Part shown: piece by piece, positions 1-64,000 of the stretch | Numbering within the stretch: position 1 is the first letter of the stretch | How the letters are laid out: each line of letters begins with the position of its first letter | Assembly: GCA_964016885.1 (NCBI GenBank) | Contig: OZ024741.1 | Coordinates: 326,616,001-326,680,000, forward strand | DNA: 64,000 nt | Direction of reading: 5' to 3' | Origin: Eledone cirrhosa | Taxonomy: Eukaryota | Notes under the pieces: model-generated | Database searches by the model: none | The model's input: only the letters and a program-made list of their open reading frames with translations | What the model was told of the DNA's origin: nothing | Program-made: the position numbers and the translations under genes

Positions 1-612
1 TTATGCTCCAGTGGCATATGTGCGTGTTCGTTTTACTTTGTAGAGAGAAGAAACTAAGAAAAAGAAGAAAATCAAAATACTGAAAAACGTAATATACGAT
101 CGAGTAAAAGAAATAATAAAAAATAAGAATAAACTAGGAATACATTTGATAATATATTAACACTAACAACAACAACAATAATAAAAACAACATTGTCTGC
201 AGAGTCTAAAAAATAACATATCTTTGATATATACTACAAGAGCAATATACATATATTTATTTATTTCTGTTTTATTATTTCCAATTCATTTTATTTGCTA
301 TATGCTCGTGTCTATCCAGTATCTATTCCTACATGAGAATAGAAATGTTTTCTTTCTTGGGAAGTAAAAATACAAGCTAGGTCTATAGATGGAAATTCTC
401 CGAGGCTATGCATATGTTTGAAGAGAGAAACGTATAAAAAAATTTATATTCTATGGTTTAGATGGACTTCCAACATAATGCAATCTCCTTGCACTAAAGA
501 GCGATTATTTATCAATGTCTCTATCTAGCTATCTACACACACACACACACACACACACATATGTATGTGTGTGTGTGTGTATGTATATATATGTAAGCTT
601 GCATATATATAT

Positions 613-733
613 ATAGGAAAAAGTATGACCCCGACGGCAGAGCTCAAGCCGTTCCGACGGATATTTCTGGACAGTCCAGAAATAACCGTCGAAACGGCTT
701 GAGATCTGCCGTCGGGGTCATACTTTTTCCTAT
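613..733. repeat. Near-perfect fold-back palindrome (~60 bp arms, 1-nt loop at 673) next to (TA)n
   Basis: ATAGGAAAAAGTATGACCCCGACGGCAGA...TCTGGAC-A-GTCCAGA...TCTGCCGTCGGGGTCATACTTTTTCCTAT; arms are reverse complements with a few mismatches. Confidence 0.95.
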
Positions 734-1060
734 TTCCCACTCTACTACCCTAAGTATTGAGTATTCTGGTGCGTTTTGGCCCATCTGGTCCCTTACCACA
801 ATTCCTTTGTTTTATATATATATATATATATATGTATATGATTTATTTTCTTGAGATCGTGTAAAAGGTTGCTGGAAAGCGGCATTAATATGTAAGGATG
901 TATGTATATATGGACATATGCGGCCAGCCGTCGAAGAAACAACGCCACGCGTTCGGCCGGCCCCCTGTATCATTAAAAGGAAATCTTTTTCGGGGAAATT
1001 ATTAGATTTTTTCGAATTTAAAGGTTTCTTAGTAACTTTCTATGTTTATTTTAGGTTTTG

Positions 1061-1118
1061 CCGTCTGATGAGCTCATGGTATCATAACTGATAAACTTCA
1101 GTGAAGTATGTATAATGG
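1061..1118 (+). ncRNA. Degenerate minimal hammerhead-like motif
   Basis: CCGT-CTGATGA-...-GAAG-TATGTA-TA-ATGG; stem I CCGT/ATGG; GAAA core altered to GAAG; stem II weak. Confidence 0.3.
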
Positions 1119-1173
1119 AGTTTTAAATAAACCTGAATCAACCGAATAAGGCCTCCGATCTTTTATTAATATA

Positions 1174-4100
1174 CTAGCTGAATGACCTGGCGTTGCCCGA
1201 GTTACTGCTGTTTTTATTCAGATTAGGAAACAATAAATATGAAGAATTTTTTTTTCTCATATTCACTTTACATAAAATATGTCAAAGTTGTAATGATAAT
1301 AGAATTTAGAAATGAAAATCTCTTCAACCCGGTTTTACCATCTTCTTTTCTCAACCAAGAAACCAACAAAAATCACAAAAAGGGAACACAAAAATATATA
1401 TATATATTAAGAATAACAAACAGAAATCGTAATAAATTTTCTGTCGAAAACAAAAAACAGCCATAAAACAGTTTTTTTTTAACGGATGATAAAGCACTGT
1501 AAAGTTGTTGGAAGAGCCTGATAGAATGAGATGAGCAACAGCCAGAAGCACAGCAGCAGCAGTATTTCGAACTGTCCTCCATTTAGGGTCGTAATCTTCA
1601 GTTTCGATATCAGATTTATGAGAGAGGTATATCGTCAATTATTGATTTTTATCGATTTGTTTGCGTAATTGGGGATCAATTTTAAATATATAAATTCTGC
1701 ATGACCTAATTGAAGCTATTTCGAATATTGATAAGTAATTTTCCATTGAAGGAGGTGTTATTTTTTAATCGTATAGAAAAGGAACATGCACACACACTCG
1801 CTTTTATAGATAATGATATATATATATCTGTATGTGAGTGTGCGTATGTGTTTGTATATATATAAACTCTTTTTGTGTTAAATCATCTCAGTGGTAATGC
1901 ACGTTACAGGACCTCTTTGTAGACTATGTTGCGGGTCATACCGTTGGGTGTGTATGAAAAAAGGGAGTCCTTACTCCCAACTCGCGAGCAGGCAACATAA
2001 AGTTGGCCATGAGCAAAGCAGGGCTCTTTTAGATGAATGCCCGCCACGGGCAAAGTTTGACCCTGAGATTTGTTTATGGTGATCGCGAAGCAGGGCCTTA
2101 CGGGAAACTGATGTCGCCTAAAACCTATCGGGATGTCCGTGGTCGAAGGTTGGATGCTTAGCCTTGGGATCATGACGGTCTCACCTTTACCACAACCAGT
2201 TAAAATGGTTGCTTCAATGAGATGGTTCGTCATTGATTTGACTACCATTCGAGTGCCGTTGCACTGTTTTGGGTTTTGGGGGGCGCATGTTACGCATAAG
2301 CATAATCGGACTGCCGACCTTGAGCTTCAGGATGCGGGGTGGGAGACCTGGGGGTTCAAGGCTATTCAAAAACTCTACTGGGTAATCCGTCGCCTCCTGT
2401 GGATCGGTGACGCGGGTTGCCAAGGAAGTCTGTTCTCGCAAAGGTTCTGGAGGGGCCGCCAAAGGAGGAAGTTAAACCTTACCATTAGAGCAGCACAGGC
2501 CAGGTGGTTCTCCGGGCCACTTCTCTGCACCACAGAATTGGCATATGACATCCATCGGAGTATTTTACTGATGGATCGTATTTGAAAGCCTTCATAAGCC
2601 AAAATGACTCATGTGGACTCGTTGTTCCTCTGGCGGTGTCTCTTCGTGCGCTGTTTGTGTCCAACCGAGCACAGCGGGCTGTTTGATGTTCTGCGGCACG
2701 TGAGGCGGTGGTGGATACAGCGTTCTGGGTCCTTCGGATGGCTGTCTGTATCTCGGTCTGGGATGCTCTGGCAGCTGCGGTGGAGGCGGAGTCCTTGGAC
2801 CTTCGGATGGCTGTCTCCTGGTCGGTTTCTGCGGCACGGGAGGCAGCGGTTGAAGCAGCGTTCTTTGACCGTCTGGTGGCTGTTTGCTGTTTAGTTTCGG
2901 AGGCCCCTGCAGCAGCAGTAGTTGCAGCATTCCTAGCCCCACGAATAGCTCTTTGGCTGTCACTCTCTGCTGCCCTAGAGGCGGCTGTTGCAACTGCATT
3001 CCGACAATTACGAATGGCACAATTCGAAGCGGTAACCGTAGATAGAGAGGCGCTGGGTTGGGCTGTGCTAGGGGTACTTAAGTTTGAAAGTGAAGTAACA
3101 GGGGTTTGTGGCCAAAAATGCAGTCCGCCATCCGTAGACTGCTCATTCAATCGCCTCTTTTTTGAAACAACAGACGATGTTTTCCTACGGCTAAGGGTAC
3201 TCTTTCTTTTCAGTGGCATGGTTGCAATAGTACAGTAAACAGTAAAGGGGAAGCAGGTTTAGAGCAAAGGCAAAAAAGGGAAGGTGATAAGAAGTATTTT
3301 GGGGAAGGTAAAAAAAAGTAAAAAATTGTTACAATTTTAAGCAAGAAAAAAGTAAACAAAAAACGTACTGGGAATGGCAAAGTCCGAAAGCGAGGTCACA
3401 AAATGTAATGCAGTGAGAGTGAAGCACACGTCTACACAGTAGCCTAACCAAGTAGCAAGTGTAGCGTTTGAAAACCAAAGCTTTGCAGGCCACTCAAATC
3501 AACGATAAGAGTCTGTAGAATTTTTTTGATAGCAGACTTGCCAAAACAATAAAAGCTGCCACCTCCAGCCGTCCAGGAAATTTTTTTTTTTATTCAAGGC
3601 GAAAATTTGTCCACTTCTCGACCGAAAGAAAGCAAAAACTGACTCAACTAGTGCCAGGTGGTCAGAACTGGCAGGAACTGGTTTGTGTCACGTGAAGCTG
3701 TAACTATAGCAACAGTGGTTCCCTCGGTCTCAAAGACCAAAGTAAGTGGAGAGGGGAAGGTAATGTTACTGTAACACCAACAACGTCTCTCTCTATATTC
3801 CTCGCTCAATAAAGAAGGGGAGGGGGAAGGTAATGTTACTATAGCAACAGTGGTTCGCTCACTGACCAAAGTGGAGAGGGGAATGTAATATTTCTGTGAC
3901 ACCCAAAACTTCTCTCTCTATCTTCCTCTCTCTCTCTCTAAAGAAGGGGGAAGGGGAAGGTAATGTTACTATAAGACCTGTTATTCCTGTCTCTCTATAT
4001 ACGAAGTGAAGATTCGACCTCGAGCTTCACTCTCGACCGAATTTCGAATTGATTCGAGCACGTCAACAAAATTTAGACTCTTTTCTACCCATATTAGCAA

Positions 4101-4377
4101 AAAACCAGGTCAAAAAACTCAAAAGAAAAAATGTTTCACGCGTGCATAAAATGCAACCTCATCTCCCGATTTCACCCAAAATAGACAAAAAGGTGGATTG
4201 CGAGCTCCTGGGGGGACCTATCAACAAACAAAGGAGCCTAAGCAATGTAAAGGGTCATGAGGAGTGATGTATGCAAATTTGAGCGAGATCGGGCGAGCGG
4301 TGTAGACGCCAACCTCGAATAATATAGAATCCACACACACACAGACAAACACACATCCTCTGTTATATATATATAGA
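1174..4377 (-). mobile_element. Helitron (internally deleted derivative of an autonomous element)
   Basis: Minus-strand 5' end TCTATATATATA (4377); 3' end GC-rich CGGGCAACGCCAGG followed by CTAG (1174) and then T; contains a RepHel remnant; subterminal GGAAGGTAATGTTACT repeats at 3700-3975. Confidence 0.85.
1904..3219 (-). pseudogene. Helitron RepHel remnant: 23-aa STPR-like repeats + CxxC...CC zinc finger fused to the C-terminus of a PIF1 helicase
   Basis: Repeats like ETKQQTATRRSKNAASTAASRAA; CQFCGAEKWPGEPPGLCCSNGKV; [30 protein letters not shown]; RHQFPVRPCFAITINKSQGQT..HGQLYVACSRV; HUH Rep domain and most of the helicase deleted near 2430; frameshifts. Confidence 0.9.
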
Positions 4378-5304
4378 CTAGCACAAAACAACCCGGTGGG
4401 CGGTTTTCTGCTAGCAAATCTAGAGTATATACTGATATTGTTGAGATTTGGATGGAAATGTTTTCGGCACCACATGTTCACCGTCTCTCGGTGTGTCTTT
4501 TATGCATGTATAAATATATATGTTATCGATACGGTGAAATCTTTGAAATAAATATATGTTAAAACGAAAAAGGAGAAAATAAATAACTGGCGGTTAGAAA
4601 AAATATTCCTATGAAATTTTAATCATACCATTAGGTGTGAATAAGGAAATATTTTTTTATTGTCAAATCAAATGTTCAAAAGTTAAACTTCAATTTTTTG
4701 AATTATTTCCAATTTTTTCTTGAAATTGAACACTTGACATTGGCTGCTGGAAATGGAAATTAAATCGTATTTAATTGTATTTAAATTTCTAACCTTATTT
4801 TATTATTTATATTTTTTCAATAAGAAATAAAAAACAACAAAAATTGAAGAAAAAAATTGAACAAATCAAACGTAGGTTATGGAACTGCGCAATCTGATTA
4901 ATAAATTACCTCATCAGCAGCAACCTTCAAATGATCCTTATTATCAACAGCAACAACCACAAATTCAATGGCAACCTTCTTCAAACCACAAATTCAATGG
5001 CAACCTTCTTCGCATGGTGTCAAGTCAGAACCGCCTCGAACTGGTTACTTCTGGCTTGTGCAAGGTATTTCTATAGCAACCAGCGATTCCCTCGGCCTCA
5101 GTGACCAAAGTCAGTGGAGAGGGGAAGGTAATGTTTCTGTAGCACGTGTTTTAGCGTCTATTCACTCTCTCTCTCCCTCTCTCCCTCCCGCTATCCCCCT
5201 CTCGTAGTCTGTCTCTTTCTTTCACTCTCACTCTCTCTCTACGCACGTGTTTCCACTGTCGGACAGACAGACAGAGAAATTGGTGGTTATATATTATAAG
5301 GAGA
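4378..5304 (-). mobile_element. Non-autonomous Helitron joined head-to-tail to the previous element
   Basis: Minus-strand 5' TCTCCTTATAATATAT...CTGTCTGTCTGTCC; 3' AAAACCGCCCACCGGGTTGTTTT..CTAG at 4378; shares the GACCAAAGT.AGTGGAGAGGGGAAGGTAATGTT motif with 3735-3770. Confidence 0.7.
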
Positions 5305-5472
5305 TAATAATACTCCATTTATACAAGTCGTTGAGCGCATCTTGTATCTGCTTCACAACCAACACATCATGGCGTTATCCGCACATCACTATTCTGTTAG
5401 TACCTTACTCTCTTTCTCTCTCTCTCTCTCCCCCTCTCTCTCTGTGTCTCTCTCTCTATATATATATGTATA

Positions 5473-5510
<38 letters not shown>

Positions 5511-5514
<4 letters not shown>

Positions 5515-5640
5515 TATTTCATTATAATATCATTATAATTTTAAAGGATTTAAAATAAAACGAGTAAATAAGACAAAGTTGGAATTCATTTTATTAATAT
5601 AATCTTCTATACACAATCATACACACCCGTGTATATTTAT
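5511..5640 (+). repeat. Partial diverged copy of the right arm/tail of the 6237-6625 palindrome family
   Basis: ATACTATTTCATT...AAATAAAACGAGTAAAT.AGACAAAGTTGGAATTC...TATACACAATCATACACAC matches 6535-6660; flanked by (TA)n. Confidence 0.8.
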
Positions 5641-5661
5641 TTATATATATATACATATACA

Positions 5662-5708
<47 letters not shown>

Positions 5709-5976
5709 TAGGGTGGCCCTTAGCAATAGGTAATTTTCCGAACGTAACCATTTAGCTGTTCTTCATTGCTCTCCTTTTATCATTGCTCTCCTTGCTCACC
5801 TTTTGCCCTGTTCTCCTTGCTCTCCTTTTCTCATCGATGTCCTTCGTCTTTTATACTTACTGTCCTTGCTCTCCCTTTCTCCTTAAAACTATGCACTTGT
5901 TTATATACAAATACAATGAGAAAATGGCAGCAAGGACAAATATGAAAGTAACAATAGTAAGGAGAGTATATATATA

Positions 5977-6095
5977 AGGCGTGTGGCTGATGGGGTAGAG
6001 AACTGGATTCGCAATCGTGAGGTTGTCGGTTCGATTCCTGGACCGGACGATGCGTTATGTCCTTGAGAAATACACTTTATTTCACGTTGCTCCTT
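5977..6095 (+). mobile_element. tRNA-derived SINE fragment
   Basis: A-box-like GTGGCTGATGGGG and B box GGTTCGATTCC, followed by a TGTCCTTGAG.AA.ACACTT core similar to Meta-type SINEs; no complete cloverleaf. Confidence 0.6.
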
Positions 6096-6236
6096 CTATA
6101 TGGAGTTGCGACCGATATATAGTATTAGCAATTGGAAAGACCAACGGAAACATTGTATCCTCGGTCCGATTTGACGAAAGTCGGTCGAAAAGGAATTTAT
6201 ATATACATATCATATATATATGTATATATGTATATA

Positions 6237-6625
6237 TATATTAATAAAAGGAATTCCAACGTTGTCTGATTTACTCGTTTTATTTACAATTCGTTAAAAT
6301 TATAATCGTATTAGAATGAAATAGTATGGTAGAATGTTAAATGTTAAGTGTTAATTGAACAAGTACGTTCATGCTTTCGCAATCTTCAGATTCATATTCT
6401 GTGGTGACAGTCAAGTTTGCAATTTTCAACTGTTGGAAATTGCAAACTTGGCTGTCACCACAGAATATGAACCTGAAGATTGCGAAAGCATGAACGTACT
6501 TGTTCAATTAACACTTAACATTTAACATTCTACCATACTATTTCATTCTAATACGATTATAATTTTAACGAATTGTAAATAAAACGAGTAAATCAGACAA
6601 AGTTGGAATTCCTTTTATTAATATA
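6237..6625. repeat. 389-bp near-perfect palindrome (centre 6431) with a hammerhead-like motif in each arm
   Basis: Arms are reverse-complementary over ~190 bp with few mismatches; flanked by (TA)n. Confidence 0.95.
6468..6506 (+). ncRNA. Minimal hammerhead-like motif with a variant core (mirror copy at 6356-6394, minus strand)
   Basis: TGAAC-CTGAAGA-T-TGC(GAAA)GCA-T-GAAC-GTAC-TT-GTTCA; stem I TGAAC/GTTCA; position 15.1 is C instead of A in both arms. Confidence 0.55.
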
Positions 6626-6657
6626 ATCATCTATACACAATCATACACACCTGTGTA

Positions 6658-6752
<95 letters not shown>

Positions 6753-6770
6753 GTACATATATACACATAC

Positions 6771-8260
<1,490 letters not shown>

Positions 8261-8353
8261 TATCAACATGAATGGACCTGTTATTTTTATCTAAAGACAT
8301 TTTTTCCAATTCCAACCCACCCGTCCCCTCAATCTATCTTATTTCTCAATCTT

Positions 8354-8389
8354 TCTTCTAAGGAAGGACTAGCGTCCGAAACGTTAAGA
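8354..8389 (+). ncRNA. Degenerate minimal hammerhead motif (a more decayed relative lies at ~42357-42392)
   Basis: TCTT-CTAAGGA-A-GGAC(TAGC)GTCC-GAAA-CG-TT-AAGA; all stems pair; G5 mutated to A. Confidence 0.55.
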
Positions 8390-8477
8390 CCCTCTTCCTG
8401 CTATATTAAACGTAAACCTAATATATCGGTTCCATATACTGTACCTATTGTGTTGTTATTTCTGTGTACCTTTTACA

Positions 8478-8535
<58 letters not shown>

Positions 8536-8646
8536 GGAAAACGAAGAATCAATGATACATCGGAATACAATATCATACTCTGCTCCGAAGGATCATGGAG
8601 TGCTCAACCGGCATACCGCCTATGGACGCATCCAAGCAACCTTACC

Positions 8647-8705
<59 letters not shown>

Positions 8706-8706
8706 G

Positions 8707-8763
8707 AAGTTGTGTTTCGCTAATTTCTACTCGCCGAAATGCGATTCTCTCTAAATTTATATT

Positions 8764-8815
<52 letters not shown>

Positions 8816-8872
8816 AATATAAATTTAGCGAGAATCGCATTTCGGCGAGTAGAAATTAGCGAAACACAACTT
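8707..8872. repeat. Inverted repeat with a (TA)n centre
   Basis: AAGTTGTGTTTCGCTAATTTCTACTCGCCGAAATGCGATTCTC.CTAAATTTATATTTGTA-(TA)n-reverse complement. Confidence 0.9.
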
Positions 8873-8942
8873 AGCTATTGCTAAGGGCCACCCTAATCCG
8901 TATGTGGTTGACAGCTGTGCGATAAATGAGTACTCGGTATGG

Positions 8943-9001
<59 letters not shown>

Positions 9002-9048
9002 CAGCTGTCAACAACATACGGATTAGGGTGGCCCTTAGCAATAGCTAA
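8871..9048. repeat. Second adjacent inverted repeat duplicating a MITE end plus its flank
   Basis: 8871-8918 TTAGCTATTGCTAAGGGCCACCCTAATCCGTATGT.GTTGACAGCTGT is the reverse complement of 9001-9048. Confidence 0.85.
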
Positions 9049-9393
9049 TTTTCCGTAGGTTTAAATTGGGCTGCTCCTACAGCAGAAAATAGGTGTTTGT
9101 CCTATACCTGCGCTCTGTCCCCAGCTCTGCCTGTTGACTTCCCCATTATATTTATTGTCACTTATCCTTCTAATACCAAGAATAAGTCTGAACATGTTTT
9201 TAATTTAAGAGAAAATTATATAAGTGATAAAAGTTTTTATCTGAAAAAAAAATGACTTTCCGGGCGAAAACTTCAAAATTTCAGGGTCGATGCGGGTCGC
9301 CTTGCAATTCTCTACTTGAGCTAACATTTTGCATAGACTGTATTTTTGTTAATTGGAACAAGATAAGAAATTTGAAAAATAAGGGCCACCCTA
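9024..9393. mobile_element. MITE with 14-bp TIRs, hATm-like termini
   Basis: TAGGGTGGCCCTTA...TAAGGGCCACCCTA perfect TIR; non-coding; another left end at 5709. Confidence 0.8.
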
Positions 9394-9419
9394 ATATACA
9401 CATGTATATATACACACAC

Positions 9420-9589
<170 letters not shown>

Positions 9590-10846
9590 GTAGTAAAATG
9601 TGGAAAGGAGGCACACGTGTTAGGATATATATATAAACAGGGAGAAAGAGACGATTATGAGGAAGAAAAATATATTTTTTTCCTTTTCTTTGTCTCTCTC
9701 TCTCTCTCTTTTTCTGGGTTAGAAAATGATTAAAACGAAATGTTTTACTTTGTGTGAAGTGTTAAGGTATTAGTTGATTTATTTATTATTTAACAATGGA
9801 ATTTATATATCTGTTTATATATTTAATTATTGTCTATTACCGTTTTCTGCCTTTATATGCATTATCAAATGATAGTGAAATGTATTAGTGTGGTGTCGCA
9901 CATGTTAAACAGAAGTTACATAAAGAATAATGTTATATACAAACAAGGTTCAAGAAGTGAAAAGAAAAAAGAAAAAGACAAAAAAACGTGCATAATGTGG
10001 AACGTAAAAAGTCAATGTGGGAGAAAAAATAATGTTATTTACAAGCACAGTCATTGAAGTTAAGCTGTTCAAAATGTGTTAATATCGCAAGAGTGCGTAG
10101 TTTCACAGTTAAACACAACTTTACATGTGCATCTGAAAACCTTATCTATGATTTGACCTGCTCAGGTTGTCAAGAGCACTACATAGGACAGACAAAAAAC
10201 AGCCTCCGTCAACTAATGACCGTCCATAAATCACAAATTAAAATACAGGAATACAGAAAGATTGCATTTAGTGAACATATCGCCAATTGTGCTCTCAACC
10301 AACATCCAAACTTTAAAATGTTCCCCATATACAAATTCATAGACAACGCTACTTTCATTCAACGCACCAATAAGGAAACACATTTCATTAATGAATTTCA
10401 ACCACTACTCAATGCCCTAAAAGTCGTACCAATCTAAAAACTGCAACAAACCATCAAACATTTACAAAAGTTACCTCCCTCACACCATAACTAATCCTTT
10501 TTCTTAAATAAATTAAATATCACCCAGCAAGAATTGCTTCCCCCTGCATATTTACTTTCTAAAAAGGGAACTCATATCAAACGACAGTCTACCATTTGCC
10601 TCCTTCATGGAACCATGGTTCAACTAAACACTCTTGCGATATTAACACATTTTGAACTGCTTAACTTCAATGACTGTGCTTGTAAATAACATTATTTTTT
10701 CTCCCACATTGACTTTTTACGTTCCACATTATGCACGTTTTTTTGTCTTTTTCTTTTTTTTTCACTTCTTAAACCTTGTTTGTATATAACATTATTCTTT
10801 CTGCACCTTCTGTTTAACATGTGCGACACCACACTAATTCATTTCA

Positions 10847-10888
10847 CTATCATTTGATAATGCATGCAGATGCAGAAACCGGTAATAG
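10847..10888 (+). ncRNA. Hammerhead-like motif with U3-A8 core variant in the family-A pLTR (copies at ~15355-15395 plus and ~9833-9875 minus)
   Basis: TTGATAA-TGCAT(GCAG)ATGCA-GAAA-CCGG-TA-ATAG; palindromic stem III ACCGGT; stem I short. Confidence 0.55.
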
Positions 10889-11164
10889 ACAATAATTACA
10901 TATATAAACAGATAAATAAATGCCATTGTTAAATAATAAATAAATCAACTAATACCTTAACACTTCACACAAAGTAAAACATTTCGTTTTAATCATTTTC
11001 TAACCCAGAAAAAAGAGAGAGAGAGACAAAAAAAAGGAAAAAATATATATTTCTTCCTCATAATTGCCTCTTTCTCCCTGTTTTCATATATATATATATC
11101 CTAACTCGTGTGCCTCCTCTCCACATTTTACTATTATTATTCATCCCCACACGAGACACAGAAA

Positions 11165-14100
11165 ATGCCTACTAAAACAAAAACAGACTCCACTCTCATC
11201 AGCATCAATCAAGAGATACTCCAAGAACTACAAAAAATTAACTCTAATTTGTCAATACTCACCAACAAACTAAACTCTACAAGTGAAGGAAACAATCCCC
11301 AAATACACATCCTATGAAATCAACGACAATATCAATAACTTATGTGAAACAATAAAAACACACCTGAATAACAACACAAACTCTATTGAAACGAACTAAA
11401 ATACACATGACACTAATACACTTACACCTTACCAAATAAAAAACAAATTAATACCACAATGGTACACATCTCTTAATAACAGGAAACTCTCCTTTTGGAA
11501 GATGATACAAAACAACAACAAAGCGGAGATCTATGGAAAATGGATTAACTCTTCCCCATTAATCATCCCCCGAAAACTACAAATTAAATCCATCCTAAAC
11601 GAACCAGAGACAAAAAGACACCTCAGGGAAAGAATGGCACTTGATAACATAAAAACCGAATTTGAACTCCTTAAATTGAGAGCCCAATCAAATGAAGATA
11701 GGATCAAATCAATCGATGATGAGATTAATATAGCAATTATCAATACAACCAAAGACACCACCCTAGAAAATATTTAGAAATTATGGTTAGAGGACTATAA
11801 TAAGGAAGAATTAAAATCCCTTCAACGCTGGGAAATAAACGAAACCTGGTTCTCTAACTATGAAACACTTTTCCAAAAAGAACACGCATCCAAGAACCCC
11901 TTCATTAAAACCTTAATAACAAGAAAACTCAATCAACACCCAAACAACACAAAACAACCAACAACAACAAAAAAACAATACCACCCCACATACCAACAAA
12001 ATAAGGTATCAACTCGCCCCTACCTCCTACACCCTCCACACAACTATCACACGGACTACCAAGCAACAAATATAGTAATAGAGAAACATAAGCTACAAGA
12101 TAGACACTACAACTTCTCTCCTAACAGGAGAAACAATAAAACACCCCACACTTACAGCCCCCCCCCCCTAACATCCACACACAACAAACCCACAACCATC
12201 ATTACTTCCAACATAGAACCCAAAATACACAACTACCACACATGTCACACAGGGCCTCACAACCACACACCAGCTATAAGGAAACCCTATTCTACCCTCC
12301 CCCACTTACCACACCCTACTAAAACAACACCAGCAGGGGACAATCCAACCACACCAGACACCCTAACCCCTACAACCACCATAAGTACACACCATATCAC
12401 AGCAACAACAGGACTCAATATGAACACACAAGACAACTCTACTACAACTACCACCAAGTCTACAAACCCTACAACAACAGCAGTGCTCAACACAACCACA
12501 CGTTACAACCCAACTTCAACAACCACCACAACTTCACACCATCTTACAACAACAGCAGGAGCCAATACAACTATAAGAGACATCCAAACTTCAACAGCCA
12601 TCACAACTTCCGTAATCATTTTTTAGACACAGCACACAGACACAGGATTACAAGATAACACAAAACACACAGGAGACACAAAATGCAATACAAATTTGTC
12701 AATTTAACCTCCAAAGAATTAACAGATCAAATCAACATACTCTCCAAAGGTCTAACATTTACACAAACTCCCCAACAACAAAACTACCCCAAAATGAAGG
12801 AAGATATTGCAGAATTCTGTAGAAAACCAAGACTCAGCGAACAACTATACAACAAATACAATGAGGATGACTCAATAGCCAGAAATAGAAGCAACTACAC
12901 CCAACCAAAAGGCAAGAATAAATTCCTCGATTAATTCTGCGAACACATTACTAATTACCCATACCACCACCTACATAGACATAAACAAAAACCAAACCTA
13001 AGCAAAAGAGAATGGAATGGTTTTAACAGTCTAAAAAGCGACAAAACCCTAACAATCAAAGAGGCAGATAAAGGGAGTGCAGTAGTCCTTATGGAGACAT
13101 ATTATTACACAACTCTAGTACTCTCAACTCTAGAAAACTAAACATATTATGAAAAGGCCCAACACTACACACAACAGAAAATAATGAGAAACCTAAAATC
13201 ACTAACAACCCTTTACAAAGAGGGCCTTACAGACAAGGAATACAACTACATCACCAATTTCAAAAGCAGAACCAGCCTCTTCTACGGTATCCCCAATACA
13301 CACAAAAGCGAAGTAATAGGCAGGGCCTGCAAGCAAGCCACAGACGTTTACATCAATATAGCTCCTCCTGATGACCTTAAATTAAGACCCATAATAGCAG
13401 GCACCATCTGTGAAACCCATCGCCTAAGCCACTTCCTAGATATTCAGCGTAAACCTTTCCTAAAACATAAAAAGCTTCATAAGGGACGACCTTGACATGC
13501 TCAACCACCTTTCAACAACACTCAATAACAAACATACCCTACTAGTAACTTTTGATGTCATCAATTTATATTCCAATATCTCACACAACCTAGGTATAGA
13601 GGCAATACTATTCTGGGTGGAAAATTTCCCTAGTGAACTTCCACAGCACATCCCTAAAGAATTTGTGTTGGAGGGACTCAAATTCATCTTGGAAAACAAT
13701 TTCTTCGAATTCAATGCCAAATATTACAGACAGAAATCTGGGACTGCCATGGGCACGAAAGTGGCCCCCTCATATCATGGGATATTTGGCAACCATTCTC
13801 TACCGAAAAGTTCTAGACAAATATGGCAACCACTTCTACCAACACAGAGAAAAGAACTGTAAGAGATATCTGGACGACTGCTTCATCCTCTGACATGAAA
13901 GTATAGATAGACTGTTTGAGTTCAAAACCCTTCTGAATGAGCTCAACACTAACGTACAATTCACAATGGATTGCAGCCATGAACAACTCCCTTTCCTCGA
14001 CATCCTCATCAAGAAAACAAGCAACAAAATAGAAACAGACATATACTACAAACCCACAGACTCCAAACAATGCCTTCCATTCAACTCGTGTCACCCTAGA

Positions 14101-14941
14101 CACACCAAAATGGCAATTCCTTATAACCTAGCCAGAAGGATCTGCACAATAGTTTCAGATAAATACACATGCTACACACGACTAGAAGAATTAAAAAACA
14201 CACTTATCAGCAGAAACTACCCACCATCCCCAATAACCAATGGATTCCAACGTGCCCTAAAACTAGACATCCAAGAGTTCAGACACCCCAAACCTAGGAG
14301 TGTACCGCAACAAAAAGCTCTACCATACATCTCCACACACAACTCCCTCAACAATGAGGTATTCGACACCATCCTCCAGAACATTCCTTTACTTAAAAGA
14401 GACCCAAGAATGAACAATATCCTCCAAACACACACCATCATAAAGAGCAAAAGACAACCCAAATCCATAAAAAACATCCTCACACAAGCCAAAATCGAAC
14501 AAACCCTCACAATAAACCCTACAGTAACAAAATGCGGAAGGCCCAACTGTGGCATATGCATAAATCTAATAGAAGATTCAACATTCCATTTAAACAAGGA
14601 CAACGTTTCACAGTTAAACACAACTTTACATGTGCATCTGAAAACCTTATCTATGTTTTGACCTGCTCAGGTTGTCAAGAGCACTACATAGGGCAGACAA
14701 AAAACAGCCTCCGTCAACGAATGACCGGCCATAAATCACAAATTAAAATACAGGAATACAGAAAGATTGCATTTAGTGAACATATCGCCAATTGTGCTCT
14801 CAACCAACATCCAAACTTTAAAATTTTCCCATTTACAAATTCATAGACAACGCTATTTTCATCCAACGTACCAATAAGGAAACACATTACATTAATAAAT
14901 TTCAACCACTACTCAATACCCTAAGAATCGGACCAATCTAA
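11165..14941 (+). pseudogene. PLE ORF1 (helical domain + N/H/Y/Q-rich tail) and RT-GIY-YIG polyprotein, decayed
   Basis: KEADKGS, LRPII, FDVINLYSNI, QKSGTAMGT, RYLDD, PFLD, YYKPTD, CGRPNCGIC linker, LIYVLTC...YIGQT; many stops and frameshifts. Confidence 0.9.
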
Positions 14942-15598
14942 AACCGCAACAACCGATCAAACATTTACAAGAGTTACCTACCTCACACCCTACCTAATCC
15001 TTTTTCTTAAATAAATTAAATATCACCCAGCATGAATTGCTTCCCCCTGCATATTAACTCTCTAAAAAGGGAAATCATATCAAACCACAGTCCACCATTT
15101 GCCTCCTACACGGAACCATGGTTCAACTAAGCACTCTTGCGATATTAACACATTTTGAACTGCTTAACTTCAATGACTGTGCTTGTAAATAACATTATTT
15201 TTTCTCCCACATTGACTTTTTACGTTCCACATTATGCACGTTTTTTTTTTCCTTTTTCTTTTTTCTTTTCACTTCTTAACTCTTGTTCGTATATAACATT
15301 ATTCTTTCTGCACCTTCTGTTTAACATGTGCGACACCACACTAATACATTTCACTATAATTTGATAATGCATATAAATGAAGAAACCGGTAATAGACAAT
15401 AATTAAATATATAAACAGATAAATAAATGCCAATGTTAAATAATAAATAAATCAACAAATACCTTAACACTTCACACAAAGTAAAACATTTCGTTTTAAT
15501 CATATTCTAACCCAGAAAAGAGAGAGAGAGAGAGAGACAAAAAAAAAGGAAAGAAATATATATTTCTTCCTCATAATCGTCTCTTTCTCCCTGTTTTC

Positions 15599-15630
<32 letters not shown>

Positions 15631-17622
15631 CACAACTTCCCTTACCAACAATTGCACAGACAAAAACACAAGCCAAACCTCAACAAGAAAGAATGGGAAG
15701 AATTAAATAGATTAAAAACCGACAGAACCATTACAATTAAAGATGCTGATAAAGGGAGTACAGTAGTCCTAATGGAGACAGAATTCTATATCAACTTAGT
15801 GCTCTCCACTTTGGAAAACGAAACATACTACGAAAAGGCTGAACACTACAATCAACAGAAAATTATGAGAAACCTAAAAACTCTAATCAACCAATACAAA
15901 GAAGGACTCACTAACAAGGAATTCAGCTTCATCACAGATTTCACAAGTAAATCCAGCCTTTTCTACGGTATCCCTAAAGTACATAAAAGCGAATCAATAA
16001 GTAAGGCATGCAAGGAAGCCACAGACATAGTCATCAATGTCCCCTCACCCAATGATCTCAAATTAAGACCTATAATAGCAGGCCCCGCTTGCGAAACGCA
16101 CCGTCTTAGCAACTTCATTGATACCCTTCTCAAACCCTTCCTCAAGCACATCAAAAACTATATAAGGGACGACCTAGATATGCTCAATCACCTCCCTAAT
16201 ATGCCACTTTCTGAACAAACCCTACTAGTGACGTTCGATGTAGTCAACCTATACTCAAACATCCCCCACAACCTAGGAATAGAAGCTATCCAATTCTGGC
16301 TGGATAATTTCCACAATGAACTCCCACAACGCATCAAAAAAGAATTCGTGATAGAGGGACTCAAATTTATCCTGGAGAACAATTACTTCGTTTTCAAAAA
16401 CAAACCCTACAGGCTGAAATCTGGGACCGCTATGGGAACGAAAACAGCCCCCACTTATGCCAACCTAGTTATGGGATACCTGGAAATCACCCTCTACACT
16501 AAAGACCTAAACAAATTTGGAAACACCCTCCACTTACACATTGAAAGGAACTGGAAGCGATATCTAGATGACTGCTTCATCCTTTGGCACGAAAACATCG
16601 AAAAACTTAAAGAATTTCACACCCTTATAAATGGGATCAACACAAATATTAACTTCACGATGGAATACAGCCATCAACAACTCCCCTTCCTCGACATCCT
16701 CATTAAGATCCATAACAAAAAAATAGAAACAGACATATACTACAAGCCCACAGACTCCAAGCAATATCTCCCCTTCAACTCATGCCACCCTAGACACGTT
16801 AAAATTAATATTCCCTACAACTTAGCCAAGAGAATCTGTACTATAGTCTCCAATAAAAACATCTGCTAAATACGGCTACAAGAACTAAAGGACACACTCA
16901 TAGGCAGGGACTACCCTGCATCACTAATTGACAATGGAATCCAACGTGCCCTAAAACTCAGTACCCAGGACCTTAGACACCCTAAAGTAAATCAACCAAA
17001 ACTAAAAGCTCTTCCATACATCTCCACACACAACCCCCTCAACAATGAGGCCTTTGACACCACCCTCCAGAACATCCCTGTATTGAAAAAGGACCATAGA
17101 ATGAACCAAATTCTACGAACACACGATATCACGAAGAGCAAAAGACAATCCAAGTCAATGAAAAACATCTTAACACATGCCAAAGTACTGCCAACAACAA
17201 CAACGAAACCCACAGTAAAAAAATGCGATAAACCCAACTGAGGCATTTGCATCAACCTAATAGAGGGTTCGGAATTCTATTTCAAAGATGGACAATGTTT
17301 TATAGTAAAACACAATTTCACATGTGCATCGGAAAATCTAATATATGTATTAACTTTTTCAGGTTGTCGAGAACAATACATAGGCCAGACCAAAAACAGC
17401 CTCCGCCAACGCATGACTGTCCATAGATCCCAAATCAAAATACGGGAATACAGGAAAATACCACTGAGTGAACACATTGATACCTGTGCCGCCCAAAATC
17501 ATCCCAACTTCAGAATCTTTCCCCTCTACGAATTTAAAGATAATGCCACCCACACCCAGCGCATCAGCAAGGAATCTTACTTCATTAACAAATACGGACC
17601 CCGTCTAAACACTTCTCCCTAA
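15631..17622 (+). pseudogene. PLE reverse transcriptase + GIY-YIG endonuclease, one frame with two in-frame stops
   Basis: ADKGS, FDVVNLYSNI, GTAMGTKTAPTYANL, WKRYLDD, LIYVLT...YIGQT; TAA at 16867 and TGA at 17239; no frameshift. Confidence 0.92.
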
Positions 17623-17772
17623 GACGAACCCACAACATACACACGTCAACATACATACCTACATCAGCACAGATCTCTACCCACATATAAACACAATGAC
17701 ATACGTAAACACACATGCTCTATGGTGCAACACAAAAAAATATATGTGCATATATATATGTATATATCTATA

Positions 17773-17808
<36 letters not shown>

Positions 17809-18154
17809 GTGAATATGTGTGTGTGTATATATATATATAGTGAATATCATTTCACACCTTTTTTTGTTAAGATTTTTGATGTTCTAATAAGAGAACCGAT
17901 TTTACTGAAAAAATCGAATAATGTACACCATTTTACCAGAGGGAAAAAAATACTGCCCCCCCCCCCCCCACGCACACACACACACACACACATACACACG
18001 CGTACATCAACATACAAAGAGACTTATATATACACACACACGCACTTCTCCGTATAAGACAAAAGCTGAAAAATTCCTTTTGACATACTAAAATACCCCC
18101 CATTGCTTTCAGACACATTCTTACTGACCATCCCTGCCACCACGAATTACTCTG

Positions 18155-18194
<40 letters not shown>

Positions 18195-18266
18195 ATCTTA
18201 ATAGCCATTTGACACACATCGCTGCTAACCATTATCACAACATCGAACACCTTACTACTACTACTA

Positions 18267-18320
<54 letters not shown>

Positions 18321-18625
18321 TTGTCGTGAAAGAGTCATTTCTCAATCTTGGCGCAAAACCAATTTTTTTATTCACATGACCTATACCGACCAATCAAAAT
18401 TGTTTTGACCACAAGAATTTTTGCTGGAGCCACTTTTTTAACATAAAAACAGTGTTGGCGCAAAATCAATTTTTTACATTCACATGACCTCTACCGACCA
18501 ATCAAAATTGTTTTGACCACAAGAATTTTTGCAAATTGGAGCCACTTTTTTAACATAAAAACAGGTAGAATTCCCAAAACTAATCAGATCAGAGCAAACA
18601 ACACGGACACTCTATCTCAAAATTA

Positions 18626-18662
18626 TTTTTGAAAAGCATTTAGAAATGCGCAACCGGTAAAA
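18626..18662 (+). ncRNA. Degenerate U3-A8 hammerhead motif in the family-B 3' region
   Basis: TTT-TTGAAAA-GCATT(TAGA)AATGC-GCAA-CCGG-TA-AAA; GAAA altered to GCAA; positionally homologous to the motifs at 28636 and 50504. Confidence 0.5.
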
Positions 18663-18791
18663 ACTTAAAAACTTAAAACCACAACTGAATACTAACCCAT
18701 ACAATCACTAATACTCTTTTATTCCTAATTAAACCATTTTTCAACTGTGAACAATTTGTCAGCATGTTCTATTCCGTTTACCAATATATAT

Positions 18792-18842
<51 letters not shown>

Positions 18843-18878
18843 CGTTTCTGAATTGGCAACATGACCCTCCCAAAGTAT

Positions 18879-18938
<60 letters not shown>

Positions 18939-19255
18939 AAATATCCATCTATCTATCTACCTATCTATCTATCTCTCTATCTCTCTATCTCTCTCTATAT
19001 ATAGTGGTGGAACACTCGAAGGTAATATTCGTAGTGGCAGAGCACTCAATCCATGGGACGAGTTAGGTAGAAGTTGTTACAAAACAGTTAGTTCACCACA
19101 CCGAGAACAATTGTTTCACCTTAGCGTATCCCCAGCTCGTAATGGACAGGGTTATACGGAACCGGCCTGTTCCGTATAACCATGTCCATTACGAGCTATG
19201 AATCCGCTAAGGTGAACCAATTTTTCTCGGTATGGTGAACTAACTGTTGTGTAAG

Positions 19256-19532
<277 letters not shown>

Positions 19533-19607
19533 TAGTGTAAATATTGATGCAATTCAATTCAAGCACTCAACGTACTTTTTCCACATAGGAGTGACGTAGT
19601 AAATATC

Positions 19608-20676
19608 GAATAAGGAAAAGCGAAGTAGTTTCAGATGTTCAAGTCCTTTAATAATAATGCTGTGATACATATTTCAATGATGACACTGGCCACACTGATC
19701 TGTGTGCGAGTGTCGTGTCATTATCAGACAGCTTGTTACATAATAAGGTTATGTTTCCGAGGCAATCCAAATTGAATCAACATGGGAACGGATGAAGTTC
19801 GTGCTTTTGGGTTTTTCATCCGTTCCCTTGTGAATACCAATTCACCCCCACCGGTCTGCGCAAGCGCATGTCCGAAGGAAGTTGACCATTAGCCACCGCA
19901 GATTTCAACGAAATTCGCTGTCATTTCACCCTCTCAGCCAAAACAATGGCCCACCTATGCCCTACCAAAGTTTACTGCTACCCATCACAACTGTGGCAGT
20001 CAGCCGAAAGCCAGAGGGGATGGGAGGGTGTTAGTTTTTATAGGTCATAATACTACCTTTCACTAAGCGTTGGCAGCAAGACTGACCATCAACTCATAAG
20101 GGAAAATAAACTTAATTCTAGGTACCATGGTTTTACATTTGAAGTTAAGAGTGAGAGTTGGAAATAAAAATTAAAAATTAAAATCCTGAATCAAATATCA
20201 GAGATTATAAATTAAACAATTCAAAATTCGAAATTCAAAAATGTTTCAAGTGATAATTCGGATTGAGTAAAGATATAGATTGAAGTGAGTAAATAATATG
20301 GAGAGAGATGTTTAAGTAATAAGTTATGAGAGGGATTCTAGTGTCACAGTTACTCTATCCACATATTGAACGACAGTGCCGTACATTATAACGGAGGGCA
20401 AACTACAGGGTTCAAGGCATTAACAATCTGGTACACATTCATAATTTCCATCACATGGAACAAAATCAAAGAAAAACAGACATAAAGTACACAAAAGAAA
20501 AGAAAAGAACAGAACCAATAGTGAATAAATGCAAAAACCTTATTATGTAACAAGCTGTCTGATGATGACACGACACTCGCACACAGAACAGTGTGGCCAG
20601 TGTCGTCATTGAAATATGTATCACAGCATTATTATTAAAGGACTTGAACATCTGAAACTACTTCGCTTTTCCTTAT

Positions 20677-20678
<2 letters not shown>
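19608..20678. repeat. 143-bp inverted repeats (19608-19750 / 20536-20678), each holding a hammerhead; probable truncated PLE with inverted pLTR
   Basis: Arms are reverse complements with few mismatches; right arm ends at (TC)n(TA)n. Confidence 0.9.
20554..20627 (+). ncRNA. Intact-looking type I hammerhead ribozyme
   Basis: GCTGT-CTGATGA-TGAC..GACAC...GTGTC-GTCA-TT-GAAA-TATGTA-TC-ACAGC; 5-bp stem I; predicted cleavage after C20622; mirror copy at 19659-19732 has CTGATAA. Confidence 0.8.
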
Positions 20679-20771
<93 letters not shown>

Positions 20772-20927
20772 TAAAATAACAGATTAAAGTTTAAGCAAAG
20801 AATCGCTGCTTTCACCCTTAACGGGATCTTCTGAAACTAACAAAGTCAATCTGTAAACGCAGAACTGGATATTTCAAAAAACGTTGCAACCGGAGGAAGA
20901 CAGGAAGACGATACTTTGGTTCATGGT

Positions 20928-21196
20928 GACGTTCGCTGGCAAAGAACGGGAAAAAACGAATAATACGTCATTAATAGGAGCGGTGAAAAACAATTACGTG
21001 CAAGGACAGAACCACGTTTTTGGTATAAAAGAGGTCGTAGACTAATGTTCTCTAAGTGGTGCATAGAGACGTTCTCTGGCAAAGAACGAAAAAACGAAGA
21101 TAATAAGTCATATGTGGAGCGTGGAGAACAATAGCGTGCAAAGACAAAACCACGTAAATGGTATAGCAGAAGTCGTAGACTAAAATTCTAACTAGG
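20928..21196. repeat. Diverged ~140-bp tandem duplication
   Basis: GACGTTC.CTGGCAAAGAACG...AACCACGT...GTCGTAGACTAA occurs at 20928 and 21068. Confidence 0.75.
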
Positions 21197-21460
21197 AGAC
21201 CGAATGAATCTCCGCTACAGAGTTAAGAACAAAGTAAATAAATACAATACAGAAGTAATAGGAACAAATAAATACATACACGCAAACAGATACGTACATA
21301 TATATATATATATATATTGATTATCCATTTATTTCGAGACTTGAAACCCTACAGTAAGGGAAATTACAGCAGGTACAGTGAACTTTTTAAAATTTATTTT
21401 AAAACCTTTTCTTATTTGCTAAACCTTGAGTGTATATATTTATATATATATATGTATTTA

Positions 21461-21603
<143 letters not shown>

Positions 21604-22959
21604 ATATATACATATATAGATAGATATACATACACAAAGTTATATGTGTTTATGTATATATCCTAATTAATATATTTCCGCCTACCACAATCCGTCTTCT
21701 ATTCTCACCTGGGGTCTTATTGTTTTCTTTTCTTAAAATTTAATATATGTTTATATATACATAGTAAAAGTACTATAATGCTATGTTCCATGTTAGTAGT
21801 GGTTGTTTACACTGGGGAGAGGAAATTATTTCACGTCTATTGCATGGTTTAATGCACAGTTCTCTCCCTTTTGTATATTGTCAGTTCGCTAATATAACAG
21901 AATATCAAACCTGTTGTTTACTTTATTTCTAATGAAATTCCATTCGTGACCGATGAAAATGCACCAATCAAGTCTTGAGGTTGATTCCCTCTCTATATCT
22001 CTTCTTCACTTCCATTTTCTGACTCCCATCCTTATGTGGAACATATCTGCTGTATTCTGACCTGAAGAGTAGATGGGTAGCGCCAGGTTTAGACATGCCT
22101 TTGAAATGCTTCATCTCAACAAGTTACGGGATCGCTAATAGAATAATATCCTACAAGTTTCAATTGATTGTGATAGTAAACGAGAAAATTTACTAATTTG
22201 TGAAATAACTAACTGACTGGTCTATTAAACAGAATACAAAGATCTTTAAATATGATGTGAAGTTTAAATTCAAATATAATCACATTAAGACAATTTTGTA
22301 TATGAGACCAGTGCGGTTTCAGACACTTTGGCATCAGAGAAATTCGGAATCTCTATTACTACATATCATACTCAAACTGCTCTGTTAGTGAGGTTGATTG
22401 CATCGATTTTCTCTTACTCTAAATATGGCATTCTGCCTATCCTAGAAATCATTATATTAATTATATTGTTTAATCACCAAAACGATTGATTTGTACACCT
22501 GGAATAACGTATAATCACGAATTACATATAATCTTTAAAAATTTATTCAGTCTTGACAAATTATTCATAATCCAGATAATTTAGTTTGTTTTCGTCCTCA
22601 CTATCTTTCTCACACTTAAGGTGGGCTCATCTCCAAATCAGAATAACTATAGATTATATGTAATCTATATAGTTCCCACGTCTCTCTGACAATTTGTCTG
22701 TTTCTCATATACACACTCTCATAGTCTGTCGCTCAATCCATTCTTTATCTCTCTCATTCTCTCTCACAATCTAGATAGTTGTATTTGCTTTACACTTTGT
22801 CTAAAATGATTGCGCTGACATTCAAGCCGTTTTCACACTATGTATTTTATTCTGACGTAGTATATCTTAGGCGACCATCTCATCTTAAGTAGTTCTCGTT
22901 ACCTTTTAAGATAGTAAAGCGTGTGGATGATTCGAGGGAGTTGTTATTTACAGTAAGTC

Positions 22960-23060
22960 AAGCATTTTATTTGACCCAAAAAACTGAAAGACAAAGTTGA
23001 TCTCGGTAGGATTAAGATTCACATTGAAATCAACGCTATATCGACTCCAATTAGCCGCCT
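22960..23060 (-). mobile_element. Decayed SINE fragment
   Basis: TTTTAT.TGACCC....A.TGAAAG.CAAAGTTGA.CTCGG...GCCGCC resembles an abundant cephalopod SINE (from memory); related pieces at 46130-46260 and 47913-48000. Confidence 0.4.
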
Positions 23061-23328
23061 TCGAGACTGATACATCGTAAGAATGAATTTTCAGCATAGC
23101 TCTACTGTTGATTCGCTAATGGAAACGTCTCTCGGAAATTCTGCAAGTTGGCAGAGTCCTCTGGACGTCGAACAGAATGCTTTGCCCTATAATTGCTTTT
23201 GGTGTTATGGTACTATACATGCAACATCTCTCAGAATGAATGGGTGTCCTTGAATCGACTACGCCCAGGAGTCGGCCGGTTCAATGCACCATGCAACACT
23301 AGACAGCTGCGTCAATGTACAGCTTAAA

Positions 23329-23631
23329 GAAGAAGAAGAAGAAGAAGAAGAAGAAGAAGAAGAAGAAGAAGAAGAAGAAGAAGAAGAAGAAGAAGAAGAA
23401 GAAGAAGAAGAAGAAGAAGAAGAAGAAGAAGAAGGGCAATCTTCACAATGGGCTCAGCTGATAGCTGGATCCGTCCTACACGCGACAGAAGGTGTTCGAT
23501 ATAAACCGACAAGTCAGCAATGCTTAGATACTGGATGAATGCGTGCAGAACGGTTTCCTCGCCCTTCACGCATCTCGGACAGGCCAGAAGAAGAAGAAGA
23601 AGAAGAAGAAGAAGAAGAAGAAAAAGAAGAA
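23329..23631 (+). repeat. Two (GAA)n tracts, probably 3' tails of non-LTR retroelement fragments
   Basis: Pure GAA repeats at 23329-23434 and ~23587-23631, each preceded by short unique GC-richer sequence. Confidence 0.7.
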
Positions 23632-23906
23632 GAGAGCTATAGTAAATATCACAACGCATTATATCCGACGCTATGCTAACACTACCTATCGACCAGCATA
23701 TATTACACACTGCAATATACAGAAATGACGTTAGTTTGAGGTGTGAATATTTTATAATTGGTCCAGTTATTAAGGAATGTCAACTATGTTAAACTTCATC
23801 AGAATCTTAATATTTTAATAGACAAATCACGCACAGTCAATATAAAATGTCTGAAATATTTGACAAATATCAATGGATTACTTAATACATACAACAAATA
23901 CATACA

Positions 23907-24028
23907 ATAAATGTAATCTGAGTTTTTCGAATATCAATAATAATATTCGATTCGTCTAAAGAGGCTGTTTGCATAATTACAAACACATCGAATACTATTA
24001 TTGATATTCGAAAAACTCAGATTACATT

Positions 24029-24031
<3 letters not shown>
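23907..24031. repeat. Fold-back inverted repeat (~45 bp arms; duplicate at 32185-32309)
   Basis: ATAAATGTAATCTGAGTTTTTCGAATATCAATAATA.TATTCGAT...reverse complement, ending at (TA)n. Confidence 0.9.
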
Positions 24032-31504
<7,473 letters not shown>

Positions 31505-31608
31505 ATATATATATATTGTTATACTTTGGGAGGGTCATGTTGCCAACAAATTCAGAAACGAAATATATATATATATATATATATATCAATGATATTAATA
31601 AATGGAAC

Positions 31609-31877
31609 TATATTTATAAAACCATATTTATTCTATTATATATATTACAAGGATACCAAAATTTGGTACGCTCTCATCAGATAAAATACAAAGTTTGTTA
31701 TATAAATATTTACATACCCAGGAATCAGACCTTAACGGTTCAAGAAACGTTAAGGTCTCATTCCTGGGTATGTCAAAATTTATAAAACAAACTTTGTATT
31801 TTATCTGATGAGAGCGTACCAAAGTTTTGGTATCCTTGAAATATATATAATAGAATAAATATGGTTTTATAAATATA
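31609..31877. repeat. 269-bp palindrome with a hammerhead in each arm (copy 1)
   Basis: Centre TTAACG.TT(CAAG)AAACGTTAA at ~31743; arms reverse-complementary. Confidence 0.95.
31799..31855 (+). ncRNA. Intact-looking minimal type I hammerhead ribozyme
   Basis: TTTTAT-CTGATGA-GAG..TACCAAA(GT)TTTGGTA..CTT-GAAA-TATATA-TA-ATAGAA; mirror copy at 31631-31686 has GTAA in place of GAAA. Confidence 0.75.
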
Positions 31878-32306
31878 TTATACTCCAGAAAACCTGTCGA
31901 GTGCTTTGAAACCAAACCAACAAATTAAATATCCCCTTGCTTATATATATATATATATACTACCTATCGACCAGCATATATTACACACTGCAATATACAG
32001 AAATGACGTTAGTTTGAGGTGTGAATATTTTATAATTGGTCCAGTTATTAAGGAATGTCAACTATGTTAAACTTCATCAGAATCTTAATATTTTAATAGA
32101 CAAATCACGCACAGTCAATATAAAATGTCTGAAATATTTGACAAATATCAATGGATTACTTAATACATACAACAAATACATACAATAAATGTAATCTGAG
32201 TTTTTCGAATATCAATAATAATATTCGATTCGTCTAAAGAGGCTGTTTGCATAATTACAAACACATCGAATACTATTATTGATATTCGAAAAACTCAGAT
32301 TACATT

Positions 32307-39812
<7,506 letters not shown>

Positions 39813-39918
39813 ATATATATATATTGTTATACTTTGGGAGGGTCATGTTGCCAACAAATTCAGAAACGAAATATATATATATATATATATATATATCAAT
39901 GATATTAATAAATGGAAC

Positions 39919-40187
39919 TATATTTATAAAACCATATTTATTCTATTATATATATTACAAGGATACCAAAATTTGGTACGCTCTCATCAGATAAAATACA
40001 AAGTTTGTTATATAAATATTTACATACCCAGGAATCAGACCTTAACGGTTCAAGAAACGTTAAGGTCTCATTCCTGGGTATGTCAAAATTTATAAAACAA
40101 ACTTTGTATTTTATCTGATGAGAGCGTACCAAAGTTTTGGTATCCTTGAAATATATATAATAGAATAAATATGGTTTTATAAATATA
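39919..40187. repeat. Palindrome with double hammerhead, copy 2 (intact motif at 40109-40165, plus strand)
   Basis: Duplicate of 31609-31877. Confidence 0.95.
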
Positions 40188-40958
40188 TTATACTCCAGAA
40201 AACCTGTCGAGTGCTTTGAAACCAAACCAACAAATTAAATATCCCCTTGCTTATATATATATATATATAATAAGGTATTGACAGACCAAGTATATTTATC
40301 GATGCCAAGACAGGTTGTCTCTCAGCGTACTCCATGGGCAATGTAAGATACATTCCCAGAGTATACACATAGTTATTCGCTTCAATACAACACACACGTA
40401 AAACGGGTGCTTATAATAGTTCCCGGATTCGAGGTTCTGCCGCACTAATGAAGCAGTAAGGTGCACTGCACCATCCGTCTGCATATATTATGCAAGAATG
40501 CACAATCGGCAAATGCGGCTTCATTAGCGGGTATCGCCTAATCAATAACCAATCGATCGATAGAATCCAAACCCCAGCCCATGCCGGTCATGACTGTTTG
40601 TGACAACCGCCACGGTAAAGCGACTAGCAACTGGACCCGATACAACTCTGTCCCTCGACTAGCCACCGATTTACAAATTTTACGTGGTGGCGGGAGAATA
40701 GAAAACCAATCTTTTTGTTCCCATCAAAAGGACTCATCCAACGTGTCTCACACACAAATTATTAAGAGGTGAAAGGATGGTTATTAGAAATAGCAGTCCA
40801 CATCGATGTATAATAGAATGGTAGCATTCAGCACATGTCTCCAAGTCCCCTGGTTAGAGGAAAGCGATAGTAACTATGGTAGTGCCAAGAAGCTTTAACG
40901 GATTTTAAATGAGATTATCCATTATAGAGCGATATAGTAGCGGGCTGAAATGTGTCAT

Positions 40959-41017
<59 letters not shown>

Positions 41018-41061
41018 TATAGCTGTCGAAACTGCCGGAGCTCAGCGTGAATTTGTTCATG

Positions 41062-41179
<118 letters not shown>

Positions 41180-41437
41180 AAAGCGACCATATGTATGTAT
41201 ATATGTGAAAATGTATATATATATAAGTAAATAAGTGGGTGAGTGTATATATATATATATATATTTGATGTGTATAATTAAATGTATGTGTATTCATGTA
41301 TATGTGTATTTATATATATATATATATACACATAGACAGGAGAATGTATATATATATGTGTGTGTCTATATGTGTGTATATGAAGATAAGTAGAGTATGA
41401 AAGTGTATATACATGAATGCGTATGTGGGTACATATA

Positions 41438-41468
<31 letters not shown>

Positions 41469-41898
41469 GTACATGTATATATGTATGTAAGTATGAGCAT
41501 GTAAGTATGTGTATGTGAGTGCATGTATTTGTAGAGGTGTGCATATATGTATGTGTGTGAATGTGTATGTTTTTTTTTTAAATATGTATATATATATACA
41601 CATATATCTATGTGTGGGCGAACGGATACACACACTTGAAAGAAAAATTCAAGTCTGTATGTTTATTAAGTGCAAACACAAAACCAACCATGCATATCTT
41701 TACTATCTCTAATCCTTCTATAGATTTAGAAAAATAACCAACGCCAAATAATGTATTGTATAAAAATGTCAAAGCAACAGATGGGAATCTAATTACCCAC
41801 TGCTATCAAACATTTCTATACACTTCCTTAACTATTCTTCTAACTTCACTCTTCCCTCTTAATATTCTCTGTAAAAACCAAACAAGTTCTCAATGAGA

Positions 41899-42019
41899 TT
41901 ATTCTGATGAAATGATAGTTGAAAATAACATTGAAATATTGAGTGTCTGCATAATTAATACTTTGTAGATAGCAGCTGTTTTCAGGTTATATAACTGTTA
42001 TTGAAACACGTGTCAATAA
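41899..42019 (+). ncRNA. Intact-looking type I hammerhead with a long extended stem II
   Basis: TTATT-CTGATGA-AATGATAGTT...(~72 nt)...AACTGTTATT-GAAA-CACGTG-TC-AATAA; 5-bp stem I, 10-bp stem II base, palindromic stem III. Confidence 0.8.
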
Positions 42020-42166
42020 ATTCCTTTTACTGAACTGTATCCATGTAAATCCTTCTATTTTCTCCGGATTACTTTTGAAACTACAACTGGAACCGTCGAG
42101 CAAACCCTACGTGAGCTGTCCATCTACTGTGTATAATATTCATATTACAACACTACGGAAAATACT

Positions 42167-42221
<55 letters not shown>

Positions 42222-42577
42222 ATTGCTAATATTTTACTGACTTTGGGTAAAAAAAAATACAGATTGGTCTTTTACTCAGAACAATTTTTTTTTCGTTTCT
42301 ATTACAGCTCTTTCTCTTTCCCCATCTTCCCATTTCTTCTTTAATTTCCCATTCTATTTTCTGATGAAGGACCAGCGTTCCCAATGTTAAGACTCTTTTC
42401 CTACTATATAATGATTGAAACTAATATATTTCTTCACTTGTTTGATTTTTTATTCTTGTTTAAGTTTCTGCATATATATATGTGTGTGTGTGTGTGTTTA
42501 AATTAAGTAAATCCGTCGGAAAGGTACAGGAAAAAAGAGTGCTCTATACAGACTATATAGCTTATTAGTTATGTAAT

Positions 42578-42698
<121 letters not shown>

Positions 42699-42743
42699 TT
42701 GCAAGGTTTAAGATATAAAATCGATTGTCGAAACAAATATTCT

Positions 42744-43675
42744 TATACTTGGGAAGGGTCATATTGTTGTAATAATATTGCCAGAAATAATAACAGAACA
42801 CACTCACTGTTTGGTTGGTTTTCGCTTCTGTATCTTTTATATCCCCATAGTTAATTAATTCCGCCATCAATGTTTATCACTGATCAATGGTGAACAATAC
42901 AGATATAGATATAAATACATATTATACATTGAGTTAGAAGCTCAAAATAGTCTTTTACAATTAAATAGCTCAAAGAAGGGAATCTTTCCGAGCCGTGTAA
43001 TATATTTGGATATATGAGAGGGATGAACACAGTATACATGTGTTCCAATTGCAAATGACCTAGTTAGCTAGGTTGACAAATTACTGATTTAAAACAATAT
43101 GGTTTGCCTGACTCGATTTAAAGTAATAAATCAATAAAAATAGCAAACCTATATCGGGCAATAGCCATTCTAACCATGTTCTTTCGTTGCACATCTGCAG
43201 CATCATCAGTGGTACTATTATGTTTCCTCCTGTTGTATTGTATATCAACGCCATTTTTATTTTATCTGTTTATTTATTTATTTATTTTTGTTTTCGTCTC
43301 TGCGCATGCGTTTGCGTGTGTGTATAGTGTCTGGTGTGTGTGTGTTCGCGTTTGGGTGACTGTGTTTTGGTTATAGTATTATATCTTAATTTATTAGTGT
43401 GTGTGTTATATGTCTTTGTTGTTTTGTGCTTGTAGTATATATTTATTTATTTATATTTCTCTTAAGTCAGTATTGTTTGTTTGGATGTTGTTATTCAATT
43501 CATTTTTTCTGCTTAGTTCTGGCTTTCTAAGCTCTATTTCGCTTGCTTTTCTGATTTAACTACCTATTGGGTCATTTCTATGTTTAGATATTATTTTAAT
43601 TGCTATGTTGTCTATGTTACCGTCATGTTGTCTGGCGTGTTGTATAGTACTGAACCGTTTTTTGTCCGTTTAGTT
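42744..43675 (-). mobile_element. PLE family D pLTR/3' fragment with a hammerhead remnant (43173-43213)
   Basis: Homologous to 6807-7620; reverse complement ACCA-CTGATGA-T-GCTGCA(GATG)TGCAAC-GAAA-GAAC-A-TGGT. Confidence 0.75.
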
Positions 43676-46538
43676 GTCTTTTGCTTTTGATTATTTTGTG
43701 TGTTTCAGGGGCTTTTTTCATTCTTGGGTCTTGTTTCATTAGTGGGATGTTCTTGTGAATAGTGTTGTAAGCTTCCGCATTTCTTTGGTTGTGTGTTGAG
43801 ATATATGATAGTATATTGGATGTACCTTGAATTTGTTTCTGTTTTTGTAATTCATCAATGCCTATTGCTTTAGCCCTTTCTATTCCATTATTTATTAGTA
43901 ATGGTGGGTATTCTCTTTCGAGTAGAATTTCCTTTAATTCTTGAAGTCATTTATCTCGCATTTCATAATTGGAGACAATTGTGCAAATTCTTCTTGCATG
44001 ATCGTCTTCGTGTGCTTTGGATGGTTGGAGGTGAATAACAGGTATTGTTTGGAATCTGTTGGTTTGTAGTGTATGTCAGTTTCAATATTTGTGTCATTTT
44101 TTAAGATTAAGATGTCCAGAAATGGGAGTTGATCTTAGCAATATTTCATTGTGAATTGGATGTGGTTATTGATGCCGTTAATTAAATTTTTGAAATCATT
44201 TAGTTGGTCGAGTGTGGGAGACCAAAGAATGAGACAATCAACCAAGTAGCGTTTCCAATTCTCTGATAAATTTGCTTCTAGTCCGTATTAGTGTGCGATC
44301 GTTGTGTAGAGATTCACTACCTCGAAAGACACAATAATAGTGTAGTTCTTGACATGTCTTGAAGTGGTGGTTTAAGAGGTCCAGATCGTCTCTTACAAGG
44401 TTTGGTATGTGCTTGAGAATTGGTTTTAGTAGTATGTCTATAAAGTTGCTTAGTCTGTGTGTTTCACATTGTGGATCCGCTGCAATTGGTCTTAATTTAA
44501 GGTTTGTGGGGGTATTGTGTGTTCACGCAGGTTGAGATTGATTGTTTACAGGCATCGTTAAATATTTCACACTTGAGGATCTTCGGAAGTCCGTAAAGGT
44601 TGCTGGTTTTGTATTCAAAATGTGTCAAATAATCGCGTTCCTTTTTAATTAAGTCTTCCTGGTATCGACAAATGAATGTGTTTAATCTGGTCATCGTTTT
44701 TGATTGCTGGTAGTTTTTTTCTCTTTCATAGTAGTTAGTATTTTGTAAGAGAGAGAACATAGAATGTTTATATTGTTCAGCATCCATAATGTCCCATATT
44801 ATCTAAATAAACAATACGGACATTATAATTAAGGAAGCGGACACAACACACAACATAATCATAAGCAAAAGACAAACGAAATCACTAAAAACATTACTCA
44901 CCAATGCCAAATTACCTACCACAAACCCACAAGCAACTGTCAAAAAATGTGGTCGCTCTAATTGTGGAACCTGCACTCACCTCGTTGAAGGCAACACGTA
45001 TACATTTCAATCAGGACAAAATTTTGCTGTAAAAAATCACTTCACTTGCTCATCAAAAATTCTACTGTATGCCATTAATTGTAAAGGATGCAATGACGAT
45101 TATATAGGACAAACTAAACTCACACTCAGAAACAGAATGACAGTTCAACGCCAAAAATTACGAGATCCAACCACGAGACAGATACCACTAAGTGCACATC
45201 TAGACATATGCGCAAGTAATAAGACACCCAAATTCCAAGTCTTCCCGTTTTATCTTTGCGCTGACAATACAACAGAACAAATACGAATAAATAAGGAAAA
45301 TATGTTTATTCAAAAATATAGACCAGCATTAAATATAGTTTAATATACATTATGTCAACACCATAACATGCTAACCATCCAAACAGACACATGCACACAC
45401 ACATAACACCTTCTACTTTAGAAAATAAAAACCAGAACTAAATAAACCTTAACATACGTTAATACTCTAACACCTTAACATGCTAACCCCCCCCCCCCCC
45501 CCCTCACACACACATAACTCCCTCCCCCATTTCTACTAACGGAATCATTTTCCTACACACACGCATAAAAAAATATATGTTCTCTCCATCTTAACATGCT
45601 AACCATACTCCCACACACACATACACACACACACACACACACACATAACACCCATACACACACACATAACACCCATACACACAACTCCCTCTTCCATTTC
45701 TACTAATAGAATCATTTTCCTACACACACACACAAAATATGTATATTCTCTCCATTTTAACATGCTAACCATACTCCCACACAAACATACACACACACAT
45801 AACACACACACACAAAATATATATATATTCTGTACATCTTAACATGCTAACCATACTCCCACACACACATACACACACACACAACTCCCTCCCCCATTTC
45901 TACTAATAGAATCATCTTCCTACACACACACGCACACACACATACACACGCACACACACACACACACTCAAGCACATAAATAAACATACATATCTCTACT
46001 TTCTTTATTTCAATAGAAAGTCTGAATTCTGACACCCCAGCGCAACAGCCATATTCACTGAACCAGAACAATTCTCCCCATCCCATTTTTTTTACCATTA
46101 TCTTTTGGTACAAACAAAAGATAATTGTTTCTACTTTAGGCACAAGGCCATCAAATACCCAGTGCATTATTGGTACTTTATTTTATCCTTACGGGGTCGA
46201 TAAAATAAAGTACCAGTAATGCACTGGTTAATTGCTGGTCTTGTGCCTAAAGTAGAAACAATTATCTTTTGTTTGGTACAAAATTCTCTAAAAGGCGACA
46301 AAATATATTCCCAAATACGGGCGAGAAATTTAATGTACTTGTTCACGTGACAGTCATAATTTCATTTATAACCAATGGAATTACATTTATAAAAAAAAAG
46401 CCTTCGTGAGCCACTTTTTTTAAAGTAAAAAGAAATTCAAACACAAACTGGCGCGAAAGCCGATATGCTTATTCACGTGACTGCATCAACCAACCAAACT
46501 TCACTAATATATGAAAAAACAACCTTTGCCCCCCCCCC

Positions 46539-46569
<31 letters not shown>

Positions 46570-46885
46570 CTTTGTTTGAAGAACTTTGTAACGTGTGAAC
46601 TGGCGTGAATTTTATTATACTTATTCACCAACCTACCAAATTACTTCTCTAAAAACCTGGCATTTCGAGCCATTTTTTTATATATAAAACAGAAGTAACA
46701 TTCAAAGACCAACCAGATGTCAGAAAAACCACACACCGTCCATCTCAATTCTGCTTTTCAAAAGTAGGATTAAAAAAAAAAGACTCCAGTTGCATTTTCA
46801 ATTTCATCTTTTTTTTCTTCTACTTCCACTCGTGTAGGACACCTCGGTTATTTTTCATTTTGTAAAAAAAAACCTCACTTTCTAA
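43676..46885. mobile_element. Rearranged PLE family C copy: inverted, deleted RT part (43676-44790, minus) + GIY-YIG and pLTR (44810-46885, plus)
   Basis: ORF 44497-44787 (minus) matches 25789-26070; ORF 45137-45343 (plus) matches 27402-27608; ends CCTCACTTTCTAATA(TA)n. Confidence 0.85.
46111..46275. repeat. Palindromic SINE-tail insertion inside a PLE 3' region
   Basis: GGGGTCGATAAAATAAAGTACCAGT...CTTGTGCCTAAAGTAGAAA and its inverted copy; absent from the homologous position ~28235. Confidence 0.8.
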
Positions 46886-47912
46886 TATATATATATATAT
46901 TTACTATTAACACAGATTAAGTAGAATTTGTTTGCTTCAAATCTATGCTAATAATAAATATTTACGGGTTTATATATACTTTTATATATAGAACCCTCAT
47001 TGAATCCTCTCTGGACTTAGGTTTTAGCATTTATTATAAGGTTGAAACCCTAAGGGTTGTTACAGGTTATCCGTTAGTGATCTATCGACAGGTAGTGAAC
47101 ATTTCAGCTTACAATGAGTATTATAATTTTACATTACGCATTGACTAAACGTTTTATTTTTTTACACACCATACACATACGAACACACACACAAACACAC
47201 GAACACACACATACACACACTCACACGTCAGAGTAGGCAGCGTAGTGACTTCAGTCACAAAACCTTGTAATATAGAGTGAGATGTACTCAACTAACAAAA
47301 AATAATAAGTAAATAGAATAAAATATCTAAATACATAAATAATTAAATTAATAAAAAAAATAAAAGAAATATATATTTGTTACAAAAAAGAAAGTGCTGA
47401 AGACAGCAGTTGTCGTTCTCACCATTCATTGAGTAATAAGACTCACATATCTTATACAATAACCGTTTAGAGAAACCAAATTTATTATTTTATGTGTGTA
47501 GAAAACAATTAATAAAAATTATTGAATTTCGTAATAGAATTTATTCAAGAATCAATGTTTGTTTAAACACAATGAAGGCGCTATATTGGTCCAATTTGAT
47601 TTGGTCTTTTCAAATTTCACAAATGTTAAACAATCCTATTCCAAACACATTAAATAGTATTATGTTAAAACTAAGTTTCATTCAGTATCGGCTAAATTAG
47701 TTATTGATTATTTCCCTTTTCAACAATGGAGCGCTGCTGTCCTGTCGACAATATAAAAATATACTGAAGCAAAAATAAAAAAAAAAGGGCGAAAAAAAAA
47801 TAGAAAAAGAAAAACTAAAAAATAAACACAACGAATAAAGAAAAATCTCTTTTCTTTACAAGTAGTTTTCCTCTTTTCTTCACTTATTAATTTAATCTAA
47901 CTGATGTAAAAT

Positions 47913-48000
47913 GCGGCGAATTGATGAAGTCGTTAGAACGTCGGCTGAGAATGATTTACGAGAATTTGTTACGTTGCACTGAGCTTTGAGTTCGAATCTC
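47913..48000 (+). mobile_element. Decayed SINE 5' fragment
   Basis: GCGGCGAATTG..GAAGTCGTTAG.ACGTCGG...GAGTTCGAATCTC (B-box-like). Confidence 0.45.
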
Positions 48001-48405
48001 AGCTTATAATATATTGATAAGTCTGTACAACAATACCCCCCCCCCCACACACACACACACTAACACCACCACACACAGAAGATTAAAGCTTATGTAGAAA
48101 ATTTGCTATAACAGAAAATCACTTCCCCCAGGTGCATGGTGATCTCATGGAATCGTAAGTCTTCGTAATTGAAATACCAGAGGAAAAATATAATAAAATG
48201 ATATAGAAAAGAACGCTGAAAGATCAGTACCGAAACGAAAGCAGGATACCTATTTTGGCCTAGGTGGCCGTGTCTCAATATTTTCTACGTGCACGCGCTC
48301 AGACACATGCAGATACATGCAGACAAATACAGACACAAACAGAGACACAGACACCACCCCATATATATACATATACATATATATATATATATATATATAC
48401 CTATC

Positions 48406-48445
<40 letters not shown>

Positions 48446-48584
48446 GATTGGTGCTCTGAAATAGCGATGTATACATGAATGTATGTATAGTATATTTGGC
48501 AATATACGGTATGTTTAATTAAAACATTTTGAAGACCATACGCTATAGGTTTTAAAGTAGTGAATATCTCACTTACTTCATTTT

Positions 48585-48679
<95 letters not shown>

Positions 48680-48815
48680 CAGAAATAAGGATTGAGGAGG
48701 CGAGGCCGTGTTGTTACTGAAAACGAGTGTTAGAAGTTAAGCTGACACAAACAAGTGATGGAGAGTTTCCCTTCGTCAGATGTTTCGGCATATATATGCA
48801 TGTATGTGTGTGTGT

Positions 48816-48856
<41 letters not shown>

Positions 48857-49110
48857 TGTGTGTGTGTGTGTGTGAGAGACCCGGGCTCAATCGGGGGTAA
48901 ATTTAGTAAGTAATGTACTCAATACGTTAGTACAGTGTATTGATATAGGAATAGCTTGTACAGGACTAAAACTAGTTCATTCGAAACAAATCTTCAGGAC
49001 ATTCCTCATGATTTCCTTCGAATGCATCTGGTCTGGTCCTGTAGAAAACATTTCTACATTTGATGTATTATATATATATATATATGTAGAAACTATTTCT
49101 ACATTAGATG

Positions 49111-49923
<813 letters not shown>

Positions 49924-49976
49924 GTGTTTCGACACACGATTTCATATAAAAAACCTCGCAAAACTAATTCATCGCC

Positions 49977-50033
<57 letters not shown>

Positions 50034-50139
50034 GTGTATAACGGTAGCTATGGTGCTTCCCTGGGCGATATGCAAAAATTCTCACTCGATATTCGGCAGA
50101 GTAGAGTGTAGATAGCAAATTTGCACCAAACGAAACACC

Positions 50140-50230
50140 CGTGTCTGAAAGAACCCGCAGAAGTAGAATCAGTCAGATCCATACAAGGACGATGTCTCGA
50201 GCTACCTGCCGGCAAAACAATTGTAACACG
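50140..50230 (+). ncRNA. Degenerate hammerhead motif
   Basis: CGTGT-CTGAAAGA-..GCAG...CTGC..-CAAAA-CAATTG-TA-ACACG; perfect stem I and palindromic stem III, two core lesions. Confidence 0.5.
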
Positions 50231-50280
50231 CAATAAATTAAGTCCATATGCATCACTGATTTTTCGTTTTCTTTATACTA

Positions 50281-50311
<31 letters not shown>

Positions 50312-50318
<7 letters not shown>

Positions 50319-50609
50319 GTGAGTTTTTTTTACAAATTGTAAAATAACCGAGGTGTCCTACACGAGTGAAAGTATAAAGAAAAAGAGATGAAATCGAAAA
50401 TGCAACTGGAGTCTTATTTTAAAAACATATATATATATCTATTTGGTTCGTTTACCGGTTTCACAGATGTGTGGAAAACCAGAGACCCTCCATCTCAACT
50501 CTACTTTTGAAAAGCAGAAGAACTGCGAAACCGGTAAAGGAACCAAATAAATATATATATTTTAAAAAAAAATAAGACTCCAGTTGCATGTTCGATTTCA
50601 TCTCTTTTT

Positions 50610-50614
<5 letters not shown>
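50312..50614. mobile_element. Solo family-C pLTR fold-back
   Basis: 50312-50466 is the inverted family-C terminus; 50464-50614 is the direct copy; (TA)n on both sides. Confidence 0.85.
50504..50539 (+). ncRNA. Intact minimal hammerhead, U3-A8 variant
   Basis: CTT-TTGAAAA-GCAG(AAGAA)CTGC-GAAA-CCGG-TA-AAG. Confidence 0.7.
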
Positions 50615-50640
<26 letters not shown>

Positions 50641-50644
<4 letters not shown>

Positions 50645-51080
50645 AAAATAAAATAAATAAGTCAAATGTTTAAAATTTAGCTTCGTTTATTACTGCTATA
50701 TATATTTCGGTAACAGCCATCTTTTGCTGTGACATCTTCAGGCAGTCCGAATTAGTGTGGTATAGACAAGTACATATGTTGTTGAGGTGCATAACCTTGT
50801 CAATACTCTAATATGCCCAGTTCCTGGTTGGGTTGTTATTTCACTGAGGAACTTGAATCATGATTCCAGGTCCTCAATGAAATAACAACCCAACCAGGAA
50901 CCCAACCAATCAGAGTATTGACAAGGTTATACACCTCAATAACATATGTACTTGTTTATACAACACTAATACAGACTGCCTGAAGACGTCACAGCCAAAG
51001 ATAGCTGTCACCAAAATATATATAGCAGTAATAAACAAAGGTAAATTTTAAACATTTGACTTATTTATTTTATTTTATTT
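50641..51080. repeat. 440-bp palindrome (centre GAATCA|TGATTC at 50860/50861) with a hammerhead in each arm
   Basis: Arms reverse-complementary apart from scattered substitutions and one ~10-nt patch. Confidence 0.95.
50692..50746 (-). ncRNA. Intact-looking minimal type I hammerhead
   Basis: Reverse complement ACTGC-CTGAAGA-T-GTCACAGC(AAAAGATG)GCTGTTAC-C-GAAA-TATATA-TA-GCAGT; plus-strand copy at 50975-51029 has CAAAA. Confidence 0.8.
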
Positions 51081-51172
51081 TACATTACTCCGGAGTTACT
51101 AAACCAACCTGCGCATTTTATCGAGTGCTCCAATCTGCATACTGAGGTGTTGTTATACAACCAACATATACT

Positions 51173-51218
<46 letters not shown>

Positions 51219-51262
51219 ATAATAATAAACGTGAATACTAACATCCACTGAGAGCTCGATAA

Positions 51263-51339
<77 letters not shown>

Positions 51340-51385
51340 TATATGGGAGGAGGTTATAGTTCACTTGAAGCATTGTGTAATGAGG

Positions 51386-51815
51386 TATAAACGTTTGTAT
51401 ATGTATAATAAAGCCAAAACAATGCAGGTATGGACATAAAATAAAGAATGCAAATGCAAAAGATATTGTTGACAATTTGTCTTTTACCTTAGATTTATTT
51501 AAATGTCCTAAATTTTCGTGATAATATCTCTTCTTCAGAGGGAATAAAGTTGTCAAACCAGTGTTCTAAAAAGCTTTCCAAGTCATGCTGACAGGAAATG
51601 GTATAGAGTATCTGTTCAGCATGACTTGGAACGCTTTTTAGAACACTGGTTTGACAACTTTATTCCCTCTGAAGTAGAGATATTATCTCGAAAATTTAGG
51701 ACATTTAAATAAATCTAAGGTAAAAGACAAATTGTCAACAATATCTTTTGCATTTGCATTCTTTATTCTATGTCCATACCTGCATTGTTTTGGCTTTATT
51801 ATACAAACGTTTATA
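51386..51815. repeat. 430-bp palindrome with a hammerhead in each arm (51507-51541 minus, 51666-51700 plus)
   Basis: Arm consensus CCT-CTGAAGA-A-GAGAT(ATT)ATCTC-GAAA-AT-TT-AGG; plus arm reads CTGAAGT. Confidence 0.9.
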
Positions 51816-53954
51816 AATATATATATATATATATATATACAGTCCAAGAGTAACCAATCTTAAAGAGAGAGATGGACATAGGAGAGGAGATATGAGAGGA
51901 GAGATTGGTGAATTAGTTAGAAGCCAAAGCGTAAAGGCATGTGCTCAATGTGCAATATATATTAGAAAGCAGCTAGGTGGCTGGATTCATGCAGAAGTTA
52001 GGTGAGCAGAGCTGGAAATATTCATTAGTTAAGCAAAACAAGACCACAAATTTGACAAGGAAGACATTATTAGAAGATTGTCAACATATTTTAGTTTGAT
52101 GTAAGGAATGTAGAGAATAATAATAATAATATTAATAATAATAATGTCCGATTACAATTGTTTCGCTACTCCATATACTATTTCTGGATGAGATGACTAT
52201 ATATCATAATTGATCTGGTTCAGTTGAAAATAATTAACATATTTAAAAAACAGAGCGCCTCATCGGAACTTCAAAGGAATATGAATTAAAATAAGGAGAG
52301 AATGTTACATAATATAATGTTCCATATATTGGTATTTCCCTATGGTGTCCTGGTTGTATCAGTTGTCAGCCATAATCAAGCAGTATTCATCTGTCGAGAC
52401 TGCATTGTGTGAGATCTGCCTATGGGTAACAAGATGGCTGCCAAAGGACATATTTACCTTACTAATTAGAGGGTAGTTTCAGGGGAAGTAACTCCTCGAG
52501 AGATTAGAAATTGTGGGTAGTTTATAGTTAAGTGGTAATTTTTAAATTTTTTAATTGAGAGACAGTGTAGGGGAGGTAACTTATAATTATCTAAGTTAGT
52601 CATAGCTATTTAACTTATTAGCTACAAGTAAAAATGGGGCTAGATGACTAAGTTGGGTCAAATATTCTATTGGCGAAGGAATTAGCCCTTCGGTGTTGAC
52701 AGCTAATAGTTACCTCCGTTCTATCGTTAATCGGTAGAGGTCGTGATAGAGTTATGTAATATGCTTCTGTAATAGAGATATCACAAGATTTTCTTCGTCC
52801 ATTGAACGATTGGGCCCTAGGCACGATATCCCATTTTAGTGAGTGTTGAACGTTGCTTAATTTAAGGTTTTTAATGAGCCTAGCTAGAGATGTCGAACAT
52901 CTGTTGCTAGGGTCTCGGAAGGAAAAAGAGTGCGCGTTATAGCGTACCTTATAAGGGTACCTGAGAGGTTTATTAAAATATAGAATTGTTAAAATATAAA
53001 TTTTTTGGAATAAGATTTCTCGCGGCGTTTTCTAACATGACAGTAGTGTGACCCTTACGCTGACTTCTTTCTTTTTTTCATCTTTCTTCCTTTATTACTT
53101 TCTTTCCCTTTTTTATTCTTTGACGGAGAGGTGGTTGTGCATTATAAGCCATCGCCTCCTCACCAGATGGTCATTAGTAGACTGAGTTGCCATCACTTTT
53201 AGGGCAACTGGCCGAGGTGAAGGCGGCTAGTTGGTCAGTCGTCCTCTCTGTCTCTGATTTTTCGGACCCATGGTCTTTTACATATTCCTTTATTATATTT
53301 CGAATACCTGATGATATCACTGGATTCATATGGAACCCGGTCATTGAAATGATCATAGTATAATAAACCTTTCAGTGATTTACACCAGTCCAGCCTCCTG
53401 TTATTTTATTTATAATTAACTCCGTATTCGCACCACCAACTACACAAACGAAGACGGGTGAACTGCACTACGTTGAGTACTCTCCACAATGTTACACCAA
53501 GATTGACCATACGGAATGACCAATTCTATCAAGTGGTGAACCAACAAACCTATATATATAGAGAGAGAAATAGATAGGAAGTTTTCCTCGCAACCACAGC
53601 CACATTGAAATGCAACACGAGACGATAAATCTGGAACTGCTCGAGAGAAGATCCTTTTTATGAACAGAAAGGCTTAATTGTATCAGAGTGAACAATTTAG
53701 ATTCAAATTGGAAACGGCTTTATACAGAAGGAAGAGAAAACGTGTAATAATTTGACAAAGATGAAAACAAAAAACATCAATGTGAAATAATCTGCCGAAA
53801 AATACATGAAATTAAGTCTGAACATATACATAACCGAAATTCTACAATGTTGATATATACATACCCGTTGAACATGCAGACATGTAAACACACACATACA
53901 CACACACACACACACGCACGCACGCACACAAATACACACATAAACAAACACGCA

Positions 53955-54026
<72 letters not shown>

Positions 54027-54028
<2 letters not shown>

Positions 54029-57000
54029 TTTGAGTCAAAGTCATTGATATTATTTAACTGGAAAGTTTGTTGAAATGAATATGAAGCCGCTACCTGCAGC
54101 CTCACATATTCAGGACGTATCGGAGGGTTCTTGCTGTGAAGTGTTCCAAAAAGCGGGGCTGGACTAATCTTCTTTAACCATCCTTGGAAACTCTTTGAGA
54201 TAGTACCTAGTGCGCCTATGACAAGCGGGACGACCTTGACTTCATGGCAGTTCCAAATCCTTTTTACCCCCCACTTTAAGTCCTGGTATCGGATAATTTT
54301 CTCCCTTTCCTTTTCTTGCACTCTCGTGTCAAATGGGCAGGCCACATCTACAATCAGGCACTATCTTTTTCCTTTTCCAAAACCACCAGGTCAGGCCTAT
54401 TGTGTTCCAGTTTCTTATACGTCTGTATCCTAAAATCCCATAGCACCTTCACCTGATCGTTTTATATCACCGACTCTGGCTTATGCTCATACACTTCTCA
54501 GAATGTGGTAAATTGTTTACTTTGCATAGGTGCCAGTAGATTACCATACCCATCACATCATGTCTCCTGCCTTTATAGTGAGTCTGGGCTAGGTGTTGAC
54601 ACTCGGATACAATGTGAGCCACAGTCTCTTCTCTCTCTATCCACAAATCCTACACAGTGGGCTAGCCTCCTCCTTGTAAATATGGTGTTTCAGCCATTTC
54701 GTTTTGAGGACCTGCTCTTGCGCATCCATTAGCATTCCTTTTGTAGCCTTTTTAAGGTCTCCTCTTTTTAACCAGTTCCATGTCTGTGGATCTCTAAATT
54801 CAGTTTCTTAAAGAAGGTGCCATGAAGGGATTTTTCATGAAAGTTGCTCTTCCTCCTTGTTGTTATTTCCTATCTGGACATCTACTGTCTTCTCCTTCAG
54901 TAAAATTTTGAGTGCTGGCTCCCTACTGTCAGTCACGTATTTGTGCAGATTGTTTTTCTCCATCTGAACACAGTCCTCTATGCTGATAAGACCTCTCCCA
55001 CGTTTAGATCTCATGTGGAACATGTTGTAGATAGTCAATAGCTTCCTAGTCTTCCTATCCATTTCTTTTTGTTCAGCAACATTCCATTTCAGAATTCCCG
55101 CATTGTATCTAACAATAAAAACAGCTCAGGAATTCATGGCACTTATAACATTCCTACCATTTAGATGTGATTTTAATACGCTCCTTACTCTCCTAATGTA
55201 CTCAGATCTTATCAATTCCTTAATATTGTGTACTTGATGTCAAAACACCTTAATATTTGTATCCTTCTTCAGTGTCAATTTCCTTTATCATCTCACCTGT
55301 TGGTACCTGGATTCCGTTGCTTCTGCTCAATTTACCCCTCTTCATCACTCGTACTCCACACTTATTAACACCAAATTCCATACATAAATCATTGCTGAAA
55401 ATACGGACAGTGTCAACTAGTACATCCAAATCCTTCTCACTCTTCCCAAAGAGTTTAAGATCGTCCATGAAGAGGAGGTGGTTGTTGGTAAGCTCTCCTT
55501 TTCCCAACTTGTATCCTGTTCTCACTTTTCGCAATATAATGGTCACGGGTATCAGGGCAAGGACAAACAACAGAGGGGACAAACTATCTCCCTGGAAGAT
55601 ACCTCTCTTGATCTTCACGTCTCCCAAGGATTATCCACCCGATGTTAACTCTGTTTCCCAGGACTTCATACTTTTGCTCAACAACTGTCTGATGTTACCT
55701 ACCACCTTGAAGATCTCTAGGCTTTTGGTGATCCAAGAATGAGGTACCATGTCGAATGCCTTTTTGTAATCTATCCATCCCATGGCTAGACCAGTGTGTC
55801 TGCTCTTGCAATTCCTCATTACCATCTTATCAATAAGTAACTGGTCCTTTGTACCACGGGACTTCTTTCGGCATCCTTTCTGTTCGTCCGGTAACAAGTT
55901 GTTTGTGTGGAGGTGATGGTAGATTTCCTCAGACATAATGCTTGTCAACAGTTTCCACATTACGGACAGACATGTGATAGGTCTATAGTTGGTAACATCA
56001 TTACCCTTGATTCGGTCTTTCATTATCAGAACTGTGGTACCTTTTGTCAACCACTCTGGTACCTCACCTGACATCAAGCAGTCATTGAACATGGTTGTCA
56101 GTTTCGGGTGGAGGGATGTTATATTTTTAATCCAATAACCCTGCACACTATCTGGGCCTGGTAATTTCCAGCTGGTTAGTTTTTTGGCCTGCTCTTTAAG
56201 AATATCAACTATCATACTCAAATCAGTTTGTTGGTGTGCTTGTTCACTAATCTCCTTTCGTACTGTCTCAATCCACACTGCCTGGTCATTATGTTCAACA
56301 TCCTGCTCCCATATTCCTCTCCAGAATGTCTTAGTCTGTTCCGCCTCAGGGAACAAGACGTTGCCTCATCCTTTTCCTTCAAGCTGTCCACAAAACATCT
56401 TCTGGTTGTTGTCAAACATGCGGTTCTGTCTATACTGACTGACTCTTCTCGAATACCGCCTAATCTTTGCACTTCTTGCTACAATGGGGATCACTTTGAC
56501 TTCATGGCAGTTCCAAATCCTTTTTAACTCCAAGTTTAAGTCCTGGTATCTGTTAATTTTCTCCCCCTCCTTCTCTTGCACTCTCGTGTCGAATGGGCAG
56601 GCCACATCCACAATCAGGCACGATCTTTTTTCTTTGTCCACAACCACCAGGTCAGGTCTATTGTGTTCCAGTTTCTTGTCCGTCTGTATCCTAAAATCCC
56701 ACAGCACCTTCACCTGATCGTTTTCTATCACCGCCTCTGGCTTATGCTCATACCACTTCTCAGAATGTGGTAAATTGTTCACTTTGCATAGGTGCCAGTG
56801 GATCACCCTGCCCATCACATCATGTCTCCAGCCCTTATAGTGAGTCTGGGCTAGGTGTTTACACTAGGATACAATGTGAGCCACAGTCTCCTCTCTCTCA
56901 CCACAGATCCTGCACAGTGGGCTAGCCTCCTCCTTGTAAATATGGTGTTTCAACCACTTCGTTTTGAGGGCCTGCTCCTGTGCAGCCATTAACATTCCTT

Positions 57001-59040
57001 CTGTAGCCTTTTTAAGGTCTCCTCTTTTCAACCAGTTCCATGTCTGTGGATCTCTAAATTCAGTTTTCTCAAAGAAGGTACTATGAAGGGATTTTTCCTG
57101 AAGGCTGCTCTTTCTCCTTGATGTTATTTCCTCCTTGGACATCCTTGGCCTATTGTCACCTCCTTCAGTACAGTTCTGAGCATTGGCTCTTTACTATCAG
57201 TCACGTATTTGTGTAGGCTGTTTTTCTCCATCTGAACACAGTCCTCTATGCTGATATCACCTCTTCCACCCTCAGATCTCCGTAAGTAGAGTCTATCGAC
57301 ATCACTCCTATTGTGGAACATGTTGTAGATAGTCAATAGCTTCCTAGTCTTCCTATCCATTTCTTTCTGTTCAGCAACATTCCATCTCAGAATTCCCGCA
57401 CTGTACCTAATAATAGACACAGCTCGGGAATTTACTGCACTTATGGCATTCCTACTGTTCAGATGTGACTTTAATAGGCTCCTTACTCTCCGAATATATT
57501 CAGTTCTTATCAATTCCTTCATTTTTTTGTTCTTTATGTCATCAGCGTCCAGAACGCCCAAATACTTGTATCTTTCTTCAGAGTCAATTTACTTTATCAT
57601 CTCACCCATTGGTACCTGGATTCCGTTACTTCTGCTCAACTTACCCCTCTTCTTCACAATGACTCCACACTTACTAATACCAAATTGCATACATATATCA
57701 TTGGTGAAAATACGGACAGTGTCAAAAAGTACATCAAACTCCTTCTCACTCTTCCCGAAGAGCTTAAGATCGTCCATGAAGAGGAGATGATTGATGGTAA
57801 GCCCTCCCTTTCCCAACCTGTATCCTGCTCTCACTTTTCGCAGTACACTGGTCAGGGGCATCAGGACAAGGACAAACAACAGAGGGGACAGACTATCTCC
57901 CTGGAAGATACCTCTTGATCTTCACGCTTCCCAAGGATACTCCAGTTGATGTTAACTCTGTTTCCCAGGACTTCATACTTTTGCCCAACAACTGTCTGAT
58001 GTTATCTGCCACCTTGAAGATCTCCAGGCTTTTGGTGATCCAAGAATGAGGCACCATGTCAAATGACTATTTGTAGTCTATCCATCCCATGGCAAGACCA
58101 GTGTTTCTCCTCTTGCAATTCCTCATTACCATCTTATCAATAAGTAACTGGTCCTTTGTACGACGTGACTTCTTTCGGCATCCTTTCTGTTCGTTCGGTA
58201 ACAAGTTGTTTGTGTGGAGGTGATGGTAGATTTCCTCAGACATAATGCTTGTCAACAATTTCCACATTACGGACAGACATGTGATAGGTATATAGTTGGT
58301 AACATTATTACCCTTGATTCGGTCTTTCACTATCAGAACTGTGGTACCTTTTGTCAACCACTATGGTACCTCACCTGACATCAAGCAGTCGTTGAACATG
58401 GTTGTCAGTTTCGGGTGGAGGGATGTTATATTTTTAATCCAATGCCCCTGCACACCATCTGGGCCTGGTGATTTCCAGTTGGTTACTTTTTTGGCCTGCC
58501 CCTTAAGAGTTTCAACTGTGATACTCAAATCAATTTGTTGGTGTGCCTGTTCACTAATCTCCTTCTGTACTGTCTCAATCCACACTGCCTGGTCATTATG
58601 TTTAACATACTGCTCCCATATTCCTCTCCAGAATGTTTTAGTTTGTTCCGCCTTAGGGATCAAATCGTTGCCTCTTTCTTTCCCTTCAAGCTGTCCAAAC
58701 AGCATCTTCTGGTTGTTGTCGAACATGCGGTTCTGTCTATACTGGCTGACTCTGTTCTCGTATCGCCTGATTTTTGCACTCTTTGCTACAATGCGTTGCT
58801 TCAGTTCCTCTATGATAATATTTAGCTTTTTCCTCCTAGTTTTGTACTTTATTTCCAGTCTATTTTTAGTGTCTATCTTTTTTAGTGTCCCATTCAGTAG
58901 GGACTCAAGCTTTCCAATGTCATTTATCTTTTCCCTGATTTGACCACTCAGTCGTTTCTTCCACCAAGGCTCTGCTCTTTCTTGTCTGTTGTTTCCTCTC
59001 GCTTTTATACCAAGTAGTTTCCTCACCGTATTTGCTGTTG
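54027..59040 (-). mobile_element. R4/Dong-clade non-LTR retrotransposon (RT + zinc knuckle + restriction-like endonuclease), two fused partial copies
   Basis: [86 protein letters not shown]; flanked by (TTA)n at 53992-54026 and 59042-59112, the known Dong target repeat. Confidence 0.85.
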
Positions 59041-59041
59041 C

Positions 59042-59112
<71 letters not shown>

Positions 59113-59328
59113 GAATGCTATGGTTGACGGAGGCTCGGCTCTGTAAGGTATTGTAAATTTTGAACGCTATAACAATTGTAAATTGTTTAAAACTTAAACC
59201 AACTTGTAGACAAAATCACCCTCCTCCTCGTGAGAGGGTTCTTTCTGCCCGTTATTTGGCCCTTCGGACTTAAATAACTGCTTATTAGGGTTTTGTACCC
59301 AATATTTATTTTAAACAAAAAAAACAAC

Positions 59329-61447
59329 ATGGCTACGAAAAAGAATTTTCATAGGTCACTCCCACTCATTCCGTCTTCTTCTTCCTCAATCGTCACTACA
59401 GCAGAGAGAAGATTGTCTCTCTACCTCCCTTCTTTAAATGTGTCTCTCTCCCTCCCTCCTCTTTCGCAAGCGACGACAGAAAAGAAAAGTCTCGCGCAAA
59501 GCGTGCAAGATCTCCACGACGACGACGACAACGACGAAACAGGTGTGCGGGAAATACGAAAACCCATTTCATTCGTCTGACGTCAGGAATAATAGCAGTA
59601 GCAGCCGTAATAACAACAGCAACAGTGACAATGAAAAAAAAAGTAGCAGCCGCAACAGCATCAGCAGCAGCATAAACAACAACAGCATTAGCAGCAGCAA
59701 CACCAACAACAACCACAGCAACAGCGGCGGCGGCAGTAGTCGTAGTACCTGCAGCAACAACAAAAGTAACAGCAGCTCTGACGACAACAACAACAACAGC
59801 AGCAAAGAAAAACCAATCTCGTTTGCAGGTATCGCGAAGAACCTGGAAACAATCCTCATAACAAATGAGGAATTATAGGAAGCGAAGAAGATGGTGACAA
59901 AAGGTGGACACCGAGCAATCTGCAAGGCAGCGGAAACATTTTTCGAAACCCAACAGCACTGTACGGTCACGTACCGTACAGTAAGTACAAAATCCCGTAG
60001 GGTTGAAAGAGCCACAGAGGCTCAAATACAAAAAGCCTTGGGGTCTGTGTGGCAGCGGAAAACGCACATCACCCGAGGCAAAAAAAAATATGCCACCGTA
60101 GACGTACTTTTTGCCACACCCCAGGAGGCAAAGGTTCAATCCGTAGTGACCTTAAGGAGCGAGGAAATGGTGTTGGTGCCCTCCTACTGCGGGCAAAAAA
60201 TTGTGAGGGTCAAACTGACACACGTCCCCACCGGGATGGCTCCTTCTTGGCTGGCCGCGTCTTTCCTCGTCGGAATCGAGGACAAAACAACTCTACTGCA
60301 AGTACAGAAAAAAGTAAGAGAAGATTGGGTCGGCACCTCCATTGAGATGTTAATCCAAACCAACCAGGAGTGCATCGAAGCTATCCCGGATGTGATAGAG
60401 TGATAGACTTCGATAACGGCACTCAACTGCCCATAAGTGTTGAGGGCAAACGCCCGAAATGCTTTCGCTGTGGATCAAAGACTTACCTCAGTGCCTTCTG
60501 CAACGGGAAGACCCCGAGAAAGGAGAAAACCCCCCTCCTTCCGAAACCGGCTCCACGGCTACCAGCAACAGGACAAGCGGCAACCAGGAACGATAGGTCC
60601 GTGGCACCCATACCCACGCCACGGAAATCAAAAACAGCAGCAGCAGTGGAAATATTAACAACAACAACAGCAATACCAAATGCAGCTGCAACAGAGATTC
60701 CAGTGCAAACATCACCAACAACAACAAGTGAAATAGTGGAGCTGGTACCCCTCCCCGAACTCACAGAATCAGACATGGAGTGTGAGGTGGGAGAGGGATG
60801 GAAAAAGGTCGTAAGAAGGCACAAACGCAGAAGCAGCGCATCGTCGCCTTTGTAAAGGGAGGAAAGAAATGAAAAAAAGGGTAAAGTCTACTGCAAATAG
60901 ACTCACAGCAGCAACACCGCCAACACCATCACCACCCACACTAGCACCACCATCACCACCGGCGACAACCCCACCGCCAGCAACAACAACACCTTCAACA
61001 CCACCACCACTAGCACCAACATCGCAAACACAACAACAAAACACACACACCCAGCAAAAACGACAAGAAAATAGCAGAACCACACCGCACCCCCAGAAAA
61101 ACAAATGCACGGCAATAAATACACACAACAAGAAACTAATGACTTACATAATTGAACACACAGACATTTCGCAACACGACTGCATAATACCAGCACCAAT
61201 CAAAACGCCAACTAACATAAGACTGCTAAAAATAGCACAAAAACAATACACAAACATTAAAACGAAATTCCCCAACGCAGTTGGTGATTTCAGGGACCTA
61301 GGAGGAACTATCAACCGAAGAGTATATTCGGACATACTCATAGAAGAGCCGACGACCAGCCGAAGGGACGATTCAACGGTCCCTTCACCAGACGATCAAG
61401 TGAAAAGGGATGTAAAAACCATCCCTCCTCTACGAAAAGTACGGTAA
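59329..61447 (+). pseudogene. Tx1-like ORF1 with low-complexity tracts and a degenerate zinc knuckle
   Basis: EGKRPKCFRCGSKTYLSAFC; several stops and frameshifts. Confidence 0.7.
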
Positions 61448-61482
61448 GTGGTCTTTCCCATCTTTTCCACTCTATTTTAAAC

Positions 61483-64000
61483 ATGACCTCACTCAGAATA
61501 GGCAGCATAAATGCGCGTGGCTTGGGGTCGTCATGTTAGCAGGGTCACCTGCTCAACGACCTCAGGTCACTAAACATAGATGTAGTGGCCATCAGCGAGA
61601 CCAGAATCTCCGAAGCACGGGCCTTCGCACCGATCTTCGGCGGCTACGATGTGTACGCATCTCCCAGCCGTCCTGGATCGGAGGGAGGAGTTGCTGTGCT
61701 TTTTCGGAGAGGTTTGGATTTCGACATACGGGCCATCTTCCTGGACCCAGAAGGTAAGTTGGTGGAGACGGGCAAGCTTTCAGGCTAGTGGCCGTCTATG
61801 CCCCGACAGGAGCAGGGAGGCCTGATTTCTTCCGGCGTTTGGAGACCTTTCTTGGAACGTCCAGCTCTTTAGTGTTAGTGGGAGACTGGATCGGGATCTT
61901 AGATTCACACTGGGACTGTGTGGGATTAGCGGATAGGGGAGGAGGGTGCAAGAGCCTCACCAACCTGTTCAGGCGTTTTGAACTGTCTGAGAGGTACCGA
62001 TTGGATTTCCCGAATGTGCCAATGTGGATTTGGACAAATTGCATAGTGTTATCCAGATCATATCTAGATAGAGTATTTTGTAGGGAAATATATAGGTCTA
62101 GCATAGGCTGTCCAAAGTTCAAGATAGTCAGCTACACGGACCACAAATTCGTGATCTGTGTGCTTGACTTAGATAGGCTTCATAGACGAGGACCCGGCTA
62201 CTGGAAGCTAAACGCGTCCTTGCCAGCGCGCAAGGCCTACAGAGACCGGATTAGCGAACTAGTTAAGCAGGCGTTGACGGGGGCCATCGTCAACAACAAG
62301 TGGTGGTTTGCTCTGAAAAGAGCGATTAGAATAGAATCGATTAGGTTTAGTAAGGCTTTAGCAATAGAGAAAAATAGAGCAGAAGGAGAACTAGTTAGAA
62401 AATTAGACGAGGCGCTTAGCAAAGGCATTGCGACCGACGTGCTTGCGGCGAAATAGGCCCTTGACCAATTCTTCAATGCAAAGCACGAAGGCTGCGTTGT
62501 CAGAGCAAGGGTGCGTGCTCTCAGACACGAGGGGACGAAAGCCGTTCAATGGGCCCGAGTGGCGGAGGCGCGTCGTGGCAACAAAGCCACGATCCCACCT
62601 TTGGTGGACCACGACGGGCGCATGCTACTCGATCCCGGGCAAATGTGTGAAGCTTTTCAGCGATACTTCGATCAGTTGTTCGGGGGCAGCGGTGGGCCGG
62701 GTCGAGGGATGAACTTTAGTGTCTACCTCGACGGACTGCCGCGGCTCTCGGCCACGGAGGCGAGGTGTTGCGAAAAGCCGATAACAGCCGCTGAAGTAAG
62801 GGAGGCAATGACTGGCTGCACAAGGGGTAAATCGCCTGGTTTGGATGGTCTGCCCTATGAACTTTACGTACAGATGTCAGACTTGTTCGGAGGCCTCTTG
62901 GCGGACGTCTACTGCAACTGGCAACAGAACGGGAGAATTCCCAATTCTGTGAGCCGACGAGCGGTGGCACTGCTGAGAAAGGATCCGAACAATGGGGATA
63001 ACATAGCTAATTTCCGGTCCATAACTCTGCTAAAGACAGAGTTCAAGATTTTGGCCAAGGTGCTAGCAAAGAGGGTGGCGCTTGTCGTTGGTGGTCTGGT
63101 GGGAGAGGCGCAGACATGCGCCATTCCCGACAGATCCATACACGACAACCTCCACCTCATGCGATACATCGTAGAGAGGGTAGCTAGGGAACCTGGCACG
63201 GGTGGGTCCTTGATCAATTTAGATCAGTCGAAAGCCTTCGATAGGGTCGACCATCGTTACCTAGCGGCAGTCCTGAGGGCGGCTGGCTTTGGGCCCGTCT
63301 TCAGAGGCTGGATCGCTGCCATGCACAGCGACATCTGCTCTGTGGTGCGAGCGAACGGTCACCTGTCGGAACCGTTCAACATCATGCGCTCGGTCCGCCA
63401 AGGATGACCCCTCTCGTCCCTCTTGTACGTATTGACTCTCGATCCATTACTGCACAAACTGGAGACGGTGAGGGGCGTCCCGCGCGAACTAGGATGCGGA
63501 AGATCCGTGTCAGCATATGCGGACGATGTCACCGTAGTGGTGTCGAACGCCAAACACATCGAGGTGATCGGCACTACACTAAGAGAATACGAAGTGGTGA
63601 CAGGAGCAATGATCAACCAGGAAAAGTCAGTGGGCCTGCAGCTCGGCACCTGGAGAGGCAGGTCCATGCCGTCCAACAGCGTCGTCGGACGCTGGATAGA
63701 CGGACTGGTTACATTGCTAAGGGTCTGTGTCGGTCCGGACCTCCAGACGGACAAAAACTGGGACGAGGTGATGAGCAGGGTGGCTTCTCTCACCCAGAAA
63801 TGGGCGGAGAGGAAGCTATCCCTGAAAGGTCGAGCGGAGGTGGCTAACGCGTACATCGCGTCATCATCTGCTACCGCCTGACCGTCGTACCTTTTCCTAA
63901 GCCTCGCCTGACTGCGCTGGAGCGTTTGCTCTTTCGCTTTTTGTGGAAGGGACGCGCTCCAATGGTCAGGCGGTCCATCTGTTGTCAACACCCGCTACGT
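61483..64000 (+). pseudogene. Tx1/L1 ORF2: APE endonuclease + reverse transcriptase
   Basis: SINARG, ISET, GGVAVLF, VYAP, LVGDW, YLDR, TDH, GPGYWKLN, KSPGLDGLP, NLDQSKAFDRVDH, SVRQG, AYADD; stops and frameshifts. Confidence 0.9.

Follow-up and report, generated by a model that had tools for sequence, protein, structure and literature searches.

A slippery heptamer at the ORF1 end of two-ORF, endonuclease-bearing Penelope-like elements as a likely −1 frameshift site

In the 64,000-nt stretch of Eledone cirrhosa DNA analyzed here (the window), two diverged Penelope-like element (PLE) families, A and C, carry the same 15-mer, AATCATTTTTTAGAC, at 12614–12628, 25320–25334, and 33630–33644, and the question raised by this locus is what that word does between an upstream ORF and the reverse transcriptase (RT). 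A sequence-only reading had taken it for a functional recoding or splicing signal with the RT in the −1 frame, and the heptamer on which that reading turned, TTTTTTA, does lie within the identical 15-nt island. The 15-mer and heptamer end a previously unclassified ORF1 in endonuclease-bearing (EN+), Neptune-like Penelope elements. This ORF1 end of a two-ORF EN+ PLE is probably a programmed −1 frameshift site that would make a minority ORF1–RT–endonuclease fusion beside an abundant ORF1 protein.

The window DNA is AT-rich, repeat-dense, and animal-type, and the features of the two families are listed in Table 1. The pseudo-LTRs (pLTRs) of family A (10100–11099 against 14605–15612) are 93.9% identical, with 50 mismatches and 6 gap openings over 1010 nt. 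Directly past the 3′ pLTR starts a 5′-truncated third PLE family (15634–17622), which matches A at 75% and is nearly intact, with 2 stops and no frame change against the relative P0002. Both copies of the family C junction sit inside an 8.3-kb tandem duplication of 99.5% identity (23681–40272) that is recent or else an assembly duplication, and C-like fragments are also found at 43.6–46 kb. Within this duplication, a remnant at 29064–31168 is presumably transposase-like; elsewhere, we take 1904–3258 to be a helicase-like (Helitron-type) fragment, 53842–59041 two LINE RT remnants in tandem, and 59879–63994 an L1/Tx1-like element. A TAA occupies the matching early RT codon in A (12932–12934), C (25631–25633), and the C duplicate (LD-stop-FC); because a residue (T, K, N, E, and others) is present at this codon in 92 of 92 aligned intact relatives, we judge the common stop likely to be coincident decay.

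Table 1. Coordinates of the family A and family C features in the window
Feature	Position	Strand	Remark
Family A, Penelope-like element	~10100–15612	+	Full-length but decayed
Family A 5′ pseudo-LTR	10100–11140	+	Part to 11140 covered by inverted match
Partial inverted copy of family A pseudo-LTR	9584–10102		
Family A 3′ pseudo-LTR	14605–15612	+	
Family A ORF1	11165–12658	+	Decayed; ATG 11165; conserved core ~11430–11900, then N/H/Y/Q/R-rich tail
Family A RT, Cys linker, GIY-YIG endonuclease	12698–14941	+	Decayed
Family A −1 frame connector, FFRHSTQ...NAIQI	12616–12697	+	
Family A slippery heptamer U6A, T TTT TTA	12619–12625	+	In phase with NHFLD frame
Family A ORF1 stop, TAA	12656–12658	+	30 nt past heptamer; 12 codons from Phe
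Family C junction, T TTT TTA	25325–25394	+	
Family C junction, duplicate copy	33635–33704	+	Identical; not independent

At the junction of family A, the upstream frame is open over 12323–12658 and ends in NHFLDTAHRHRITR before its stop, and the −1 frame can be read through the connector, opening one codon ahead of the heptamer (TAA at 12613–12615); on both points the sequence-only reading was accurate. The T6 run is the only one in the 3.8-kb element. As sequenced, the frame that encodes NHFLD is also the RT frame (the 0 frame), with one TAA between the two and an in-frame ATG at 12683 that gives MQYKFVNL in the RT frame without any indel. The ORF1 core of family A lies in a different frame from NHFLD, one that stops at the TAG inside TTTTTTAG. 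For NHFLD to be the end of ORF1, an upstream indel is required, likely in the C11 run (12158–12168), and the stop at 12320 is crossed; a codon model prefers the NHFLD frame in 8 of 10 scoring windows from 12168 to 12617, just past the C11 run. Frame changes in this ORF1 are found near 11300 and probably at the C11 run, along with in-frame stops.

For the −1 frame to reach the RT in family A, a net one-base shift is required somewhere in 12626–12697. The suggestion that an extra T near 12696 is the decay indel was not confirmed, being one of several equally good explanations. The residue two ahead of Asn in the N-terminal RT motif is I or V in 61 of 61 usable relatives (of 120) and F in family A; a single substitution would equally turn the most frequent form, K-I-V-N, into K-F-V-N, so that any position in 12626–12697 could hold the indel. 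The decay level of this copy allows an indel, as its RT–endonuclease carries 3 frame changes (in 2.1 kb of RT) and 3 stops against intact relatives, and its pLTRs differ by 6 gap openings per kb. No second family A copy covering the junction region is present in the window. That the RT of this copy, as sequenced, reads in the 0 frame tells against a −1 frameshift.

The 15-mer is modest evidence alone, because a shared word of at least 15 arose by chance between two simulated low-complexity tails in 1.2% and 1.8% of 2000 Markov simulations. As the C copies sit in one tandem duplication, the window gives two independent observations of it and not three. The statement that A is not alignable to C in this region does not hold in full: the two are weakly alignable along an ungapped diagonal that continues past the motif (TR-stop-HK against TRWHK), although over the 60 nt beyond the heptamer the score does not exceed that of shuffles (644 of 2000). 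The ORF1 of family A is 40–48% identical to that of family C (tblastn).

Protein relatives of ORF1 extend these observations. A search without a length limit gave 486 matches at E ≤ 0.001 among 1.84 billion cluster representatives, and the best 150 of the 486 are at most 546 aa long. Of these 150, 51 without a tail were set aside (4 have FL within 11 residues of their end) and 99 with a tail of at least 60 aa were used. A Phe-Leu pair (FL) occurs in the last 45 aa of 71 of the 99 tails, against a shuffle mean of 9.4 and maximum of 17 (500 shuffles) and 18 of 180 other tail windows; it is missing in 28. The residue ahead of this FL can be H, S, R, P, N, Y, D, L, G, or F, and the amino acids that lack a T-ending codon (K, E, Q, M, and W) are found there in 0 of 71 tails, compared with a background of 21% (P = 4e-8) and with 39 of 85 other FL pairs. 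The residue before FL thus always permits a T-ending codon, which implies T TTT TTR and is what one would expect of a constraint on the base T, not on the peptide. In a separate ORF1 profile search, 11 of the 22 matches end in xFL(F/Y)H, 14–21 residues ahead of the stop. That these ORF1 proteins, available as protein sequences, belong with RT genes is something we infer.

Among the 28 non-FL tails, 7 end in F followed by the stop (P0152, P0159, P0176, P0186, P0192, P0232, and P0269), and some of these (ENHF-stop, SVIF-stop) look like termination on a TAG in the T-run after an indel. A single-sequence ORF1 search for longer proteins, a weak search, found none among 433 candidates. Pfam has no family for the ORF1 pieces of the window and none common to more than 1 of 16 homologs, a PDB sequence search gave two weak matches only (E = 0.04 and 0.54), and the ESM Atlas returned no usable match for two ORF1 queries. 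A structural or RNA-binding role for ORF1 would be a guess by analogy.

DNA of relatives was obtained from one scan of bacterial and archaeal genome contigs, which gave 48 loci (L001–L048) that resemble host DNA inside assembled genomes. These loci belong to GTDB representative genomes with animal-type PLE contigs, and the presence of 33 of them in one Stappiaceae MAG points to host contamination. The N-terminal RT motif is found in 22 of the 48; 3 ran off the locus, and the other 19 form six families (grouped by eye), the largest comprising 14 loci. An in-phase U-rich heptamer lies 1–7 codons past the RT frame opening in four of these six evaluable independent families, with a chance expectation of 0.02–0.05 each. 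In L002, the only locus with both DNA and a detectably homologous ORF1, an ORF1 homologous to that of family A (E = 3.6e-16) ends in AAT TTT TTG and 19 more codons before the stop, and the RT is in the −1 frame, which opens one codon ahead of the heptamer and has no ATG before the motif. The other three heptamers lie 3–7 codons past the RT frame opening: L016 encodes YFLD on T TTT TTA, L008 carries G GGT TTT (GGGTTTT) but lacks both a hairpin and a stop close by, and L012 carries G GAT TTT (GGATTTT), counted only after the heptamer definition was relaxed.

The heptamer phase is the same in A, C, L002, and L016, and the RT is in an overlapping −1 frame in C, L002, L008, L012, and L016 but not in the family A copy as sequenced. 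The heptamer is missing in two of the six evaluable families, namely the 14-locus family, of which L023 keeps a 13-nt −1 overlap without it, and L028, which has neither ORF1 nor heptamer. A GIY-YIG pattern is found in L002 and L012 and not in L008, L016, L018, or L028. The contig end of L012 (1–4168) overlaps its own start, and inside is an intact two-ORF EN+ PLE with a 393-aa ORF1, the G GAT TTT heptamer followed by a GC-rich stretch, and a 793-aa RT–endonuclease frame. A search for RT relatives took in proteins of 721–2055 aa, and the best 120 of 314 are 723–803 aa long, with one 899-aa gene model; none is as long as an ORF1 fusion. The FF expected from a −1 reading of the T6 run is present in 3 of 11 RT relatives with long N-terminal extensions.

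The distance from the Phe of FL to the stop is also constrained. In the 71 FL tails it is never below 12 codons, is exactly 12 in 28, and is 13 in 6, and family A is at this modal and minimal distance; the ten residues between FL and the stop have a mean identity of only 9%. Among the non-FL tails, 5 of 28 have F at 11, which would put xxF-type heptamers in the same phase. Family C and the three nearest tree relatives of A have W at codon 13, as if the stop there was lost. On a quick tree, tails of the 12-codon class group together (12 changes compared with 22.8 when shuffled), although the class is kept over long branches; because of this clustering, binomial P values overstate the independence of the cases. 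Two candidate causes of the spacing were rejected: an AUGA stop-start as the general cause of the 12-codon spike, as an A-ending codon is possible in 22 of 28 last residues with a background of 69%, and a hydrophobic constraint in the −1 frame, as T-starting residues are found at codon 13 in 8 of 43 tails with a background of 19%. Of two after-the-fact composition tests of long against short spacing, one was null (P = 0.35) and the other showed Gly to be more frequent behind FL when the spacing is long (P = 0.002, without correction for the tree).

RNA structure at the junctions is weak. The claim that family A lacks a downstream hairpin was upheld (MFE −0.7 kcal/mol; 165 of 200 shuffles as good), and a stem-loop or pseudoknot 5–9 nt downstream of the heptamer is absent in A, with a weak, nonsignificant hairpin in C and L002. 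In family C, whose RT is in a −1 frame open from 25295 with no ATG ahead of the RT motif, a GGCU/AGCC hairpin starts 6 nt past the heptamer, TGG stands at the codon where A carries its stop, and the ORF1 stop is 22 codons from Phe. In L002 the ORF1 stop is 21 codons from Phe, and a short GGC/GCC hairpin, 4–6 nt past the heptamer, is common to C and L002. The stability of these hairpins is not significant alone (12 of 200 and 27 of 200 shuffles as stable), their pseudoknot scores are equalled by 45 of 60 and 24 of 60 shuffles, and none of 5 junctions searched for a pseudoknot gave a significant result. Their mutual similarity was reached by 20 of 2000 shuffles and nearly equalled by one of six upstream control windows (26 compared with 27). 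The hairpin common to C and L002 is suggestive but falls short of significance. Rfam gave nothing at gathering score and only microsatellite-type chance matches at E ≤ 1. It has no match to the hammerhead ribozyme either, and a core-motif scan of 9400–29000 gave 2 matches, neither of them in the pLTRs (these copies are decayed).

The frameshift model builds on what was observed: ORF1 and RT are in separate frames in relatives, a U-rich heptamer is kept in phase, both C and L002 have the RT in the −1 frame, and the stop distance follows a pattern. The heptamer is of the XXXYYYZ form and in phase with the upstream ORF, as at canonical −1 frameshift sites. We propose that most ribosomes would end ORF1 at its own stop and that a minority would slip −1 on the heptamer to give ORF1–RT–endonuclease. 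As in gag-pol, tRNA-Phe and tRNA-Leu on U UUU UUA would slip and re-pair with UUU UUU, and the decaying family A copy would have gained one base somewhere between 12626 and 12697. The claim of a functional recoding signal with the RT in the −1 frame draws its support from the relatives (no fused protein, the FL tails, L002, and the heptamer families). Models, annotations, and expression constructs of EN+ Penelope elements usually treat them as one RT–endonuclease ORF. If the frameshift is real, the true enzyme has a long N-terminal part that annotations have missed, and the element sets its own protein ratio as retroviruses do.

More speculatively, the stimulus in the hairpin-less family A could come from termination at the stop 30 nt downstream, where one ribosome would hold the next on the heptamer; a ribosome spans roughly 30 bases. 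Where the stop is farther away (C and L002), a short hairpin might be used instead. It is possible, although we hold it doubtful, that in a widespread two-ORF PLE clade colliding ribosomes drive the −1 frameshift that makes the RT, without any RNA structure and with the stop placed one ribosome length past U6A. If so, a mechanism that we encountered only in artificial bacterial reporters would have a natural counterpart in eukaryotes, and RT output would be tied to ribosome load. The hard floor and spike in stop distance bear on the terminating ribosome as a natural frameshift stimulator in animals.

Other readings of the junction have to be set against the frameshift. If the family A copy has suffered no indel, ORF1 ends at TAA 12656 and the RT starts at ATG 12683 by re-initiation or leaky scanning, leaving the heptamer a relic. 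This ATG is in the RT frame, five codons ahead of VNLT, with A at −3, the hairpin is lacking, and many RT ORF calls start with M a few residues before the motif, though that is the gene callers' default. We consider such a start unlikely, in that an unused heptamer is not expected to stay identical and in phase when the RT DNA of A and C is now only 63% identical, the −1 frame is open from one codon ahead of the heptamer up to the RT motif, F is found two residues before Asn in 0 of 61 relatives, and family C has no such ATG. A 3′ splice acceptor at TTTTTTAG, linking an upstream exon to the RT, is very unlikely. Introns are known in PLEs (PMC8557442), a U-tract followed by AG is present in A, C, and L016, and the codon after FL can start with G in 52 of 71 tails; however, L002 reads TTTTTTGTT, without AG, an AG behind the Leu codon is impossible in the other 19 of 71 tails and in all 11 FL tails among the 22 profile matches, which have F or Y after L. 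L008 (G GGT TTT C) and L012 (G GAT TTT C) speak against an acceptor as well, and splicing would fix neither codon phase nor stop distance. Of the two functions originally offered for the motif, recoding is supported and splicing is disfavored.

Polymerase slippage on the T6 run, by which some transcripts would gain one U and have the frame restored without the ribosome, would yield the same protein product from a homopolymer run that is indeed present. The runs are only 4–6 T long (4 in L008 and L012), whereas efficient transcript slippage usually requires longer ones, and strict codon phase and the XXXYYYZ form are ribosomal signatures; we regard slippage as highly improbable. There is just as little to be said for a chance match or a conserved peptide (H-F-L-D) in a single ORF broken by a nonsense mutation at 12656, even though NHFLD and RT share one frame in the A copy as sequenced, such a 15-mer arises by chance 1–2% of the time, and one ORF1 subclade keeps the longer peptide NFLFHGQG. 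No fused protein exists among the best 150 of 486 ORF1 relatives or the best 120 of 314 RT relatives, the stop of A is at the modal position of its relatives, and any of 10 amino acids can precede FL, yet a T-ending codon is always possible. The single broken ORF has already been largely refuted.

These elements compare with known systems as follows. Pfam GIY-YIG is above cut-off in the A, B, and C pieces of the window and RVT_1 is below it; the GIY-YIG domain, IYVLTCSGCQEHYIG at 14649, has two Cys between GIY and YIG, and the CX2-5CxxC linker is present as CGRPNCGIC at 14533 (A) and CGRSNCGTC at 27213. The endonuclease separates the elements from the EN− Athena/Coprina group. ORF1 is separate in A, C, L002, and L012, unlike the single ORF of canonical Neptune EN+ PLEs, and the elements were therefore filed as a Neptune-like two-ORF variant. 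The PLE clade drawn with a frameshift and pseudoknot at ORF1 in a published figure is reportedly that of the EN-deficient Athena elements. According to PMC8557442, Neptune-type EN+ PLEs have the same two-Cys C-terminal GIY-YIG, the CX2-5CxxC linker, and direct and inverted pseudo-LTRs; canonical EN+ PLEs are single-ORF there, whereas the elements here have EN and a separate ORF1 of ~350–500 aa without a Pfam family. The two-ORF PLEs described in PMC6431247 are without EN, in contrast to the EN-carrying two-ORF elements here. The Fig. 1 legend of PMC8557442 gives ORF1 as separable by a frameshift with a pseudoknot, from which it follows that PLE frameshifting is already known in at least one clade; that legend has a pseudoknot, absent in family A, and does not mention a fixed stop distance.

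A killifish Neptune element with two ORFs has been described in PMC12602865, where the portion available does not mention frameshifting. By eye, the esterase-like ORF on the minus strand of its consensus CL27Contig27_13 ends on G TTA AAT TAG and is followed by a GC-rich hairpin, the RT being in the −1 frame, a junction suggesting that −1 frameshifting may extend to fish Neptune elements; esterases in Neptune-like PLEs are reported in PMC5408684. The literature surveyed, as far as the available texts go, describes neither a slippery heptamer in EN+ PLEs nor a stop spacing, and PMC5850863, Repbase, and Dfam, outside the survey, may record part of this. Penelope and Athena are unmentioned in PMC5009743 (term search of its first 300,000 characters), and the available parts of PMC3846280, PMC6515669, PMC11167929, PMC13282606, and bioRxiv 10.64898/2026.07.22.740005 hold nothing further on a PLE heptamer or stop spacing. 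What appears to be new here are the stop-spacing rule and the heptamer in EN+ PLEs, PLE frameshifting as such being already known.

The U UUU UUA heptamer is of the HIV-1 type (PMC4373837). As in the gag-pol −1 frameshift, the heptamer and its phase are the same, a structural-type ORF lies upstream, and the polymerase is in the −1 frame; unlike gag-pol, the elements here encode a non-LTR, telomerase-related RT, have no protease or integrase, and in A have no stem-loop. In SARS-CoV-2 (PMC8168617) there is a similar effect of stop distance, but it acts through pseudoknot refolding, with the stop 5 codons away. The closest likeness to the spacing in family A is in E. coli reporters, in which, according to PMC6815119, a ribosome stalled at a 0-frame stop a set distance past the slippery site raises −1 shifting of the trailing ribosome, at spacings of 8–10 codons with a peak at 9. 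Those reporters are artificial, work in bacteria, and have their optimum at 9 codons, whereas the PLE junction is natural and eukaryotic, with a putative role for a stop whose distance to the Leu codon is 11 codons, or 10 should slipping take place in translocation; this mismatch in spacing counts against the collision reading.

Follow-up and report, generated by a model that had tools for sequence, protein, structure and literature searches.

Two adjacent palindromes in (TA)n-rich octopod DNA, here P50.6k and P51.4k, carry hammerhead motifs on both strands, and raise the question of whether they are mobile elements in their own right, remnants of Penelope-like element (PLE) insertions, or relatives of viroid-like RNAs, which combine a rod-like fold with ribozymes in both polarities. 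The published self-cleavage activity of PLE hammerheads is low or protein-assisted, and a 2017 RNA Biology paper reportedly deals with dimers of such hammerheads.

For PLE insertions, the accessible text of PMC8557442 describes an inverted 5'-truncated copy with a 30-40-bp tail at one end, and treats how PLEs build inverted repeats as an open question. Head-to-head palindromic junctions are known from Penelope elements (PMC3846280), and a partial answer is given by in vitro work in which both strands are cleaved and extended, with two reverse transcriptase (RT) start sites bounding the tail (PMC11167929). In 2014, dual minimal hammerheads about 100-700 bp apart on opposite strands were attributed, as a probable relationship, to truncated PLEs, in a paper that also describes the U3-A8 core (PMC4209133, accessible portion).

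In this work, we analysed a 64-kb window, i.e., the whole stretch of DNA under study. Our results indicate that each palindrome is very probably a single, heavily 5'-truncated PLE insertion, in which a duplicated 3' part, the pseudo-LTR including its minimal hammerhead, is arranged head-to-head with the 3' ends facing out into (TA)n. Such a structure has already been published as the mark of PLE insertion and is not new as an element class. Titles and abstract openings in the literature, with few subscription papers and leaving aside the supplements of PMC4209133 and PMC8557442, which may show such structures, gave no account of palindromic PLE copies lacking ORFs, either in cephalopods or as a class of their own.

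Two unrelated palindromes among nine short elements

The arms of P50.6k share 89% identity around a 0-nt spacer (blastn E 3e-165), and 199/210 alignment columns match in P51.4k (95%; coordinates in Table 1). Both pairs of arms aligned and blastn (E<=0.05, word 7) found no match between the two palindromes, which are thus real, adjacent and sequence-unrelated, as the initial annotation had stated; with the same settings, neither has a further copy or a parent element in the window. The limits proposed earlier hold for the arms and leave outside the one-sided putative tails at 51081-51174 and 51345-51385, the former having a boundary with no confirming second copy in the window. No Pfam match was obtained in 12 reading frames of both palindromes with their tails, nor in 6 frames of 19533-20677, and this blank result in 18 frames agrees with the ORF-less character ascribed to such elements. 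A 161-aa open frame (51080-51565) was treated as a chance occurrence, its homology search being blank, and an endonuclease-like frame at 52648-53031 had no longer homologue at E<=1e-5.

We counted nine short elements (P615, P6.2k, P19.1k, P19.6k, P31.6k, P49.4k, P50.3k, P50.6k and P51.4k), setting apart inverted pairs that show neither a hammerhead nor the tail anatomy (8707, 8868, 23910 and 46104), ORF-bearing inversions (9586 and 43657) and segmental duplicates (32188 and 39919). The same design had been reported at 6237-6625, 19608-20678, 31609-31877 and 39919-40187, and the motifs do face outward at all of these. The fourth, however, is identical letter for letter to the third and is not an independent insertion, since it lies within an 8.3-kb tandem duplication (99.3-99.9%), and the second is far from spacer-free, its two 143-bp arms flanking 785 bp. 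P19.1k, missed at first, bears a heavily decayed hammerhead remnant assigned by eye; P615 shows by eye no more than the 3' half of such a motif, and its assignment is tentative. Core-to-core distances in the short-spacer elements are about 85-240 bp. P49.4k consists of a 98-bp left arm with the short end, a 313-nt spacer with a hammerhead core (49677), and a right arm with the tail, whereas P50.3k has a left arm with a 64-nt tail, a 56-nt spacer, and a right arm with the short end and a U3-A8 hammerhead (50507-50536), and displays a 3-nt microhomology at its junction.

Table 1. Features of the window, in order of position.
Feature	Coordinates	Strand	Remarks
P615 palindrome and right tail	613..812	.	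spacer 1 nt
Solo arm of the P6.2k family (family D)	5514-5632		truncated elsewhere
P6.2k palindrome (family D) and right tail	6241..6661	.	spacer 1 nt, arms about 98%
PLE family C, parent family of P49.4k	6807..8200	-	C-terminal endonuclease-like fragment, 3' region
PLE family A	9586..17634	+	decayed RT and GIY-YIG coding stretches, partial tandem
P19.1k palindrome and left tail	19004..19262	.	spacer 0 nt, arms 89%
P19.6k	19533..20678	.	left tail, 143-bp arms, 785-bp spacer
PLE family B, parent family of P50.3k	24055..28808	+	ends in (TA)n
P31.6k palindrome and right tail	31609..31942	.	spacer 2 nt
PLE family B duplicate	32333-37116		
P31.6k copy	39919..40251	.	segmental, within 8.3-kb tandem duplication
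PLE family B diverged copy (B')	43657-46884		5' part inverted
P49.4k, inverted pair of PLE family C	49411..49980	.	73-79% identical to family C
P50.3k, inverted pair of PLE family B pseudo-LTR end	50312..50616	.	90-91% to 28599-28808
(TA)n target, flush with P50.6k short end	50613..50640	.	left limit approximate, gap 0 nt
P50.6k left arm	50641..50860	-	putative 5'-truncated PLE 3' end, short end without tail
P50.6k minimal type I hammerhead	50692..50746	-	core intact (C3 50741, H17 50697)
P50.6k right arm	50861..51080	+	
P50.6k one-sided extension	51081..51174	+	94 nt, putative PLE tail, may include flank; runs into (TA)n
(TA)n separating P50.6k and P51.4k	51175..51344	.	~49-nt unique interruption at about 51216-51264
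P51.4k one-sided extension	51345..51385	-	41 nt, putative tail
P51.4k left arm	51386..51594	-	
P51.4k head-to-head junction spacer	51595..51611	.	17 nt
P51.4k right arm	51612..51815	+	short end 1 nt from (TA)n

Parentage within the window

The window is rich in RT/GIY-YIG PLEs, several of which carry both domains; among named RT matches, the best identities were to Octopus proteins (59-70%), with bivalve matches at 45-59%. Family A includes an inverted 517-bp arm, and its coding strand carries U3-A8 hammerheads at 10854 and 15361. In families A and B, a cysteine motif separates RT from endonuclease, a Neptune-like trait by the description in PMC8557442, and the ribozyme is situated upstream of the ORF start. 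Family C has a hammerhead core at 7139 and is interrupted by (TA)n; PLE homologues match 7594-7770 by tblastn, and its three minus-strand frames gave no Pfam match.

The identity of P50.3k to family B (90-91%) and of P49.4k to family C (73-79%) indicates that these pairs were directly derived from ORF-bearing families, with RT and C-terminal GIY-YIG domains in family B and, more weakly, in family C (tblastn only). This parentage from PLE 3' ends favours abortive PLE insertions, one of the two options left by the initial annotation, and together with the PLE-rich window and the ribozyme strand it supports the proposed link to PLE pseudo-LTR hammerheads. P6.2k, P19.6k and P31.6k have no parent element in the window; for P50.6k and P51.4k, since neither a parent nor a second copy lies there, we infer the PLE origin from anatomy alone. 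Contig scans for related loci found none at first and two in a second scan, neither with an inverted repeat; in one of them a hammerhead is clear on the coding strand, some 150 nt past the ORF. Both are probably animal DNA within bacterial assemblies.

Termini and junctions

A (TA)>=4 run lies within 1 nt of one end in 6/9 short elements, against a null expectation for random positions of 1.2% within 5 nt and 15% within 100 nt; the short ends of two others are parted from (TA)n by a (TC)n run only, and that of P31.6k by 22 unique nt. On the side opposite the short end, all nine elements have a one-sided extension of 40-94 nt; those of 60-94 nt exceed the published 30-40 bp, which counts against the PLE reading. 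Segmental duplicates excluded, independent copies share the short end in 4 and the tailed end in 2 cases for family C, the tailed end in 3 and the short end in 1 for family B, and the tailed end in 2 and the short end in 1 for family D, so that tail boundaries are confirmed by other copies in three families, including the 64-nt tail of family B. The head-to-head orientation of the inverted 5'-truncated copies follows from the strand on which ORF-bearing copies carry the ribozyme, and target-site duplications are unreadable within (TA)n.

These termini bear on two explanations that do not involve insertion of a double-ended PLE product. Host DNA repair could have produced inverted duplications at fragile (TA)n, by cruciform breaks or fold-back, thereby doubling pre-existing single PLE ends; indeed, four hammerhead-free inverted duplications are present (8707-8872, 8868-9051, 23910-24028 and 46104-46283), of which two have (TA)n at their centre, and inverted duplications arise at retrotransposon-made breaks (10.1101/2024.12.14.628481, accessible part). 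The hammerhead elements, however, have (TA)n at their outer ends and not in the middle, and the short end at which the duplicated arm terminates is specific to the family and found again in independent copies, which makes this origin highly unlikely. It is hardly credible that the palindromes are sequencing or assembly fold-back artefacts: the region is repeat-rich, and assembly may also account for the near-identical tandem duplication, but the two arms are 2-11% divergent, indels and CpG-type changes being among the differences, and the one-sided tails match independent family copies.

The spacers form a continuum of 0, 0, 1, 1, 2, 17, 56, 313 and 785 nt, plus 519 nt in the ORF-bearing family A copy. 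Finding 5/9 spacers of 0-2 nt has a probability of about 1e-6 to 3e-5 under an assumed uniform truncation; independent truncation of two cDNAs leaves them unexplained, so that a coupling step is needed, and the arms of the near-zero-spacer elements are truncated in coupled fashion. Judging from their sequences, both arms come from one source in P49.4k (95/98 identical, versus 75/82 and 78/85 to other copies) and in P6.2k (103/104, versus 77/87 to the other copy). The arms of P50.3k are no closer to each other (81/93) than to a family B copy (81/90), and its tail sits on the more truncated arm, an arrangement that pure fold-back copying of the other arm could not yield and that favours priming at both target ends.

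Two refinements are compatible with a truncated PLE insertion. Possibly, for the zero-spacer cases, the second arm arose by self-priming, the cDNA or antisense template folding back at a short hairpin and being copied back, as proposed for rotifer Penelopes (PMC3846280); the near-zero spacers and a templated fold-back patch, read by eye, at the family B' junction (44792-44844) are in line with this. Conversely, second arms stop exactly at the conserved short end of the family, mismatches in the inner 10 pairs are not significantly enriched (6 observed, 3.7 expected, P=0.17), and the tail position in P50.3k disagrees. The other, rather unlikely, refinement is a strong-stop-like product with a fixed centre, in which RT would start internally, close to the transcript's 5' end, and both cDNAs would run off at the pseudo-LTR transcription start and be joined end-to-end, centres then recurring in a family while the palindrome is immobile. 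It would fit the 0-2-nt spacers, the arm lengths of 58-220 nt, which with the tail correspond to pseudo-LTR size, the internal RT initiation demonstrated in PMC11167929, and the start of PLE transcription in the pseudo-LTR (PMC8557442, accessible text). Against it, the solo arm of family D begins some 85 nt nearer the end than P6.2k, family B and C copies all differ in their 5' limits, and the P615 centre seems, tentatively, to lie inside the ribozyme.

The palindromes could also be non-autonomous elements copied whole by PLE enzymes, a retro-analogue of MITEs and the second option of the initial annotation. The uniform design across unrelated families, the cis priming signals at both ends, the ability of PLE proteins to act in trans (PMC3846280) and the proposal of retrozymes as non-autonomous PLE derivatives (10.64898/2026.07.22.740005) would agree with this, as would the P50.6k transitions, which run 12 to 3 towards G.U pairs on the minus strand (P=0.035 uncorrected), as could be seen in a copied ADAR-edited hairpin. 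Nevertheless, within the window 0/9 short elements recur independently as a palindrome, the only repeat being segmental, and the recurring families show solo arms with other limits. Moreover, the P50.6k skew is one of 9 tests, with a pooled ratio of 25 to 13 (P=0.07); 6/15 of its transitions are in CpG context, and the sole polarisable change, G12A, is a CpG-type C-to-T on the minus strand and not A-to-G. Whole-unit copying is thus quite unlikely and finds no support within the window. Recurring centres, suggested as its test, are non-discriminating, because a fixed 5' end of the template RNA also gives them with an immobile palindrome. An ADAR imprint in arm mismatches was rejected as one nominal skew (P50.6k), not robust.

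Ribozyme motifs and transcript folding

Every hammerhead motif reads outward, as had been noted, and outward is the coding strand: the cores of PLE families A, B and C and of locus L001 share the strand of the ORF and follow it downstream. The claim of a minimal hammerhead in both polarities holds for the motif but not for the intact core. In P50.6k, the minus-strand hammerhead has a 5-bp stem I, an irregular stem II and an 8-nt self-complementary stem III, and the plus-strand one (50980-51024) carries G12A at 51013, in CpG context. In P51.4k, the minus-strand core (C3 51538 to H17 51510) is intact, with just 3 bp in stem I and one mismatch in stem II, and the plus-strand motif (51669-51697) has A9U at 51675 and a 5-bp stem II. 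P31.6k is intact on the plus strand (31805-31849) and has A13U on the minus; P19.6k has G8A on the minus and a plus-strand core that is intact when read by eye, absent from both looser scans; both hammerheads of P6.2k carry C at the normally invariant A15.1. Among the five elements first described, two intact cores are found in 0/5, one in 4/5 (P19.6k by eye) and none in 1/5 (P6.2k); a conserved core (C3-G8 or U3-A8) and GAAA with stems I and II are present in one arm of 4/5. Invariant core positions show 4 arm differences in 11 positions over the five elements, versus ~2.4 expected from arm divergence; at the sequence level, the cores show no sign of selection and appear to be decaying.

A strict descriptor retrieved only 31805 and its duplicate, and looser ones were needed for the rest. 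Hammerhead-like motifs exceed the chance level: the relaxed descriptor gave 7 matches scoring >=8, whereas 20 dinucleotide shuffles (500-nt blocks) averaged 0.25 and never had more than 1; a second looser scan, run without shuffle control, includes probable chance rows at 41904, 62031, 51556 and 51651. Rfam returned no hammerhead-family match for the whole window at E<=1 or for 50600-51850 at E<=10, hence the ribozyme call is based on our descriptor and the published minimal-hammerhead description; other Rfam matches, including miRNA, were all under the gathering score and mostly reflect hairpins and (TA)n. When 11 single motifs were folded locally, their z-scores ran from +0.5 to -3.1 and most of them were weak, thus folding energy provides no support for the motifs, and MAFFT misaligned the GAAA box of 16 motifs, so no covariance model was built. 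Stem III of the motifs is self-complementary and would permit dimers; cofolding predicted -28.4 kcal/mol for a P50.6k trans-dimer via stem III versus -21.4 for two monomers, and the dimers predicted for P31.6k and P51.4k relied on different pairings.

Full palindrome transcripts are predicted to fold as long rods, as anticipated, at about -290 to -330 kcal/mol. Within the rod, the predicted unpaired probability of the hammerhead core is 0.00-0.17, and opening the core and forming stem I is predicted to cost 54-80 kcal/mol. Each strand has one sense ribozyme, the second motif being a mirror copy from the other arm. The rod-like fold and the ribozyme motif on both strands are shared with viroid-like RNAs, and had suggested an ambisense viroid-like framing. 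It is, however, extremely improbable that the palindromes are integrated copies of, or genomic templates for, a viroid-like ambisense circular RNA. Release of a unit-length RNA is impossible with a single sense ribozyme per strand, and a sequence-level test found no tandem from which multimers could yield a unit-length circle; the motifs are mirror duplicates at the same position with decaying cores, none of the five elements having an intact core in each polarity; and the tail and (TA)n anatomy is that of PLEs. As a read-through RNA would hold a single sense ribozyme buried in the rod, the viroid analogy fails, and the mirrored ribozymes, resulting from the mirror copy of an arm, are no pointer to viroid-like RNA.

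Discussion

We propose that the GIY-YIG endonuclease of an autonomous PLE would cut both strands of an AT-rich target, and that reverse transcription would prime from both target ends at two alternative start sites bounding the tail, leaving one arm tailed and the other untailed, as both end types in three families suggest. The two short cDNAs would then stop, and their 3' ends would be joined by microhomology or fold-back. The ribozyme would be a passenger, with any activity confined to dimers acting on the sense RNA of the PLE itself, and after insertion both copies would decay neutrally, as expected of one-off insertions. Read-through RNA would form a long duplex that blocks the ribozyme and may be a substrate for ADAR or Dicer. 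The palindrome density would reflect an octopod genome rich in PLEs, in which the same (TA)n clusters were hit repeatedly.

As an element class these palindromes matter little, their structure being a published insertion signature. Their use lies in mechanism: thousands of ORF-free junctions in an octopus genome would let twin priming, fold-back and fixed-5'-end run-off be told apart, with spacer lengths and tail side as discriminators. PLEs make up 6.83% of O. vulgaris, in 190 families (PMC13282606 supplement). According to the accessible text of PMC5625713, octopus has an exceptionally high fraction of loci forming long near-perfect dsRNA, with strong hyper-editing; frog dsRNA editing is there partly explained by a palindromic repeat, and no such repeat is named for octopus in that text. 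Palindromes of the kind described here may feed octopus dsRNA editing. A speculative and improbable extension is that in octopods some head-to-head pseudo-LTR pairs are re-copied whole as retro-MITEs, with the centre fixed at the transcript 5' end, and feed the hyper-editing dsRNA; if true, a density such as that of this window (about nine per 64 kb) would let them account for much of the near-perfect dsRNA that underlies it. PLE palindromes also mimic miRNA precursors (cf. the sub-threshold miRNA matches) and MITEs, and could yield false calls of ambisense ribozymes.

With published EN+ PLEs bearing inverted pseudo-LTRs (PMC8557442; PMC3846280; PMC8969392, as far as their accessible portions go), the elements share 5'-truncated head-to-head copies, a tail at one end, (TA)n or AT-rich targets, junction microhomology and a pseudo-LTR hammerhead. 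They differ in that both copies are too short for any ORF, tails are 40-94 nt versus 30-40 bp (PMC8557442, accessible text), and 5/9 spacers are 0-2 nt. Compared with metazoan PLE hammerheads (PMC4209133, accessible portion), common traits are a short stem I, a self-complementary stem III, the U3-A8 variant (families A and B), an extra base before stem II in several motifs, and opposite-strand pairs about 100-700 bp apart; in that portion such pairs occupy one sentence, on Schistosoma, with arms and centres undescribed, and a clean G10.1-C11.1 pair is missing from several stems II in the present set.

Anolis Poseidon, studied in vitro (PMC11167929), likewise has two alternative 3' ends bounding the tail, AT-rich targets and extension of both strands, and its ribozyme is dispensable for insertion in vitro; families A and B differ from it in having the cysteine motif between RT and endonuclease and a ribozyme upstream of the ORF start. 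Non-LTR retrozymes (PMC7229834; 10.64898/2026.07.22.740005) are also non-coding, on a 170-400-nt scale, PLE-related and equipped with a type I hammerhead. They form head-to-tail tandems whose same-strand ribozymes release circular RNAs, whereas the copies here are head-to-head with one sense ribozyme per strand; a retrozyme-type array, defined as two or more units in direct head-to-tail succession, each with a complete hammerhead, was absent among tandem repeats scoring >=80 and from the self-alignment of the window. Finally, the palindromic Harbinger repeat of Xenopus, an ADAR target (PMC5625713, accessible text), is comparable in being self-folding, a few hundred bases long and able to form dsRNA without a partner copy. 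That repeat belongs to a DNA-transposon family and is palindromic in its consensus, whereas here retroelement insertion would make the palindrome, and editing is putative.

Results

Setting and PLE content

GC content is about 30-41% across most of the window, and (TA)n and (CA)n tracts are abundant. Intervals derived from Penelope-like elements (PLEs) occupy approximately 29 of the 64 kb, according to a hand-drawn list in which nested repeats are counted in; for the O. vulgaris genome, PLEs are given as 6.83%, with 190 families (PMC13282606). For the RT at 15661-16866, a homology search gave 681 relatives (E≤1e-20); the named ones of best identity are proteins of Octopus sinensis and O. bimaculoides (59-70%), with bivalves behind, which makes an octopod the likely source of this animal DNA. 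Animal-type PLE ORFs were also observed on short contigs from bacterial genome assemblies (L001:1199-3697 and L002:1-1659), which are probably host contamination. The 8.3-kb tandem duplication (see table) represents either a recent duplication or a haplotype or assembly effect.

Coordinates and traits of the features in the window
Feature	Position	Strand or arm	Remarks
Palindrome 50.6k	50641-50860 / 50861-51080	+ arm	89%, no spacer; core defect G12A
Palindrome 51.4k	51386-51594 / 51612-51815	+ arm	17-nt spacer; core defect A9U
Palindrome 31.6k	31609-31877	- arm	core defect A13U
Palindrome 19.6k	19608-20678	- arm	core defect G8A
Palindrome 6.2k	6237-6625	both arms	core defect, C at 15.1
Decayed RT and GIY-YIG endonuclease coding elements	10.0-17.6, 25.3-27.6, 33.6-35.9, 43.7-45.3 kb
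Endonuclease-like fragment	7.6-7.8 kb		family C; weaker match
8.3-kb tandem duplication	23682-31941 and 31960-40251		99.3% over first 5.2 kb, 99.9% over last 3 kb
Two overlapping inverted duplications	8707-8872, 8868-9051		centred on (TA)n; 51-bp arms, 96-98%; without hammerheads
Palindrome, 11-nt spacer	46104-46283		inside family B pseudo-LTR; ~20 nt of target duplicated, inverted
Inverted 55-bp arms, 35-nt spacer	23898-24041 (duplicate near 32188-32306)		next to (TA)n, immediately 5' of the family B element; lacks a visible hammerhead
Broken transposase-like ORFs	28905-31505 (duplicate from 37213)		short bounding ends resemble 9022-9395 element
Helicase-like fragment	1904-3258		Helitron-like by eye; no Pfam match
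Tandem RT element	54221-59041	-	RTE-like by eye; RVT_1 match
RT element with upstream ORFs	59879-63881		L1/Tx1-like by eye; RVT_1 match

Palindromes and hammerhead motifs

The two adjacent palindromes highlighted in the initial annotation (50.6k and 51.4k) are real, unrelated to each other in sequence, and each single-copy within the window. Hammerhead-like motifs far exceed chance (7 with a score of at least 8 vs 0.25 in 20 shuffles); Rfam reported no hammerhead for these motifs in the window. Positions A15.1, A9, G12 and A13 of the hammerhead are normally invariant. The claim of a hammerhead in both polarities holds in that the motif is present on both strands, but in no element are both cores intact, the intact motif of 19.6k having been identified by eye. 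This element had also been listed among the nearly spacer-free palindromes, and its spacer is 785 bp. The copy of 31.6k at 39.9 kb is indeed identical, because both lie inside the tandem duplication.

Families A (9586-17634) and B (24055-28808) carry the U3-A8 core variant, with a common 6-nt palindromic stem III (10854, 15361, 50507; remnant at 18629), and L001 displays a C3-G8 core instead. Two solo hammerheads were observed: a decayed one at 8358, and an intact one at 53308 on the + strand. The latter stands back to back with a - strand frame resembling the C-terminal part of an endonuclease, the pair occupying 52648-53420; neither a Pfam match nor a longer homologue was found for the frame.

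Shared anatomy and parent families

Self-alignment revealed further elements of the same design at 613-812, 19004-19262, 49411-49980 and 50312-50616 (50.3k), resulting in nine short elements after removal of duplicates and exclusion of four inverted pairs of other anatomy; two of the nine (613-812 and 19004-19262) hold ribozyme remnants only, assigned by eye. All nine display 40-94 nt between palindrome and (TA)n on the tail side, that is, the side of a one-sided extension, and the opposite end lies ≤1 nt from (TA)n in six. In two elements a (TC)n run intervenes, and in the remaining one 22 unique bases do; of random positions, 1.2% fall 5 nt or less from a (TA)n tract. At 613-733, the centre falls at the expected stem II, and outward GAAA, stem III and cleavage triplet are present by eye with the 5' core absent, as if fold-back had taken place inside the ribozyme. 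Solo element ends also occur between (TA)n tracts: two of 25 bp (18858-18882 and 31517-31541) sharing the short end of family C (6807-8200), and one of 49 nt (51216-51264) with no copy found in the window.

Element 50.3k, directly left of 50.6k, matches the 3' terminus of the PLE of family B (28599-28808) with 90-91% identity, and 49411-49980 is a member of family C, to which the endonuclease-like fragment at 7.6 kb belongs. In families B, C and D (the latter that of 6.2k), independent copies have one of two fixed termini, one including the tail and one lacking it, and every palindrome has one end of each type. Families A, B and C and locus L001 all have the ribozyme 3' of the ORF and in coding orientation; therefore, its outward orientation means that the 3' ends face out and the truncated 5' ends are joined at the centre. 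Since no parent element of 50.6k and 51.4k is present in the window, we infer their membership of PLE families from anatomy.

Formation of the palindromes

The two arms of an element come from one source (95/98 and 103/104 identical vs about 88-92% to other copies), with 50.3k as the exception (81/93 between arms vs 81/90 to the other copy). Junction microhomologies of 3-4 nt occur at 50.3k and in family A. Such elements probably arose when both strands of the cut target served as primers, both copies terminated early and the two products were joined end to end. The tail of 50.3k sits on the more truncated arm, which is impossible by simple fold-back and favours two priming events there.

Spacers of the nine elements measure 0, 0, 1, 1, 2, 17, 56, 313 and 785 nt. 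The excess at ≤2 nt (5/9; P 1e-6 to 3e-5 under independent truncation, uniform lengths assumed) indicates that truncation of the two arms was often coupled. Fold-back at a hairpin is one candidate for this coupling, but the centres show no significant excess of mismatches (6 vs 3.7, P=0.17); run-off at a fixed 5' end is another, but in families B, C and D the 5' limit varies from copy to copy. At an inverted junction in a diverged family B copy (44792-44844), a short patch reproduces neighbouring element sequence in the opposite polarity, which suggests template switching.

Other inverted duplications occur in the window. A small element at ~9022-9395 has ends similar to 5707-5740, and the duplication at 8868-9051 is a mirror image of the junction between its flank and its end; together with 8707-8872, this duplication possibly reflects serial fold-back at (TA)n. 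The inner part of 46104-46283 presumably resembles an octopus SINE 3' end, and if this identity is true, head-to-head insertion extends beyond PLE RNAs. The transposase-like ORFs at 28905-31505, with no Pfam match in two stretches tested, probably belong to a TA-targeting DNA transposon. By eye, ~5985-6090 contains tRNA-like A and B boxes (no Rfam match) and is probably a SINE head.

Folding, selection and artefacts

The rod-like fold proposed for whole transcripts was predicted, and the likeness to viroid-like RNAs was not sustained: with a single sense ribozyme per strand, an RNA of unit length could not be excised, and the core is buried in the predicted rod. Predicted core unpaired probabilities are 0.00-0.17 in whole transcripts vs 0.21-0.72 in single arms, and 54-80 kcal/mol would be needed for the core to open and stem I to form within the rod. 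Across 11 invariant core positions in five elements, 4 arm differences were observed vs ~2.4 expected from arm divergences, giving no sign of selection after insertion. The transitions of 50.6k lean the other way, with a 12 vs 3 skew in favour of G.U pairing on the - strand (uncorrected P=0.035 in one test among 9); the pooled skew is 25 vs 13 (P=0.07), and the sole polarisable change is a CpG-type C-to-T, not A-to-G. Fold-back artefacts are argued against by arms differing by 2-11% and by one-sided tails matching other copies.

Discussion

The spacer distribution is a possible readout of the PLE integration mechanism, and the palindromes possibly contribute to octopus dsRNA, which is described as exceptionally abundant and heavily edited (PMC5625713). 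A literature search covering few subscription journals, and the key papers without their supplements, found no description of ORF-free PLE palindromes, either as a class or in cephalopods, and the octopus PLE families studied here may be uncatalogued.

The kind of structure is already known, and the anatomy agrees with the published PLE insertion pattern, in line with the initial suggestion of truncated insertions. Reported insertions include a 5'-truncated copy in inverted orientation, and a tail of 30-40 bp is present on one side (PMC8557442); head-to-head junctions carry palindromes, for which self-priming was proposed (PMC3846280); and inverted pseudo-LTRs with short 3' extensions are routine features in PLE curation (PMC8969392). 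Opposite-strand dual minimal hammerheads ~100-700 bp apart were described as probably related to truncated PLEs, along with the U3-A8 variant, low in vitro activity and a need for dimers (PMC4209133). A PLE protein was reported to cut and extend both strands of AT-rich DNA, with two initiation sites, one on either side of the tail, and with insertion independent of ribozyme cleavage (PMC11167929). In contrast to retrozymes, which form head-to-tail arrays (PMC7229834; 10.64898/2026.07.22.740005), the palindromes contain no array of this type.
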